Assembly: GCA_964360785.1 (NCBI GenBank)
Contig: CAYHXX010000001.1
Location: 138,549-202,548, forward strand
Reading direction: 5' to 3'
DNA from: an uncultured Gammaproteobacteria bacterium
GTDB lineage: Bacteria > Patescibacteriota > Microgenomatia > Woykebacterales > RBG-16-39-9b
DNA: 64,000 nt
Made by a program: the position numbers and the translations under genes
The notes under the pieces: model-generated
What the model was told of the DNA's origin: nothing
Database searches by the model: none
Seen by the model: the letters and a program-made list of their open reading frames with translations, nothing else
In this document: positions 1 through 64,000 of the stretch, piece after piece
How the letters are laid out: each line of letters starts with the position of its first letter
Position numbering within the stretch: the first letter of the stretch is position 1

Positions 1-470
1 GTTTCTCCAGAATGGTTTTCAAAACCCACCATTTTATCTTTCAAAAAATCAACTTCCATTACCAGGTTTCCCATCATGCGTGTGTTGCTCGCGCGGGTAG
101 CAATATCAAGTATTCCCAACCCCTCGGTCTCTTGGCCACTACTGTCGCGATAATAAAGCCCAAACAGTTGGTAGCCTCCACAAACACCCAGGAAAACCTT
201 ACTCTCTTGCGCCTCATTCTGAAGAAATTTCTTTTTCTCTTTTAGATCTTCACCAACAGTCGTTTGTGCAGTATCCTGGCCACCACCAAAAAAATAGAGG
301 TCAGTCCAATTTTCCTTAGGCTTATCCTTTAACCTAACCTCATCGATATTTACCTCAATGCCGCGCCACTCACAGCGTTTTTTGAGTGTAAGTATGTTAC
401 CCCGATCTCCATAGGTACTCATTTCTTTTGGATACAGCCACGTGATATTTAGATGCATTTTCTCGTTCAT
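1..470 (-). CDS. gatD: Lipid II isoglutaminyl synthase glutamine amidotransferase subunit GatD (CobQ-like GATase). The N-terminal 156 aa are present and the C-terminus is cut by the window start.
   Basis: Minus-strand translation from the ATG at 470 gives MNEKMHLNITWLYPKEMSTYGDRGNILTLK..., with a CobB/CobQ-like type-1 glutamine amidotransferase pattern. The gene sits immediately downstream of murT (stop at 473) in the usual murT-gatD arrangement. The plus-strand ORF 12..245 is its antisense. Confidence 0.6.
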   Translation of the reverse strand, partial: MNEKMHLNITWLYPKEMSTYGDRGNILTLKKRCEWRGIEVNIDEVRLKDKPKENWTDLYFFGGGQDTAQTTVGEDLKEKKKFLQNEAQESKVFLGVCGGYQLFGLYYRDSSGQETEGLGILDIATRASNTRMMGNLVMEVDFLKDKMVGFENHSGE

Positions 471-472
471 AG

Positions 473-1846
473 TTAGTCCTCCCAAAATTCCCCACCGATT
501 TTTTTCTTGGCAAATAGTTTTTTAATTTCTAGCAGGGCGGTATAGGTTGGTACGACAGTAAATGTTTCGGTTTCTTTTGTCTGCTTTAACCCAGTCTCAA
601 GCGCCTCAAATGTTGAATCAAAAGTTTGAAAATCCGCAATACCAGCATATTTTAGCCTCAATCCCATATCTGTTGCACGCAGTCCAGAAACTAACAAATT
701 GTTATTTTTTCCGGTTAAATCTTCAAAATTAACATCCCAAAGCCAGGAAACATCCCTACCATCCGCGATCTTATCGTTAATTGAGATCAGTATGGTTTGG
801 TTCCCCTCCTTCAAAAAGGTACGGATTATTTCGTTGAAACCAGTTGGATTTTTGGCTAGTGCTACCAAAATATGCTTATTATCGATCTTAAAGCGTTCCC
901 CCCGACCGAATACTGAACTAAATTCACTTATAACTTCTGGAAATTTGTCCAAGCCTAGATTTAATGACTCCAAAGTAGCGTAGGCAGCTAGAGAATTATA
1001 GATGTTGTAAATACCAGCAAGGTTTGACTTTAGAGTAATTGTTTTCTTTTCGGAACCTTTTAGTTCAAAATTAGTTACCTTTTCAAGGATCTCAATATTA
1101 TTAGCCTCGATATTTGGCTTAGGTCGACAAAAAGCGCACTTAGGACATGAGTAATCACCTTGGTGAGAGCTGTAAAAATGTTTATATTCAAGTTTTGTCT
1201 GACATTTAGGGCAAGTATCGCTATCCATCGCCTTGGGGGTTTCCAATAGTCTCACTGAAGGATCATTTATTCCAAAATAAATCACTTTACAGGAAGTGTT
1301 TTCACCAAGATGAGCGATTGCCGGGTCGTCTGCGTTTAGAACCAAAGTAGTCTCTGAATCGAGGCCGCCAAAAGCTTTCTCCCAGAGTCTCTTGATATTG
1401 TCTATTTCACCATAACGATCGAGCTGGTCTCGAAATAGATTGGTTAGGACGATTACACTTGGTTTTAATTTGGGGATAACATTGCTCAGCACTGCCTCAT
1501 CCACTTCGAACAAGGCTGTCTTATACTTTAAATTTCCAACCAGATTAACGTTTTGCAGTTGGGTACTTACCAAACCTCTTTCTAGGTTTGAGCCGTGCCG
1601 GTTGTGAATATATCCGATTCCTTCTTTTTCGAGTAGATTTCCAATTAAACGAGCTGTAGTAGTCTTACCGTTGGTTCCGGAAACCAAAATCGTCCTCTCC
1701 AGACCCTTTGAGAGCTTCAATAAAGCATTTTTGTCAAGATATAGGCTATAGAGGCCTGGTGCTGCAGTAGCCCCGCCCCCTTTGAGCTTAATTAGCTGTT
1801 TTGCTGATTTGCCGACTAGAATTGAAAATAAAAGCTGTGGATCCAC
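473..1846 (-). CDS. murT: Mur ligase family protein MurT (lipid II isoglutaminyl synthase ligase subunit)
   Basis: Mur ligase central domain with P-loop GTNGKTTT; Cys4 zinc ribbon CPKC...CPKC; C-terminal DUF1727-like region; adjacent to gatD. Confidence 0.75.
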   Translation of the reverse strand: MDPQLLFSILVGKSAKQLIKLKGGGATAAPGLYSLYLDKNALLKLSKGLERTILVSGTNGKTTTARLIGNLLEKEGIGYIHNRHGSNLERGLVSTQLQNVNLVGNLKYKTALFEVDEAVLSNVIPKLKPSVIVLTNLFRDQLDRYGEIDNIKRLWEKAFGGLDSETTLVLNADDPAIAHLGENTSCKVIYFGINDPSVRLLETPKAMDSDTCPKCQTKLEYKHFYSSHQGDYSCPKCAFCRPKPNIEANNIEILEKVTNFELKGSEKKTITLKSNLAGIYNIYNSLAAYATLESLNLGLDKFPEVISEFSSVFGRGERFKIDNKHILVALAKNPTGFNEIIRTFLKEGNQTILISINDKIADGRDVSWLWDVNFEDLTGKNNNLLVSGLRATDMGLRLKYAGIADFQTFDSTFEALETGLKQTKETETFTVVPTYTALLEIKKLFAKKKIGGEFWED

Positions 1847-1882
1847 TTTCTGATTTTATCATAAGTGGAGGTCACAACAAGT

Positions 1883-2455
1883 TTACTTGAAGTTGCTGAT
1901 TTCAAGTTGATATTTAGCTACACGCAACGTCCAAGTTGGGCTTGCAGCATACATCCTGCCGATTCTAGCTGGGGTAATTTCTCCAGTAGGAGCGTAGCGA
2001 GTACGCAAACCATTTGCAACTACTTCATTGGCATTTTCCCAGTTACCAAAACGGTAGTTCCCATTATTCCAACCATAAGGGTTGAATGAGAAAGCTGGAA
2101 TTTGTTTTCCGAGTTGGGACTCAAGCTTTGCAATAGCTGGAAGCAGTGTCCAATCAATATCATATTTGTCAGCTACCGCGACAAAGTTCTCGGCTTTTCC
2201 AACAAAAGGAGAAGAATTTGCAGCAAAGTAGCTCTCTAGCCTCTCAGCACGGTTATCTTTTGTTGCCACAACAGTAGCAACCATTACGTATTGAGGTTTA
2301 GAAGGTATGGAAATTTGCGGCTTTGTAACCGCTTCTGGAGAAGTGCTATTTTCAATTGTGGGACTGACTGCCATCACAAACAGAACGATGGCAACCAAAG
2401 CAGTGATCCGTTGAAGTGTTTTCAACATATCTCTCCCCACACAAAGCCACGACAA
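1883..2455 (-). CDS. Secreted or membrane-anchored lysozyme-like protein (transglycosylase/glucosaminidase-like). Paralog of 2604..3215.
   Basis: N-terminal hydrophobic anchor. The motif ADKYDIDWTLLPAIAKLESQLGK...NPYGWNNG matches AADKYGLDYRLLPAIAFQESTLGK...NAWGW in the neighbouring gene; E-S catalytic-like motif. Family assignment is tentative. Confidence 0.4.
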   Translation of the reverse strand: MSWLCVGRDMLKTLQRITALVAIVLFVMAVSPTIENSTSPEAVTKPQISIPSKPQYVMVATVVATKDNRAERLESYFAANSSPFVGKAENFVAVADKYDIDWTLLPAIAKLESQLGKQIPAFSFNPYGWNNGNYRFGNWENANEVVANGLRTRYAPTGEITPARIGRMYAASPTWTLRVAKYQLEISNFK

Positions 2456-2603
2456 GAGTAATAGACTTTTGTAGTGGTAGGTTGCAGGGGAGAAGGTGTG
2501 GACCCACCAGCTGGCGGATCACAAAAAAATTTGTCCCGATATTGGGGCAAATTACTACGTAATTATATCCTATATTTATCAAGAAGTCAATTATTGGGTC
2601 AAA

Positions 2604-3215
2604 TTACCTTGGTGTCATCTCATCCATGGCAAAGCTAACTCCAAAGGCCCAGGAACCATCAGGGCTGTCCGCGTAGCGTGTCATGATTGTTTCTGGCGTG
2701 TGCAATCCTCGATCGATATAATCAAACTTAAGTCCCTTGGCTACAGTTTCAATAGCTTGTGACCAGTCGCGAAACGCAGCTCCTGATTGCGCTCCGGTAT
2801 AAATTGCCCAACCCCAAGCATTGTGTGAGTTTCTGGGAATATTCTTTCCGAGAGTTGATTCTTGAAAAGCAATCGCAGGTAGGAGTCGATAATCAAGCCC
2901 ATATTTGTCAGCAGCAGAGACAAAAACTGTCCCCAACCCAGACATTGGTGAGCGGTGTTTGGCCAGGAAGTTGTCGACGATTACAGGTCGAGTATCTCCC
3001 TTCCCTACAGCTGCGAGAACTTGGGTGTTATTTGAATTTTGCGTGTAGTAGCTATCAATTGGGGAATTTACTAGATTTTTGCTTTCAGTAGTACCTGGTT
3101 GTTTTGAAATTCTAGTTTCGGCTGCACTGGCGTTTTTGAGGACGATGAAGACAAGCAATACAAAACCAACCAAAATAAAGATGAATGCAGAAACAAATAG
3201 CAGGCTTTTAGACAT
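2604..3215 (-). CDS. Secreted or membrane-anchored lysozyme-like protein, tandem paralog of 1883..2455
   Basis: Signal/TM N-terminus MSKSLLFVSAFIFILVGFVLLVFIVL; conserved LLPAIAFQES block shared with the neighbour. Confidence 0.4.
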   Translation of the reverse strand: MSKSLLFVSAFIFILVGFVLLVFIVLKNASAAETRISKQPGTTESKNLVNSPIDSYYTQNSNNTQVLAAVGKGDTRPVIVDNFLAKHRSPMSGLGTVFVSAADKYGLDYRLLPAIAFQESTLGKNIPRNSHNAWGWAIYTGAQSGAAFRDWSQAIETVAKGLKFDYIDRGLHTPETIMTRYADSPDGSWAFGVSFAMDEMTPR

Positions 3216-3400
3216 TCGCCTTCTAATTTAGACTATGTGAAAAACTTTGTCAAAGGAGCTTTCGAGTTTCAAACAGGGTGTTTCTGACCTCACTAGCATC
3301 ACTAATTCTGCCAAAATTTGGTAATTAGCTCCTTATACAGTATAATGTGTGATTGAAAGGAGGTACAGGTAGATTTTATTAATAAATCTACATAATAAAT

Positions 3401-3598
3401 ATGAACGGAACAATTAAAACAAAGACAGAAAAAGGATTTGGGTTTATTTCTCGTGAAGGAGAATCAAAAGATCTTTTTTTCCACTCTAATGATTTAGTCG
3501 ATGTTTCTTTTGACGCACTTGAAGTTGGCGCGGCAGTTACATTTGATGTTGTTGATGGTCAAAAAGGTCCAAGTGCAAAGAATGTAAAACTTGCCTAA
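3401..3598 (+). CDS. cspA: Cold-shock protein, CspA family
   Basis: 65 aa, with RNP motifs KGFGFI and FFHSN; upstream extended -10 box and SD AAAGGAGG. Confidence 0.9.
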   Translation: MNGTIKTKTEKGFGFISREGESKDLFFHSNDLVDVSFDALEVGAAVTFDVVDGQKGPSAKNVKLA

Positions 3599-3617
3599 CC
3601 TTAGTTGACAATACATT

Positions 3618-3651
3618 ACAAAAAGGCCTTGCTTCAAGCAAGGTTTTTTTG
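3618..3651. terminator. Bidirectional rho-independent terminator shared by cspA (+) and a small minus-strand ORF
   Basis: Hairpin CCTTGCT-TCA-AGCAAGG preceded by an A-run and followed by TTTTTTT. Confidence 0.7.
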
Positions 3652-3680
3652 TGCTCATTTACTTAAGAATTTTGGAAACT

Positions 3681-3788
3681 CTATTTAGCCTTTTGGTCTA
3701 GAAATGCTTTTTTAATTGCAAGTCTTTTGGCTGTTTTGTGTGAATGGGTTCTTCGACTTTTACCAACACCAGTTGCTCTTTTTGCCAT
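3681..3788 (-). CDS. Small basic protein (35 aa), possibly ribosomal-protein-like. It is below the 60-aa ORF cutoff.
   Basis: Manual translation gives MAKRATGVGKSRRTHSHKTAKRLAIKKAFLDQKAK, a very basic sequence reminiscent of small r-proteins (L28/L32-like pattern GK..R..SH..TAKR). It is convergent with cspA on the shared terminator. There is a TATAAT box just upstream but no clear SD. Confidence 0.3.
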   Translation of the reverse strand: MAKRATGVGKSRRTHSHKTAKRLAIKKAFLDQKAK

Positions 3789-3823
3789 AGACCGCATTAT
3801 ACACTAATCCGTAAATTTTCAAT

Positions 3824-3856
3824 AAAAAAGGCGGCCATTTGTAAAAATGTACCGCC
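3824..3856 (-). terminator. Rho-independent terminator downstream of the NMO-like gene
   Basis: On the minus strand: GGCGG-N17-CCGCC followed by TTTTTT. Confidence 0.6.
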
Positions 3857-3915
3857 TGCCAAAGTTCTCTCTTGATTTCTCTGTCTAAGTAACCACGGTT
3901 TTGCACGTAAGATCC

Positions 3916-5343
3916 TCAAACTAGGATTGAACGAATGACATCTTCCGCAGAATACGAGCCGTCAGGGTTGATCAGCGGAAGGTCTCGGAAGCTCTGGTCC
4001 TTTCCAAGTGTGACGATTTTACCCACGTAAGGTAGCTCTGGACTTATCCCGTCCTTGGCCGTTGCTGACAACGCCTTACAGATACAAACCCTGCCTTCCG
4101 TGTCCTCAACTTTTCCACCTTTCTTGACGAAGACCTTGATCGGCTCCGCCGGACACCGAAACAGCTTACCACCACCCTTCATTTCGTGCGCTTCTACCAT
4201 GTAACCGTGGTCACATGTCCTTTCCATATTATCGAGGACCTTCCGATCGTATAATGTCCCAGGTAACTGCACCACCTGAAAAGGAAATCCTGATGGAGAG
4301 ACAGTCGGATTGGCCATCACAAGTATTGTTCCTGAAATGATCTGCTTTCGTATCTCTGTCTTGATATCGGGAAGCATTCCGGATTCGTTGCAAAGAGCAA
4401 AGGCAGATCCGACCTGCACACCGGTAGCTCCGAGCCTTAGTGCTTCAGCGTACTTTTCCGGAGTTCCATATCCGCCTGCTAGCCAGAACGGTTTTCCCAA
4501 AGCGCGAATCTTGTCCAGATCCGGTTCGTCCCGCTTTCCGTAGACCGGTTCTCCGTTTGCGTCGATCTCCTTCCCTCGCGCCGGCGCGTTGTGTCCTCCT
4601 GCCATCGGTCCCTCGACCACAAAGCCGTCGATTTCTCCCGACGCTCTCGTAGCAAGTGCCTTAGCCAGCGCATCGTGCGAGACGACTGCCAAGAACCTTG
4701 GACGAGTCAGTGGTTTTCGGTACGCTTCCGGAACAAACGTCTTTGGGTCAAATGGCAGTACGTAGTTGTCTCCTCCGGCAACGTCGAGTCTGTAGGAGGT
4801 TTCCTTCCACTCTGCAAGAGAGTCCAACACCCCTGGAACTTGGTTTGGTATCCCAGCGCCCATCAAGACGTAGTCGACACCGGCGAGCATCGCACCGAAA
4901 AACTCGGGTAGATGTGTCAGCTGAATTTTTTCGAGCCAATTGATCCCAATCGGTCTACTGTGACCCTGTTTTGCCAGCCAGACCTCCATGAAGTTAGCAA
5001 CCACGATCATTCGTATCAGAGCGGCCTTTTTCTTCTCAGTACCAGTGACGAGAATCTCCGGTTTGGAAGGTAGCTTGGAGTCAGGATTTAGCCAGTGCTC
5101 CTCAATTATTTCCTGGGCCATCCTGGGAACAGGAAAAGCTTCAAGAGCGGCTCTTGTATCAAGGTCTCCTCTGCGCAACCTGTTAACCATCGTAAGCGCA
5201 AGTCCTATTCCGGAAACCACACCTAGTACCCGCTTATCAAGCTTTTCTCCTGCGACTGCAACTGCGTGTGCCAGTTCCCAGTTCGATATTCCTACTCCCA
5301 TTCCACCCTGAATCAGTTCTGGGTTGGGGTAACCTGTGCTCAC
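3916..5343 (-). CDS. Nitronate monooxygenase (NMO/2-nitropropane dioxygenase) family FMN-dependent oxidoreductase with a Cys-rich C-terminal extension
   Basis: N-terminal QGGMGVGIS and the GATGVQVGSAF motif typical of the NMO family. 475 aa. GC content is clearly higher (~50-55%) than the flanking DNA. Confidence 0.6.
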   Translation of the reverse strand: MSTGYPNPELIQGGMGVGISNWELAHAVAVAGEKLDKRVLGVVSGIGLALTMVNRLRRGDLDTRAALEAFPVPRMAQEIIEEHWLNPDSKLPSKPEILVTGTEKKKAALIRMIVVANFMEVWLAKQGHSRPIGINWLEKIQLTHLPEFFGAMLAGVDYVLMGAGIPNQVPGVLDSLAEWKETSYRLDVAGGDNYVLPFDPKTFVPEAYRKPLTRPRFLAVVSHDALAKALATRASGEIDGFVVEGPMAGGHNAPARGKEIDANGEPVYGKRDEPDLDKIRALGKPFWLAGGYGTPEKYAEALRLGATGVQVGSAFALCNESGMLPDIKTEIRKQIISGTILVMANPTVSPSGFPFQVVQLPGTLYDRKVLDNMERTCDHGYMVEAHEMKGGGKLFRCPAEPIKVFVKKGGKVEDTEGRVCICKALSATAKDGISPELPYVGKIVTLGKDQSFRDLPLINPDGSYSAEDVIRSILV

Positions 5344-5487
5344 CTTAACCTCCTTGAATTCCGTAGTAAATATTCTACACTATTTGAAACAGCAGATATA
5401 AACACGTGGGTAGAAGGGTATTAATTATTTTTGCTTAAAGTACATATTTAGTCCAACTAACGCCACAAATCTGATATATTTAAGTCA

Positions 5488-6231
5488 ATGGAATCAGTTT
5501 GGATTTTCTTAATCGCAGTTTTCGCCACCACAATAAGCTCAATGTCTGGTGGTGGTGCTTCAGTGATAGCACTACCTATCTTCTTAACACTTGGCATTTC
5601 ATTCCCCATGGCCACAGCCATGTTGCAATTAAACTCTAGTTTTTGGGTTCTACCTTCCGCTTACAACTTTGCTAAAGGGAGAAAGATCCAGTGGCCATTT
5701 TTGCTTTTCTTTGCGGCCGTAGGAACGATTGGTTCTTACTTTGGTGTACTGGCTGTGACAAGTGTTGATCAAAAAATATTGGCAAGGGTTGTTGGCTTAG
5801 CCATCATAATTCTCATTCTTTTTATTAACTTCAAAAAAGATATTGGAATAGAAGAGCATGTAGTACGTTCAAAGTTAAAGGAAAGACTGATCTATCTCTT
5901 TTCCCTACCAATGGGTTTCTATGAAGCTTTGTTTGGCTCTGGAAATGGTTTATTTTTCACTGTTATAGCATCCTATTTCAAAGGGTTTGATTTTATTGAT
6001 TCCCTAGCCCACTACTACACTATTTCTTTTCCATGGGCTCTCTTAGCTGCCTTGATCTTAATGTTTAAGGGTTACTTTAATTTAAGCTTAATGTTGCCCG
6101 CGGTCTTGGGAGCATTGGTTGGAGGGTTTGTTGGTTCGAAGTACGCTCGCCTAAAAGGTAACAGGTTTATTAAAATGGCCTTTACTGTTGTAGGGATCAT
6201 TCTTGGCTTAAAACTACTTCTAAATCTATAA
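5488..6231 (+). CDS. TauE/SafE (TSUP) family sulfite/anion exporter-like membrane protein
   Basis: Multi-TM protein; the motif SGGGASVIALPIFL is typical of DUF81/TSUP. Confidence 0.55.
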   Translation: MESVWIFLIAVFATTISSMSGGGASVIALPIFLTLGISFPMATAMLQLNSSFWVLPSAYNFAKGRKIQWPFLLFFAAVGTIGSYFGVLAVTSVDQKILARVVGLAIIILILFINFKKDIGIEEHVVRSKLKERLIYLFSLPMGFYEALFGSGNGLFFTVIASYFKGFDFIDSLAHYYTISFPWALLAALILMFKGYFNLSLMLPAVLGALVGGFVGSKYARLKGNRFIKMAFTVVGIILGLKLLLNL

Positions 6232-6233
6232 TA

Positions 6234-6388
6234 ATTCAAACCCTGTTTGGAGTAGATGGAAAATTGAGGCTAAAAGACATGGAGCACCAGAGCGGACATT
6301 AATAGAACTTTTCAATGTTGTCAAACAAGCCCCCTATCCTTTACTAATTCTTAAAGAAACTAATTTCCTACTACAATTCTCTAAATAG
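6234..6388 (+). repeat. Direct repeat R1 (~155 bp). Imperfect copy of R2 at 7186..7351. It begins with a tRNA-3'-end-like sequence.
   Basis: The segment ccctgtttggagtagatggaaaattgaggctaaaagacatggagcaccagagcggaca... aligns with R2 at roughly 70% identity and shares the end ...ctatag/aaatag. Confidence 0.7.
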
Positions 6389-6431
6389 TTTGCTATATCA
6401 GAGTATAATAATGGCATCGGACGTTTCGTAG

Positions 6432-7055
6432 TTGGCTGAAAAGCCAGAAAGTGAGAGAGCTGTGGGTACCACAGAGAGCTCAATGACCACCAGGCAGATG
6501 GCCCAACTGGTCACGTTGGCCGCAGAGGCGATCGCCTCGGCTGACCTGTCCAAGAGGACCGCCCAGAGAAAAATCGAGGATGCCGCTCAAACCAAGGAGG
6601 GGATCATCGACACTCTGGTTTTCGGAGATGGCCACTGGTCCCGTAGTCAAATGGAGGAAGCCGCCGAACGGTTGATCCGTGACCGCGGGTTCTACTTCCC
6701 CCTCGCGAGTCGTGAAGAACTTGAAAAGCTGGGGAGGTTGCAGCTTCGATACGTGGCCCGTGCAATCAGTCTATGGGGTTCTGTCCACTATTCGTGGCAG
6801 ATCTACCTTCTGAAAAATGGACGCCTTGCCGCGGACGTCACGAACATAACACGGAGTTATGGAGAAGCTTTGGCGGAGGCGGCAGAACTCGTCAAACTGG
6901 AGGTTGAGAGAGGAATGATCCATTACACCTCCGTGGTGTACGAGATGAAGACAGATGAGTTTGGCGAGCCGCTGGTAGAGGTTGGGTACCGAGTCAATTC
7001 ACACCCCTCCCCCTTTATGTGCTTCGTCATCCGCCGGATGCAACACAGAAATTAG
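6432..7055 (+). CDS. Hypothetical protein, GC-rich foreign-looking gene flanked by R1 and R2
   Basis: 207-aa ORF with no recognisable motif; GC ~55% against a ~38% background. Confidence 0.4.
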   Translation: MAEKPESERAVGTTESSMTTRQMAQLVTLAAEAIASADLSKRTAQRKIEDAAQTKEGIIDTLVFGDGHWSRSQMEEAAERLIRDRGFYFPLASREELEKLGRLQLRYVARAISLWGSVHYSWQIYLLKNGRLAADVTNITRSYGEALAEAAELVKLEVERGMIHYTSVVYEMKTDEFGEPLVEVGYRVNSHPSPFMCFVIRRMQHRN

Positions 7056-7106
7056 TTTGGGATTAAGGAGACCAGAGATCGGCAGTCGCTTCCTGCGACC
7101 GCCTTT

Positions 7107-7175
7107 CCCCAAGCAAACCAAGAGATTGGTTTTCTTAGGACAAGTAACTAGCTGAAAGGCTAGTTTTTTGTTGGT
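7107..7175 (+). terminator. Terminator-like double-hairpin repeat module, copy 1
   Basis: AACCAAGAGATTGGTT hairpin, then TTAGGACAA, then AACTAGCTGAAAGGCTAGTT hairpin plus TTTTTTG. The same module occurs at 8621..8668 and inverted at 37264..37333. Confidence 0.65.
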
Positions 7176-7185
7176 TAAATTAGTT

Positions 7186-7351
7186 TCAAAGTTCGAATCC
7201 CTGTCTGGAGAAAGTGGAAATTTGTGGCTAAAGCCTATGGAGCTCCAGAGCGGACACTACTAGAACTCTTAAGTGCTGTAAAGCAAATACAATACCCAAA
7301 CTTAGTTTTAAATGAAAGTACTTATCTTCTGAACCTAATCTCAGTCCTATA
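7186..7351 (+). repeat. Direct repeat R2. It starts with GTTCGAATCCCTGTC, identical to the T-arm/acceptor region of tRNA-Gln(CTG).
   Basis: The 15-mer gttcgaatccctgtc at 7191-7205 equals the sense sequence of the tRNA-Gln(CTG) 3' region at 10571-10585 (minus strand). The rest aligns with R1. Confidence 0.7.
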
Positions 7352-7426
7352 GTATTGACTTGCTGACCTATTTCTGCTATGATTTAAGTATCAATCTGGC
7401 CAAAATAGCCTAGAAGGAGCGAGACC

Positions 7427-8164
7427 GTGCAGAGCCGAACCATCGTGGTCAACGGCACACGAATTCGGTGCCTTTTAGGAGGTAGTGAGTTCAACCCAGT
7501 AGTTGTCCTTTTGCACGGATGGGCGATGGCCTCGTCCGTCTACAAGCACTTAGGAGATCTACTGTCGGAAGGGCACTTTGTCATCATTCCTGACCTACCT
7601 GGTTTTGGAAGAAGTGACAAAGTATCGCCAGTACAGTTCGAGAAGTTTGCAGCGATTCTCGATGACCTGCTAGAACAATTGGGTCTTTCAAAAGTCTCTC
7701 TGGTCGCTCACTCAATGGGCGGTGCAGTAGCGATTAAGATGGCTCAGAAGTTCCCCAAGCGGGTCGAGAAGGTTATTCTGGTAGATAGTATGGGTGAGAT
7801 GGTTAACCGAGGCTTAATCGGTTGGGCAATTGCCGCCATCTACAAAACACTCCGCAGTCTATCAGTAGATCACCTTCGAGCTGTTACTAGGGTTGTTACC
7901 ATCTGTGCCTTGAACTGTTTGAAACGTCCCTTGTGGATGTGGCAGACGTTCAGGCTAACGATTGGAACAGACCTGGTAGCGGTACTCAAAACTGTCAAAA
8001 CCGAGACACACTTGGTATGGGCAGATAAAGATGAGTACTTCCCTTCCTGTCAGAGAATGGCTTCGGCAATCAACACCCAGCCGATTATCATTCCAAAAGC
8101 AGGACACGATTGGATAATTCTAGAGCCAGTTGCCGCAGCACAGATAATTAAGCAACTACTCTAG
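7427..8164 (+). CDS. Alpha/beta hydrolase fold protein
   Basis: HGW oxyanion motif and nucleophile elbow AHSMGG; GC-rich relative to the host background. Confidence 0.6.
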   Translation: MQSRTIVVNGTRIRCLLGGSEFNPVVVLLHGWAMASSVYKHLGDLLSEGHFVIIPDLPGFGRSDKVSPVQFEKFAAILDDLLEQLGLSKVSLVAHSMGGAVAIKMAQKFPKRVEKVILVDSMGEMVNRGLIGWAIAAIYKTLRSLSVDHLRAVTRVVTICALNCLKRPLWMWQTFRLTIGTDLVAVLKTVKTETHLVWADKDEYFPSCQRMASAINTQPIIIPKAGHDWIILEPVAAAQIIKQLL

Positions 8165-8279
8165 CGTCTTCTATCTTATGGACTAGAAAACCATAAGGGA
8201 GTTCTTACGAAAAGAACTAAGTTTCCCAATCAAAAACCTCTAATGTCCAGCTGACCGTAAGGTCGAGGAGGAAACTGTA

Positions 8280-8504
8280 ATGACCGAAGCACTTATTCTT
8301 GCGGCTCTAAGCATCTCACCAGCTGGACCCGTGATCGGTACAGCGGAGTTCGTTAGCGGAATAGCCTGGATCATATTGTGGTTCTCAGCCGTCACTCTGG
8401 TAACTTCTGGTCGGGGTGATAAAGGGTGGATATCCTTCCAATCTGGGTGGGTAGCGATGCTAGTCTTTTTGGTCCTTGCGATCGTTCAGGTTGCCCAAAG
8501 TTAG
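8280..8504 (+). CDS. Small membrane protein, hypothetical
   Basis: 74 aa with two predicted TM helices; GC-rich. Confidence 0.3.
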   Translation: MTEALILAALSISPAGPVIGTAEFVSGIAWIILWFSAVTLVTSGRGDKGWISFQSGWVAMLVFLVLAIVQVAQS

Positions 8505-8620
8505 CCGAACCTAAAATCGAAGAATGAAGCAAGTTGAGTAGGGGTAATTCTGTGGCCACTCCTTAAGATCAAAGCAATTTGATCAAGGCCATTTCCCCGA
8601 ATTAATCTAAGTTAGGTTAA

Positions 8621-8668
8621 TTTAGGACAACAAACTAGCTGAAAGGCTAGTTTTTTGTTGGTTAAAAT
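8621..8668 (+). terminator. Terminator-like hairpin repeat module, copy 2
   Basis: ttaggacaacaaACTAGCTGAAAGGCTAGTTTTTTGTTGGTTAAA, nearly identical to 7131-7180. Confidence 0.6.
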
Positions 8669-8691
8669 TGATTATTTTGAAGCTAAAACCG

Positions 8692-8766
8692 TGGAGCGCG
8701 AGAAGGGGTTCGAACCCTCGACCTCTTCCTTGGCAAGGAAGCGTTCTACCGCTGAACTACTCGCGC
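8692..8766 (-). tRNA. tRNA-Gly(GCC)
   Basis: GCGCGAGTAGTTCAGCGGTAGAACGCTTCCTTGCCAAGGAAGAGGTCGAGGGTTCGAACCCCTTCTCGCGCTCCA. Cloverleaf with anticodon loop TTGCCAA; CCA is encoded. Confidence 0.85.
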
Positions 8767-8829
8767 TAGCGAGATCTATTAAATTGAGCTGAACATTAGC
8801 TCCGATCAGATCGGAGCGCAGAGCGCGAA

Positions 8830-8852
8830 GCGATCAACTCGCGCGTAAGTGG
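8830..8852 (-). pseudogene. Partial copy of the tRNA-Gly(GCC) 5' end
   Basis: Minus-strand CGCGCGAGTTGATCGC against the tRNA 5' GCGCGAGTAGTTCAGCG. It lies next to the palindrome GCTCCGATCAGATCGGAGC (8806-8824). Confidence 0.45.
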
Positions 8853-8938
8853 TGGCAAATATACCCCAAATAGCCTTGATAGTCAACTTCTAGTAAGGAT
8901 CGCTTGCATTTTTAATTTTAAAGGAGTAATTTGTAGCC

Positions 8939-9418
8939 ATGAGCCTTATTAAAGCCTTATATATCGTTGCAATCGGACTTTTGCTTGCTGCTTTTATTGG
9001 CTTTGGTATTGAAACCTTTTACCCCACCCCCAAAGCACCCGAGTATCCAACTGGTATGGACTATAAAGCAGATGGTGGACCAACTGCTGAAACCAAGGCA
9101 AAACAAGAAGAGTTTGACCAAAAGCAAAAAGATTACGAACCTAGAATCAGCAAGTACAACCAAAATGTTGCTGTAATTGCGATTATTTTGGCAGTATTGC
9201 TACTAACGGCCTCGCTTTTAGGATTGGGTAAAGTCGAAGTAGTGGGTGACGCTGTAACACTTGGAGGTGTCTTTACACTTTTTTACGGGATCATCAGAGC
9301 GATCTCCTCGCAAGAAAATGTTTTTCGTTTTGTGGCCGTGGGAATAGCACTGGTAATAGTAGTCGGTCTCAGCTATTGGCGTTTTTTGAAAGGTTCCAAA
9401 CTACTTAAAATTAAGTAG
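8939..9418 (+). CDS. Membrane protein, hypothetical
   Basis: 159 aa with N- and C-terminal TM helices and a charged central segment. Confidence 0.4.
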   Translation: MSLIKALYIVAIGLLLAAFIGFGIETFYPTPKAPEYPTGMDYKADGGPTAETKAKQEEFDQKQKDYEPRISKYNQNVAVIAIILAVLLLTASLLGLGKVEVVGDAVTLGGVFTLFYGIIRAISSQENVFRFVAVGIALVIVVGLSYWRFLKGSKLLKIK

Positions 9419-9420
9419 AG

Positions 9421-10464
9421 CTAATCTTCCCAGTGACCGCTAGTTAGTCTATTTCTTAACCTACGCAATTTTTCCGTATTTCGATAAAGCAAATATTTTG
9501 GTGACAAAGGCAAATCTTGAGCTCGAAGATAGGTAAATTTGTGACCGCCAAAACCCCGTTTGAACAAACTAAACCCATACCAAGGGTGTCCAGGATAAAA
9601 ATTCTTGTCTTTGACTACTCCCCAAAAGTTATAGTATTTCATTCCCCTTCTTTTAGCTTCGCGAATTGCTTCCCATTGCAGGCTGTAACCGACTGATTGA
9701 CCCTCCACCGCAACTGAAGCGCCGTGCAGATAGCTTGCCATTTCGCCATAAAAGCTGATCAATGCCATTGACTGGATGCTGCCAGCTTTCACGGCTTTGA
9801 AAAGGCGCATTTCGTTGTCTTTCGAGAGGATTTCAAACTGTTTTAGATAGTATTCCTTTGGGTGATTGACGAAATTTTTTCGGGCAGAAGTCGCAAACAA
9901 CATTTCCACAAATTTCTCTGCGTCGCTGTATTGGTCACTGATTTCGACAGTTACTCCTTGCTTCGCCTCATTGCGGACTAAATAGCGGGTAGTCTTGCGC
10001 ATATCCGCAAGTAATTCCTCTTCGGATTTGCTTAGGTCAACCAACCATGCGTCCTCAACTTGGGTAAAGGTCACTGCGCGTTGAAAACCTAAATCGCTAA
10101 ATAGTTTCTGGTTTTCCGTAGTCTCCTCTAGCGAAGGCTCAATCTTGATAAAAATACTGTTGTTTTCTTGGGCCACTACGAGTAAATGTGAAGTAAGAGC
10201 TTGCAACAACTCAGAAGTAAAGTTTTTGACAACCGGACCACGAGGGATATAAAGGTAGTTTCCCAACCTGGTTGGTTGGACTAGAACGAGTGCAATCCCC
10301 ACAAGGTCCTCGCCACTGTAAATACCCAAGCGAATTATTTTTTTACCAATTTGTTGGTTGAACTCCCCCCAATTGTAGCTTTGGAGAAAGTTGTTTGGGG
10401 AAGTTGAAAGCGAAAAAACTTCCCAAACCATTTTGTCGCTTATTTCACGTATCTGAAAGCTCAT
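9421..10464 (-). CDS. FemAB-family peptidyltransferase-like protein (peptidoglycan interpeptide-bridge formation), GNAT-fold
   Basis: 347 aa; C-terminal block KYYNFWGV...FKRGFGG resembles FemX/FemAB and Acetyltransf_6. Confidence 0.5.
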   Translation of the reverse strand: MSFQIREISDKMVWEVFSLSTSPNNFLQSYNWGEFNQQIGKKIIRLGIYSGEDLVGIALVLVQPTRLGNYLYIPRGPVVKNFTSELLQALTSHLLVVAQENNSIFIKIEPSLEETTENQKLFSDLGFQRAVTFTQVEDAWLVDLSKSEEELLADMRKTTRYLVRNEAKQGVTVEISDQYSDAEKFVEMLFATSARKNFVNHPKEYYLKQFEILSKDNEMRLFKAVKAGSIQSMALISFYGEMASYLHGASVAVEGQSVGYSLQWEAIREAKRRGMKYYNFWGVVKDKNFYPGHPWYGFSLFKRGFGGHKFTYLRAQDLPLSPKYLLYRNTEKLRRLRNRLTSGHWED

Positions 10465-10559
10465 TGCTAAAATTGTTTCATGTTTGGGGAAAAGAGTAAA
10501 GGATTTGGATCCGGGGCTAGGACATGGAGTTTTCGCGTTGCGAAAAGCGAACCTATATC

Positions 10560-10633
10560 TGGCTGCGGGACAGGGATTCGAACCCCGATAAGCAGATCCA
10601 GATTCTGCTGTCCTACCGTTAGACGATCCCGCA
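10560..10633 (-). tRNA. tRNA-Gln(CTG)
   Basis: TGCGGGATCGTCTAACGGTAGGACAGCAGAATCTGGATCTGCTTATCGGGGTTCGAATCCCTGTCCCGCAGCCA. U1-A72 and G73 are typical of Gln; anticodon loop ATCTGGA. Confidence 0.8.
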
Positions 10634-10639
10634 ACAAAA

Positions 10640-10700
10640 AATAACTGTCCTGTCCGCCAGCTGGCGGATTGGATGCTAAAAGCATCTGCCCGCTAGACGA
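10640..10700. repeat. Palindrome CCGCCAGCTGGCGG plus a partial tRNA-Gln(CTG) 5' fragment
   Basis: The sequence gtccgccagctggcggattgg (10651-10672) shares a 20-mer with 37094-37117. tagacgatcccgg (10686-10698) duplicates the tRNA 5' region tagacgatcccgc. Confidence 0.6.
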
Positions 10701-10799
10701 TCCCGGAATGTTCTGGCATTTTAGCAAATCTGGCTTGGATTCTCAATTACAAACAAAAAGACCGCCTTGCAGCGGTCTTTTTTTGAATTCGTTTTTAGT

Positions 10800-11264
10800 T
10801 TATCTTGTTGCTTCAATACCTAATCCTTCACCTCCCGCAACCGCAACTTTGATTCGATTACCTGGAAGTCTGGTGATCCGATACTTTGTGTCGTAGGCCG
10901 CTGCACAAGAGCTGAAACTTCCGCCAGTATCAAATGGGAGAGAAGCTATGTAGGTTGGCACAATATCGCTACAAATAACCGCCTCTACATTGCCAACGCT
11001 ATCGTCTGTTTTTATATCAGCAACTTGACTCTCAGGTATTGTACCTAAGTTTCCCGGTAGGTTTCCTTCTTTAACGTAAAACTGATTAACGGCGTTGAGA
11101 ATTTGCAAAACGTCATTTTTTCGCTTTACATTACGGGCGTCCTTGGAATTTTCTGTTGGGTTGATTGCTACTAAGACAATGGTAGCGAGAATGGTCAATA
11201 AGGCAATGACGACGATTACTTCGATTAATGTAAACCCTGATTGAGTTTTAATTTTGGACAGCAT
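10800..11264 (-). CDS. Type IV pilin (major pilin candidate)
   Basis: Class III signal ...KTQSG/FTLIEVIVVIALLTILATIV; C-terminal Cys pair (disulfide loop). Confidence 0.8.
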   Translation of the reverse strand: MLSKIKTQSGFTLIEVIVVIALLTILATIVLVAINPTENSKDARNVKRKNDVLQILNAVNQFYVKEGNLPGNLGTIPESQVADIKTDDSVGNVEAVICSDIVPTYIASLPFDTGGSFSSCAAAYDTKYRITRLPGNRIKVAVAGGEGLGIEATR

Positions 11265-11266
11265 AA

Positions 11267-12718
11267 TTACTTTCTCCCGACTATAATAATAATATCGAAT
11301 TGATCATTTTCTTTTAAAAGATCGCCTCTAATTACAGAATATCGCTCTGAAAGAGTACTTGTCAAGTCTGTTAGTATCGCCTCTTTACTTGCCTTATACT
11401 GAAGCACCGTTTGTTCGTAATTGGTTGTTGGGGCGTTACCGACAGCAGGTACATTGTAACCTCTGGAAACGAGAAAAACTTTGGTTTGGTTGGCAAGTCC
11501 TTTAGTACCAGTACCGTTGAGAACCTCAATCGTGTAGTCTTGTTTATTTATAATCGGGACAGGTGGTTGAGACTTTGGTTCTTCCACAGGTTCTTCTACG
11601 ATTTTAGCCGAAGGTGTACTTGCAGGTTTTTCCGCTTTTTGATCTACAGGGGTCTTTATCTCATTATCTTGCTTTTTTGAAAATAAATTTTCGCGAATAA
11701 AGCCAACTGCGAATATAAGTAAGATTATTCCTAAAAGTACAGCCACAACTTTTACAAAGGAATGAAGATTAAGCGGCTCTCTATTTTTTTTGTGGGCCTC
11801 TACAATACTTCCTGTAAATTTCTTACCCGTGAAATTCAATTCGTTATAAGTGCCAATACTTAAAAATAAGTTTTTATAATAGTTGATTAAATCACTGGTT
11901 TCTTCAGCCTTAAACCGAGGCAACAAGTCAACTACCTCAACGTTAAGTTTTTCTTCAGCAAGATAAATTTTTACTATTTGCGCTTCACTACCGACAACAA
12001 AAACATTGTGTAAAGAAATTTGTTCTTTGTTGTGGTTGGTAAACGCCACTTTAACCAAATTCTTAAAAGTTTTTACAATTAATTCCTTGGAACTTTCAAG
12101 CGTCGTGGTCAACTTAAGGGAAGCTGAAAAAACAATGGTTTGATTGATTACTTGTGCAAATTGCAAACTCTGGTCCTCGATTAAAACAAAGAGATAGGAT
12201 TCAGCTTCTTTAGCAAGCATATTTAGACAAGCTAATGGAATTGGTGACATACTCACAAGTTCAAAACCACTATTTTCGAAAATTGAGACAAAATCTCGAA
12301 GCAGTAAAAATTTGGTGCTGACAATCTGCGTGCTGTTTTTAACTCTTTGTAGGTACTTTACACATGCCTCCTGTAAAGAAAAGGGTAGGTTTATGGTTAG
12401 AAACTTAGAAATTGTTTCCTGTTTCCCTACGATACTATCGGAAAGATCAAGTTTGTGAAAAAAAACTTCTTGTTCGTTGATTCCAAAAATAATTTTTCTA
12501 GTTTTCAGGTTAGATTTATTTCTAAGCAAGAAACCGCGTACTTCTTCCTTAAAACGAACGAGATCAGCGATTTTTTCGTCAAAGACTACCCCCTCGGGGA
12601 GAGTTTTTTGATCTGTAAAAATAACTTTCGGTTTTTTAAAAGCCAGATCAATTACGACTGCTTTGAGGGCAAGATCTGAAAACGTTAAAAAGATAAACTT
12701 TTTGCTTGAAAGCAACAT
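11267..12718 (-). CDS. PilM-like (actin-like) pilus assembly protein fused to a TM segment and a C-terminal LytR_C-like domain
   Basis: N-terminal ~300 aa PilM/FtsA-like; TM helix LLGIILLIFAVGF; C-terminal IEVLNGTGTKGLA...VGNA...DIIIIVG matches the LytR_C pattern. Confidence 0.5.
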   Translation of the reverse strand: MLLSSKKFIFLTFSDLALKAVVIDLAFKKPKVIFTDQKTLPEGVVFDEKIADLVRFKEEVRGFLLRNKSNLKTRKIIFGINEQEVFFHKLDLSDSIVGKQETISKFLTINLPFSLQEACVKYLQRVKNSTQIVSTKFLLLRDFVSIFENSGFELVSMSPIPLACLNMLAKEAESYLFVLIEDQSLQFAQVINQTIVFSASLKLTTTLESSKELIVKTFKNLVKVAFTNHNKEQISLHNVFVVGSEAQIVKIYLAEEKLNVEVVDLLPRFKAEETSDLINYYKNLFLSIGTYNELNFTGKKFTGSIVEAHKKNREPLNLHSFVKVVAVLLGIILLIFAVGFIRENLFSKKQDNEIKTPVDQKAEKPASTPSAKIVEEPVEEPKSQPPVPIINKQDYTIEVLNGTGTKGLANQTKVFLVSRGYNVPAVGNAPTTNYEQTVLQYKASKEAILTDLTSTLSERYSVIRGDLLKENDQFDIIIIVGRK

Positions 12719-12738
12719 AAATTAAATTGTACCATCCT

Positions 12739-13128
12739 TCACGGGAGCTCTTTCCAACAACAATAAGTGACTTTTGAATTTGCAATTGTGGCTTGAACCT
12801 GTATCTTTTTAACAATAGTATCGTTTGTACTTGTAATCGATACCGTACAGAGTGACCCAACTAGATTGTAGGAAACTTTTACTGTCGAGGTATCGATTGT
12901 TAAAGTGTCTTCGGGATTTCCACAGCTATTTGGTGCACGAACCAGTCTTAGTAAAGCGTATTCTGCGCCGGATTCTGCTCCGTAATAAGCTGACTGGGAG
13001 GTTTCAGTCAAAAAGTTGTTCTTTGCTAAAGTAACCGCCGTAAGAGTGACTCCTGTGAGAATCGTGATCGACAGAGCGATTGCGAAAATTAAAATAATTA
13101 AAGCTTGTCCGGACTCATTCTTTCTCAT
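12739..13128 (-). CDS. PilX-like minor pilin
   Basis: Hydrophobic N-terminus GQALIILIFAIALSI followed by SQSAYYGAESGAEYAL, the PilX N-terminal signature. Confidence 0.5.
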   Translation of the reverse strand: MRKNESGQALIILIFAIALSITILTGVTLTAVTLAKNNFLTETSQSAYYGAESGAEYALLRLVRAPNSCGNPEDTLTIDTSTVKVSYNLVGSLCTVSITSTNDTIVKKIQVQATIANSKVTYCCWKELP

Positions 13129-13640
13129 CTTGTCGTCACCACAATTTCGTAATTTTTGGTTTGGTTTCCTTGTTGGGTGGCTTTTACGTCAGTCAAAGCA
13201 AAATTAATCTTAACTGACAATTTCCCGCCGACAGATCCTAAAGCTTGAAAAGAAAGATTACTAACATTGGTCAGGTCTGTATTCAGATTGGCTGAAGTTG
13301 TCGTTACCCCAACTGTTTTTTGATAAAGTAAGTTACTTCCCGATAGACTAAAGGTATGAGTTTCTGAACCACTTGTCAGAGTCAGGCTAGTTGTAGCTGG
13401 GCCAGCGAGTACAGGAGTTGTAATCGTATCTGAGTTGCGAATCTCGTAATTTAATCGAGAGGTTATAAATCCAGCGTCAATAAGCAAACCCGACTGACTC
13501 TCCGACTCTGTTTTTAAAGATCCGCTAGTAATCAAAAGATCAACCACGACAAAAATAATTATCGAAAAAAGTGCAATGTAAAGAATTACTTCTATTAGAC
13601 TTGTTCCTCTCTGTGAGTGCTTTTTAATAAATTTATTCAT
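13125..13640 (-). CDS. Prepilin-type minor pilin / pseudopilin
   Basis: QRG/TSLIEVILYIALFSIIIFVVV prepilin cleavage and methylation motif. Confidence 0.55.
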   Translation of the reverse strand: MNKFIKKHSQRGTSLIEVILYIALFSIIIFVVVDLLITSGSLKTESESQSGLLIDAGFITSRLNYEIRNSDTITTPVLAGPATTSLTLTSGSETHTFSLSGSNLLYQKTVGVTTTSANLNTDLTNVSNLSFQALGSVGGKLSVKINFALTDVKATQQGNQTKNYEIVVTTR

Positions 13641-15586
13641 GGCGAATAGTTAATATTGACATCGCTTAAAGTTGGAGTTAACTGACCATCACTAGTAAAA
13701 AAGGCTTTGTAGCGCAAGTACCTTCCACTTATCCTGTTTAAAGGGATTGGCCCTGGAGCCGTAAAAAAAGACCCTAAAATACCATCCGCTCCGAAATAAT
13801 CCCATGGCCCACTGGAATTATTGCTTGTAGCAACCTGAAGTGCGAGAGTAGTATTTGCGGTTTTAAGTTCTGTCCAGGTAATATTATTGAAAGCAGCATT
13901 GTCAACTCCGGTATCAAAACTTGTTAATAATGAGTGGGATGTAAAGTCGCCGGAAGTAGAATAAGTAGAGCTAGCTTGAGTTGTAAAATAAAAGCCTGCG
14001 ATATCCATATTGGAGTTTGTATCTGTCCAAGTTGAGCCCGAATTACCACTTGCGGTATAAACAGAATTTATTCCGTCATAAGTAATGGAGTCGTACTCTG
14101 GTAACTTTGTACCAGTAATTCTATAAATATGATAATAGTTTGTAAGGTTGGAAAGCGGTGATTTCAAGAAAATCCTATAAGTGTGCCCATCCGTCAACAC
14201 TTGCGACGTCAAAAAAGTATATTTTTTATAAGTAAAAGTCGTATCGACTGTATTACGTGTAGCTAAAGTAACCCCTTCAACCATTTTTATTATGTTGTTG
14301 GTAGTAACATCCCACAGATCCAGGTATAAATCATCCAACGGTACTGTATTACTGTTCCTGGCAACAAAAAAAGAAATTTCAGTGACAATTTTGTCACCCC
14401 CGCTAACAGTAAATTTCTCGCCGATCCTAGAACTACTTGAAATTCTCGAAAGTGTGAAATTAATAAATGGATTACCCTCATAGGTTGAATCAGAATAATC
14501 CAGTTCGTAAATAGGCTGTTGATTCAGAACTAACCAAGGAGCGGCGGCACCGGCTTTGAATAAAGTATTGGAATTGAGATCAATCGCCTGTGTTTTTGGT
14601 ATTAAATAATTAAGTGGGGTTGTACTGCCAACATTAATATATCTATTCGAAGCCGGTGTTCCGAAGGGCTCAACAACCAAATGATAAACTGTTCCAACCG
14701 TAACATTAACTGGAGTCCCTAAAGGTACTGTATTCCAACCAATAGAGTTAGTGGGAAAGATTCTGGCTCCCAAAAATACACCTGAAGGTAATCCAGCCGA
14801 ATCAGATTGCAAACTGTAGCGGTATGATCTACTATTTTGTGACTCTCTTAAATAAACCCGGACTGCAATAACGGGTTTTGTTGCTTGGGCAGTAAACTTT
14901 ATTGAGGTTTTGTGACCGAGTGTTGTCATTCGCCCAACCGACGATTGCGCTAGAACCTGAAACTTGTTGCCATAATCAACACCTGCAGTGGGATTTGATG
15001 AAAGTTCAACTGCACCTGCAACACCGCTTCCCCCGGAAGTAACAACCGTATTTGTCCTTGCACCTGAGTTAAAGTCTGCTTGGTTAGTTTGTGTCCAAAC
15101 AGTGTTATTGAAATTTCTGGTCAAATATAGGCTCGAACTGATCGACTGGTTTCCAAGAAAAGACCAACTGACCGTGGCAGTAATTTTTTTAGTCGCAGGA
15201 TCAGTGATCGAACCAGGAAAAGAACAATCGACAGGTAACGATGTTGCCTGCAAGCGACAAACATTGGCAACAGTAAATCCGTGGGTAAGATTGTTTTCAA
15301 ATATCGTACCGGGTTTAACTTCCCAAATGTTTAAGTTTTGCTCGACGTGATAAGTTCCGGTTGTAGAAAAGCTACTCCAGCTAGTTTCTTTAATTGAACG
15401 CAGAGCCTCGACCTCCTTTTGAAGCAATAATTTAGCCTTCGTACTAGTACTTGTACGGTTAAGAGCTTCTCGGACTGAAATAATTCCCAGTACAAAAGTA
15501 GTCAAGAAGAAACTCGCGATTGAGATTGCTAGAATTAACTCGATTAGGGCTTGTCCATGGTTATCAGCAACCACCGTTTTGCGCAT
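13637..15586 (-). CDS. Large (649 aa) prepilin-like protein, candidate pilus tip or adhesin subunit
   Basis: N-terminal GQALIELILAISIASFFL pilin-like helix, followed by a long Ser/Thr/Asn-rich beta-rich region. Confidence 0.5.
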   Translation of the reverse strand: MRKTVVADNHGQALIELILAISIASFFLTTFVLGIISVREALNRTSTSTKAKLLLQKEVEALRSIKETSWSSFSTTGTYHVEQNLNIWEVKPGTIFENNLTHGFTVANVCRLQATSLPVDCSFPGSITDPATKKITATVSWSFLGNQSISSSLYLTRNFNNTVWTQTNQADFNSGARTNTVVTSGGSGVAGAVELSSNPTAGVDYGNKFQVLAQSSVGRMTTLGHKTSIKFTAQATKPVIAVRVYLRESQNSRSYRYSLQSDSAGLPSGVFLGARIFPTNSIGWNTVPLGTPVNVTVGTVYHLVVEPFGTPASNRYINVGSTTPLNYLIPKTQAIDLNSNTLFKAGAAAPWLVLNQQPIYELDYSDSTYEGNPFINFTLSRISSSSRIGEKFTVSGGDKIVTEISFFVARNSNTVPLDDLYLDLWDVTTNNIIKMVEGVTLATRNTVDTTFTYKKYTFLTSQVLTDGHTYRIFLKSPLSNLTNYYHIYRITGTKLPEYDSITYDGINSVYTASGNSGSTWTDTNSNMDIAGFYFTTQASSTYSTSGDFTSHSLLTSFDTGVDNAAFNNITWTELKTANTTLALQVATSNNSSGPWDYFGADGILGSFFTAPGPIPLNRISGRYLRYKAFFTSDGQLTPTLSDVNINYSP

Positions 15587-16085
15587 TTATAACTCCAAGA
15601 AAATTAGTAGTAAGTAGAATTCGATTATTTAGGGTATCTGCTAGACAAAGGTTATTTTTTGTTTGATCGAAATTTTGCACCTCTCCGGCAAGCTTTGAAA
15701 AAACAATATTGTTACAGTCGTTGGGACTAGAAGGACAAGGTAAATTCGGGTTAATTGAAAGTCCAGTGGGGACAGCCACTGAAAAATTGTTTGTATCGGC
15801 TGGATTGAAAACCGTTCCTCTAAAGATAGTGTAACTATTTACACTAAAATGAACTCCAAACTCGCTAGCGGTTGGTTGTCCGAAAGTTTCTGAGTGCATG
15901 GCTTTGGTTTGAGCGTCTTTTAGGTTGGCTGTTATGTCCTTTGCCAAACTATTCACTTCTTCTCGAGCCAAGGGATTGAAAAGGTTAGGTGTCAATAAAG
16001 ACAAGATTACAACGAAAAATGATACTACCAAAAGAATTTCGATCAGAGAAAAACCATTTTCTGAATGGGCAGTAAGTTTTTCCAT
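15564..16085 (-). CDS. Type IV pilin-like protein
   Basis: A likely true start MEKLTAHSENG/FSLIEILLVVSFFVV sits at 16085. The longer ORF start at 16154 would overlap pilC. Confidence 0.55.
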   Translation of the reverse strand: MEKLTAHSENGFSLIEILLVVSFFVVILSLLTPNLFNPLAREEVNSLAKDITANLKDAQTKAMHSETFGQPTASEFGVHFSVNSYTIFRGTVFNPADTNNFSVAVPTGLSINPNLPCPSSPNDCNNIVFSKLAGEVQNFDQTKNNLCLADTLNNRILLTTNFLGVINAQNGGC

Positions 16086-16086
16086 A

Positions 16087-17169
16087 CTACTGACGATTGA
16101 TTGAACCGATACCTTGATAGATAGGCAAAACAACGGAGACAAGCACCAGTGCAACCATAACTGCGATAAATATAATCAGTACGGGTTCAATAATTACAGT
16201 TAAATTTTTTATTATCTCGGTGAATTTGTGCTCATAAAATTCCGCAATGTCGGTTAAGGATTTATCTAGTTTTCCACTCTCCTCCCCAACACCAATAACA
16301 CGCCGCAGTAACGACGGGAAGCTTTTTGAAGATGTTTTCATACCTTTTGCTAATGACGACCCTTCAGTTAGCTGGATAATAACTCTTTCAAGCTCGCCAC
16401 GTAATTTTTCTGAAGCTACAACATTTTTCGAGATTTCTAAAGCATTGATAATCGGAACACCGGCACTCAAAAGCAACCCGGTGGTCTGGGCGAAACTCGA
16501 AAAATCCCTCAGCCGAATAAGATTGGAGATCCCAGGTAGGCTAAATAGAAAATTCAAAAAAACTTTTTTAATTCTACGGATTTTGAGAAGAAGGTATAAC
16601 AAAAAGACGAAAACGGCTATAACTACAATAAATGTTTCCTTATTGTCACCAAACCAAAGAGCCATTTTTAGGATTGTGGAGGAGTAAACTGGCAGATTTA
16701 ATCGCAAATCAAAAAAGACCTGAGCAACCTTTGGTAATGAATACCCAAAGACCAAAAAAGCGACCAAAAACAAAACAGTGATAATTATTGCGGGATAAAA
16801 AAGGGCTGATTTGATATCCCCTTTAGTTTCAATATTTTTCTTCAGGTTTTTCGCAGCACTTTGTAAGACAGAATCCAGCTTTCCACTAGCCTCACCAGAT
16901 TTGACAATACTTAGGAAAACCGGGTCGAAACTCTCAGGAAAACGTCCAAAGCTTTCAGAAAGTGACTTTCCGTTATTTATCTCCTCAGTGATTGTTTTGA
17001 CTACCTTTTTGGTTTTTATGCTGCTGGTATCTTCGTCAATTGAGCTCAGAGCTTCAGTTATCGGAATACCTGAGGCAAGCATAGTCGCAAGACTTTCGAG
17101 TACGAACAAATTCTCAGCATCTGTGAGTTTAATATTTTTTGCTTTAGAAAAAAAAGTTGGCAGTTTCAT
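16087..17169 (-). CDS. pilC: Type IV pilus inner-membrane platform protein PilC (GspF family)
   Basis: 360 aa, duplicated T2SS_F-like domains, three TM segments. Confidence 0.85.
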   Translation of the reverse strand: MKLPTFFSKAKNIKLTDAENLFVLESLATMLASGIPITEALSSIDEDTSSIKTKKVVKTITEEINNGKSLSESFGRFPESFDPVFLSIVKSGEASGKLDSVLQSAAKNLKKNIETKGDIKSALFYPAIIITVLFLVAFLVFGYSLPKVAQVFFDLRLNLPVYSSTILKMALWFGDNKETFIVVIAVFVFLLYLLLKIRRIKKVFLNFLFSLPGISNLIRLRDFSSFAQTTGLLLSAGVPIINALEISKNVVASEKLRGELERVIIQLTEGSSLAKGMKTSSKSFPSLLRRVIGVGEESGKLDKSLTDIAEFYEHKFTEIIKNLTVIIEPVLIIFIAVMVALVLVSVVLPIYQGIGSINRQ

Positions 17170-17172
17170 ACT

Positions 17173-18858
17173 TTATTCCCTAACCGCTCCGAAAATTTCC
17201 TCAACTGTTGTCTGACCAGCCTGCACTTTACCTAAACCATCAAGCAGCATTCGACTGAAACCTTCCTTTTTTGCCTCGGCCTCGATTTCATTTATTGGAG
17301 CTTTAGAATAAATTAGTTCTTTAATTTTTTCGTCAATTTTTAAGACCTCAAAAATCCCAATTCTGCCGTGGAAACCTTCGTTATTACAGACTTTGCACCC
17401 TTTGCCACGGTGTTGTTTTGCCGATCTCAGAAAACTCTCAGGAATTTCATCGCCAAATTCGGTTTTTAACAGTTTGAGCATATCCGGTTTGATATCCTCG
17501 ACCACCAAACAACTTTGGCAATTGCGCGAAACCAACCTCTGAGCGATAACCAAACTCAGACTTGATCCGATTAGATAAGGCTGGGCACCAAGATCGATCA
17601 ACCTTGGTATCGCTCCAATGGCGTCGTTTGTGTGTAAAGTCGAGAGTACCAAATGTCCGGTTAAAGCCGAGTGAATAGCAATTTCGGCTGTTTCTTGATC
17701 ACGAATCTCTCCGACAAGAATAATGTCTGGGTCATGACGTAAAATCGACCGCAAACCATTGGCAAAAGTTAACCCAGCTGCTGGATTAACTTGTGTTTGG
17801 TTGACCCGTGCCAAACCGTACTCGATTGGGTCTTCGATTGTACAAATATTGACCTCGGCAGTATTTAAAATTGTCATTATATTGTACAAAGTTGTTGTTT
17901 TCCCACTCCCGGTCGGTCCAGTCGAAAGAATCATGCCGTGAGGTTTGCTCAGCTCTTCTTCAATTTTCTGCAAATTGGAACCAGATAAACCTAAGCCCTC
18001 AAGGGTCTTGGGTCGAGCTGCAGACGAAAGTAAACGCAACACCGCATCTTCGCCATGATAGGTTGGTAGAATTGAGACTCGGACTGAGATCTCGTCTACC
18101 CGGTGTTTAAAACGAAAACGCCCGTCCTGAGGTATGCGATGTTCGTCGGTACGCAAATTTGCTAGTATTTTTATACGAGTTATCAAACCAGATTGAATTT
18201 TGTCAGGTAAATCAAGCACGTCTTTGAGTTTCCCATCCACCCGGAAACGTACTACAAGACGGTCTCCAACGTTCTCGATATGTATATCGGAAGCTTGTTC
18301 ACTGGCAGCATAATCAAGCAGAGCGTCTAAAATTTTGACGACCGGCAAATCTTGGGCACTGAGAATTACCATTTTTTCAGCTTGAGAAACATTTTCAGAA
18401 ATCGCCTTTTCAAAATCCAACTGGATATCCTTCCGATATTGGTCCAAGCCTTCATCCAAAACTGCGGGTAAGCTAAAATATGTTTCTACCAAAAAAGCGG
18501 TTTTCTTCTTAATGAATTCTATTGTTTCGATATCATCTGGGTTTTCCATTGCAAGAAACAGCGTCTTATCGTGTTTATCAAATATTAAGATTCTTTTTTC
18601 GCTAGCAAATTTTTCATCTATAAGATTTAGGATTTCATCGGGGATTATTTTGTTGCGCAAGTCAACATATGGGTACCCAAGAGTTTCAGCTAGAATTTGG
18701 CCCAAAAATTTCTCAACTAAAATTCCCCTTTCGATCAAGACATCAACCAAAGATCGGTTTTGATCGTGGGCAATTTTTTCCGCCTGCTTCAAGTCGTCAT
18801 TTGTGACAAAACCGGATTTAATAACGGAATCTTTTATCTCTTGATTTGATAATTTCAT
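17173..18858 (-). CDS. pilB: Type IV pilus assembly ATPase PilB (GspE family)
   Basis: Walker A GPTGSGKTTT; Asp box and His box; C-terminal CxxC...CxxC. Confidence 0.9.
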   Translation of the reverse strand: MKLSNQEIKDSVIKSGFVTNDDLKQAEKIAHDQNRSLVDVLIERGILVEKFLGQILAETLGYPYVDLRNKIIPDEILNLIDEKFASEKRILIFDKHDKTLFLAMENPDDIETIEFIKKKTAFLVETYFSLPAVLDEGLDQYRKDIQLDFEKAISENVSQAEKMVILSAQDLPVVKILDALLDYAASEQASDIHIENVGDRLVVRFRVDGKLKDVLDLPDKIQSGLITRIKILANLRTDEHRIPQDGRFRFKHRVDEISVRVSILPTYHGEDAVLRLLSSAARPKTLEGLGLSGSNLQKIEEELSKPHGMILSTGPTGSGKTTTLYNIMTILNTAEVNICTIEDPIEYGLARVNQTQVNPAAGLTFANGLRSILRHDPDIILVGEIRDQETAEIAIHSALTGHLVLSTLHTNDAIGAIPRLIDLGAQPYLIGSSLSLVIAQRLVSRNCQSCLVVEDIKPDMLKLLKTEFGDEIPESFLRSAKQHRGKGCKVCNNEGFHGRIGIFEVLKIDEKIKELIYSKAPINEIEAEAKKEGFSRMLLDGLGKVQAGQTTVEEIFGAVRE

Positions 18859-19227
18859 TTAATTTATGTATTTTCTGACTATTTCAACAATCTGCTCTGG
18901 TGTTACATTAGTTTTTACAACGGTTTCTTTTACTCCCAATTTCATCGCTTCATTAACTTCCTCTGATCCAGTATTGAGGTTGGTCAAAACAAGCACTGGT
19001 GTGTCTTTCAACTCCTCTTCCGCTCTAAGTTTACTCAAAAGCTCTACTCCCCCCATTTTTGGCATCATTAAATCCAAAATTATAAGATTTGGTTTCTGTT
19101 CTTTAATTTTGCTAAAGCCTTCTTCGCCGTTAAATGCAACTTCAAGATCAATCCCCTCACGGGCAAATTTCTTTTGGTACATTTTTACAAACAGTTCATC
19201 ATCCTCAACTAAAAAAACTTTACTCAT
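18859..19227 (-). CDS. Stand-alone CheY-like response regulator receiver protein
   Basis: The start MSKVFLVEDDE... was chosen at 19227. Canonical acid pocket, LDLMMP phospho-Asp, T and K residues. No output domain. Confidence 0.75.
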   Translation of the reverse strand: MSKVFLVEDDELFVKMYQKKFAREGIDLEVAFNGEEGFSKIKEQKPNLIILDLMMPKMGGVELLSKLRAEEELKDTPVLVLTNLNTGSEEVNEAMKLGVKETVVKTNVTPEQIVEIVRKYIN

Positions 19228-20107
19228 TTTTCCCTCCTTTAGTTTTAAAATAAACTTGCTTAAGATTTTGAAGCACTGCTGTATCCTCGGCAACTTTTTT
19301 TGCCGCTGCACTTGCAGAAATTGGTAGTGAAAGACAAAATGTCGAACCTTTTCCCGGTTCACTTCTGTCCAACCAAAGTTTACCGCCGTGGTGCTCGATA
19401 AATTTCTTTGAGATATAAAGCCCAAGACCGCTTCCGGTGGACATTGTCGCTACAGTTGGGTCAGCTGGTTTGGTAAATTTTTTAAACAACTCTTCCTTTT
19501 TTTCCTCCGGCATTCCAGTACCAGTATCAGTAACGGAAATCACAACAAACTCACCTTCCCGTTTAAAACTGATTGTGATTGAGCCTTGTTCTGTAAATTT
19601 TAAGGCATTGGTAACTAAATTGATTAAAACCTGGGAAATTTTGTCCTGGTCACCTTGAACTTTTGGGATATCGGGACTGTCAACTACAACTATTCTAACA
19701 CCGTTTTGATCAGCAACTAGATTTAATGAGGCCTCGAGCAGATGCGCCACGTTTACAATATCAAGTTCGGGAAGTAGATTAAAATATATGACTCCAGCTT
19801 CAATTCTAGAAATATCAAGCAGTTCATTAACCATTCTAATTTGCCGTCCCACTACAACCATTACATCCTTTAGGTCATCTCTTACCTCATCGTTAATATC
19901 CCCATCATCACCAGCCAAAATCATGCTAATTGTTCCTTTGAGTATTGCCATAGGATTGCGTAATTCGTGGCTAGCAATTGAAATAAACTCATCTTTAGCT
20001 TTATCAAGTTGATGTAGCCGTAAGTTTGCATGCGTCAATTCACGGATCGCCTGGTTGTAGGCTTCGGGTGTTGGAGGAGCTGGATTTGAGTTAGGATTTT
20101 TTTCCAC
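19220..20107 (-). CDS. Cytoplasmic histidine kinase (HisKA + HATPase_c)
   Basis: H-box ISIASHELRNP; N, G1, G2 boxes; no TM segment. Directly upstream of the receiver and pilB. Confidence 0.8.
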   Translation of the reverse strand: MEKNPNSNPAPPTPEAYNQAIRELTHANLRLHQLDKAKDEFISIASHELRNPMAILKGTISMILAGDDGDINDEVRDDLKDVMVVVGRQIRMVNELLDISRIEAGVIYFNLLPELDIVNVAHLLEASLNLVADQNGVRIVVVDSPDIPKVQGDQDKISQVLINLVTNALKFTEQGSITISFKREGEFVVISVTDTGTGMPEEKKEELFKKFTKPADPTVATMSTGSGLGLYISKKFIEHHGGKLWLDRSEPGKGSTFCLSLPISASAAAKKVAEDTAVLQNLKQVYFKTKGGKNE

Positions 20108-20236
20108 AGTTATAGTTTTTCTTTACTCAAGTCTAGCCTAGAATTAAGCTTTAAGTCAAGAAATTTACGTTCAATAGATAGATTCAAGTGAATTACGTTT
20201 TATTCTGCCTAAATACTAGACATAGGTAATATACTA

Positions 20237-21136
20237 TTGATAGTGACAGCAATAGTAATCAGCACTAACAAATTAACAAAGTACTACGGTAAAAACCTCG
20301 GGATTGAAAATCTTAGCTTGAAGGTTAATGAAGGTGAAATATTTGGTTTTCTTGGTCCTAACGGCGCCGGCAAATCTACAACAATCAAATTACTCTTAAA
20401 TTTTATCAAACCGACTTCCGGAACTGCGAGTGTTTTCGGCATCAATCCAGAAACAAACGTGCTTGAAATAAATAAAAATATTGGCTACTTGCCTGGAGAG
20501 GTTCATATGTATGACCAACTCACTGGAGAGGGCCACCTGAAATTTCAGGCGGAATTGCACAACGATGTGGACTGGAAATATGTAGAAGGTTTGAAAAAAA
20601 GACTACAGGCAGAATTTAAAAAGCCAATAAAAGCTCTTTCACATGGGAATAAACAAAAGATTGCCCTGATCGGAGCCTTGATGAACCAGCCCAAGCTTTT
20701 GATATTGGACGAGCCTACTACCGGACTAGACCCACTGATCCAGCAAGAGTTTTACAAAATTCTTGACGAGGTAAACAAAGCTGGGACAACAATTTTCATC
20801 TCCTCCCACATACTCCCAGAAGTAGAAAGAGTTTGTGACCGGGTTGCAATAATTCGCGATGGCAAACTGGTGCTGACTGAAGAAATAAACACGCTGAAAA
20901 ACAAAGCCACTCGACCAGTAGAGGTATTTTTTGTAACCAAACCGATTAAAGAGGATTTTGACGAAATTCCAGAAATTTCAGATCTGTCAATTGAAGGTAA
21001 TATCCTGCGTTGTATCATCCAAGGTTCATACGATAAATTTCTGAAAGCTGTGGCAAAATACGAAGTTTCAAACTTAATCACTCAAGAACCAAACCTCGAA
21101 AAGATATTTTTGGATTATTACAAAGGAGATAAGTAA
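20237..21136 (+). CDS. ABC transporter ATP-binding protein
   Basis: Walker A GPNGAGKSTT, signature LSHGNKQK, Walker B LLILDEPT. Confidence 0.85.
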   Translation: MIVTAIVISTNKLTKYYGKNLGIENLSLKVNEGEIFGFLGPNGAGKSTTIKLLLNFIKPTSGTASVFGINPETNVLEINKNIGYLPGEVHMYDQLTGEGHLKFQAELHNDVDWKYVEGLKKRLQAEFKKPIKALSHGNKQKIALIGALMNQPKLLILDEPTTGLDPLIQQEFYKILDEVNKAGTTIFISSHILPEVERVCDRVAIIRDGKLVLTEEINTLKNKATRPVEVFFVTKPIKEDFDEIPEISDLSIEGNILRCIIQGSYDKFLKAVAKYEVSNLITQEPNLEKIFLDYYKGDK

Positions 21137-21937
21137 ATGCCAAAGATTTTAATCCAATCTCTCAAAATACAAAGAAAATCCTTTATTTTCTGGACAATTG
21201 GCCTACTGTTTTTGATAGCTCTTTACATGGTTCTTTATCCAAGTATCAAAGATAGCGCTGCGGAACTAAATGCCTATATGGACAAGATGCCTGAAGCTCT
21301 CAAATCGGCTTTCATCGAAGAAGGTCTAGACTACGCCAGTCCTCTTGGTTATGTCAGTAGCGAGATTTACACCCAAATGTTACCAATCTTGTTTCTTTTC
21401 TTTACGATAGCCTCTGGAAGTGCAGCTATTGCTGGGGAGGAGGAAAAAGGAACTCTGGACATTGTGCTTTCCACTCCAGTACGACGTAGTCGATTTTTAC
21501 TGGAAAAATTTGGAAGTTTGGTAATTAGCCTCGGGTATCTTTCTGTAGTAATTGTGTTAGCTATCTTTTTTGGTTCTAAGTTTGTTGATCTGAAAGTAAC
21601 ACTGTCACAGCTAGCCTCAGGAACATTTATGCTATTTTTACTCAGCTTAAACTTTGGTGCAATTGCTTTGTTTATCGGCAGTGTTACAGGTAACCGCGGT
21701 CTAGCGGTTGGTCTGACAACTGCTTTTGCAGTCCTATCTTTTTTTGTAAGTGCTTTTTCCTCACTTGTAAAAACTTTGGACAAGTTAAAAGACTTTTCAC
21801 CTTTTTATCACTACAGCAACACAAACGCATTAGTAAATGGCGTTGATTGGGCAAGTGCCTCACTCTTGATCTGGGTGACGCTTAGTTTGGTCGCACTGAG
21901 TATTGCTGCTTTTGCACGTCGCGATTTAAACGTCTAA
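21137..21937 (+). CDS. ABC-2 family transporter permease
   Basis: Six-TM protein immediately downstream of the ABC ATPase; translationally coupled. Confidence 0.6.
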   Translation: MPKILIQSLKIQRKSFIFWTIGLLFLIALYMVLYPSIKDSAAELNAYMDKMPEALKSAFIEEGLDYASPLGYVSSEIYTQMLPILFLFFTIASGSAAIAGEEEKGTLDIVLSTPVRRSRFLLEKFGSLVISLGYLSVVIVLAIFFGSKFVDLKVTLSQLASGTFMLFLLSLNFGAIALFIGSVTGNRGLAVGLTTAFAVLSFFVSAFSSLVKTLDKLKDFSPFYHYSNTNALVNGVDWASASLLIWVTLSLVALSIAAFARRDLNV

Positions 21938-21992
21938 TTAAATATAGGAAGACGTATAAATCGAAATTTATATCGGAATTAATTAAGAAATT

Positions 21993-22568
21993 ATGAAAAA
22001 AGTCTACATAATCCATGGTTGGGAGGGTTTTCCCGAAGAAGGCTGGTTCTCCTGGCTACGCAACAAACTAATTCAGGAAGGTTTCCAGGTCGTTGTTCCA
22101 GCGATGCCGGATTCGGACAAACCGACACTTGAGAAATGGCTTCCTTTTTTGAAAGATTTGGTAAAAGAGGTTGATTCAAACACATATTTTGTCGGTCATA
22201 GTTTGGGCTGCATAACAATTCTTCGCTTCCTAGGAAGCTTAAAAGAAGTACAAACTGTTGGTGGTGCTGTTCTAGTTGGTGGGTTTGGTCATAACCTCGA
22301 ATACGACGGCTATAAAGGTGAACTCGATAGCTTTTTCAAGGAGGAGGTTGCTTGGGAAAAGATCAGAAGGAACTGCAAAAAGTTCGTAGCGATTCACTCG
22401 GACAACGATCCTTTTGTTCCTCTCAAACACAACCAAATCTTTGTCGAAAAATTAGGGGCGGAATCTATAATCGAGCACAACAAGTTTCATTTCAGCGGCG
22501 ATGATGGGATCAACGAACTCCCAAGCGCTCTTGAAGCAATTTTACAGATTTCTAACCAAAAGATCTAA
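21993..22568 (+). CDS. Serine hydrolase (YdeN/RBBP9-like alpha/beta hydrolase)
   Basis: IHGWEG and nucleophile elbow GHSLG; ~190 aa. Confidence 0.55.
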   Translation: MKKVYIIHGWEGFPEEGWFSWLRNKLIQEGFQVVVPAMPDSDKPTLEKWLPFLKDLVKEVDSNTYFVGHSLGCITILRFLGSLKEVQTVGGAVLVGGFGHNLEYDGYKGELDSFFKEEVAWEKIRRNCKKFVAIHSDNDPFVPLKHNQIFVEKLGAESIIEHNKFHFSGDDGINELPSALEAILQISNQKI

Positions 22569-23742
22569 TCAAATTTACTACTTTTTCAACCTCAGTATCT
22601 GTCATACCCAAGTAATTTGGTAAATTCAGAGTTTGTGCTGCCACCTGCTCTGCCACCGGACAGCTCCCAGAGCGATATCCCAACCGAGCTAGATGAACTC
22701 CTTCTGGATAAACAACACTGTTGTACCAAGTACCAAGGGCCAGTTTTCTTTTCTTAGCTTCTTCCAAGATTAGAATGGCTTTTGGATGGAGACCGACGAC
22801 CCGCAAGTACACACCTTCATGTGGTCCAATCAGCTTTACTGTTGAACTTGCAAGTTTTTGAAAATATTTTTCGGCGATTTCTTTGCGTTTATTGTTATAA
22901 CTATCTATTTTTTCAAACTCCTGCAGAGCCAACTTGGCTAAGATATCCGGCATTTTACTTGGATACCAAGAAGGTTTTAAACCTGACAATTCTTTTTGGC
23001 TAGTGACGACGTTGATACTGTCGAATTGATAGAGATACCTTATAAAAATACCTCCCCATTTTTTGGGATGAATTCGGCGGAAAAGTAAGCGCCAGGAAAA
23101 ATAATTGGCAACCTCTTGTAGTACTTTTCTTTTGGGTAAATCCTTAAGATCATAGGTCAGCCTTTCAGCTTTTTCCTCTAACGCATGGTCGTTTACGATC
23201 AAAGCGCCTCCGGAGAGGCTGCTGATAACCTTTTCTCTACCAAAAGAAAGTATGGCCAGGTCGCCAAATGTTCCCAGAAGCTTACTGTCCACCTTTGCTC
23301 CCAAACTGTGAGCACAGTCTTCAATCACTTTGAGTTTGTACTGCTCAGCAATTTTAAGAATTTCCCGAATTCTGGCGGGGTTTCCGAAGGTGTGTTGAAC
23401 AATTATTGCTTTAGAATTTGCAGTAATTTTTGATTTTAAATCCTGCAAATCCATATTCAGTGTCTCTGCATCAATATCGACATAAACTGGAACGGCTCCA
23501 GACCAAAGAACTGGGTTCGGAACCGCATTGCAGGTGTAGGCCTGTATCAAAACTTCATCCCCATGACCAATACCTAAGGTTTTCAAAGCAAGGTAAATTG
23601 CACTACGGCCGGAGTTGACCACGAAAACTTTGGCATTGAAATATTGACCCAATTTTTCCTGAAGTGCGAGCACAGTATTACCAGAAACAAAGCTTTCTCT
23701 TTGCAGTAAACCTTTCAGTAATAGTTTTGGAGTTGTAGACAT
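22552..23742 (-). CDS. DegT/DnrJ/EryC1/StrS family PLP-dependent sugar aminotransferase
   Basis: 396 aa; conserved N-terminal block and AHSLGAK lysine region. Confidence 0.8.
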   Translation of the reverse strand: MSTTPKLLLKGLLQRESFVSGNTVLALQEKLGQYFNAKVFVVNSGRSAIYLALKTLGIGHGDEVLIQAYTCNAVPNPVLWSGAVPVYVDIDAETLNMDLQDLKSKITANSKAIIVQHTFGNPARIREILKIAEQYKLKVIEDCAHSLGAKVDSKLLGTFGDLAILSFGREKVISSLSGGALIVNDHALEEKAERLTYDLKDLPKRKVLQEVANYFSWRLLFRRIHPKKWGGIFIRYLYQFDSINVVTSQKELSGLKPSWYPSKMPDILAKLALQEFEKIDSYNNKRKEIAEKYFQKLASSTVKLIGPHEGVYLRVVGLHPKAILILEEAKKRKLALGTWYNSVVYPEGVHLARLGYRSGSCPVAEQVAAQTLNLPNYLGMTDTEVEKVVNLIRSFG

Positions 23743-23815
23743 AAAGATTTTGGTGGGCGAGGAGGGACAACTCGCTCATTCGCCTTCAGCGAAAGCCTAA
23801 CTCCCCTAATAAATT

Positions 23816-23901
23816 TGGTGCGGGCGGTGAGACTCGAACTCACAAGACCTTACGGCCAATGGATTTTAAGTCCATCGCGTATACCATTCCGCCACGCCCG
23901 C
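23816..23901 (-). tRNA. tRNA-Leu(TAA)
   Basis: GCGGGCGTGGCGGAATGGTATACGCGATGGACTTAAAATCCATTGGCCGTAAGGTCTTGTGAGTTCGAGTCTCACCGCCCGCACCA; long variable arm. Confidence 0.85.
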
Positions 23902-23973
23902 TAGGTGACTTGGAGATTATACAAAATGAAGGGGAATTCTGCTAGCCAGAAAGCTCACGACAATTGCAAAAGT

Positions 23974-24534
23974 TTAGTTTAAAAGCCTGCGGGAAAGACG
24001 ATAAAGAACCAATCCTACCAAAGCTAAACCAACGAAAACTAGGTTGTTTTCTGGTCCAGTACTTGGGAGGCTTGGGTTTGTGGTAGTAGTACCTTGGGTT
24101 GAACCGGATTCATCTCTAGCCTCTTGGGTCGTTGTGGTTTCATCTTTCTTCGGTGGGCTTCCAACTTTGATTTTTGTTTTTTGGGACTCATCTCCAGCGA
24201 GATAAAGTTCAGCTTCAGTATTTTCGGAAAGTGTGAGCTCTCTAGAAGAAGACTTCGCATCGACCTCAACAAGAGTAGTCTTGTCGCTTGATTTTTTGAT
24301 CGTTTGGTTTTTATCTGTATTGTTTTGAATTCGGAAAACTTCTTTATTATCGACACTATAGTTATTGAGGGCAAATTTGCCATCTTTATTGATTGTAACT
24401 ACTGCGACTGAGTTGTTTCCATTGGCAAGAAAACGGTAAATAAGAACACCAGCCCCAACAACCACAACCAAAAAGAGTAAGAGCCCAACAATTGAAATAG
24501 CGGTTTTTGCCATAGCGACAAGAATATAGCGCAA
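23974..24534 (-). CDS. LPXTG-anchored surface protein (sortase substrate)
   Basis: N-terminal signal/TM; C-terminal LPSTG, then a hydrophobic stretch and RRLLN tail. Confidence 0.6.
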   Translation of the reverse strand: MRYILVAMAKTAISIVGLLLFLVVVVGAGVLIYRFLANGNNSVAVVTINKDGKFALNNYSVDNKEVFRIQNNTDKNQTIKKSSDKTTLVEVDAKSSSRELTLSENTEAELYLAGDESQKTKIKVGSPPKKDETTTTQEARDESGSTQGTTTTNPSLPSTGPENNLVFVGLALVGLVLYRLSRRLLN

Positions 24535-24619
24535 CTTATAGTTGATTGCAAGTAGTTTATATTTTTGAGCTAGGTGGCTGTGAATCGTCCTACTATCAGA
24601 TACATTAACTTCACTCTTT

Positions 24620-24694
24620 TGGTCGGGGTGACAGGGCTTGAACCTGCGGCCTCACGCTCCCAAAGCGCGCGCTCTACCACTGAGCTACACCCCG
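24620..24694 (-). tRNA. tRNA-Pro(TGG)
   Basis: CGGGGTGTAGCTCAGTGGTAGAGCGCGCGCTTTGGGAGCGTGAGGCCGCAGGTTCAAGCCCTGTCACCCCGACCA. Confidence 0.8.
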
Positions 24695-24710
24695 AAGTTA
24701 AAGTCTTTAC

Positions 24711-24785
24711 TGGTGCCGGATCGCGGAATCGAACCACGCACGCCCTGCTCTTCAGGCAGGCGCTCTACCACTGAGCTAATCCGGC
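24711..24785 (-). tRNA. tRNA-Phe(GAA)
   Basis: GCCGGATTAGCTCAGTGGTAGAGCGCCTGCCTGAAGAGCAGGGCGTGCGTGGTTCGATTCCGCGATCCGGCACCA. Confidence 0.85.
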
Positions 24786-24839
24786 GGAATTAGTCAAAGA
24801 TGCTCTTGCAACTAGCCAATATTACTTGTTTAAGTTTCA

Positions 24840-24885
24840 TTGGTCAGTGGCAAGCTTTGCTTACGACTGAGCTAATCCGGCTTAA
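24840..24885 (-). pseudogene. Partial tRNA-Phe 5' fragment (pseudo-tRNA)
   Basis: ctgagctaatccggc is identical to 15 nt of the tRNA-Phe 5' end, followed by a non-tRNA sequence ending TGACCA. Confidence 0.55.
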
Positions 24886-24934
24886 ATTTACGTTTCGGAT
24901 TTTGATTTTAGCACAAGTAGGATTACAAGAGAAG

Positions 24935-25390
24935 TTAAACTGCAGTTTCAGTTTTTGTTGATCTATATTTTTTATCTAGAGCAAAACGCATTATAACCAT
25001 CGGAATACAAGATAATACGAAGACTCCCAAAAAAATTATTGCAGAAATACCTACTGTTTCTCCAACACCCACACTATCTGCGGCCCTATAAATCATTCTA
25101 CCAATAAGCCACACAATCAAAATAGAACTCCCACCCAAAACAGCCCCTACTTTAGACGTGGTCGGGTTGATAAGCGCCTCATTATTATTTTGGTAGTTCT
25201 CTTGTTTAAGTTTCTCTTCTGGGGTCTTTACCCTTGTAAACCCAAGAGTTTTCCACCTCCTAAAAGCTTGTTTGTATGTGTAGATAGTTAGCGAAATTGC
25301 TAAATAAATTGAGAATAAATAAATAATCGTAGGTTCAAATAAACCTAAAATTGTAAAGATTGTTGCACCCATCCAAAAAATATACCTCAT
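24935..25390 (-). CDS. Membrane protein, hypothetical
   Basis: 151 aa, four predicted TM helices. Confidence 0.35.
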   Translation of the reverse strand: MRYIFWMGATIFTILGLFEPTIIYLFSIYLAISLTIYTYKQAFRRWKTLGFTRVKTPEEKLKQENYQNNNEALINPTTSKVGAVLGGSSILIVWLIGRMIYRAADSVGVGETVGISAIIFLGVFVLSCIPMVIMRFALDKKYRSTKTETAV

Positions 25391-25464
25391 TTGGAAAGAG
25401 TAGCAAAAATTATGATAACTGGCAACAGTACATGGGGTGCTTGAGGGACAGAACCGTTTGCCTC

Positions 25465-25500
25465 GAAAAACGAACCCCTGACCTACTCAGTGTAGGAATG
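25465..25500 (-). pseudogene. Partial tRNA-Val fragment (T-arm to anticodon stem)
   Basis: cgaacccctgacctactcagtgtag against cgaacccctgacctactcggtgtaa in the intact gene (22 of 25 identical). Confidence 0.55.
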
Positions 25501-25522
25501 CTAAAGCATCCTGCGAAAATTC

Positions 25523-25599
25523 TGGTGGGCACCAAGGGACTCGAACCCCTGACCTACTCGGTGTAAACGAGTCGCTCTAACCAACTGAGCTAGGTGCCC
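25523..25599 (-). tRNA. tRNA-Val(TAC)
   Basis: GGGCACCTAGCTCAGTTGGTTAGAGCGACTCGTTTACACCGAGTAGGTCAGGGGTTCGAGTCCCTTGGTGCCCACCA. Confidence 0.85.
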
Positions 25600-25664
25600 A
25601 GAATTTTCTAAAACAAGACGCTCTACTTTTGTGCAAAGCACAAATGCATCATACTCCGACTGAA

Positions 25665-26069
25665 CTAAGAACCCAGAAAATATTTTTCTAAAGCTTTAAA
25701 GTACAAACCACCATCATCAAGTTTCTGATAATTTTCCTTATTTACCCATTCATAGTTTAAATGTTCATCGCTAATAGTAACTTCACCACCAGTAAATTCA
25801 CATTTGTATCCGACAAGGAAAATAGTTTTCCCTCCGTGCTTTCCACTAAGACAAACTCTGTGCCAGACAGCAAAAGGATCTCCAATTTTTATTTCCAGAC
25901 CTGTCTCTTCGTTTACTTCTCGTTTTAGACTTTCCTCAAAGTCCGTTTCACCTTCCTGAATTTTTCCGCCAGGAAAATCCAATCCATTATCAGCTTCCAT
26001 AACTAAGATCTTCCCATTATTGTTAATAAAAGCTTTTTGCCCAACATAAAAAAATTTGTCTTTAGCCAT
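25665..26069 (-). CDS. NUDIX hydrolase
   Basis: Nudix box GGKIQEGETDFEESLKREVNEETGL. The start was trimmed to MAKDKFF because the longer ORF runs into tRNA-Leu. Confidence 0.75.
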   Translation of the reverse strand: MAKDKFFYVGQKAFINNNGKILVMEADNGLDFPGGKIQEGETDFEESLKREVNEETGLEIKIGDPFAVWHRVCLSGKHGGKTIFLVGYKCEFTGGEVTISDEHLNYEWVNKENYQKLDDGGLYFKALEKYFLGS

Positions 26070-26075
26070 AATTTC

Positions 26076-26159
26076 TGGTGCGGATGAGAGGACTCGAACC
26101 TCCAACCCTTGCGGGACATGCACCTCAAGCATGCGCGTATACCATTCCGCCACATCCGC
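26076..26159 (-). tRNA. tRNA-Leu(GAG)
   Basis: GCGGATGTGGCGGAATGGTATACGCGCATGCTTGAGGTGCATGTCCCGCAAGGGTTGGAGGTTCGAGTCCTCTCATCCGCACCA. Confidence 0.8.
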
Positions 26160-26182
26160 AAAACCTCAGTATTCTAACATAT

Positions 26183-26269
26183 TGGTGCGGGCGAGAGGAG
26201 TCGAACCTCCACATCATTGCTGATACTGGAACCTGAATCCAGCGCGTCTACCATTCCGCCACGCCCGCA
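26183..26269 (-). tRNA. tRNA-Leu(CAG)
   Basis: GCGGGCGTGGCGGAATGGTAGACGCGCTGGATTCAGGTTCCAGTATCAGCAATGATGTGGAGGTTCGACTCCTCTCGCCCGCACCA. Confidence 0.8.
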
Positions 26270-26348
26270 AAGAATAGCTAGTATATCATTTTTGAAGCTA
26301 AATTACGACACTATTTACTTGACGGAACTTTTGAACTATATTTTCACT

Positions 26349-26753
26349 ATGAATCGTCCAATGGTAGCTGGTTTGATCATCAAAAACCACAAAATTCTTC
26401 TTGTTCACAACACCAAACACAATTCCTTCCGTATCGAGCCACCCGGCGGTAAAGTTGAAGAAAACGAATCTTTTCAAGCGGCGACAAACCGCGAGCTTGA
26501 GGAGGAGCTCGGAATAAAAGTTCATGTAGGTAAGCTATTCGGGACTTACCAAACAAACTCCCCCGAAGGGGACTTTAGTGTTAGCCTGTTTATTTGTGAA
26601 ATTGCTTCAGGAAATCCTCAACTTTCAGAACCAGAAATAATCAGCAACTTCGGATGGTATTCTTATGAACAGCTTCTTTCTTTGAGAAAGGAAGGGAACC
26701 TTGTCCCAAATATGGTCTCGGCTCTACCAAAACTCAAAAATATCCTAAACTAG
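26349..26753 (+). CDS. NUDIX hydrolase (second, divergent paralog)
   Basis: Nudix box GGKVEENESFQAATNRELEEELGI. The start was trimmed to MNRPMVAG because the annotated ORF start overlaps tRNA-Leu(CAG). Confidence 0.7.
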   Translation: MNRPMVAGLIIKNHKILLVHNTKHNSFRIEPPGGKVEENESFQAATNRELEEELGIKVHVGKLFGTYQTNSPEGDFSVSLFICEIASGNPQLSEPEIISNFGWYSYEQLLSLRKEGNLVPNMVSALPKLKNILN

Positions 26754-26781
26754 AGGAGACTTTTGTGTTAATATTTTACCA

Positions 26782-27909
26782 ATGGATTTTGGTAAACTCG
26801 CGCTCGCACAAGCAAAAAAACATCACGGAAAAATAGAAGTTGTTTCCAAAATAAAAGTTAATTCCCGTGAAGATCTCTCGACTGCTTATACCCCTGGAGT
26901 TGCACAGGTTTCTCTTGAAGTTTCCAAAAACAAAGCCAAGGCCTATGATCTGACCATCAAGGGTAACTCTGTGGCTGTTGTCTCCGACGGCACTGCTGTT
27001 CTTGGTTTGGGTGATATCGGTCCCGAAGGCGCAATGCCGGTGATGGAGGGGAAGGCCTTACTTTTCAAAGAATTTGCTGGTATTGATGCTTACCCAATCG
27101 TTCTTAACACCAAGGAGCCGGATGAAATTGTTGCAATAGTCAAGGCAATTTCCCCTGGTTTCGCTGGAATCAACCTCGAAGATATCTCCGCACCCCGCTG
27201 TTTTGAGGTTGAAGAACGACTCCAGGATATCGGTATTCCTGTTTTTCATGATGATCAGCATGGTACTGCGATTGTTCTCTTGGCGGCTTTGTTGAACAGT
27301 CTAAAGGTAGTTAAAAAACAAATGAAGGATATCAAAGTTGTAATTGCTGGCGCAGGAGCCGCTGGTATTGCCACTGCCAAAATCCTCAAACCAGGAAAAT
27401 TAGTACTAATTGACTCGAAAGGTCCTATCAACAAAAAAAGGACCGACCTTAACAAATACAAAAAACAAATTGCTGCTCTAGCCTACTATGAGAACTGCAA
27501 AGACCTGGACGAAGTTTTTAAAAATGCTGACGTTTTTATCGGTCTTTCTGGTAAAGGAAAGCTGACCGCTGCCCAGATATCCAAAATGAATAAAAAAGCC
27601 ATCGTTTTCGCTCTTTCCAATCCGACTCCGGAAATACTCCCGGAGGAGGCCAAAAAAGCTGGTGCCGCAGTTGTCGCCACTGGTCGTAGCGATTACCCAA
27701 ACCAAATTAACAACGTTTTGGCTTTCCCAGGAGTTTTTCGTGGGGCAATCGACAGGAAAGCACTGAGAATTACAGAAGCAATGAAACTCAAAGCCGCTGA
27801 GACTTTAGCTTCCTTCGTAAAACGCCCTACAAAAGATAAAATCTTACCTAGCCCACTCGAGAAACAAGTAGCTAAGAAAATATCCTCCGCCATTAAAAAT
27901 CTTAAATAA
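26782..27909 (+). CDS. NAD(P)-dependent malic enzyme (short form)
   Basis: Malic enzyme N-terminal block AYTPGVA...[12 protein letters not shown] and NAD-binding GAGAAG. Confidence 0.8.
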
Positions 27910-27913
27910 ATTT

Positions 27914-37093: not shown

Positions 37094-37150
37094 TCGGTCC
37101 GCCAGCTGGCGGATTGAGTGCGGAGCACTTGCGTCCCTCCAGGCGCGCCA
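37094..37150 (+). repeat. Palindrome CCGCCAGCTGGCGG plus a partial 3' copy of tRNA-Arg (att-like scar)
   Basis: The sequence tcggtccgccagctggcggattgag is followed by gtccctccaggcgcgcca (against the tRNA 3' end atccctctgggcgcgcca, 14 of 16). Confidence 0.6.
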
Positions 37151-37155
37151 GTGTA

Positions 37156-37233
37156 TGGGGAAGTTAGCTCAGTTGGTAGAGCACTAGTTTGTGGAACTAG
37201 CTGTCACGGGTTCGAGTCCCGTACTTCCCCCCA
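37156..37233 (+). tRNA. tRNA-His(GTG) with encoded G-1
   Basis: G-GGGAAGTTAGCTCAGTTGGTAGAGCACTAGTTTGTGGAACTAGCTGTCACGGGTTCGAGTCCCGTACTTCCCC-CCA; the 8-bp acceptor stem is typical of tRNA-His. Confidence 0.85.
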
Positions 37234-37263
37234 TATATTTTTAGCCTCAGATTTATCCATTTT

Positions 37264-37333
37264 AACTAACAAAAAACTAGCCTTCCAGCTAGTTAATTGT
37301 CCTAAGAAAACCAATCTTATTGATTTGCTTGGG
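37264..37333 (-). terminator. Terminator-like double-hairpin repeat module, copy 3 (inverted)
   Basis: On the minus strand: CCCAAGCAAATCAATAAGATTGGTTTTCTTAGGACAATTAACTAGCTGGAAGGCTAGTTTTTTGTTAGTTAA, matching 7107-7175. Confidence 0.6.
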
Positions 37334-37422
37334 TTGAGACCGAAGCAAAGGAGTTGAACCCATGCTTCGGCCCTGCTGACGGCGATCTGTTGGAGACAGC
37401 CTTGCGACTCAAACCACCGCTA

Positions 37423-38325
37423 TTATGCAGCTTGCAGGTGACCCTCTTCCGTTTCGAAGCTGATGAACGGGCAGATCTTCCGCTTCTTCGCGACCGCGAA
37501 GTGCGCTGCGACCTTTACCGTTCCCGCCACACCTTTGGCAAACTTCGAGCCTGGAAAGGCGGCGCCAGGGTGGGCTTTGTCCCACTTGTCGAACCTGGCG
37601 CTTCCGAGAAGTGCGGAGGGCACCAGGAACAGAGCAGCGCCGGTGAGAATCAGGAACGCCACCAGGTGGGTATAGGCGAACCACCCAAGGAATGCGAGGA
37701 TCGCTGCTACCATCAATGTAAGGATAGTCCCAGGAACCGCCGCATCATGCTCCCAGCTCCAACGCCTCACGGCCCGACAGATACCGTAGAGCCCGTTCCC
37801 GACAGGTGTCCAGGCTCGCCAAATCATGCGGGTGGTGAACCTAATACCTCGCCAGGTTGGCCGAGCAGCAGCACATATCCCCGCCCAGAGGAACTTGCCC
37901 GCTGGTCTGAGATAAGGGCCAGTCTTTTCCCAGAGGTACTTGCCGATGACCTCCGTCCTCTTTTGGCGTAACACCCAGACGAACCCAAGATCGGCGGCGA
38001 ATGCTGCGGCAACTAGCAGGGCGACAAGGAGTCCCAAGAGGGTCTTGTCTGGCCAGATCATGTAGCTCACGACCGTGATGGCCAAGACGTCCAACTCGAA
38101 GAACACGAGCCAAGGTCTCACCCACCCCCTTAGGGTTGAGGCGTGGATGAACCAACGCCGCGGTGCCCAGAGAAGTAGAACCCGCATGTAGTGGCAAAGG
38201 TTCTCCTGGTAGTGCCAACCGTTGTAGCCCCCCTTGTCCTCCCAGTACTGGTACCAGCGGTAGTGCCAGGAGGACGTGCTGATCTTCAGCTCCCCGCTGA
38301 AAAAGTCAGAAAGAAACTGTGGCAT
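37423..38325 (-). CDS. Trp/Arg-rich multi-TM membrane protein, hypothetical. Very GC-rich foreign-looking gene.
   Basis: 300 aa with at least five hydrophobic helices; GC ~60%. The overlapping plus-strand ORFs are Pro/Arg-rich antisense artefacts. Confidence 0.4.
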   Translation of the reverse strand: MPQFLSDFFSGELKISTSSWHYRWYQYWEDKGGYNGWHYQENLCHYMRVLLLWAPRRWFIHASTLRGWVRPWLVFFELDVLAITVVSYMIWPDKTLLGLLVALLVAAAFAADLGFVWVLRQKRTEVIGKYLWEKTGPYLRPAGKFLWAGICAAARPTWRGIRFTTRMIWRAWTPVGNGLYGICRAVRRWSWEHDAAVPGTILTLMVAAILAFLGWFAYTHLVAFLILTGAALFLVPSALLGSARFDKWDKAHPGAAFPGSKFAKGVAGTVKVAAHFAVAKKRKICPFISFETEEGHLQAA

Positions 38326-38603
38326 CTCTGTGTCCTTTCTCTACAAGTAGTTGGTAGGTCTCCAAAACTACCCGCCACAAGCTCTCTTATTTAAACAGTA
38401 TTATATCAAAAAGAGGAAAATTATCAAGACTATGGGACTTGGCTACCCGGGTAGGATTCGAACCAGGATCTTGAAGAAACGAAAAAACTTTATTTCGATA
38501 TAAATAGTGGGCTATAATTGATATTCTTGAGATCTTGGTAAAGATTATTTAAACTAACCAGGAGGGGTTCGAGCTCAAGGTCGAGACCCCACCATTTACT
38601 TAT

Positions 38604-38644
38604 TAGCAGTCTCTTGACATAGTTGCTAATCATAGTCTATGATG
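38604..38644 (+). promoter_or_regulatory. lon promoter (TTGACA-18-TATGAT) overlapped by a CIRCE-like inverted repeat
   Basis: TTAGCAGTC-N9-AGTTGCTAA against the CIRCE consensus TTAGCACTC-N9-GAGTGCTAA. The -35 box is at 38615-38620 and the -10 box at 38639-38644. Confidence 0.45.
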
Positions 38645-38676
38645 CACACTCAAATAATAGCTAAACAAGGAGTCAA

Positions 38677-41043
38677 ATGGATCAAAAAATCTTACCTCTC
38701 ATAGCAGTTCGAGACCTAGTAGTCTTTCCCGGTAGTGTGATTCCTATTTCAATAAAAAGAGACTCCTCAATTGCAGCTTTGGAAGAAGCACTTGCGGCCG
38801 ATAAAAAGGTTTTCTTGTCGATGCAGAAAAACAAAGACCAAGACTCTCCTATCCCAGAAGATCTCTATCTAGTCGGTACAATCGCTCATATTGACCAGAT
38901 CCAAAGATTGCCAGATGGTATCATCAATGTGTTGGTAACCGGTGAAGAAAAAGCAAAAGTAAAGGCTTTTGTTCAAGAGACACCTTCCTTCCGAGTTGAA
39001 ACCGAAACAATTGAGGAAAATCTTTATAACAAGGAAGAATTTTCTTCACTTACAAAACCACTCCTAGAACAATTTCGCAAACTTGTGACTCTCGGTAAGC
39101 CCGTACCACTTGATATCCTTCCGAGCTTAACCAACCTAACCTCCCCGATCAACTTGCTGGACATAATTATTGCCAATATTGACCTCAAAGCAAAAGAAAA
39201 GCAGCAACTTCTCGAGGAGAACGATCTCAAAAAAAGGATCAAGCAGGTAGCAACTTTTCTTTCTGGCGAGCTTTCTGTCATGTCGACTGCTAGAAAAATC
39301 CAAGACCAAACTGCTGAAGAGATTGGAAAAAATGCAAAAGAAGCATTTTTGCGGGAACAACTAAGAACAATAGAAAAAGAACTCGGCGTTAAAGAAGAAA
39401 AAGAAGAGTACGCAGAACTTGAAAAGAAGATTAAAGCCGCAGACATGCCTGAAGAAGTTGAAACAAAGGCCGTGAAAGAACTTGATCGACTTAAGAGAGT
39501 CCCAGCATTTTCTCCCGAGGTTTCTTATATCCGAACATATCTTGATCTTTTGGTTGAATTACCCTGGTCAAAGAAGACCGAAAGTAAAATTGACGTTAAA
39601 GCAGCTGAAAAGATACTCAACGAAGACCACTACGGACTAAAGAAAGTAAAAGAAAGAATTCTTGAATATCTGGCTGTGAAGAAACTTACAGGCAAAATTC
39701 GCGGACCAATTCTTTGTTTTGCTGGCCCTCCGGGAGTCGGTAAAACTTCAATCGGGCGCTCGATTGCCCGAGCCATGAACCGTAAATTTGTCAAGGTTTC
39801 TCTCGGTGGCATTCGTGATGAAGCCGAAATTCGCGGACACCGACGTACCTATGTCGGTGCTTTACCTGGTAGGATAATCCAAGGTGTTAAGGACGCAGAA
39901 ACAAACAACCCAGTTTTTATGCTCGACGAGATCGACAAGATGGGTTTTGATTTCCGTGGAGACCCATCCGCAGCTTTGCTTGAAGCATTAGATCCTGAAC
40001 AAAACAAGGATTTCAGCGATCACTATTTAGAAGTTCCATTTGACCTTTCAGATGTAGTTTTCATAACTACTGCAAACAATCTTGAAAACATACCACCCGC
40101 ACTTCGAGACCGAATGGAAGTCATTGACTTCCCTGGTTATACTGAGGAAGAAAAATTACACATCGCTAAGGATTTTCTAATACCCAAACAAAACGAAATC
40201 CACGGCCTTACTGAAAAGAAATTGATACTGGAAGATGATGCTTTAAAGAAAATTATAACAAAGTATACTCGTGAAGCTGGAGTACGCAATCTGGAACGCG
40301 AACTTTCAGCAGTCTGCCGAAAGGTCGCCCGTGATATCGCTGAAAATAATACAAAGAAAATTACCGTAACCGATACCACTGTTATAAAGTATCTTGGCCC
40401 TGAGAAGTTTCAACCGTGGAGTGTCGGAAAAGTTGATGAGATCGGAGTTTCTACTGGCCTAGCCTGGACTGAAGCTGGTGGTGAAGTACTCAATATCGAA
40501 ACAGCACTCATGCCAGGTAAGGGCAGCTTGATACTCACTGGACATTTGGGAGATGTGATGAAAGAGTCTGCTCAAGCGGCGCTTTCATTCGTACGTTCAA
40601 AGCTCTCGGAACTTGGAATCAAGGAAAATGTTGCCTCAAAATTTGACATCCACCTTCACGTTCCTTCAGGGGCGATACCAAAAGATGGACCCAGCGCCGG
40701 GACGGCAATGGCAACCTCATTGATGAGTGCTATTGCTAAGATTCCAGCTCGTTTTGATGTAGCAATGACCGGGGAAATCACTTTACTTGGCCGTGTTCTC
40801 GAAATCGGTGGCGTCAAGGAAAAAGTACTTGCAGCCCACCGTGCTGGTATCAAAACGGTTATTCTTCCTAAGAGAAACGAAAAAGACCTGGAGGAACTGC
40901 CAGCTAAAACTCGATCTGACCTGAAATTTGTCTTTGTCGAACATATGGACGAGGTGCTGCGAATTGCACTAAGAAATTATCCAACCAAAGTTGCGAAACC
41001 CTCTGGCAGTGAAACCTTGACACCTACTTTCCCTGCTGCTTAA
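38677..41043 (+). CDS. lon: ATP-dependent Lon protease
   Basis: LON N-terminal domain; AAA+ Walker A GPPGVGKTS; protease Ser in KDGPSAG and the downstream Lys. Confidence 0.95.
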   Translation: MDQKILPLIAVRDLVVFPGSVIPISIKRDSSIAALEEALAADKKVFLSMQKNKDQDSPIPEDLYLVGTIAHIDQIQRLPDGIINVLVTGEEKAKVKAFVQETPSFRVETETIEENLYNKEEFSSLTKPLLEQFRKLVTLGKPVPLDILPSLTNLTSPINLLDIIIANIDLKAKEKQQLLEENDLKKRIKQVATFLSGELSVMSTARKIQDQTAEEIGKNAKEAFLREQLRTIEKELGVKEEKEEYAELEKKIKAADMPEEVETKAVKELDRLKRVPAFSPEVSYIRTYLDLLVELPWSKKTESKIDVKAAEKILNEDHYGLKKVKERILEYLAVKKLTGKIRGPILCFAGPPGVGKTSIGRSIARAMNRKFVKVSLGGIRDEAEIRGHRRTYVGALPGRIIQGVKDAETNNPVFMLDEIDKMGFDFRGDPSAALLEALDPEQNKDFSDHYLEVPFDLSDVVFITTANNLENIPPALRDRMEVIDFPGYTEEEKLHIAKDFLIPKQNEIHGLTEKKLILEDDALKKIITKYTREAGVRNLERELSAVCRKVARDIAENNTKKITVTDTTVIKYLGPEKFQPWSVGKVDEIGVSTGLAWTEAGGEVLNIETALMPGKGSLILTGHLGDVMKESAQAALSFVRSKLSELGIKENVASKFDIHLHVPSGAIPKDGPSAGTAMATSLMSAIAKIPARFDVAMTGEITLLGRVLEIGGVKEKVLAAHRAGIKTVILPKRNEKDLEELPAKTRSDLKFVFVEHMDEVLRIALRNYPTKVAKPSGSETLTPTFPAA

Positions 41044-41156
41044 CACCTGATTACTTTAATTGTGATCAGATTTGCTTTCGTATTCCCAAAGTCTTAACTA
41101 ATTATTTCCTTGTTGTTTGAAAATATAGGTTCAAAATGGTAGACTACCACTATTGT

Positions 41157-41232
41157 GGGCCAGTAGCTCAATTGGCAGAGCAATTGCCTCTTAAGCAATC
41201 GGTTGAAGGTTCGAGTCCTTCCTGGCTCACCA
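41157..41232 (+). tRNA. tRNA-Lys(CTT)
   Basis: GGGCCAGTAGCTCAATTGGCAGAGCAATTGCCTCTTAAGCAATCGGTTGAAGGTTCGAGTCCTTCCTGGCTCACCA. Confidence 0.85.
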
Positions 41233-41307
41233 GATTTAAGTAAGTGGTTCAGGGTTCGCCCTTTTGCGAAGCGAAATGTGCGTTTTGTCCCAGGCCGCTC
41301 ACCATAT

Positions 41308-41383
41308 GCCCCAGTAGCTCAGTGGATAGAGCAGGACGGTTCTAACGTCAAGGTCGGGGGTTCGAATCCCTCCTGGGGTACCA
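41308..41383 (+). tRNA. tRNA-Arg(TCT)
   Basis: GCCCCAGTAGCTCAGTGGATAGAGCAGGACGGTTCTAACGTCAAGGTCGGGGGTTCGAATCCCTCCTGGGGTACCA. One G.A mismatch at the top of the anticodon stem. Confidence 0.75.
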
Positions 41384-41390
41384 TAAGTTT

Positions 41391-42038
41391 ATGAAACTAC
41401 TTTTAACTTCTGGCGGTCTTCGCAATCAAACTCTTATAAATGCTTTGCTCGACTTGGCTAACAAGCCTGCAGAGCAGCTGAAAATTGCTTTCATTCCTAC
41501 TGCACAAAATGTTGAACCAAGAGACAAGTCGTGGCTAATTGATCAATTGGTTAGACTTAAAGATTTAGGTCCAGAACAAATAGATATTGTTGATATCTCT
41601 GCTATCGATAAAAAATTGTGGTTGTCCAAACTTCAGGAAAGTAATGTTATTTTTGTAAACGGCGGCAATACTACTTACCTAATGGATTGTTTCAATAAAT
41701 TTGGTTTTTCAGAAGAGATAAAAGAACTTTTAACAACAAGAGTTTACGTGGGTGTAAGTGCCGGAAGTTATGTGGCCACTCCTGATATCCGCTTTAATAG
41801 TGATTACGAAAAAGGCGTATTTAAGGGCTTGGGTCTAGTAGACTTTGGTTTACAAGTACACTACAAAAACCCAAAGTTCCCATTAGCAGCAAATTATGAG
41901 TTAGTTGCCAAAAGAGTTAAAGGCTGCCCTTACAGGGTCTACGTCTTGGACGATCAAATGGCTATCAAGGTAAATGGAGCTAAAATTGAAGTTGTTGGCG
42001 ATGGAGAGTCTGAAGTTTTTGAGCCTGAAACGACTTAA
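41391..42038 (+). CDS. pepE: Peptidase E (S51 family alpha-aspartyl dipeptidase)
   Basis: GGNT...GVSAGS nucleophile motif; ~215 aa. Confidence 0.7.
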   Translation: MKLLLTSGGLRNQTLINALLDLANKPAEQLKIAFIPTAQNVEPRDKSWLIDQLVRLKDLGPEQIDIVDISAIDKKLWLSKLQESNVIFVNGGNTTYLMDCFNKFGFSEEIKELLTTRVYVGVSAGSYVATPDIRFNSDYEKGVFKGLGLVDFGLQVHYKNPKFPLAANYELVAKRVKGCPYRVYVLDDQMAIKVNGAKIEVVGDGESEVFEPETT

Positions 42039-43630
42039 ATTATTGGTCTTTTGAGGATCCAGTCTTTAGCGGATTTGAAACGGTCGACTGGTTCATGGAA
42101 TTCGGAGAAATTAATATTCCCGACTCTATTTGAGTATACCCAAGTATAACTTGGATAGTAGAGAAATACTGCAGGCGCTTCGTCCAAAAGGAATTTTGAA
42201 AACTCCTGATATTTTTCTGTCCGAACTTTTTTGTCCAGTGTCTTCCTTGCATCTTCAAGCAACTTATCGAGTTTTGGGGAACTGATCCCTGATACATTTC
42301 CTTCTGAAGCTTGGGTTGTGTGCCAAATCACGTACTGGTCGGGATCGGAATTTAACAGTAGTGTACTAAGAAGCACAGTATAGGTGCGATTCGGAACTAT
42401 CTGATCTCTCAATTCTGAACCAGAAACTGCGGTCACCACTACGTCAATTCCCAGTTTTTCCCAACTTGACTTGATTTTTGTGGCTGTTTCTTCAAACTCA
42501 GGGTCGGCCAATGTGGTAATAGCCATTGAGAGCTGCTTGCCATCTTTAACCCTTTTTCCTTCTTTTAGTTCCCAACCTTCGGAGGTAAGTAATGTGTTTG
42601 CCTTCTCCAGATTATAGGTATATTTCTCTTTAGTTCCAGTCTGTAAAGTTTCCAAAAAAGCATAAGAATTGGCTGCTACTTTCCCCTTCAATCCAGAGGA
42701 ACTTTTGACAATTTCACTTTTATCAATTGCATAGGTGAGAGCCTGGCGGACATTCTTTTCTTTAAGTTGGCTTTCTTTTGTGTTGTAGAACAATGTCAAT
42801 AGACGGTACGGTAAAATTGGAGATTCAACTTTATAGTTCTTCCAATCTTTGATTTCTGAAAGGCTCTCTCTACTAAGAGATACGGCGTGTACTTCCCCAA
42901 GCTTCAAAGCCAAAACCGCGGTTTCCTCTTTAGGATAAAATTGAAATCTCAATCTAATTTTATTGTTCTCCAAGGTAACTTTTTCCTCCTGTATCTGAAT
43001 AAAATGAAAGTCCCCAGTGCCAATCGGTCGATAATCTGTTAGCGGAATATGTTTGGGAATTATTCCCAGTGTCGTAGTGGTCAAGAAAGGAGCAAAAGGC
43101 TCTTTCAATTTGAACAGGACTGTGTAATCATCAATCTTCTTCACTTCAACATCTCGAAAACTATCAGCTGCTACCGAATCATAAAGCTGATTTTGTACTA
43201 TCGAGATTGTATAAACTACATCATCGGCCGAAAACTTCTTACCATCATGCCAGAGTATATCTTTCTTGAGTTTGAAAATGTATTGGGTATTCTCTTTTAT
43301 TTCGATACTCTCAGCCAAATCCGGAACTATTCCCCCATCAGCGGCTACCTTTGTCAATCCACTAAAAACTAAGTTATTGATCTCCTTTTCTGCCTCCATT
43401 CGACTAAACAAAGGGTTAAAAGTTTTTGGATTTCCAACTATTCCCTCATGAAAGATAGGCTTGGCTGTTTTGGAAGCGAGAGTTGATAGAGAACGGCTGA
43501 TTATAGGAGTAAAGAAACTGAACACAAGGATGAGGGATACAAGAATCAGGGCAACAAATCCCAATCGGCGCCACTGTTTCTTGAGAACGGCTGACAAATA
43601 GTGGTAAAAAAATCTTACCTTTTTGGACAT
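42035..43630 (-). CDS. Membrane-anchored SBP_bac_5 family substrate-binding protein (second copy)
   Basis: N-terminal TM anchor; WHDGKKFSADDVVYTI family-5 signature. Confidence 0.7.
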   Translation of the reverse strand: MSKKVRFFYHYLSAVLKKQWRRLGFVALILVSLILVFSFFTPIISRSLSTLASKTAKPIFHEGIVGNPKTFNPLFSRMEAEKEINNLVFSGLTKVAADGGIVPDLAESIEIKENTQYIFKLKKDILWHDGKKFSADDVVYTISIVQNQLYDSVAADSFRDVEVKKIDDYTVLFKLKEPFAPFLTTTTLGIIPKHIPLTDYRPIGTGDFHFIQIQEEKVTLENNKIRLRFQFYPKEETAVLALKLGEVHAVSLSRESLSEIKDWKNYKVESPILPYRLLTLFYNTKESQLKEKNVRQALTYAIDKSEIVKSSSGLKGKVAANSYAFLETLQTGTKEKYTYNLEKANTLLTSEGWELKEGKRVKDGKQLSMAITTLADPEFEETATKIKSSWEKLGIDVVVTAVSGSELRDQIVPNRTYTVLLSTLLLNSDPDQYVIWHTTQASEGNVSGISSPKLDKLLEDARKTLDKKVRTEKYQEFSKFLLDEAPAVFLYYPSYTWVYSNRVGNINFSEFHEPVDRFKSAKDWILKRPII

Positions 43631-43633
43631 AAT

Positions 43634-43864
43634 TTAAGAAACTATGATCGAGTAGAGCGAAATGAGACCAAGCAATACGCCAGAAACGACAGTTGCGTAG
43701 AGCAGTATCTTTTCCACACCACGTCGACTGCGATAAACAACTGCTTCCCCACCAAAAGTACCACCAACCCCACTACCTTTTTGCTGTAGTAAGATAAAAA
43801 TGACTAGAGCGATTGCGACAATTATTTGCAAAACCAGAAGAATATTGTGAATCATCAAGGGCAT
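43634..43864 (-). CDS. secG: Preprotein translocase subunit SecG
   Basis: 76 aa; LLQQKGSGVGGTFGG is the SecG signature. Confidence 0.8.
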   Translation of the reverse strand: MPLMIHNILLVLQIIVAIALVIFILLQQKGSGVGGTFGGEAVVYRSRRGVEKILLYATVVSGVLLGLISLYSIIVS

Positions 43865-43894
43865 ATGTTAGCACACGAAAAGGTTTTTCTCAAA

Positions 43895-44296
43895 TCAATG
43901 GAAAATCCACTGAAGAATCGTAGCAATTAGCCCAATAATAAAAGAGGCTAATAAAGCAGAAAAAAGCTGATTGAGATCGGCTGCTGGAATACTGAAACCA
44001 CTCAAGGAATAACCGGAAAAATGAAAGCTGTGGATTTTGAAATCTGCAATCAAATAGCTTACACCATAAAGAATAATTACATTGATAAAGAAACTAAAAA
44101 GACCAAACGTCAGTAGATTGAATGGTAATGACAGAAGCTTTATCACTGGTTTTACGAAAATTGTCAAAGCCGCAAAGACCAAGGCTGCAAACCCCAAGGC
44201 TAGCAATTGGCCATTGTAAGAAAACCCAGGATACAGATAAGCCACAACTAAAAATGCTATTAGAGAAATTACAAAGGACCGGGCATATTTTTTCAT
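43895..44296 (-). CDS. DUF360/YvlD-like four-TM membrane protein (holin-like superfamily)
   Basis: Likely start MKKYARSF. Four TM helices; GLFSFFINVIILY pattern. Confidence 0.45.
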   Translation of the reverse strand: MKKYARSFVISLIAFLVVAYLYPGFSYNGQLLALGFAALVFAALTIFVKPVIKLLSLPFNLLTFGLFSFFINVIILYGVSYLIADFKIHSFHFSGYSLSGFSIPAADLNQLFSALLASFIIGLIATILQWIFH

Positions 44297-44478
44297 TTTC
44301 GAGTCTTCGAGAAAATATCGATTGCTTCGCACTCTGCGTAACAAGCCACTTCGAACGCATAAAATTGCATATTAATTTTTCAAAATTTTCTTTAGGTCGA
44401 AGCTTGTCTACAAGCGCAGAGCGCTTTAGCGATCTATATAAACCGACAATTAATTTTACCGATATTAACTTCCAGCTG

Positions 44479-45741
44479 TCAAAGTTTTGGCAGAAACTGC
44501 TTCGAACGCAACTTGCGATGATAGGTGATGGCAAACCGATGCGCCTCATCTCGAATCCTCTGAAGTAGAAGCAGTGCCAGTGAGTTTTTTGGCAATCTTA
44601 ATACCTGTTTCTCGCCTCCTCGATAAATTTCTTCATTTTTTTTCGCCAAACCAATCACCGGAATTTCAAGCTCCAAAGTCTCGAGTACTGCGGCTGCGGC
44701 ATTCAACTGTGTTCTTCCACCATCGACTACTATCAGATTTGGAAACTCCCAATCATTGTGAAATCGTCTGGTTAAAACCTCGGCCATAGAGGCTGGATCA
44801 TTGATACCAGAAACAGTTTTTATCTTGAAGCGTCGGTACTCGTCTTTATTGATTTTACCGTCCGTTAATACAACCATTGAACCAACACTATTGGACCCTT
44901 GGATATTGGAGATATCGTAACATTCAATACGAGCAGGTAGCTGCCCTAAACCCAAACTTTCTGCAAACGCGTTTAATTGCAACTGATAAACCCCTTCAAG
45001 TGCATCGGGTCCGTCAAGATATTTGTCGATTTCTTCATAACGTCTGGTTGTCTTTTCAACAGCAGAAATTTTGTCTCTCCACTTACTAGCTTCTTCAAAA
45101 TCCATTTTTCTTGCTGAGTTGTCCATATCCTTCTTTAGGTTTGAAAGTAGCGCGTTTGTATTGCCGTTTAAAAAACTCTCAAGTTTTCTAAGGGTTTTTC
45201 GATATTCCATTTTGCTGATTGCACCAATACAAACTCCAGGACACAAACCAAGGTGGTAGGAAAGGCAGGCTTTGCCGGAAATGGGTCTACAGTTTGTTCT
45301 AAAGGGAAAGATCTTACGGACTACTCTCAGGGTGTCACGAGCTGCTTTAGCTGTTGTGAAAGGTCCAAAATATTGCTTTGAGAGGGTAGTATCTCTTTTC
45401 CTGCCTGTTGTCACCTTGGGAAAGTCTTCATTTGTAAAAACAATGTAAAGGTAGTCCTTATCATCTTTCAAGCGTGCATTGTAAAAAGGTTGATGCTGCT
45501 TAATGAATTTCGCCTCAAGCAACAAGGCCTCGATGTCTGAGACAACCTCAATAAAGTCAATTTTTGCAATGTTTTCGACTAACGAGCGTGTCTTTATACT
45601 TTCTAGGTTTTTTTGAAAATAGCTAGAAACTCTGTTTCTCAAGTTGATGGCTTTACCAACATATATAACAGTGCCAGTCTTGTCGCGAAAAAAATAAACA
45701 CCCGGAAAACTCGGAAGTTTTTTGAAGTCCTGAACTTTCAT
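44479..45741 (-). CDS. uvrC: Excinuclease ABC subunit C (short form, 420 aa)
   Basis: GIY-YIG domain PGVYFFRD...VIYVGKAINLRNR; UvrBC-interaction region; C-terminal RNase-H-like region. Lacks the long HhH tail. Confidence 0.85.
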   Translation of the reverse strand: MKVQDFKKLPSFPGVYFFRDKTGTVIYVGKAINLRNRVSSYFQKNLESIKTRSLVENIAKIDFIEVVSDIEALLLEAKFIKQHQPFYNARLKDDKDYLYIVFTNEDFPKVTTGRKRDTTLSKQYFGPFTTAKAARDTLRVVRKIFPFRTNCRPISGKACLSYHLGLCPGVCIGAISKMEYRKTLRKLESFLNGNTNALLSNLKKDMDNSARKMDFEEASKWRDKISAVEKTTRRYEEIDKYLDGPDALEGVYQLQLNAFAESLGLGQLPARIECYDISNIQGSNSVGSMVVLTDGKINKDEYRRFKIKTVSGINDPASMAEVLTRRFHNDWEFPNLIVVDGGRTQLNAAAAVLETLELEIPVIGLAKKNEEIYRGGEKQVLRLPKNSLALLLLQRIRDEAHRFAITYHRKLRSKQFLPKL

Positions 45742-45766
45742 GTTGTTGGTAGTATACCAAATGAGG

Positions 45767-47725
45767 CTAGTGGTTCGGATTTCGCCAACGGTAGAAATAG
45801 GGATACAAAAAGGAAACTGCTACCAAAAGTAAAACTACAAGCAATCCAATCTGTTGGGCTTCGAGGCTAAAGAAGGGCTTTACAAACAATTGTTTACTTT
45901 CTTTTAGCTTTATTTCTTTTTGTCCATCTTTCCCACTAAGATCAAAGATTAGTTTTGCCTGTTTGTTGTCAAGTAAAGAGTCGCTACGAACTCTTAAGTC
46001 AAAACTGCGTTTTTCAAATGGAAGTATGATACCTAGATCTTTCTCCTTCGGCTCGATAATCCCAAGAGTAGAGTTGTCAGAAGTTATTGCCAGTTTGGAA
46101 CTAAATACTGCCCGACCCGTCTGGTTTTCAATAGTTACCTTTCCCCTGGATGGGAATCCTGAAACAACTTTTTCTTTGTTGTAGATGATTTTTGGCTCAG
46201 CTGCAAATTTTACCTCCTCATTGCTAAACTCTACCTTTACATCATCAGTTTGGCTTGGAGAAGTTTTGTAAGCTCCGGCTGGAAGTGGCTCCTCACTAGA
46301 GACACCGTTGATAGCAAATACAAAGTGGTTTGTATCAAGCTTGGTAAAATAATCCAAACCACCAGTGGTCGATCCCCAAGTCGGATCAACCTGAATCCAG
46401 CGACCTTTTTCTTTATCATAGTATTCTGGCCAGGCGTGGAGTACGGTGGTGTCCACCAAACCTTCGATCTTAGTTGGTCTCAGGTTCGTATTGTCTGTGT
46501 AGGCAAATCCCACTACACCCCGAGCCGGAATACCCTTTGCCCGAGCCAGAGCGACAAAAAGGTCAGAGAAATCGGTACAAATTGATTTTTCTGGTTGATT
46601 AAAGGCATTCAAAGAGCCTCTTCTGCCTAGAGAATTGGACTGCAACCGCGAATAGTCGTATTTTAGTGTTGTCGTGACATAGTTATAGATTTCTTCTATA
46701 TTTTTAAGTTCTTTTGCTTTCTTTTGAATTTGTTGATTCTCAGAATCAATATATTTATCGCTTTTTACAAAAAGTTTGAGATCCGCTTCGGTCCAATTTT
46801 TTGGTTTCTGCACTGAGGTTTCTGAATCAAATATCTTGACCAAACCCTTGGCAATCACTTCGAGATTACTACCACCTTTGATACTGTATTCGGCAATATA
46901 GTTTCCAGACGGGTCGACAGACATAACAGTTGGCCTTGGATCCAAACTCTGGTAATAGAGTGCTTGATATTCAGTATCAGGCGGTAAGGTAATTTTTCCT
47001 TTTGCCGGGTAGACATTCTTATTTTTATAACGATATTTGAGTGTAAAACTAAAAAGCTGAAACTCTCCAAAATTAGCGTTTATCCCGCTAATCGAATTTT
47101 TTGTGAAAACATAATTTGTTGCTGCTAGAGTTTCGCTCGTCTGATCAGCAAGTGGGGACATCTTTCCAAGCGGACCAAAGCTCTTGGGGACAGATAAACT
47201 AAGTTTGTAGGAGGACAGGTTTTCATTGGTAACTATTTGCGGTACATTTATTTCCCACACCTTTCCTCTTTTGAGAGCCAGTGAATCAATCGTGTAATTT
47301 ATTTTGAAGTTTACTGATTTTCCCTGACCAACTATCTGCTGGTTGAGTTTGGCAATCAGTACCGTTGAACTTTCTTGAGCCTTTGTGGAAATACTGAGTG
47401 ACCCCAGCCCATCAGTTCCAGACACATCCGTTACTTTGTCTGAACCAGTTGTGATCGAATACTCTGAAGCGAAATAATCTTTAGTCAGATTTGTCAGGGT
47501 AATATTGTGAGCTACCCGCGCCTGACCGTTGTCACCAAAGGTAAAACTGATGTCATAGCCGGTGGAAAACTGTGCACTTGCCTCTACACTCTGCTTGGCA
47601 GGCAGAAAACCTAATAATAGCAAGAACAGTAGGATTGTTGAAAAAAGACGTTGAGTGAGATTTTTTATGGGCATGTGTATATAAGCGATTTTATCAATAA
47701 TCTTTCCCGGGCGCAATTTAGACAA
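45767..47725 (-). CDS. Large transglutaminase-like (Cys-His-Asp) domain protein with N- and C-terminal membrane anchors
   Basis: CTDFSDLFVALARAKGIPAR...LHAWPEYY...WIQVDPT forms a transglutaminase-core catalytic triad; C-terminal TM helix. Confidence 0.6.
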   Translation of the reverse strand: MSKLRPGKIIDKIAYIHMPIKNLTQRLFSTILLFLLLLGFLPAKQSVEASAQFSTGYDISFTFGDNGQARVAHNITLTNLTKDYFASEYSITTGSDKVTDVSGTDGLGSLSISTKAQESSTVLIAKLNQQIVGQGKSVNFKINYTIDSLALKRGKVWEINVPQIVTNENLSSYKLSLSVPKSFGPLGKMSPLADQTSETLAATNYVFTKNSISGINANFGEFQLFSFTLKYRYKNKNVYPAKGKITLPPDTEYQALYYQSLDPRPTVMSVDPSGNYIAEYSIKGGSNLEVIAKGLVKIFDSETSVQKPKNWTEADLKLFVKSDKYIDSENQQIQKKAKELKNIEEIYNYVTTTLKYDYSRLQSNSLGRRGSLNAFNQPEKSICTDFSDLFVALARAKGIPARGVVGFAYTDNTNLRPTKIEGLVDTTVLHAWPEYYDKEKGRWIQVDPTWGSTTGGLDYFTKLDTNHFVFAINGVSSEEPLPAGAYKTSPSQTDDVKVEFSNEEVKFAAEPKIIYNKEKVVSGFPSRGKVTIENQTGRAVFSSKLAITSDNSTLGIIEPKEKDLGIILPFEKRSFDLRVRSDSLLDNKQAKLIFDLSGKDGQKEIKLKESKQLFVKPFFSLEAQQIGLLVVLLLVAVSFLYPYFYRWRNPNH

Positions 47726-50615
47726 TTTGTACCACAGAGTGTTTGAGTAGATATTTACCCGTCGCGCTAGTCTTATCTTTAATAATTTCTTGAACTGTCC
47801 CCGCAGCTACAACCCGACCACCTTTCTCTCCACCTTCAGGCCCTAAATCAATTATATAGTCTGCAGTTTTGACAACATCGAGATTGTGCTCAATCACCAA
47901 AACAGTGTTTCCCATTTCGACGAGGCGATGAAGCACAGTCAAGAGATTCTCTATATCCGCAAAATGAAGTCCAGTCGTCGGCTCATCAAGAATATAAAAA
48001 GTCTTACCGCTGGACCTGCGCGAAAGCTCTGATGCGAGCTTTACTCTCTGCGCCTCTCCTCCTGAAAGGGTCGTTGCCGGTTGTCCCAAACGCATATACC
48101 CTAAACCAACCTCATTTAGAGTCCCAATCTTGGCTTTTATTGACGGGATCTTATCAAAAAATTCTGATGCTTCTTCGACTGTCAAATCCAAGATCTCAGA
48201 AATATTTTTACCTTTGAAAGTAATTTCCAGTGCCTCACGATTGTAACGCTTGCCCTGACAGGTCTCACAAGTGACGTATACATCAGGCAAAAACTGCATC
48301 TCAATTTTAATCAAACCATCACCCTGACAAGTTTCACAGCGTCCGCCTTTGACGTTAAAGGAAAACCTACCAGCAGAATAGCCTCTGGCCTTGGCATCGG
48401 GGGTGGAAGCAAAGATTTCTCTAATGTTGGTAAAGGCTCCAGTATAAGTAGCCGGATTACTACGCGGTGTTCGCCCAATTGGGGACTGATCAATATCAAT
48501 TACTTTATCAAGATTTTCTACACCTTCAATGCTGTCAAACTCGCCTGGTTTTACTTTTGTATGATAAATTCGTGCTGATAAAGCCTTCTGGAGAACGTCC
48601 TCAACCAAGGTCGATTTCCCACTACCCGAAACTCCAGTGACACAGACAAACTTACCCAAGGGAATCTCAACATCAATATTTTTTAGGTTATGTTCGCGTG
48701 CACCTTTGATAACTAATTTTTTTGTATTTTCAACTCGTTTAAATTTTCCTAGACCCGATCCTACCCGCTTCCTGTTAGAGAGGAAAGCACCGGTGATTGA
48801 GTCTTTGTTCTTTGCTACCTCTGTTGGAGTCCCTTCGGCAATGACTTCCCCTCCATGCTCGCCTGCTCCAGGCCCGATATCAACTAGGTAGTCAGCAGCA
48901 AACATTACTTCCTTATCATGCTCAACTACAATAACCGTATTTCCAAGATCCCTTAAGTCCAATAATGTCTTTATTAATTTATCGTTATCCTGAGGATGAA
49001 GACCAATTGTCGGTTCATCCAAAACATACAAAACCCCGGACAAGCCGGAACCAATCTGCGAAGCGAGTCGAATTCTCTGCGCTTCTCCCCCAGCTAAAGT
49101 AGCGGAACCGCGGTTGATAGTCAGGTAGCCCAACCCCACATCTAGCAAAAACTTCAACCGACTGTTTATTTCTTTAAGGACTTGCTTGGCAATTTGTGCT
49201 TCCTTTTCAGACAAAACCAGATTTGTAAACCAAGAACTGACTTCCTCGATTGAAAGATTGGAAACTTCGACTATTGATTTCTTCTGAATTGTTATAAAAA
49301 GCGCTTCCCGCTTTATTCTGGCTCCTTGGCAAGTGTCACAGGGTTCTTCGCGCATGTATTTTTCTATCTCTCTTTTTACCCACTCACTTTCAGTCTCCTT
49401 GTAACGGCGCATTAATTCTGGAATTAAACCTTCAAAAGCGGTTGCAAAAGTGATTGTTTTACCAAAACGGTTTCTGCCACTGACTTTAAAAGTCTCACTC
49501 TCACTACCTTCCAAAATGACATCAACAATTTCGGTGGGCAGTTCCTTTATCGGAGTCGAGAGTGAAAAATTAAGATGTTCTGAGAGTGCCTCAATTCTAC
49601 GAGTCGACCAAGTATCATGAGACATCATTCGGCTCCAAGGGTAGATCGCACCTTCACTAATCGAAAGGTTTTTGTTTGGAATCACCAAGTCTTTATCGAC
49701 TGTCAACCGAATTCCCAAACCGTCACAACTGTTGCAGGCTCCGTGTGGAGAGTTGAACGAAAAGGTCCTGGGCTCAATTTCAGGTAAAGATAAACCGTGT
49801 TCAGGACAAGCAAACTTTTCTGAGAAAAGCTTGTCGTCAACAGCATCCCCACCAAGTATTAACATACCTTCACCAAAACGAAGAGCAGTTTCCACGGTTT
49901 CTGTCAATCTTTGTTGGTCAACCTCACCCAACACTCTATCAATTACTGCCTCAATATCATGAATCTTGTAGCGATCAAGCGACGGTACTTCGTCTATTTC
50001 GTAAACCTTCCCATCGACTCTAGTTCTGACCAAACCTTGTTTCTTAAGCTCACGAAAAGTTTCTTCATAAGTACCTTTACGGCCTTTGACTATCGGCGCC
50101 AAAATGTAAAAAAGTTTTTTCTGACTGTCTGACCCCTGATTACTGTTTTCTGATATCTGTTTACTGATCTGATCAACTATTTCTTGTACAGTCTGAGCTT
50201 TGATTTCTTTACCATCAATAGGACAATGCGGAGTACCTACCCTTGCCCAAAGCAAGCGCATATAGTCATAAATTTCGGTAATCGTCCCAACAGTTGAACG
50301 GGGATTTTTGGAAACAGTTTTTTGATCGATTGAGATAGCCGGAGAAAGCCCTTCGATCTGATCAACATCCGGCTTTTCCATCAAACCAAGGAATTGCCGA
50401 GCATAAGCAGAGAGGGATTCAACGTAGCGTCTTTGTCCTTCGGCATAGATCGTGTCAAAAGCAAGGGAGCTTTTTCCGCTCCCGGAAATTCCAGTTATAA
50501 CAACGAGTGAGTTTTTGGGAAGCTCTAAATCAATATTTTTTAGGTTGTGCTCTCTAGCACCACGAATTGTGAGTTTATCGGCCTTCATCGTATCTTTCTT
50601 TGCTAAGGGCCACAA
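47718..50615 (-). CDS. uvrA: Excinuclease ABC subunit A
   Basis: Two ABC ATPase modules (GISGSGKSSL / GVSGSGKSTL), zinc fingers CxxC; 965 aa. Confidence 0.95.
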   Translation of the reverse strand: MWPLAKKDTMKADKLTIRGAREHNLKNIDLELPKNSLVVITGISGSGKSSLAFDTIYAEGQRRYVESLSAYARQFLGLMEKPDVDQIEGLSPAISIDQKTVSKNPRSTVGTITEIYDYMRLLWARVGTPHCPIDGKEIKAQTVQEIVDQISKQISENSNQGSDSQKKLFYILAPIVKGRKGTYEETFRELKKQGLVRTRVDGKVYEIDEVPSLDRYKIHDIEAVIDRVLGEVDQQRLTETVETALRFGEGMLILGGDAVDDKLFSEKFACPEHGLSLPEIEPRTFSFNSPHGACNSCDGLGIRLTVDKDLVIPNKNLSISEGAIYPWSRMMSHDTWSTRRIEALSEHLNFSLSTPIKELPTEIVDVILEGSESETFKVSGRNRFGKTITFATAFEGLIPELMRRYKETESEWVKREIEKYMREEPCDTCQGARIKREALFITIQKKSIVEVSNLSIEEVSSWFTNLVLSEKEAQIAKQVLKEINSRLKFLLDVGLGYLTINRGSATLAGGEAQRIRLASQIGSGLSGVLYVLDEPTIGLHPQDNDKLIKTLLDLRDLGNTVIVVEHDKEVMFAADYLVDIGPGAGEHGGEVIAEGTPTEVAKNKDSITGAFLSNRKRVGSGLGKFKRVENTKKLVIKGAREHNLKNIDVEIPLGKFVCVTGVSGSGKSTLVEDVLQKALSARIYHTKVKPGEFDSIEGVENLDKVIDIDQSPIGRTPRSNPATYTGAFTNIREIFASTPDAKARGYSAGRFSFNVKGGRCETCQGDGLIKIEMQFLPDVYVTCETCQGKRYNREALEITFKGKNISEILDLTVEEASEFFDKIPSIKAKIGTLNEVGLGYMRLGQPATTLSGGEAQRVKLASELSRRSSGKTFYILDEPTTGLHFADIENLLTVLHRLVEMGNTVLVIEHNLDVVKTADYIIDLGPEGGEKGGRVVAAGTVQEIIKDKTSATGKYLLKHSVVQIV

Positions 50616-50719
50616 AATTGCCGAACGATTCTATCAAGAAAGTAAATATTTTACAAGGGTACTGTCACTTAACCATTGACAAATATTGTTTTCTCAGGTA
50701 ATATAGCTTGCTTAGTTTG

Positions 50720-50970
50720 GTTACATGCGTGCTGGTGATCGGAGGCGGGGCCGGTTGCTGGGTAACACGTTGTAAACATCGGGGATGGCGGCTTGTCTAC
50801 CTCCCCTCGATGAATTTTCCGTCTCAGGTAAGGAAGGTGTCACTTGTTCCTCCTGAGATTTCACGTCTGCTGCACTGAACGTAACCGCCCCAAATGTACG
50901 TATCAGGCCAGCAGACACCCTCTCTCGTGTGCACCCGCGAGAGTTCTTTCTTTTTCTAAACAATTCCATA
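50720..50970. ncRNA. GC-rich (~55%) ORF-poor segment in the uvrA / small-ORF divergent intergenic region. Candidate structured RNA or leader; class undetermined.
   Basis: Strong local hairpins, for example TCTCAGG-TA-AGGAA-loop-TTCCT-CCTGAGA at 50822-50868 and GGGGATGG...CCTCCCC. The only ORF here (82 aa, minus strand) has a non-protein-like composition. Confidence 0.3.
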
Positions 50971-51004
50971 TTTGTTATAATTCCCTCGGTTAAGGAGGTG
51001 CCAA

Positions 51005-51247
51005 TTGGTTACCAGCACTTCTAGAAGTAAGCAAGAGATCAGGAATCTGCTAACAATCGCGAACTATCTTTCTGAAAACAGTCGAGTTCGAGGTCAAACC
51101 CGTGATCAGATAGCAATCGCTGACACTCTTAGATGGGTACTCGGGGAAGAAGATGTAGAGATTGCCGGATACTTCCGCGGAAATATCGCAGCTATATACG
51201 GGAACAAGATCGGAACCGAACTTATCCAGGAATGGGCAAATGATTAG
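51005..51247 (+). CDS. Hypothetical protein (80 aa, TTG start)
   Basis: SD AAGGAGGTG lies 4 nt upstream of TTG; no motif recognised. Confidence 0.4.
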   Translation: MVTSTSRSKQEIRNLLTIANYLSENSRVRGQTRDQIAIADTLRWVLGEEDVEIAGYFRGNIAAIYGNKIGTELIQEWAND

Positions 51248-51455
51248 ATTTGCAGTTTGGCTTGAATCGCTAGGAAATAAGCTCTATATCGGAGTGCTGA
51301 TATTCTTTGCAGCTTTTTGTTCCTTCTTCGGTTACCTCTTTGCTAGAGAGATACCAATCTGGAGAGCGGTTCTAGCCATGGCTCTGGGATACACAATTGT
51401 AATCCTCATATGTGTATATGCGATGGTGGTTACCTCAAGCAACAGGACGGCCTAA
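51240..51455 (+). CDS. Small two-TM membrane protein (71 aa)
   Basis: The ATG at 51240 overlaps the stop of the preceding ORF. Hydrophobic helices LYIGVLIFFAAFCSFFGYLF and AVLAMALGYTIVILICVYAMVV. Confidence 0.4.
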   Translation: MIRFAVWLESLGNKLYIGVLIFFAAFCSFFGYLFAREIPIWRAVLAMALGYTIVILICVYAMVVTSSNRTA

Positions 51456-51468
51456 CAAGTCGTCCTTT

Positions 51469-53481
51469 TTATTTGACCTGATCAGGGGTAATTGTTTCTG
51501 GTACAGGTAAATCTCTAGTCCTTAATTCAATCAATTGGTCTCGAATCAAAGCTGCCCGTTCAAAATCCAAATTCTCTGCGGCTGTCCCCATTTCCCTTTC
51601 CAAATCTTTAATTAATTTTTTGATCTCAGTTTTTGGTACTTTGGAAAAATCTATTTCTTCGGCTGTAGTTACCTCGGGCTGAATTTCGGCTAACCGCTCG
51701 GAAATATCGTGAATTGTCTTTTGAATTGATTGAGCAGTAATATTATGCTCTTGATTATATTTAACTTGTATTTCCCGTCGACGGTCTGTTTCGTCAATTG
51801 CCTGTTGCATTGACCCAGTTACCTTATCTGCATACATTATCACTCTTGAACCAACCCTTCGTGCAGCTCTTCCAATTGTCTGTATCATTGCTGTTTTTGA
51901 ACGCAGAAAACCTTCTTTATCCGCATCCATGATCGCCACCAACGATACCTCCGGTAGATCAAGACCTTCACGAAGTAAGTTCACCCCAACCAGTACGTCA
52001 TAAATTCCTTTCCGCAAATCCGCAAGTATTCGCACCCGTTCGAGAGTATCTATTTCAAAATGAATGTACATGACATTTATTTCCCGCTCCTTCAAATACT
52101 CACTCAGCTCTTCCGCCATCTTCCTGGTTAAAGTAGTTACAAGCACTCTTTCGTTCTTTTTCACACGAACTTGTATTTCTCCAATAAGGTTTGGTATTTG
52201 CTCCGTGGTTGGCCTAACCTCGATTTCAGGATCAACTATTCCCGTTGGTCGAATGATCTGCTCAACTACCTGCTGCGACATTGAGACTTCATAATCTGTT
52301 GGCGTGGCGCTGGTATAGACAACTTGGTTGATATGACGAGAGAATTCCTCAAAGTTTAGAGGCCGATTGTCATACGCAGAAGGCAAACGGAATCCATGAT
52401 CGACTAACATACCCTTGCGAGCTTTCTCCCCGTGCCACATACCTCGAATTTGCGGCAAGGTCATGTGCGACTCATCAATCACGAGTAGAAAGTCTTTAGG
52501 AAAGTAATCGAGTAAAGTGTATGGGGGATCCCCTGGCTTTCGACCATCAAAATAACGGCTGTAATTTTCAATTCCATTACAGTAACCGAGCTGCTCAATC
52601 ATTTCCAAATCATAATTGGTTCGACTTTCCAACCGTTGCGCCTCAACTAGTTTGTTTTGGTCCTTGAGTTCTTTTAACCTCATCTCAAGATCTCTACGAA
52701 TTTCTTGAATTGGCTGCTTATAGTCTTGCTGCGGCATAACATAGTGTCTGGCTGGGAAGACAGAAAACTTCGATAATACCTCCAATCGTGCACCTGAAAC
52801 AGAATCAATTCGTTCAATCCTCTCAATAGTCTCCCCAAGCAAACTGACACGAACGATAAACTCTTCATCAGCTGGATAAATCTCAAAAGTGTCCCCCTTG
52901 ACACGAAAGGTACCGCGTTTGAGTTCAAAATCGTTGCGCTCGTACTGAATATTATTCAGGTTTCGGAAAATATCTTTTGGAATTACTCTTTCTCCGACTG
53001 TTAGATTGACTAGGCTTTGCTGGTATAGAACCGGCGAACCAAGGTTGTAGATACAAGAAACCGAGGCCACTATCAAAACATCGTTGCGAGTTAGTAGTGC
53101 TTTGGTCGCTGCTAAACGCAACCGATCGATTTCCTGATTGATGGCCGCATCTTTCTCGATATAGAGATCAATCTGCGGAACATAGGCTTCTGGTTGATAG
53201 TAGTCATAGTAGGAAACAAAATATTCGATTGCATTTTTGGGAAAGAATTCTCGGTATTCACTCGCTAACTGGGCTGCTAAGGTTTTGTTGTGAGCAATAA
53301 CTAGAGTTGGCTTGTTGAGGCTGGTAACGAGGTTGGCGACGGTGAAAGTTTTCCCTGTACCAGTGGCACCAAGTAAAGTTTGGTGTTTGTAACCTGCTTT
53401 CAAACCTTTAGTCAACTTTTCAATCGCCTGCGGTTGATCACCCGTTGGTTGAAACGGAAAATTAAGTTCAAATTTGTTCAT
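51469..53481 (-). CDS. uvrB: Excinuclease ABC subunit B
   Basis: Helicase motifs GATGTGKT, DESH; beta-hairpin; C-terminal UVR domain. The start was trimmed to MNKFELNFPFQPTGDQ. Confidence 0.95.
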   Translation of the reverse strand: MNKFELNFPFQPTGDQPQAIEKLTKGLKAGYKHQTLLGATGTGKTFTVANLVTSLNKPTLVIAHNKTLAAQLASEYREFFPKNAIEYFVSYYDYYQPEAYVPQIDLYIEKDAAINQEIDRLRLAATKALLTRNDVLIVASVSCIYNLGSPVLYQQSLVNLTVGERVIPKDIFRNLNNIQYERNDFELKRGTFRVKGDTFEIYPADEEFIVRVSLLGETIERIERIDSVSGARLEVLSKFSVFPARHYVMPQQDYKQPIQEIRRDLEMRLKELKDQNKLVEAQRLESRTNYDLEMIEQLGYCNGIENYSRYFDGRKPGDPPYTLLDYFPKDFLLVIDESHMTLPQIRGMWHGEKARKGMLVDHGFRLPSAYDNRPLNFEEFSRHINQVVYTSATPTDYEVSMSQQVVEQIIRPTGIVDPEIEVRPTTEQIPNLIGEIQVRVKKNERVLVTTLTRKMAEELSEYLKEREINVMYIHFEIDTLERVRILADLRKGIYDVLVGVNLLREGLDLPEVSLVAIMDADKEGFLRSKTAMIQTIGRAARRVGSRVIMYADKVTGSMQQAIDETDRRREIQVKYNQEHNITAQSIQKTIHDISERLAEIQPEVTTAEEIDFSKVPKTEIKKLIKDLEREMGTAAENLDFERAALIRDQLIELRTRDLPVPETITPDQVK

Positions 53482-53544
53482 CAAAATGGATTTTAACCTA
53501 AAAAGGAAATTAGAACTAGTAGAAAAGGTGACCGCAGACAACAG

Positions 53545-53990
53545 ATGTGGTGGAGATCAATCCCAACATCTACGTCTGCGGCCAAACAACAACGGTCGAG
53601 CTGCGTACTGTGTAAATAGCTAACACTTCGCGCTCAACACGGAGTTAAAAAGTTGGCAGGAGCCGGCTTGAACCAGAAAACCGGAAAGGAGGCGACGATA
53701 ACGATGGGGGCAAGCAGAACCCACCGTCTGGTTAAACTCCCACTGTATCTCGCAACAGTCTCTCCCGCCTACCTGCCTACACTGGGACTCTAGGGGAGCT
53801 ATGAGTGCCCAGATTCAGCCGTTAAACGCACCCAAGGAACGAACTGCCGTAGCTTATGTTCCCCAGGATCGCACAACCGATCGAAACGTTCCAGGCGTAA
53901 TTTCGGTCAAGTCGTGGCCGCACTAAATATCGCCAAGAGGCGTGATCTCTCATTTTTATTCTCAGATCTTAGCACAGAATCCAACCTTTA
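53545..53990. ncRNA. ORF-free GC-richer (~50%) ~450-bp segment between uvrB and lexA. Candidate ncRNA or regulatory region; class undetermined.
   Basis: No ORF of 60 aa or more in any frame, in DNA where stop codons should be rare; several GC-rich inverted repeats. Contains GAAACGTTC (53883-53891). Confidence 0.3.
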
Positions 53991-54118
53991 GCAAAAAATG
54001 GCAGCTTAACTTGATCTAGTTAACAAGTAAAAAGGAGTGTTTTGTCCCAGTTGACACACAACCGAAAAAGTCGCGATAATTAGACCATAAATTACCCAAA
54101 CTTACCTTAGGAGGACTT

Positions 54119-54739
54119 ATGCCACCAGTTGTTTATAGACGCCAACGCGATTTACTAGAATTTATTTCCCAATTCATGCAAAAAAGGGGCTACGCACCAA
54201 CACTTGCTGAGATCTGCGACGGTTTGGGATTGCGCTCCCCTGCTACTGTCCATGAACATATCCAGAATCTGATCGAAAAAGGTTTACTCAAAAAAACCGA
54301 AGGGGCCCGCCGTGGTCTGGAAGTGGTAGATCAAAAGGTTATGGGCTGGCTACCAAATGGAGTTGAACTTCCACTCATGGGCAATATTGCCGCTGGACAA
54401 CCAATTGAGGCAATTACCGATCCCTCTGCAACTATTACAGTTCCGGCTGACATGGTCGGAACCAAACGTACCTATGTGCTCCAAGTAAAGGGCGACTCAA
54501 TGATTGAAGCCGCAATTCTTGACGGAGATTATGTTTTGATAGAGCAGTCCGAAACTGCTGAGAATGGCCAAATTGTGGTGGCAGTCTTAAACGGTAACTT
54601 CGCCACACTGAAACGCTATTACAAGGAGTTTGACCATGTCCGACTGGAGCCAGCAAACTCAACGATGAACCCAATCATTGTCCGCGGTGATATCCAGATA
54701 CAGGGAAAAGTAACGGGAGTGATTCGCAAGTTCCACTAA
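54119..54739 (+). CDS. lexA: LexA repressor
   Basis: N-terminal wHTH; AAGQP cleavage site; catalytic Ser GDSM and Lys LKRY of the S24 peptidase. Confidence 0.9.
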   Translation: MPPVVYRRQRDLLEFISQFMQKRGYAPTLAEICDGLGLRSPATVHEHIQNLIEKGLLKKTEGARRGLEVVDQKVMGWLPNGVELPLMGNIAAGQPIEAITDPSATITVPADMVGTKRTYVLQVKGDSMIEAAILDGDYVLIEQSETAENGQIVVAVLNGNFATLKRYYKEFDHVRLEPANSTMNPIIVRGDIQIQGKVTGVIRKFH

Positions 54740-54783
54740 ACAAACTTGCAGGCAATTTTTCAATAAGTTAAGCTATTAGATAC

Positions 54784-64000: not shown

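Follow-up and report, generated by a model that had tools for sequence, protein, structure and literature searches.

The window is the whole stretch of DNA that was analysed, 64 kb in length, and comes from an ultra-small groundwater bacterium of the Patescibacteria. Its variable stretch runs from about position 3216 to 8691 and ends at the tRNA-Gly(GCC) gene. The part nearest the tRNA, 6232–8690, holds three cargo genes (A, B and C), two copies of a junction module (R1 and R2) and two copies of a terminator module (D2a and D2b). A type IV pilus operon (10800–18858) directly adjoins the array. The features are as follows; designations such as L004 and L034 refer to related loci.

3216–5487, strand not applicable: older part of the variable stretch, missing between the LysM-like gene and TauE/tRNA-Gly in L004
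3401–3598, plus strand: CSD gene, in the older part of the stretch; a core-bounded cassette in L022 and L034
3681–3797, minus strand: ORF for a small basic protein, in the older part of the stretch
3916–5343, minus strand: GC-rich NMO-like gene, in the older part of the stretch (GC3 z 3.7)
5488–6231, plus strand: TauE-family exporter gene, left neighbour of the island (Pfam TauE, 1e-33)
6232–6279, plus strand: spacer copy 1, a putatively displaced tRNA-Gly 3′ flank with T-loop-like ATTCAAACC, aligning with the TauE/tRNA-Gly spacer of L004
6280–6296, plus strand: att-like core copy 1, TGGAGCACCAGAGCGGA, a 12/17 match to the reverse complement of the tRNA-Gly 3′ end
6299–6388, plus strand: R arm copy 1 (nhmmer, 50 bits), with 26-codon micro-ORF core LIELFNVVKQAPYPLLILKETNFLLQ, stop codon TAG at 6386–6388 and no in-frame start codon (frame analysis)
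6432–7055, plus strand: cargo gene A, 207 aa, 55% GC, orphan
7081–7186, plus strand: terminator module D2a, with a GC hairpin (7081–7103), a hairpin at about 7117–7134, and a terminator hairpin (7146–7165) followed by a T run
7187–7237, plus strand: spacer copy 2, containing GTTCGAATCCCTGTC at 7191–7205
7238–7254, plus strand: att-like core copy 2, TGGAGCTCCAGAGCGGA
7257–7352, plus strand: R arm copy 2 (nhmmer, 57 bits), with micro-ORF core LLELLSAVKQIQYPNLVLNESTYLLN, stop codon at 7350–7352 and a possible GTG start at 7224
7355–7383, plus strand: cassette promoter TTGACT-17-TATGAT with extended −10 TG, shared with the B cassette of L034
7427–8164, plus strand: cargo gene B, alpha/beta hydrolase, 245 aa (Pfam Abhydrolase_1, 3e-29)
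8280–8504, plus strand: cargo gene C, 74-aa membrane-like ORF, missing from the B cassette of L034
8610–8691, plus strand: terminator module D2b (hairpin 8632–8653) and spacer ATTTTGAAGCTAAAACCG, abutting the tRNA
8692–8766, minus strand: tRNA-Gly(GCC), the anchor, intact (ARAGORN and Rfam, 71 bits)
37234–38470, minus strand: further occurrence of the terminator module that is not part of the finding, in the order tRNA-His, spacer and module copy D2c, a 300-aa ORF (59% GC), a promoter and a tRNA-3′-end-like fragment

The cargo is foreign in composition. Genes A, B and C have GC contents of 55.1, 48.6 and 51.1%, against 40.7 ± 3.0% in 54 background genes, and GC3 values of 64, 51 and 51%, against 37.1 ± 4.2% (z 6.5, 3.4 and 3.2). 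An earlier note, made from the letters of this DNA, had described a GC-rich block that is not uniform with its surroundings. The cargo genes are indeed outliers, but the background lies at 40.7% and the window at 41.7%, not at the 38% given there. The foreign insertion beside a tRNA that the note proposed is borne out both by these GC3 values and by an empty site in L004, described below.

Gene A matched only itself among 5.8e9 and 1.84e9 proteins, apart from one weak N-terminal match. It belongs to no family in Pfam, NCBIfam, PHROG or PADLOC, has no NCBI record, and falls in a cluster whose members are nameless. Homologues of gene B (52–83% identity) are found on other metagenomic contigs in a different gene context, and some of these contigs are Patescibacteria-like. 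PHROG matched B to an esterase family and the cargo beside tRNA-His to a ‘membrane protein, moron’ family, and nothing else. The 65 ORFs of the window include no recognised recombinase (29 were scanned with Pfam, the others judged from sequence or precomputed annotation), in agreement with the earlier note.

The same arrangement was assembled independently five times, from three Hainich replicate metagenomes and two Logan runs, and the block is therefore not an assembly artefact. All Hainich contigs that contain the exact TauE or 159-aa protein show it, with the same junction. Neither a circular form nor an empty-site polymorphism was seen among the contigs examined from the Hainich population.

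Anatomy of the junction and terminator modules

R1 and R2 are genuine direct repeats, as had been claimed: positions 6238–6372 and 7196–7330 align over 135 nt ungapped at 70% identity in a repeat search, and 91 nt align at 78% in blastn (E 2e-16). Three parts make up each repeat: a copy of the spacer that lies 3′ of tRNA-Gly, 17 nt that mimic the 3′ end of this tRNA, and a conserved arm of about 80 nt. R2 additionally has a strong promoter; the promoter associated with R1 is weaker and lies upstream of it. The complete unit is ordered as core, arm, usually a promoter, cargo gene or genes, hairpin terminator and short spacer, with a −35/−10 pair immediately 3′ of the R arm in most cassettes.

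The attachment core corresponds to the last 17–18 nt of tRNA-Gly(GCC). In R1 and R2 it reads TGGAGC[A/T]CCAGAGCGGA (6280–6296 and 7238–7254) and mimics the 3′ end of the adjacent tRNA; across units the pattern is TGGAGC-NNN-AGA-NNGG, modelled on the last 17 nt, and the final spacer of a unit resembles the tRNA's own 3′ flank. The first 47 nt or so of R1 and R2, which include the piece GTTCGAATCC, align to the tRNA-Gly 3′ spacer of L004, after which TGGAGC keeps register with the end of the tRNA. Core copies at 6280, 7238 and 8692 are direct repeats of the tRNA 3′ part that flank the inserts, with 12/17 identity to the tRNA-Gly 3′ end; such repeats around an insert beside an intact tRNA (71 bits) are the classical mark of integration into a tRNA gene. 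The TCC at positions 7–9 of the R-type core is unlike all tRNA-Gly ends seen, and this mismatch suggests that the identity between recombining partners may be restricted to TGGAGC plus the spacer.

Full-length R copies align best to tRNA-Gly(GCC) among 12 tRNAs (z 1.6–2.9). R is unlikely to be a folded tRNA-like or other known RNA: ARAGORN detected no tRNA, Rfam (the tRNA model included) gave nothing at E up to 10, and the 5′ part folds no better than shuffled sequences.

The arm contains a micro-ORF whose frame is open in all 15 intact R copies, with no stop in 15 × 26 codons. Entropy by codon position is 0.63/0.25/1.10 in these copies, and pN/pS is 0.28, against 0.78 and 1.99 in the other two frames. 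This substitution pattern has the signature of a protein-coding sequence and points to purifying selection. In some R copies an ATG or GTG stands at the core and is preceded, 9 nt upstream, by GAGG; an in-frame start codon is missing in 5 of 16, R1 included. Neither Pfam nor a PDB profile search gave a match, and the AlphaFold model has a pLDDT of 57. We propose that the micro-ORF may function in recombination or its control. A profile search of 5.8 billion proteins returned just three ORFs of 53–84 aa, so that no parent gene of the arm is known, and on this result we set aside the idea that R represents a large gene's displaced C-terminus, comparable to phage 21/icd or SSV-type split integrases.

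The hairpin module reported to follow the cargo genes is likewise repeated. D2a (7123–7186) and D2b (8610–8673) are 84% identical, rising to 95.6% in the 45-nt hairpin core; both score as intrinsic terminators and fold far better than shuffled sequences (z −5.5 and −4.3). A third copy, D2c (37247–37333), adjoins tRNA-His and is 92% identical to D2a. The tRNA-His island has the terminator and spacer, and its distal end differs from that of the tRNA-Gly array.

Related arrays and the empty site

In L004, the TauE stop codon is followed by a 49-nt spacer and tRNA-Gly with nothing else between, so that the block proposed as an insertion is absent there. TauE itself lies between an R copy and tRNA-Gly in L004, and is thus older cassette cargo. 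In seven genomes the 3′ flanks of tRNA-Gly diverge directly after GCTCCA/CCA, and L034 has a 166-bp insert between perfect 18-bp repeats of the tRNA 3′ end.

A search for further copies of R gave a divided answer. Within the 64-kb window, blastn found none beyond R1 and R2; in related Patescibacteria contigs there are at least 15 distinct copies, which separate different cargo genes in tRNA-Gly arrays. Where the contig is long enough to show the flanks, these arrays lie between FemAB and LysM/MurT genes, beside tRNA-Gly(GCC). Their cargo comprises TauE, CSD, a DUF4258 and MqsA-like pair, NUDIX, sigma-70, a 280-aa ORF and GC-rich orphans, and cassette content varies between genomes. The layout is accordingly that of a cassette array, as the earlier note had suggested, with core-bounded tandem units in the window and in its relatives. 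Four of the 12 metagenome matches to the core pattern (L016, L018, L025 and L027) lack the R arm and lie on contigs of about 46% GC, and were discarded as chance matches.

The cassettes behave as units. The L014 and L023 versions of the DUF4258/MqsA cassette share about 88–90% identity from core to core, and the similarity ends past both cores. The R copies of these two loci carry the core of an L004-type tRNA-Gly, unlike L023's own tRNA, the comparison with the host tRNA being made on L023 (L014's own tRNA-Gly is outside its contig). L034 has the B cassette as well, where CSD and a PP2C gene are its neighbours. Some cassettes, such as CSD, have the core and no R arm.

The cassettes hold cargo only, with no integrase gene at an element end. 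Neither a recombinase nor an integrase was seen in the related loci, L004, L015 and L034 included, and the arrays examined contain no integrase remnant. A phage or plasmid vector was considered and rejected: IMG/VR contains none of the patterns for R core, R arm and D2, the island has no blastn match to plasmids or phages, and PADLOC gave zero matches.

Growth of the array and comparison with known systems

We consider it probable that integrase-less cassettes were added successively by recombination at the tRNA 3′ end. A circular cassette with a single site (terminator, spacer, core, arm) would recombine with the tRNA 3′ end and insert between the tRNA and the previous cassette, leaving the tRNA intact and displacing the old 3′ flank outward, beside the new core. 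R1 and R2 would be the resulting junctions, each made up of displaced spacer, core, arm and promoter. The arrival order in the window would be TauE first, A next and B/C last, and positions 6232–8690 would then be the two units added most recently to an array of gene cassettes that has the 3′ end of tRNA-Gly(GCC) as its anchor. Since the cassettes carry no recombinase, the enzyme would have to act in trans and be encoded elsewhere in the genome.

It speaks against the model that RecA-dependent homologous recombination would be possible just as well with arms so long and conserved. So do the want of a recognised recombinase in the window (29 of 65 ORFs scanned with Pfam) and in the related loci, the want of circular forms and of empty-site polymorphism among the Hainich contigs, the deviating R-type core, cassettes such as CSD that have no R arm, the different distal end of the tRNA-His island, and the missing start codon in 5 of 16 R copies. 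The array could have been built and reshuffled by homologous recombination after natural transformation, with the R arm and the terminator, spacer and tRNA modules as portable homology and no dedicated recombinase. The conserved flanks are 80–190 nt long and 70–90% alike, the 64 kb contain no recognised recombinase, and the type IV pilus operon at 10800–18858 is directly beside the array; moreover, the B cassettes of the window and L034 differ in the 5′ half of R next to a promoter and gene that are 80–96% identical, which suggests breakpoints inside R. Homologous recombination sits poorly, however, with junctions placed precisely at TGGAGC, both in the tRNA and in all R copies, with the perfect 18-bp target duplication around the 166-bp insert of L034, with cassette identity that ends abruptly at the cores, and with a terminator/spacer module that also abuts tRNA-His, where long homology is absent. 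We judge it unlikely.

It is far less probable that R1 and R2 are decaying attL/attR scars of classical elements that carried an integrase, targeted tRNA-Gln or another tRNA, and later lost most of their sequence, integrase included, by deletion. In favour of this reading, partial tRNAs are a well-documented relic of tandem integration (10.1101/2020.12.28.424599), the only T-loop-like motifs away from tRNA genes are those at 7191 and 38454, each at the far end of GC-rich cargo, and a fragment at 38441–38470 ends in ...TAGCCA where the tRNA-Gln genes of the window end in ...AGCCA. The 15-nt identity between 7191–7205 and tRNA-Gln(CTG) at 10569–10583, on which the earlier note relied, is real; it is weak evidence, with an E of 0.03 within the window and with the near-universal T-loop making up most of its length. 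The origin drawn from it does not stand: the core mimics tRNA-Gly, the best of the 12 tRNAs in full-length alignment, and the T-loop piece belongs to the tRNA-Gly spacer, being already present in the empty site of L004, which largely refutes the tRNA-Gln reading. Nor are the repeats merely decayed, since the module is conserved across genomes, its coding pattern indicates purifying selection unlike neutral decay, R2 has a strong promoter, and none of the arrays examined shows an integrase remnant. We give just as little credence to an immobile arrangement, in which R and D2 are a regulatory or leader module that is specific to the lineage, is made up of promoter region, small ORF and terminator, and was copied locally before unrelated genes. 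The promoter at the end of R2, the terminator nature of D2, the selection on the micro-ORF and the confinement of R to this locus within the window are all consistent with it; against it, whole cassettes are present or absent at the same site among relatives, the neighbours of one and the same cassette change from genome to genome, the cargo is foreign in composition, and a tRNA-end repeat lies at every boundary.

Successive recombination at the tRNA 3′ end can be extended, more tentatively, to a possible integron-like chromosomal gene-capture platform in this Patescibacteria lineage, on tRNA-Gly(GCC) and perhaps other tRNAs. Integrase-less, expression-ready mini-cassettes (pseudo-tRNA core, micro-ORF, promoter, cargo, terminator) might be inserted, excised and exchanged between genomes by a trans-acting recombinase, and the micro-ORF, antisense through the pseudo-tRNA core, might be a new small protein needed for recombination or its control.

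Patescibacteria (CPR) genomes are tiny and have yielded few descriptions of classical mobile elements; to our knowledge, the route by which they acquire accessory genes is largely undescribed. The literature covered by our search gave no description of such arrays in Patescibacteria, and the Gracilibacteria ‘hypervariation’ paper deals with a repeat protein and is unrelated. If the proposal is correct, a tRNA-anchored cassette platform would be a concrete and searchable route of gene gain in this huge group, would explain GC-rich orphan genes within AT-rich frames, and would extend the logic of integrons and tRNA islands to much smaller, integrase-less units. The junction module provides a ready sequence tag for finding such arrays, and the conserved micro-ORF overlapping the tRNA-end mimic is a candidate new small protein. 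Even if plain homologous recombination maintains the array, it is a clear hot spot of gene exchange in these organisms.

The tycheposon islands of Prochlorococcus are anchored on tRNAs and built by tandem integration, with partial tRNA copies between units (10.1101/2020.12.28.424599). As in the array, their variable region begins at a tRNA 3′ end; tandem units within the tRNA-proximal island are split by partial copies of the tRNA end, with newer units pushing older ones outward; and the cargo is accessory and compositionally odd, with rearrangements and inversions confined to the island. The array differs in that neither the window nor any array examined contains the tycheposon-type tyrosine recombinase or the replication/packaging module, and none of the units was seen to have an integrase or replication module within or beside it. 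Its units are just 0.7–1.5 kb, share an arm of about 80 nt with a coding signature, mostly carry their own promoter and terminator, and reside in Patescibacteria.

Integrons, too, line up small cassettes in tandem and in one orientation, each holding one or two genes and no recombinase gene; they have a conserved structured boundary module, the newest cassette beside the primary site, and cargo rich in orphans, toxin–antitoxin pairs and small hydrolases. In the array, by contrast, intI was not found (64-kb window, L004, L015 and L034), attI and Pc are absent, the primary site is a tRNA gene, and the boundaries lie at the tRNA-end mimic TGGAGC rather than at attC RYYYAAC/GTTRRRY. The GTTGGTT/GTTAGTT of the hairpin module does not fit GTTRRRY, and the module is terminator-like, with a T run. 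Integron cassettes are mostly promoterless, whereas those of the array usually have their own promoter and terminator.

In CIME/ICE accretion, cis-mobilizable att-flanked elements are moved by the integrase of a related element, and IMEX use the host XerCD. These too are integrase-less, att-bounded units, tandem at one site and served by a recombinase in trans, as those of the array would be. For the array, neither a helper element nor a dif-like 28-bp site was identified, the units are far smaller, and the target is a tRNA 3′ end. The array is best read as a variant of tRNA-anchored island building not seen before.

Structure and composition of the array

The earlier note proposed that foreign genes form a cassette-like array beside a tRNA gene, and this reading was correct. 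The array has the following features:

6238-6372 and 7196-7330: R1 and R2, direct repeats of 135 nt, ungapped, 70% identity
6432-7055 (+): gene A, orphan
7123-7186: D2a, hairpin terminator module
7355-7383: strong promoter after the R2 arm, TTGACT-17-TATGAT
7427-8164 (+): gene B, alpha/beta hydrolase (Pfam)
8280-8504 (+): gene C, 74-aa membrane-like ORF
8610-8673: D2b, hairpin terminator module
8692-8766 (-): tRNA-Gly(GCC), the anchor

A repeat search confirmed the direct repeat, which blastn aligned at 78% across 91 nt (E 2e-16); neither blastn nor a profile search found a third copy within the 64-kb window. The hairpin module is also repeated, as had been claimed: D2a and D2b are 84% alike, rising to 95.6% in the 45-nt hairpin core, with intrinsic terminators called at 7146-7165 and 8632-8653, a T run after each, and folding z-scores against shuffles of -5.5 and -4.3 respectively. 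The GC content of the cargo is raised (A 55%, B 49%, C 51%, against 40.7 +/- 3.0% in 54 background genes), with GC3 z-scores of 6.5, 3.4 and 3.2; the 38% background quoted earlier was slightly low, the whole window being 41.7%. Three Hainich groundwater replicates and two Logan runs yielded the same arrangement in independent assemblies, which rules out an assembly artefact.

Searched against 5.8e9 proteins and 1.84e9 cluster representatives, gene A matches only itself and one 247-aa protein, P0129, its sole distant relative, with which it has the first 50 residues in common. On its contig (L037), P0129 is flanked by a different direct repeat of ~45 nt at 1-45 and 919-965 (GTCGTCATCTGTCATAT...), a possible sign of a separate family of cassette junctions. 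The gene B family is small and occurs in various contexts in other metagenomic contigs, some Patescibacteria-like, with a GC content of about 48-51% whatever that of the host contig (41-47%). No family was found for gene C in Pfam or NCBIfam, and searches with IMG/VR patterns, blastn against plasmids and phages, PHROG and PADLOC revealed no phage, plasmid or defence signature.

A scan of the GTDB species representatives, with the neighbouring FemAB protein as query, identified two closer relatives (76% and 72% amino-acid identity), one labelled Saccharimonadales. In L004, a contig from a relative, only a 49-nt spacer separates the TauE stop codon from tRNA-Gly(GCC), which is encoded on the opposite strand. 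It follows that the 2.46-kb block of the window was inserted between these two genes. Another such contig, L005, lacks TauE and has different genes after tRNA-Gly. In seven genomes the 3' flanks of tRNA-Gly part ways directly past GCTCCA: on these sequences, the variable region starts exactly at the 3' end of tRNA-Gly.

The terminator and spacer module recurs in a second island at 37234-38470, which consists of tRNA-His (+), D2c (37247-37333, 92% to D2a), a 300-aa membrane ORF (-), TTGATA-17-TATAAT and a tRNA-3'-end-like fragment, GGTTCGAATCCTACCCGGGTAGCCA; its distal end differs from the R module. The membrane ORF has 59% GC and 72% GC3 (z 8.3), and matches phrog_944 ('membrane protein, moron', 4e-12). 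The sequence GTCCGCCAGCTGGCGGATTG occurs beside tRNA-Gln(CTG) (10653-10706), where a partial copy at 10680-10706 resembles the tRNA-Gln 5' end, and between tRNA-Arg and tRNA-His (37099-37118). Hairpin-like sequences similar to one another (GGTTCGC...TTTCGC...GCGAAA) lie 3' of tRNA-Gln(ctg), Gln(ttg), Lys, Val and Leu(taa). Raised-GC ORFs are found at 36319-36861 (-), between tRNA-Gly(TCC) and tRNA-Arg (180 aa, 48% GC; no Pfam, PHROG or PADLOC family), and at 50721-50969 (-) (82 aa, 53% GC). A type IV pilus operon (pilins, PilB-like ATPase, T2SSF; 10800-18858) directly adjoins the cassette array.

The R module and its micro-ORF

Alignment with the L004 spacer and the tRNA divided R1 and R2 into three parts: a first ~47 nt that copies the spacer after tRNA-Gly in L004; a core, TGGAGC[A/T]CCAGAGCGGA, in register with the reverse complement of the tRNA-Gly 3' end and matching the window's own tRNA-Gly at 12/17 positions, with TGGAGC invariant; and an arm of ~90 nt without counterpart in the tRNA flank. 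The R-type core includes the palindrome TCTGGAGCTCCAGA. Because the same spacer also separates D2b from the real tRNA-Gly, terminator - spacer - core - arm - promoter constitutes the array's repeat unit. The repeats had previously been traced to tRNA-Gln(CTG). The 15-nt identity (7191-7205) exists, but it is mostly T-loop, has a within-window E of 0.03 and falls inside the spacer copy; with the core in register with tRNA-Gly, the tRNA-Gln origin is incorrect, as is the description of the repeats as 'decayed scars'.

Full-length R versions in relatives contain an additional 34-nt segment and align end-to-end better to tRNA-Gly(GCC) than to 11 other tRNAs (z 1.6-2.9), suggesting a distant tRNA-Gly ancestry; both ARAGORN and the Rfam tRNA model fail to identify these versions as tRNA. 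A 45-aa ORF at 8655-8792 (+) runs antisense through the real tRNA-Gly, and its ...RSTAELLALA resembles ...RFSDLIELLEAV of the full-length R micro-ORF, a likeness consistent with derivation of R from a tRNA-Gly copy. Just 5' of tRNA-Gly, 8794-8845 resembles R's 34-nt unit plus the 5' half of tRNA-Gly.

Unexpectedly, the arm core (78 nt, 15 copies) has a coding signature, with entropies of 0.63/0.25/1.10 at codon positions 1/2/3. In the coding frame pN/pS is 0.28, against 0.78 and 1.99 in the other two (R1 vs R2 alone, 0.43), and there are no stops in 15 x 26 codons, against 49 and 34. The coding frame translates as L[IF]ELLEAVKKIPYPTLVLKESxYLLN. In full-length copies, the last spacer base and the TGG of the core form an ATG or GTG, with GAGG nine bases upstream, giving a 47-50-aa ORF antisense through the tRNA-like core. 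Where the 34-nt segment is missing, as in R1 and R2, this start does not lie in frame; an in-frame start is wholly absent in 5/16 copies, R1 included. No family or structure match was found in Pfam, NCBIfam, PHROG, PADLOC or PDB, and the AlphaFold model has low confidence (pLDDT 57). The arm probably encodes, or formerly encoded, a small protein, of which the window's two copies may be relics.

Core-bounded cassettes in relatives

The R-peptide profile, run against 5.8 billion proteins, found only three short ORFs (53-84 aa). Further copies were gathered from their contigs and from a metagenome scan with the core pattern, giving at least 15 distinct copies (nhmmer). In all sufficiently long contigs they sit in an array that lies between the FemAB gene and LysM-like/MurT genes and has tRNA-Gly(GCC) as one of its ends. 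Genomes differ in cargo: TauE, cold-shock protein, a DUF4258+MqsA-like pair, NUDIX hydrolase, sigma-70 factor, a 280-aa ORF and GC-rich orphans. Relative to the FemAB and LysM-like flanks, contigs L004, L017 and L021 have the TauE/tRNA-Gly unit in the opposite orientation to the window, L015 and L026. In the window, 3216-5487 (LysM-like gene to TauE) is part of the same variable region and contains CSD, an ORF for a small basic protein and an NMO-like gene (52% GC). In contigs L022 and L034, CSD forms a core-bounded cassette, and in the window a degenerate core-like GGAGCTTTCGAG...ACAGGGTG lies near 3255.

The DUF4258/MqsA cassette is about 88-90% identical between contigs L014 and L023 from one TGGAGC to the next; beyond both cores similarity is gone and the neighbours differ. 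The R copies of both contigs have the core of the L004-type tRNA-Gly (TGGAGCGGGAGACGGG), unlike L023's own tRNA (L014's own tRNA-Gly is off its contig). This pattern indicates exchange between genomes, with crossover at or next to the core. The window's hydrolase cassette is found again in L034, with 80-96% identity in promoter, 5' UTR, gene B and 3' UTR but without gene C, flanked by a CSD cassette and a PP2C gene and again beside tRNA-Gly. At 3775-3958, L034 also has a 166-bp insert between perfect 18-bp direct repeats, TGGAGCGCGAGAAGGGAT, equal to the tRNA-Gly 3' end; by sequence, this is a textbook target duplication. The ends of the insert are inverted-repeat-like, and it may be a cargo-less mini element.

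Mechanism and comparison with known systems

The anatomy of the array fits serial Campbell-type insertion, in which a circular cassette bearing a single terminator - spacer - core - arm site would recombine with the tRNA 3' end, the newest unit ending up adjacent to the tRNA. Such insertion would produce the order seen here, namely old spacer - core - arm - promoter - cargo - terminator - spacer - tRNA. In tycheposons, tandem integration of a similar type has been documented (10.1101/2020.12.28.424599). No recombinase was recognised among the window's 65 ORFs (29 by Pfam, the rest from sequence/annotation), and any recombinase involved must therefore act in trans. The main rival is DNA uptake followed by homologous recombination via the conserved arms, which we consider less likely, since the junctions are exact, an 18-bp duplication is present in L034 and identity drops off abruptly at the cores.

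In the literature searched, we found no account of arrays of this type from Patescibacteria. The array is similar to integron arrays in unit size and cargo, and its cassettes are mostly promoter-bearing; with no intI recognised in the window and no attC-type sites at the boundaries, it is set apart from integrons. Similarly, with no integrase or replication module seen in the window or the other arrays examined, it differs from integrase-bearing islands and tycheposons. It works like the tRNA-anchored islands that are built by accretion.

Follow-up and report, generated by a model that had tools for sequence, protein, structure and literature searches.

The anticodon and T loops of tRNA genes are classical targets of integrases. 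In E. coli tyrT, repeat units with the 3' end of tRNA-Tyr follow the gene, and in integrons, cassettes made up of a promoter-less gene and a hairpin-forming attC site are inserted downstream of a resident promoter. CPR bacteria usually carry one gene per tRNA. Prokaryotic tRNA gene fragments left as att duplications by integrating genetic elements have been reviewed (PMC9897764). In Caldiarchaeum subterraneum, the 5' fragment of a tRNA-Thr variant is found 1.8 kb upstream of a second variant, with a recombinase-encoding mobile element between them, and was read as the result of disruption by insertion (PMC3293823). In Patescibacteria, group I introns have been described in tRNA anticodon loops, the host tRNA genes being missed by standard finders (PMC13011429). 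No published description of the nested tRNA-remnant architecture reported here was found in the literature.

In this study, we report tRNA gene fragments beside the intact tRNA genes of a groundwater ultra-small CPR bacterium (Microgenomates, Woykebacteria-like), in a stretch of 64,000 nt referred to as the window. The fragments are probably the severed ends of older genes for the same tRNA, split by a new promoter-less copy in a recurrent process. The remnants are homologous to intact orthologs, the change runs from intact to nested, the fragments keep a strand and side polarity, and the arrangement recurs across loci and genomes.

Like att duplications, the fragments are partial same-strand copies beside an intact gene, with break points in the anticodon or T loop, and are recurrent. 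Here, however, the insert amounts to just another complete tRNA (80-210 bp with flanks) with no adjacent integrase, upstream 5' pieces are as frequent as downstream 3' pieces, and the fragments belong to a different allele, the working gene lying inside the old one. The Caldiarchaeum locus is similar in having a 5' fragment upstream of a complete second variant, and in the heterogeneity of close relatives, but it is archaeal, holds a 1.8-kb element with a recombinase gene and is tied to intron gain, whereas the present loci are bacterial, contain no element gene, keep both old halves within about 200 bp and involve many tRNA identities. The intron-bearing genes of Patescibacteria share the phylum and the anticodon-loop target; in the window, by contrast, no intron was matched in Rfam (E <= 10) and the insert holds a whole tRNA. 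As the outer gene is mostly without its anticodon region, splicing cannot restore it, and the outer Arg, Gln-CTG and Val copies of the window do not form exons encoding a complete tRNA, as an intron-containing or split tRNA would. Nor do the loci as a group show the terminal inverted repeats, or the 147 kb searched the dispersed copies, that would mark tRNA-carrying MITEs. The downstream same-strand 3'-end copies recall E. coli tyrT, but there the repeats are tandem self-repeats at one locus, whereas here they derive from heterologous alleles, are accompanied by 5' pieces, are nested and carry loop insertions.

Table 1. Coordinates of tRNA genes, remnants and associated elements in the window
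Feature	Position	Strand	Remark
Weak 5' remnant (GCGCGAGTTG) and hairpin	8816-8844	-	upstream of tRNA-Gly(GCC)
Nested tRNA-Gln(CTG), whole locus	10506-10707	-	
Gln-CTG old allele, positions 1-18	10690-10707	-	18/18 match
Gln-CTG D-loop insertion	10652-10689	-	38 nt, two hairpins
Gln-CTG AGGACAG	10645-10651	-	
Working tRNA-Gln(CTG)	10560-10633	-	
Gln-CTG ATAGGTTCG	10548-10556	-	
Gln-CTG T-loop insertion	10522-10547	-	26 nt
Gln-CTG old 3' end CCTAGCCCCGGATCCA	10506-10521	-	
3' remnant, tRNA-Leu(TAA)	23751-23806	-	downstream of gene; T-loop hairpin insertion
tRNA-Pro(TGG)	24620-24694	-	comes after tRNA-Phe
Working tRNA-Phe(GAA)	24711-24785	-	
Phe leader hairpin TCAGT-C-GTAAGC-AAA-GCTTGC-C-ACTGA	24844-24870	-	inserted in old D loop
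5' remnant of older tRNA-Phe gene	24866-24881	-	positions 1-16, 16/16 to working gene
Extended -10-like box TGTGCTAAAAT	24905-24915	-	23 nt upstream of Phe remnant; read from sequence
Orphan 151-aa membrane-like ORF	24935-25390	-	between Val 3' and Phe 5' remnants
Rest of Val 3' remnant TCCCTCAAGCACCCCA	25433-25448	-	3' T-stem strand, 3' acceptor strand, degenerate CCA
Insertion in old Val T loop TTTTTCGAGGCAAACGGTTCTG	25449-25470	-	22 nt
3' remnant of older tRNA-Val(TAC)	25471-25494	-	positions 35-58, 23/24
Hairpin GCAGGATGCTTTAGCATTCC	25495-25514	-	between working tRNA-Val and its 3' remnant
Working tRNA-Val(TAC)	25523-25599	-	GGGCACC/GGTGCCC allele
Old Val 3' D-stem and 5' anticodon-stem strands TAGAGCGTCTTGTTT	25611-25625	-	
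Val D-loop hairpin insertion	25626-25655	-	
5' remnant of another older tRNA-Val GGGTTCTTAGTTCAGTCGG	25656-25674	-	15/17 to L086 allele, positions 3-19
3' remnant, tRNA-Gln(TTG)	33700-33752	-	abuts gene directly; T-loop insertion
Nested tRNA-Arg(TCG), whole locus	36945-37150	+	
Arg-TCG old allele, positions 1-17	36945-36961	+	
Arg-TCG D-loop insertion	36962-36995	+	
Arg-TCG AGAGCACTA	36996-37004	+	
Working tRNA-Arg(TCG)	37010-37085	+	
Arg-TCG GAGTTCG	37090-37096	+	
Arg-TCG T-loop insertion	37097-37133	+	37 nt
Arg-TCG old 3' end TCCCTCCAGGCGCGCCA	37134-37150	+	
3' remnant-like trailer (...GTCCCAGGCCGCTCACCA)	41250-41304	+	after tRNA-Lys(CTT); T-loop insertion; by eye only, below BLAST threshold

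The remnant upstream of tRNA-Phe, GCCGGATTAGCTCAGT, is an exact 16-nt copy on the strand of the gene, 80 nt from its 5' end (24785), and the hairpin inserted in its old D loop was found by folding to pair with its D-arm portion. Leaders with the same hairpin architecture, some with two-sided pair changes, precede tRNA-Phe in the related genome L086 and tRNA-Pro in L087 and L168, and in L086 a diverged orthologous Phe remnant (GACGGATTAGACCAGTGGTAGG) is found some 95 nt ahead of tRNA-Phe. We infer that the box TGTGCTAAAAT is the putative promoter of a transcript comprising the remnant, tRNA-Phe and tRNA-Pro. Because its 16 nt are common to all Phe alleles seen, L087 and L184 excepted, the fragment is not assignable to a foreign allele, and as no 3' counterpart exists in the window, the Phe fragment itself may be the product of local duplication or gene conversion. 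The only extra DNA at the fragments is a 737-nt gap holding the orphan ORF, which had no Pfam match and matched only itself among 5.8 billion proteins; Val and Phe are spaced by 1-22 nt in L087, L167, L168 and L184.

The copy beside tRNA-Val, 28 nt downstream of the 3' end of the gene (25523), spans the anticodon loop, the 3' anticodon-stem strand, the variable loop, the 5' T-stem strand and the start of the T loop. In a gapped alignment with the tRNA-Val of L167, the insertion TTTTTCGAGGCAAACGGTTCTG falls between TTCG and TCCC, and the sequence that follows, TCCCTCAAGCACCCCA, matches the GGGTGCT/AGCACCC allele, which is the working tRNA-Val in L167; a related remnant (...TAGCACCCA) is found downstream of tRNA-Val in L086. 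The 5' remnant upstream of the working gene overlaps the final codons and TAG stop of a NUDIX gene, and its leader has homologues in L087 and L083 with two-sided stem changes (GTGC/GCAC, GATC/GATC, TGGC/GCCA); tRNA-Val of L169 is nested, yet without the D-loop insertion. The best matches of the 5' and 3' remnants are the L086 and L167 alleles, respectively, over short stretches (15/17 for the 5' piece), and the window's own allele fits the 24-nt core as well as that of L167. As the Val remnants fit different alleles, their reconstruction needs at least two events. By eye, the end of the Val T-loop insertion resembles that of the L087 Gln-TTG T-loop insertion, and the hairpin GCAGGATGCTTTAGCATTCC, which a two-hairpin profile search did not recover, resembles the first hairpin of the Gln-CTG D-loop insertion.

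Both focal copies had been noticed in a first-pass annotation, as 15 nt of the tRNA-Phe 5' end (about 24870-24884, about 90 bp away) and a near-copy of tRNA-Val (22/25, 25473-25497, about 45 bp away), and were confirmed with the borders and distances given above. When the ±300-nt flanks were subjected to 200 dinucleotide-preserving shuffles, the self-similarity scores of Val, Phe and Gln-CTG (21, 17 and 13) were above those of every shuffle (maxima 11, 10 and 12), while Arg-TCG was marginal (score 11, P=0.01) and Gly-GCC on its own was not significant (score 8, P=0.6). When probed with tRNA alleles from relatives, 6 of the 14 tRNAs of the window (about nine by eye) had significant same-strand remnants no more than 200 nt away: on both sides of Arg-TCG and Gln-CTG, upstream of Phe, downstream of Gln-TTG and Leu-TAA, and as an internal piece at Val. 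The earlier estimate of at least five of 14 loci therefore holds. Its extension to Gly-GCC, Gln-CTG and Arg-TCG stands for the latter two, which are significant with the relatives' probes; the Gly-GCC copy GCGCGAGT (8816-8844), of just 8-10 nt, is not significant alone but occupies the same place in L085 and L086.

All window fragments lie on the strand of their tRNA, 5' pieces upstream and 3' pieces downstream. Among 78 tRNAs of the clade, 79 of 79 same-amino-acid fragment matches were on the tRNA strand and none on the opposite strand, with a 5' piece upstream in 11, a 3' piece downstream in 10 and both in six. In a non-CPR control, a comparable fragment was seen at only one of about 70 tRNAs. 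Relatives comprised about 12 genomes, all metagenome assemblies and several with short contigs; a metagenome scan with the DegT aminotransferase yielded just two useful ones, and a contig scan with the Lon protease gave best relatives of at most 58% identity, non-syntenic and almost without tRNAs, which were used as a non-relative control. Under the strict test, no remnant was found in L086 or L184 (14 tRNAs each), although diverged Phe and Val remnants are visible by eye in L086. When the whole window was searched with Rfam, at gathering thresholds and at E <= 10, only the 14 tRNAs were found, the flanks containing neither a pseudo-tRNA nor an intron nor any other family, and the tRNA model picked up no fragment even at E <= 10. 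The split outer genes were not recovered by ARAGORN in intron mode; its one match in a relative was rejected as spurious because it sits in coding sequence.

The Gln-CTG and Arg-TCG loci hold both halves of an older gene around a complete one. At Gln-CTG, the outer pieces match the alleles of L083 and L182 (18/18 and 17/17), and the inner tRNA is identical to that of L086 (74/74). In L182/L183, the closest relative found (FemAB identity 83%), the old gene is intact at the same site, with the promoter and downstream sequence shared with the window. The acceptor sequence of the Arg leader and trailer, GCGCCTG/CAGGCGC, is exactly that of the L086 tRNA-Arg at the same site (15/15 and 17/17), where the gene is intact and directly followed by tRNA-His, and the working Arg gene differs from it in a compensatory manner (GCGCCCA/TGGGCGC). 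The outer Arg, Gln-CTG and Val copies have lost the anticodon loop and adjoining stems. In this respect they differ from the tRNA-Glu of L014 (a Gottesmanbacteria MAG), which is split within the anticodon by a block with a complete tRNA-Glu; both its halves are nearly complete and it has no D- or T-loop insertion. A 5' remnant with hairpins also occurs in L003 (a Parcubacteria MAG).

The same exchange of alleles was seen elsewhere. Leu-CAG is intact behind the same promoter in the window and L169, and in L170, L168 and L167 it is split by another Leu-CAG allele, with D- and T-loop insertions. The end of the Leu-TAA remnant matches the L087 Leu-TAA allele (17/18) and that of the Gln-TTG remnant, CCTAGCCCGGCAGCC, matches Gln alleles of the TGCCGGA type in L086 and L184, so that trailers of the window match alleles of L087, L086 and L184; its working Leu-TAA and Gln-TTG alleles, in turn, occur in L088 and L087 as split outer copies. 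Remnants of Arg, Gln-CTG, Gln-TTG, Leu-TAA and Leu-CAG are thus closer to orthologs of other genomes than to the adjacent gene, at five of the seven loci that can be judged, Phe and the 24-nt Val core being uninformative on allele origin. Since intact same-site genes of relatives match the flanking fragments and not the inner tRNA, the resident was probably split, and most of the fragments do not represent plain self-duplication. The fragments described earlier as self-copies are real, but where alleles can be distinguished, most match the orthologous tRNA of a relative. The tRNA-Leu(TAA) of L186 has two stacked 3' remnants, and because of these and of the Val remnants that fit two alleles, tRNA replacement is, as read from the sequences, serial. 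The recurring process at tRNA genes that had been proposed is supported by these fragments, and recombination between tRNA paralogs, also suggested, does occur: L085 has a chimeric tRNA-Gln whose 5' part is of the TTG type and whose 3' end is of the CTG type.

The old D and T loops of the displaced halves usually contain GC-rich hairpin insertions, which belong to a few recurring sequence families; those in the T loops of the window Gln-TTG and the L088 Leu-TAA are nearly identical. The two-hairpin profile gave eight significant matches (E <= 0.02) in 147 kb, seven of them its own seeds, all inside tRNA remnants and none elsewhere, and a dispersed MITE was rejected on this distribution. The palindrome CCGCCAGCTGGCGG has one more near-copy, at 2504-2517, not obviously linked to a tRNA. 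Inverted repeats between leader and trailer were significant in two of eight loci, the window Arg (P=0.002) and L014; a long duplex was rejected as a general feature, as the six other nested loci were not significant, and a terminal-inverted-repeat transposon model thus does not generalise. Remnant segments detected by BLAST are about 98% identical to intact alleles (334/341), a value biased upward by local alignments, which pick matching stretches, and yet each remnant locus holds two or three large indels, a combination that points to a compound or rapid event or to constraint, and speaks against slow neutral decay. Promoter-like boxes lie upstream of the outer 5' pieces, and the AT-rich spacer between these pieces and the inner tRNAs is only 3-17 nt. 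The same TGnTAAAAT/TAGAAT box as at the Phe remnant stands ahead of the Gln-CTG and Arg-TCG remnants and of the intact orthologous genes in L182 and L086; the extended -10 boxes were read by eye and were not called by a simple promoter scan.

The earlier suggestion of repeated integration and excision at tRNAs, in which the fragments would be att-site scars of prophages or islands since excised or decayed, fits the anticodon and T-loop targets, the orphan ORF between the Val 3' and Phe 5' remnants, and the L014 insertion, which is flanked by a CAGGT(T)C direct repeat and whose ends, if joined, would form an anticodon-arm-like hairpin resembling attP/attB. At the insertion junctions of the window no common core was recognised. 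The Val, Leu-TAA, Gln-TTG, Arg and Gln-CTG trailers agree with the 3' direct repeat expected of an att duplication, but the leaders of Phe, Arg, Gln-CTG, Val and Gly lie upstream and consist of 5' parts, and such pieces, half of all fragments, are not normal for island duplications. Moreover, no integrase or transposase domain was found in 30 scanned ORFs of the window, including all tRNA neighbours, or in the gene tables of related loci; the would-be elements measure merely 80-210 bp and are essentially one complete tRNA; at 28-96 nt from their genes, the fragments do not mark the far end of a kb-sized integrase element; the outer pieces are of a different allele from the adjacent gene; and no sign of excision was seen. 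In that form the suggestion is not supported, and we regard att scars as distinctly unlikely. Partial tandem duplication of a tRNA gene together with flanking DNA, through replication slippage or unequal crossing-over and with subsequent decay and occasional gene conversion, would involve no foreign allele. The Phe fragment (16/16) and Val core (23/24) are indeed as close to the adjacent gene as to any allele, and the Pro 5' remnants of L087 and L168 carry the position 6 variant of their own genome, which suggests gene conversion with the neighbour. Such duplication cannot, however, place the halves of one gene on both sides of a complete gene, and at five loci (Arg, Gln-CTG, Gln-TTG, Leu-TAA and Leu-CAG) the inner gene and the outer pieces are not alike, with compensatory acceptor-stem pairs among the differences, and the outer pieces equal the intact ortholog of another genome; as a general account it is quite improbable.

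It is very improbable that the leaders and trailers are RNA elements built for pre-tRNA maturation, for example as processing stems, nuclease sites or insulators, and merely resemble tRNA ends, given their base-for-base homology to real orthologous tRNA genes, which speaks against a de novo origin, and their absence from many tRNAs of the same genomes and from the compact arrays of L184 and L086. Hairpin structure is nonetheless kept through two-sided changes in the homologous Val and Phe/Pro leaders, with the T-loop insertions the old T stem becomes a long helix, the Arg leader can pair with its trailer over a long stretch, and the outer acceptor pair 6:67 of nested Leu-CAG is C-G in L170 and T-A in L167 and L168; a role as RNA elements can be an add-on, by exaptation of relics, and not an alternative origin. 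Chimeric joins of co-existing strain alleles at tRNA genes could in principle mimic nesting, as all data are metagenomic and a same-sample ENA contig ends inside the tRNA-Pro/Phe cluster. However, an independent ENA assembly contig equals window 24641-29307 with two mismatches in 4667 nt and so reproduces both focal fragments, nested loci are found again in assemblies of different samples from NCBI, ENA, JGI and Logan, and the diverged homologous insertions show compensatory stem changes, unlike assembly errors, which makes an artefact extremely improbable.

In the splitting of older genes that we favour, a promoter-less copy of a different allele, with a few flanking bases, would insert in the anticodon-arm region of the resident tRNA gene and be transcribed from the resident promoter. 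Of the resident, the acceptor strand and D arm on the 5' side would become a leader, and the T arm, acceptor strand and CCA on the 3' side a trailer, and repeated rounds would stack the remnants. The Phe fragment would accordingly represent the 5' end of a displaced gene with its D-loop hairpin, and the Val fragment the middle of a displaced 3' half, followed by the T-loop insertion and the old acceptor end; the additional, different Val 5' end ahead of the working gene would be the remnant of another displaced gene. The incoming copies may stem from the DNA of related cells, through site-specific or homology-facilitated illegitimate recombination at the tRNA. The hairpins may arrive with the event, or may be selected to keep the dead halves from folding back into a tRNA-like decoy or pairing wrongly with the new tRNA. 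Neither a recombinase nor a reverse transcriptase nor any other insertion agent was identified. A phage origin of the incoming alleles was rejected: the inner Leu-CAG allele had no exact match in IMG/VR, and a 17-mer of the T-loop insertion had matches in unrelated repeats alone, none near a tRNA. Retro-insertion of a mature tRNA was not supported, as neither the inner nor the outer tRNA-Glu of L014 encodes CCA, so that a CCA-tailed retrocopy is not indicated; all window tRNA genes encode CCA and are uninformative on this point.

A more specific version, which we consider unlikely, is a dedicated tRNA-cassette exchange in CPR bacteria, in which promoter-less tRNA genes with hairpin recombination sites would pass between cells and a trans-acting recombinase would put them into the anticodon loop of the cognate resident gene. 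The D- and T-loop hairpins would then be recombination sites or built-in inactivators of the displaced copy, and not decay products. By analogy with integrons, a resident promoter would drive a promoter-less unit, border hairpins are conserved in structure and variable in sequence, and layers are serial, but here the cargo is a tRNA and the target its cognate tRNA gene. No IntI-type integrase or tyrosine recombinase was present among the scanned ORFs or the gene tables of related loci, no attI was found, and no GTTRRRY core was apparent by eye.

These loci also bear on annotation, since such fragments and split copies mislead tRNA finders and interrupt assemblies. They raise the questions of which agent places a tRNA exactly within its own cognate gene, why the dead halves gain the same D- and T-loop hairpins, and how pre-tRNAs with tRNA-like leaders and trailers are processed. 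With one gene per tRNA in CPR bacteria, each replacement swaps an essential single-copy part of translation. The nested relics are a physical record of these swaps, preserving the order of alleles and the re-use of the resident promoter; they show tRNA alleles moving independently of the genome that carries them, and offer a direct way to measure horizontal tRNA gene turnover.

Beside tRNA-Phe and tRNA-Val, the partial gene copies described in the first-pass annotation were confirmed: 16/16 positions agree for Phe and 23/24 for Val, and dinucleotide shuffles of the ±300-nt flanks never reached either score. For Gln-CTG the observed score was also above every shuffle, for Arg-TCG the self-similarity was marginal, and the Gly-GCC fragment, taken alone, had no significance against shuffled flanks. 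The Rfam tRNA model detected no fragment in the window. An independent ENA contig agrees with the window over 24641-29307, apart from 2 mismatches in 4667 nt. The ENA contig L001, from the same sample, breaks inside tRNA-Pro (window ~24620-24700), so assemblies break at these relic-bearing tRNA clusters.

Reading all 14 tRNA genes of the window (41.7% G+C; CCA encoded in all 14) together with their flanks revealed a recurring layout, in which a complete, working tRNA lies between the severed 5' part (leader) and 3' part (trailer) of an older gene of the same tRNA. A promoter-like extended -10 box (TGnTAAAAT or TAGAAT) is followed by a copy of approximately the first 16-19 nt of the tRNA (5' acceptor strand and D arm), one or two GC-rich hairpins, a few bases matching the D-stem 3' strand and the anticodon-stem start, and an AT-rich spacer of 3-17 nt. 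The working tRNA and a spacer of 0-8 nt come next, then (G)GTTCG, corresponding to the T-stem 5' strand and T-loop start, a 20-40 nt insertion containing a hairpin, and finally the T-stem 3' strand, 3' acceptor strand and CCA. The inner genes lack their own promoter-like box and lie behind the promoter of the displaced gene. At Arg-TCG the outer strands pair perfectly (GCGCCTG with CAGGCGC), and the working tRNA has GCGCCCA/TGGGCGC; since the outer strands pair with each other and differ from the working gene, the outer pieces are one unit and not copies of the inner gene.

Relics, insertions, tRNA-like matches and associated features in the window
Feature	Position	Strand	Description
Arg-TCG locus	36945-37150		whole layout
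Gln-CTG locus	10506-10707		whole layout
Val locus			both sides of layout
Phe and Gly-GCC loci			leader only
Leu-TAA, Gln-TTG and Lys-CTT loci			trailer only
Phe fragment GCCGGATTAGCTCAGT	24866-24881	minus (gene strand)	exact repeat of tRNA-Phe positions 1-16, 80 nt upstream of gene
Val fragment TACACTGAGTAGGTCAGGGGTTCG	25471-25494	minus (gene strand)	tRNA-Val positions 35-58, 28 nt downstream of gene
Val T-loop insertion	25449-25470		22 nt
Val 3' end TCCCTCAAGCACCCCA	25433-25448		follows T-loop insertion
Val 5' remnant GGGTTCTTAGTTCAGTCGG	25656-25674	minus	upstream of working Val; 15/17 to L086 allele, positions 3-19
NUDIX gene	25665-26072	minus	ends in Val 5' remnant
Orphan ORF	24935-25390	minus	151 aa, membrane-like
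Promoter-like site	25406-25379	minus	orphan ORF region
Hairpin AAAAACTAGCCTTTCAGCTAGTT	7146-7168	minus	23 nt, terminator-like
Hairpin AAAAACTAGCCTTTCAGCTAGTT	8633-8655	minus	
Hairpin AAAAACTAGCCTTTCAGCTAGTT	37272-37294	plus	
tRNA-Gln(CTG) T-arm fragment	7191-7205		15 nt
Arg D-loop copy of two-hairpin unit	36964-36982		profile match
Palindrome CCGCCAGCTGGCGG	10654-10667		part of Gln-CTG D-loop insertion
Palindrome CCGCCAGCTGGCGG	37099-37112		part of Arg T-loop insertion
Near-copy CCACCAGCTGGCGG of palindrome	2504-2517		intergenic, no obvious tRNA relic
tRNA-Gln-like 3' end CCTGGTTCGAATCCTACCCGGGTAGCCA	38440-38467	minus	lone; intergenic, upstream of ORF of unknown function
T-arm-like bits	38558-38573		
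tRNA-Leu(CAG) anticodon-arm match	46388-46402	strand of ORF	exact, 15 nt; within transglutaminase-like ORF

Related contigs from about a dozen genomes (L-numbers) were reached via FemAB, NUDIX and DegT homologs, and sequence comparison identifies the relics as homologous to intact orthologous genes. In L086, tRNA-Arg(TCG) lies directly before tRNA-His behind the same promoter as in the window and reads GCGCCTGTAGCTCAGCGG...TCCCTCCAGGCGCGCCA; its ends equal the outer Arg pieces of the window (15/15 and 17/17). The closest relative found, L182/L183 (FemAB identity 83%), carries an intact tRNA-Gln(CTG) at the corresponding site, sharing with the window both the promoter and the downstream sequence up to FemAB, and the ends of this gene are the outer Gln-CTG pieces of the window. 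The inner Gln-CTG gene is identical to that of L086 (74/74), a genome with only 71% FemAB identity. The Leu-CAG site is intact in the window and L169; behind the same promoter in L170, L168 and L167, a second Leu-CAG allele (identical in L168 and L170) splits the gene, accompanied by insertions in the D and T loops. These three before/after pairs give the direction of change, intact first and nested later, which makes the nested arrangement the derived one. Alleles also change roles between genomes: the Leu-TAA and Gln-TTG genes that work in the window are found split, as outer copies, in L088 and L087, and the trailers at these two window loci match alleles that L087, L086 and L184 carry intact. 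The nested Leu-CAG loci differ at outer acceptor pair 6:67 (C-G in L170, T-A in L167/L168), a difference consistent with the inner block having moved into different resident alleles, or else with pairing being selected.

At the Val locus the 3' remnant extends past the 24-mer, and 24-mer and TCCCTCAAGCACCCCA align to the GGGTGCT/AGCACCC allele, the working tRNA-Val of L167; the window's own allele fits the 24-nt core equally well, so this assignment depends on the 16-nt end. L086 also has a related relic, ...TAGCACCCA, after its tRNA-Val. Behind the 5' remnant come a D-loop hairpin and TAGAGCGTCTTGTTT, the old D-stem and anticodon-stem strand. Because the two remnants best match different alleles (L086 and L167), the locus seems to preserve relics of two or more predecessors. 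L087 and L083 carry homologs of this leader in which the hairpin stem has changed on both sides, and the working tRNA behind homologous leaders differs (two Val-TAC alleles, one Val-GAC). The NUDIX gene ends in ...CTG GGT TCT TAG inside the remnant, and its last codons and stop codon are thus old tRNA sequence; the orthologous ORF likewise runs into the working tRNA-Val in L167 and stops just before it in L168. Val and Phe are 1-22 nt apart in L087, L167, L168 and L184 and 737 nt apart in the window, where the gap contains an orphan ORF that has no Pfam domain and for which 5.8 billion proteins included no homolog. The hairpin after the Phe 5' remnant pairs with the remnant's own TCAGT. A diverged remnant with a hairpin occupies the same place in L086, and the same hairpin module stands behind a tRNA-Pro 5' remnant in L087 and L168. 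As the first 16 nt are common to all Phe alleles seen except those of L087 and L184, a foreign origin cannot be demonstrated for the Phe remnant, which may have undergone gene conversion with the neighbouring gene.

The insertions in old D and T loops form families. Seven copies were aligned to define the two-hairpin unit (G/A)CAGATGC-TTC-GCATC-CAAT-CCNNN...NNNGG-AC, and the resulting profile had 8 significant matches in 147 kb, 7 being its own seeds and one, the Arg D-loop copy, new; all 8 sit inside tRNA remnants, where the unit runs forward in former D loops and reversed in former T loops. A shorter T-loop insertion, nearly identical in the window Gln-TTG relic and the L088 Leu-TAA relic, lengthens the old T stem to a long helix. 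A third motif, AGATCGCT...GCGCTCTGCGC, recurs, as judged by eye, in the Leu-CAG, Leu-TAA and Gly-GCC leaders. One copy of hairpin AAAAACTAGCCTTTCAGCTAGTT lies after tRNA-Gly(GCC), another after tRNA-His and the third beside the tRNA-Gln(CTG) T-arm fragment; with three copies found against 0.01 expected by chance, tRNA flanks also appear to have been copied between loci. The lone tRNA-Gln-like end has no adjoining working tRNA. The match in the transglutaminase-like ORF, far from tRNAs, is probably due to chance (E ~0.004 per query, 14 queries).

Among 78 clade tRNAs, a 5' remnant lay upstream of 11, a 3' remnant downstream of 10, and both were present at 6; relic strand and side are strict, with 79/79 BLAST matches near a same-amino-acid tRNA on the strand of that tRNA and none opposite. 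Same-strand self-matches (score ≥12 within 300 nt) were found for 9/58 clade tRNAs versus 3/74 in unrelated loci, and two of these three are themselves CPR. In one, the Gottesmanbacteria MAG L014 (13500-13800), a 131-nt block with a complete tRNA-Glu splits a tRNA-Glu inside the anticodon; both outer halves are intact, a CAGGT(T)C repeat is present at the junctions, and the event is young-looking. If joined, the block ends would form the hairpin GGCAGG-TCCCG-CCTGCC, which resembles an anticodon arm and looks like an att site. The other, Parcubacteria MAG L003, has a 5' remnant interrupted by hairpins. At tRNA-Leu(TAA) of L186 (2380-2660), a 5' remnant lies upstream and two successive 3' remnants downstream, each carrying a T-loop hairpin insertion, a stack that looks like at least two rounds of replacement. 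L184 (FemAB identity 62%) has tight tRNA arrays with almost no relics and is probably close to the ancestral state.

The recurring process at tRNAs proposed in the first-pass annotation extends over different tRNA identities, different genomes and no fewer than three CPR lineages, but it is most probably serial replacement by nested insertion and not integration and excision of elements. The 30 window ORFs scanned are ordinary chromosomal genes (Lon, UvrABC, LexA, MurT, FemAB, type IV pilus, glutamate dehydrogenase, malic enzyme, NUDIX hydrolases), and none has an integrase or transposase domain; no insertion agent was found among them. Among named taxa, Candidatus Woykebacteria (Microgenomates, CPR/Patescibacteria) come closest, and window proteins are present on contigs from the 0.1-µm filter fraction of Hainich groundwater. 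Fragments of tRNA left by integrating elements are well known (PMC9897764), an archaeal 5' tRNA-Thr fragment lies 1.8 kb upstream of another variant with a recombinase-bearing element between (PMC3293823), and group I introns of Patescibacteria target the same loop (PMC13011429). None of these shows the full combination seen here: essentially the sole cargo is a complete cognate tRNA, both halves of the old gene flank it within ~200 bp, genes of an element are absent, the D- and T-loop hairpins are family-like, and many tRNA identities are involved. No description of this nested architecture turned up in the full-text literature searched, which is no proof of novelty. That the insertions are simply the ends of one transposon was rejected, since leader-trailer inverted repeats were significant only for the window Arg locus and L014. 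Retro-copying of mature tRNA is opposed by the L014 inner copy, which lacks CCA. Slow neutral decay fits poorly with the finding that remnant segments are ~98% identical to intact alleles (334/341 in BLAST-detected segments, biased upward as local alignments choose matching stretches) at loci that each carry two or three large indels; either the insertions would arrive with or soon after the event, or the relics would be under constraint. Recombination between tRNA paralogs, also proposed earlier, has direct evidence in the sequence of a tRNA-Gln upstream of FemAB in L085 (3341-3414), which reads as a chimera of a TTG-type 5' acceptor (TGCCGGA) and a CTG-type 3' end (TCCCGCAGCCA), with a resulting 4:69 mismatch.

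Under serial replacement, the incoming tRNA copies would come from related cells, because alleles and genomes are incongruent, and would enter as DNA. Recombination may take place at the anticodon arm, either site-specifically or by homology-facilitated illegitimate recombination. The Phe/Pro hairpin sequesters D-arm bases of the remnant. The hairpins may be part of the inserted unit, or they may be selected because they prevent the dead halves from folding back into a decoy that resembles a tRNA, or from mispairing with the new tRNA.

Follow-up and report, generated by a model that had tools for sequence, protein, structure and literature searches.

A predicted structured small RNA gene between uvrA and uvrB in a lineage of Microgenomates

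The segment under study lies in the window, the whole 64-kb stretch of DNA that was analysed, between uvrA and a small open reading frame (ORF) that precedes uvrB and lexA. The local gene order is as follows.

Minus strand, first in the local order, before uvrA: transglutaminase-like gene
47718-50615, minus strand: uvrA
50616-51004: segment under study, between uvrA and the 80-aa ORF
51005-51247, plus strand: 80-aa ORF
Ending at 51455, plus strand: 72-aa ORF for a two-helix membrane protein, overlapping the 80-aa ORF
51469-53481/53541, minus strand: uvrB
Between uvrB and lexA: spacer of 0.6 kb
From 54119, plus strand: lexA

The preliminary description had given a GC content of about 55% for positions 50720-50970. 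The segment is indeed GC-rich, with a measured value of 52.6%, slightly below that figure, and only 3.6% of 251-nt windows are equally GC-rich. The body of the predicted transcript described below (50712-50945) reaches 54.7% GC, the mean of the window being 41.7%, while the flanks have 32.3% (50616-50711) and 33.9% (50946-51004). When folding was compared with that of shuffled sequences, 0/200 shuffles were as stable as the plus strand (z = -2.56), and 28 of 200 were as stable as the minus strand (z = -1.09). The helix that had been cited at 50822-50868 is real and forms a 14-bp imperfect hairpin, although its arms lie at 50821-50837 and 50845-50859. Similarly, an 82-aa minus-strand ORF exists and is the longest of the segment, but it is not the sole one, the plus strand having ORFs of 56 and 49 aa. 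The divergent uvrA gene and the small gene at 51005, with its SD (AAGGAGG) and TTG start, were found as described. An identical region occurs on contigs from 0.1-um-filtered Hainich H52 groundwater assemblies, where 6/6 copies equal the window sequence, and the closest named UvrB proteins come from Candidatus Woykebacteria, Roizmanbacteria and "Patescibacteria group", which assigns the window to a CPR bacterium of the Microgenomates.

A consensus scan of the region returned a promoter and terminator pair on the plus strand only. The transcript predicted between them, here named RNA-B, and the signals around it are listed below; both promoters and the terminator come from the consensus scan.

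50676-50704, plus strand: sigma-70-type promoter of RNA-B, with TTGACA at 50676-50681, a 17-nt spacer and TAATAT at 50699-50704
50711-50955, plus strand: predicted transcript RNA-B, about 240 nt, with ends placed from the promoter and the terminator
50922-50957, plus strand: intrinsic terminator, a hairpin followed by the U-tract UUCUUUCUUUUUCU
50628-50656, minus strand: divergent uvrA promoter, TTGTAA, 17-nt spacer, TAGAAT, with TG
50973-51007, plus strand: signals of the 80-aa gene, outside RNA-B, with the extended -10 TGTTATAAT at 50973-50981, the SD AAGGAGG at 50993-50999 and the TTG at 51005
50721-50969, minus strand: 82-aa ORF annotated in the ENA and NCBI records, antisense over RNA-B

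From the promoter scan, transcription of RNA-B is predicted to start near 50711. The terminator stem pairs CUCUCGUG (50922-50929) with CGCGAGAG (50936-50943) over 8 GC-rich base pairs, and its loop reads UGCACC in the window, with the GCACC at 50931-50935 being invariant in 7/7 sequences. The RNA-B promoter is placed back-to-back with that of uvrA, the two -35 elements being about 20 bp apart, and the uvrA promoter block is conserved in the related loci L087-L092. An identical pair, TTGACA-17-TAATAT and terminator, is carried by L087, and comparable -35/-10 pairs were read by eye upstream of the homologues in L090, L089, L092 and L112, and signals equivalent to the promoter and terminator of RNA-B could be read in these four loci. 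The 80-aa gene appears to be independent of the upstream promoter since its own extended -10, followed by the SD, is located 3' of the terminator; in L087 a TATAAT -10 occupies the same place between terminator and SD.

Six homologues of RNA-B were identified (L087, L089, L090, L092, L093 and L112), all oriented as in the window and all in the syntenic uvrA-uvrB spacer of related CPR genomes of the Microgenomates, near Woykebacteria. The shortest has about 216 nt (L092) and the longest 556 nt (L093). L087 displays the gene order of the window (uvrA, spacer, 80-aa gene, 72-aa gene, uvrB) and encodes the single relative found of the 80-aa protein; its RNA is about 85% identical to that of the window over the 5' half and divergent over the 3' half, apart from a conserved terminator. 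We also examined the loci of ten further UvrB relatives (71-85% identical to the window UvrB), in which the order lexA / uvrB / spacer / uvrA is conserved and the small ORFs are absent. Half of them (L089, L090, L092, L093 and L112) have an RNA-B homologue in the spacer. In the genomes that bear a homologue UvrB is 76-89% identical to that of the window, as compared to 53% for the 80-aa protein and about 85% for the RNA 5' half. RNA-B is absent from the syntenic spacer in 5 of the 12 related loci examined, where it would thus be dispensable or relocated: the spacers of L094 and L113 have just 75-86 nt, and those of L088, L091 and L095 are occupied by other GC-rich sequence.

Wider searches added no member to the family. 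Among the matches listed in a search of genome contigs with the UvrA N-terminus, the best of which were 54-63% identical and came from many phyla, none had RNA-B. The RNA-B covariance model detected neither a second copy in the window nor any copy in 80 uvrA loci of other phyla. A strict pattern (GGTTRC..AGGCGGGGS..GTRRACATC) run on 241 million metagenome records gave 16 matches, roughly as many as chance alone would produce, which all fall within GC-rich coding sequence and are rejected by the covariance model; a looser pattern on viral contigs gave chance matches only, which the model rejected as well. On the evidence of these searches, the RNA-B family looks rare and restricted to one lineage.

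The architecture of RNA-B in the window comprises the following elements upstream of the terminator hairpin.

50720-50725 with 50771-50777, plus strand: P1, with one bulged A, enclosing P2
50727-50742 with 50751-50770, plus strand: P2, with a GUAA internal loop at 50762-50765
50743-50750, plus strand: L2, the 8-nt apical loop AGGCGGGG, invariant in 7/7 homologues
50778-50811, plus strand: P3 hairpin, AUC-GGGG at 50778-50784 with CCCC-UC-GAU at 50803-50811
50821-50859, plus strand: P4 hairpin, 50821-50837 with 50845-50859
50865-50916, plus strand: P5, a long hairpin of 17 bp in a lineage-variable region

The seven sequences share one 5' to 3' order, namely P1/P2, P3, linker, P4, variable region and terminator hairpin. 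P1 has the consensus GGUUAC(A) with (U)GUAA(A)C in all seven, and P2 is a long imperfect hairpin nested within it. P3, with the consensus (C)AUC-GGGG with CCCC-..-GAU(G), has a variable apical part (50785-50802 in the window, where it carries a CUUG(U) loop) and is followed by a U-rich single-stranded linker, AUUUUCC in the window. The stem of P4 is different in sequence in every genome and only its apical motif is kept, GGUGU at 50836-50840 in the window and GGUGY in all homologues. P5 shows no conservation of sequence or length among homologues, and L093 has about 300 extra nt in the variable region where the window has P5. Three single-stranded motifs are invariant: AGGCGGGG in the P2 loop, GGUGY in the P4 loop and GCACC in the terminator loop. 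The sole exact copy of the P2 loop sequence within the 64-kb window is L2 itself.

In order to assess covariation, we used a hand-made structural alignment (with N padding) and covariance-model alignments, because MAFFT alignments misplaced the AGGCGGGG loop. A first covariance model, built from the three closest sequences, recovered L092, L089 and L093 and yielded a six-sequence alignment. The percentages of paired cells were 95.8% for the 5' domain and 97.0% for the 3' module in the hand-made alignment of seven sequences, and 94.8% in the covariance-model alignment of six, values that are inflated since in both cases the structure itself guided the alignment, whether made by hand or by model, and that come from only seven distinct sequences of one clade. 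Both sides had changed in 20/33, 12/19 and 17/29 pairs, respectively. None of 500 shuffles was as good in any of the three comparisons, and slid partners gave only 33-51% paired cells for the 5' domain, 34-56% for the 3' module and 37-53% for the covariance-model alignment. The compensatory changes thus exceed those of shuffled and shifted pairings, as expected of a structured RNA.

The changes are spread over the helices. P2 has 14 of its 18 pairs changed on both sides (hand-made alignment), and AU, GU and CG all occur at one pair position of P1. In P3, the GGGG/CCCC pairing is replaced by UAGAGCG/CGCUCUA in L093, and a UG/CA extension is present in L089 and L092. All five pairs of the P4 inner stem covary across the seven sequences, while 6/8 pairs of the terminator stem have changed on both sides, with L112 having a different stem sequence. 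Compensatory changes are therefore found in P1, P2, P3, P4 and the terminator, which is the covariation that the preliminary description had proposed to look for. RNAalifold, run on the covariance-model alignment without the structure being supplied, predicted P1, P2 and P3. Finally, a second model built from the same six sequences, to which L112 was unseen, located the L112 homologue in the syntenic spacer (E = 7e-4).

RNA-B has its own promoter and terminator on one strand, both kept in relatives, and a six-frame comparison of the seven homologues revealed no conserved ORF, which are the features of a stand-alone sRNA. Altogether, these data make it very probable that 50711-50955 on the plus strand is a stand-alone structured ncRNA gene, transcribed from its own promoter to its own terminator independently of its neighbours.

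Could RNA-B be a highly diverged housekeeping RNA (6S, SRP, RNase P or tmRNA) that Rfam misses in CPR bacteria? CPR genomes are divergent and 6S RNA is especially hard to detect by sequence. Rfam 15 (4227 models) at the gathering score detected only 14 tRNAs in the whole 64-kb window, and the window contains a CAGGU..GGAAGG stretch, a faint echo of SRP helix 8 that had earlier been described as a weak likeness to SRP domain IV. The stretch is present in the window, but it is unique to this copy and absent from the homologues; its GGAAGG sits in the P4 stem and loop, where the GGAA is not closed by a pair, and the P4 stems of the homologues are wholly different, with only GGUGY retained. Over 50500-51150 (651 nt), 0/4227 Rfam models fit at E <= 10, the two matches obtained being at chance level, one to a fragment of a human lncRNA and the other to Ysr202, which scored 9.4 bits where the threshold is 315 bits, and no match was found in the homologous loci L087-L091. 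The fold is a row of hairpins and has no 6S-type rod with a central bubble, and when the sequences were read, neither a tRNA-like end nor the CR-I/CR-V motifs of RNase P could be recognised, nor a helix 8 capped by a GNRA loop. RNA-B, with about 240 nt, is short for a tmRNA or an RNase P RNA and ends in a terminator hairpin, not in CCA. Besides, the homologues range in length from about 216 to 556 nt, and close relatives lack RNA-B at the syntenic site. A housekeeping RNA is thus a very unlikely reading. The Rfam search agrees with the earlier by-eye view that no SRP RNA, RNase P RNA, tmRNA or riboswitch fits, and we read the lack of a match as pointing to an undescribed family.

The layout of the segment also resembles that of a riboswitch, an attenuator or a T-box-like element acting in cis as the 5' leader of the 80-aa and 72-aa genes, with regulated termination at 50922-50943: a structured GC-rich segment, a terminator and an SD-equipped gene 50 nt further on follow each other on one strand, and this order is kept in L087. 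However, five homologues (L089, L090, L092, L093 and L112) have RNA-B without the downstream gene. What lies downstream is the 80-aa gene in two genomes, another promoter-bearing RNA in two and the convergent end of uvrB in three, and since this element differs between genomes RNA-B is not expected to be a leader. In both genomes that carry the 80-aa gene, this gene has its own -10 between terminator and SD. By reading, no upstream segment is complementary to the terminator 5' arm CUCUCGUG, so that no antiterminator was seen; the conserved complement pairs with the terminator loop, which would leave the terminator stem intact. Neither a constant downstream gene nor an exclusive terminator/antiterminator pairing, both expected of riboswitches, attenuators and T-boxes, was found, and no riboswitch or T-box model matched at E <= 10. 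Of the "ncRNA or riboswitch-like leader" first suggested for this segment, the ncRNA part stands (promoter, terminator, six homologues, covariation, no ORF), while the leader part, contradicted by the terminator of RNA-B itself, by the separate -10 and by 5/7 sequences without the small gene, has become highly improbable.

It could also be argued that the segment is non-functional GC-rich DNA, that is, a decaying foreign fragment, a pseudogene or a mobile-element remnant in a permissive spacer. The family is rare, with the strict-pattern metagenome scan having given chance matches only, and the spacers flanking uvrB hold unrelated GC-rich inserts in different relatives and none in some, which looks like indel turnover. 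Against this, the helices vary by compensatory substitution whereas the promoter, the terminator and the three loop motifs stay constant, a combination that indicates purifying selection on RNA structure. Moreover, conservation is higher in the RNA 5' half than in the 80-aa protein next to it, and there is no protein-family similarity and neither repeats nor a transposase nearby. The degraded pseudogene that the preliminary description had raised as a possible outcome is not what these data describe, and we regard non-functional DNA as extremely improbable.

With regard to coding capacity, no reading frame on either strand is open in all seven homologues. The 82-aa minus frame is open over just 11-83 aa in the homologues and the 56-aa plus frame over 8-58 aa; Pfam gave no match for the 82-aa product, which clusters with no other protein of the protein collection. 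The 82-aa ORF is judged spurious since it runs antisense over RNA-B and no frame is conserved. A protein-coding gene, either the 82-aa minus ORF called by gene callers in the ENA and NCBI records or the 56-aa plus ORF, whose frame through TRCKHRG is open over 58 aa in the window and L087, can be set aside almost entirely, as in the other homologues the plus frame is open over 8-37 aa and the minus frame over 11-64 aa, the substitutions compensate each other between the arms of helices and follow no codon periodicity, neither ORF is preceded by an SD, and the plus ORF would begin upstream of the predicted transcription start.

How the structured RNA gene might work is suggested by its loops. 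Unconstrained single-sequence folds place GGUGY in the apical loop of a hairpin and GCACC in that of the terminator in 7/7 RNAs, and the two motifs are complementary over 5 bp (G-C, G-C, U-A, G-C, Y-G). Four of the seven RNAs could add a sixth pair between the loops, a Watson-Crick pair that differs in each of them (AU, CG, GC, UA); this frequency is close to chance expectation. As the five core pairs never vary, the evidence for a kissing loop consists of conservation and not of covariation; on these comparisons a GGUGY-GCACC kissing-loop contact is probable. In our proposal this contact, of 5-6 bp, would hold the 3' module locked in a compact fold. For the AGGCGGGG loop, no consistent complementary partner was found inside RNA-B across the homologues, and it is proposed to face outward for this reason. 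With this G-rich P2 loop, RNA-B may recognise a partner in trans, either a protein (RNA-B forming an RNP or acting as a sequestering RNA) or a C-rich, CCCCGCCU-like RNA target. An exact complement of the loop is present nowhere else within the 64-kb window, and in the 5' regions of uvrA, uvrB and lexA of six genomes no consistent target site was found and nothing rose above background. A protein is slightly favoured as the partner because the multi-helix core is kept despite a 300-nt insertion and because no complementary site was found. RNA-B would then act as a trans-acting regulatory or RNP RNA rather than as a cis leader. Such a loop-presenting mechanism in trans is our best guess, to which we give somewhat less than an even chance, while the best explanation taken as a whole, blending the structured ncRNA gene with the trans-acting mechanism, appears reasonably probable.

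Further GC-rich elements without Rfam match, each with promoter and terminator, were observed in the same spacer of relatives: RNA-A in L087, L090 and L091; RNA-C, with a AGGCAGGG hairpin and a GCACCCC-like terminator loop, in L088, L089 and L092; and RNA-D in L089. In the window itself, the uvrB-lexA spacer contains a second GC-rich structured block without Rfam match (53530-53940). Relatives in which one of the spacers next to uvrB is minimal have a minimal one on its other side as well. Neither BLAST nor the RNA-B covariance model revealed homology of RNA-A, RNA-C or RNA-D to the window or to RNA-B.

The fixed position of RNA-B, back-to-back with the uvrA promoter in a lexA-uvrB-uvrA-uvrC neighbourhood, suggests a possible link to the DNA-damage response, with which co-regulation would be an attractive idea. 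In a broader version of this idea, RNA-B, RNA-A, RNA-C, RNA-D and the 53530-53940 block would form a DNA-damage-linked RNA system that is co-regulated with the SOS and excision-repair genes and has a common partner, recognised via shared AGGCRGGG and GCACC loops. We consider such a system unlikely; the alternative is that unrelated sRNAs simply accumulate in a permissive spacer. A search for a LexA operator common to the lexA, uvrA and RNA-B promoters gave no convincing shared palindrome and none at the RNA-B promoter. Conserved blocks were seen at promoters during this comparison.

RNA-B is, as far as comparison of sequences can tell, a previously undescribed, lineage-restricted family of structured small RNAs of an ordinary kind. 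CPR/Patescibacteria have tiny genomes and very few described ncRNAs besides the universal ones, and an RNA of 216-556 nt with three invariant loops gives a concrete new handle on RNA-based regulation in these uncultivated bacteria. It also corrects a spurious 82-aa "hypothetical protein" in the public records. The finding is solid and moderate in weight, since lineage-restricted sRNA families turn up routinely and this family looks rare.

Among known systems, RNA-B resembles 6S RNA (RF00013) in size as far as the smaller members are concerned, in being a stand-alone gene and in being hard to find by sequence. Unlike 6S RNA, it lacks the rod made of closing stem, central bubble and terminal stem, it has no RF00013 match, and its length and presence vary among close relatives. 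With SRP RNA (RF00169 / RF01854) it shares the CAGGU..GGAAGG of the window copy, reminiscent of helix 8; in RNA-B, however, this motif is outside a GNRA-capped helix and unconserved, and there is no RF00169 or RF01854 match at E <= 10.

RsaE and RoxS are trans-acting base-pairing sRNAs whose conserved seed lies in an apical loop, C-rich in their case, and which end in an intrinsic terminator. Like such seed-type sRNAs, RNA-B has its own promoter, a Rho-independent terminator, a constant short loop, variable stems and a U-rich linker (AUUUUCC). Its loop is G-rich, whereas those of RsaE and RoxS are C-rich; it is larger and more elaborate than typical members, with about 240 nt (up to 556) and five covarying helices, and no target site for it was found in the 64-kb window or in the uvrA, uvrB and lexA 5' regions.

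In the literature we found no account of ncRNAs in Microgenomates or Woykebacteria, nor of any RNA located between uvrA and uvrB. Comparative genomics has uncovered orphan structured ncRNAs in bacteria, such as the raiA motif RNA and further candidates of Weinberg et al. (2017, PMC5737381), a paper that makes no mention of uvr, lexA or CPR lineages. RNA-B differs from those orphan ncRNAs in that it has no match to them in sequence or structure (Rfam 15), and its architecture is its own, with the AGGCGGGG-capped P2 nested in P1 and the GGUGY and GCACC loops. Like them, it is GC-rich, multi-helix and covarying, it lies in an AT-richer spacer and it is predicted to be independently transcribed, and, as is usual for the rarer classes of orphan ncRNAs, it occurs over a narrow phylogenetic range.

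An AGGCRGGG hairpin, of the type found either in RNA-B (the predicted structured RNA between uvrA and the 80-aa gene) or in a distinct GC-rich element, RNA-C, is present in eight of the ten non-minimal spacers. RNA-C was located at the following sites in relatives of the window lineage:

L088:8026-8490, minus strand: uvrB-uvrA spacer, RNA-C hairpin with AGGCAGGG
L089:8014-9131, minus strand: uvrB-uvrA spacer, RNA-C hairpin with AGGCAGGG
L092:6026-6689, minus strand: uvrB-uvrA spacer, RNA-C hairpin with AGGCAGGG
L112, 3' tail of the RNA: RNA-C hairpin with AGGCAGGG

The AGGCAGGG of this hairpin differs by a single base from the invariant RNA-B loop. Neither BLAST nor a covariance model detected similarity between RNA-C and RNA-B, and RNA-C has no Rfam match. 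On the 3' side of the hairpin, short degenerate repeats built from GCAUCU, GCGUCU or UUCCG units form a tract, and this precedes a terminator with ..GCACCCC.., or a sequence close to it, in its loop.

RNA-B itself can be expanded, as observed in one relative:

L093:6082-6637, minus strand: RNA-B variant of 556 nt

P1, P2 and P3 are all retained in this variant, the stem of P3 being fully compensated, and so are the loops AGGCGGGG, GGUGC and, in the terminator, GCACC. About 300 nt of additional structured sequence is accommodated between P3 and P4. One more GC-rich element lies upstream of it.

Another GC-rich element of about 250 nt, RNA-A, separates RNA-B from the uvrA promoter or, in L091, occurs alone without RNA-B; the window has no RNA-A.

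L087, about 215-470, plus strand: RNA-A
L090:8032-8670, minus strand of the locus: uvrB-uvrA spacer with RNA-A
L091:2666-3008, minus strand of the locus: uvrB-uvrA spacer with RNA-A

RNA-A has its own -10 element (TATACT in L087, TATAAT in L090 and L091) and retains the blocks GGUCUG..GACCCGCAAC..ACCUGCCC, with no match in Rfam. It shares with RNA-B an almost identical terminator stem (CUCUCGUG..CACGAGAG). The site may host yet another element in a Woykebacteria MAG (GCA_040876345.1), where the spacer lacks the AGGCRGGG motif and is unrelated in sequence to RNA-A, RNA-B, RNA-C and RNA-D, the last being a further GC-rich spacer element of relatives:

L095:6026-6413: GC-rich uvrB-uvrA spacer, 388 nt

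Where relatives carry RNA-C or RNA-D, the window has a pair of small ORFs; a further annotated ORF overlies RNA-B:

51005-51455, plus strand: two overlapping small ORFs, 80 aa and 72 aa
50721-50969, minus strand: 82-aa hypothetical protein (ENA and NCBI annotation)

The overlapping pair, known only from the window lineage and L087 (53% identity), belongs to no Pfam family, and two hydrophobic helices are predicted in the 72-aa product. The 82-aa ORF is antisense to RNA-B, clusters with no other protein of the collection and is not conserved in reading frame; it is a gene-calling artefact.

Across the 64 kb no Rfam family besides tRNA was detected; the 14 tRNA genes (8695-41380) all fall in the first 41 kb, several of them tightly clustered (23819-26268, 36168-37230, 41157-41380). 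A second GC-rich block was found beyond uvrB:

53530-53940: non-coding block of about 400 nt in the uvrB-lexA spacer, 50-62% GC

Both of its strands fold more stably than shuffled sequences (z about -2.6) and the minus strand carries GUAGGCAGGUAGGCGGGAG. No Rfam match at E <= 10 and no terminator in a terminator scan were obtained. In relatives this spacer holds GC-rich inserts of comparable length, without BLAST similarity, and conservation is limited to the 110 nt adjoining lexA. The block may represent a long leader of uvrB or a further RNA gene.

Strong conservation characterizes two promoter blocks, both recovered in L087-L113:

50616-50660: uvrA promoter block, TTGTAA-17-TAGAAT, then CGTTCGGCAA
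54007-54118: lexA promoter block, TTGACA .. CCGAAAAA .. GATAAT .. ACCATAAATTACCCAAA

No clear palindrome definable as a LexA operator was found in them. The CCGAA(A/C) element common to both might be a piece of this clade's LexA operator.
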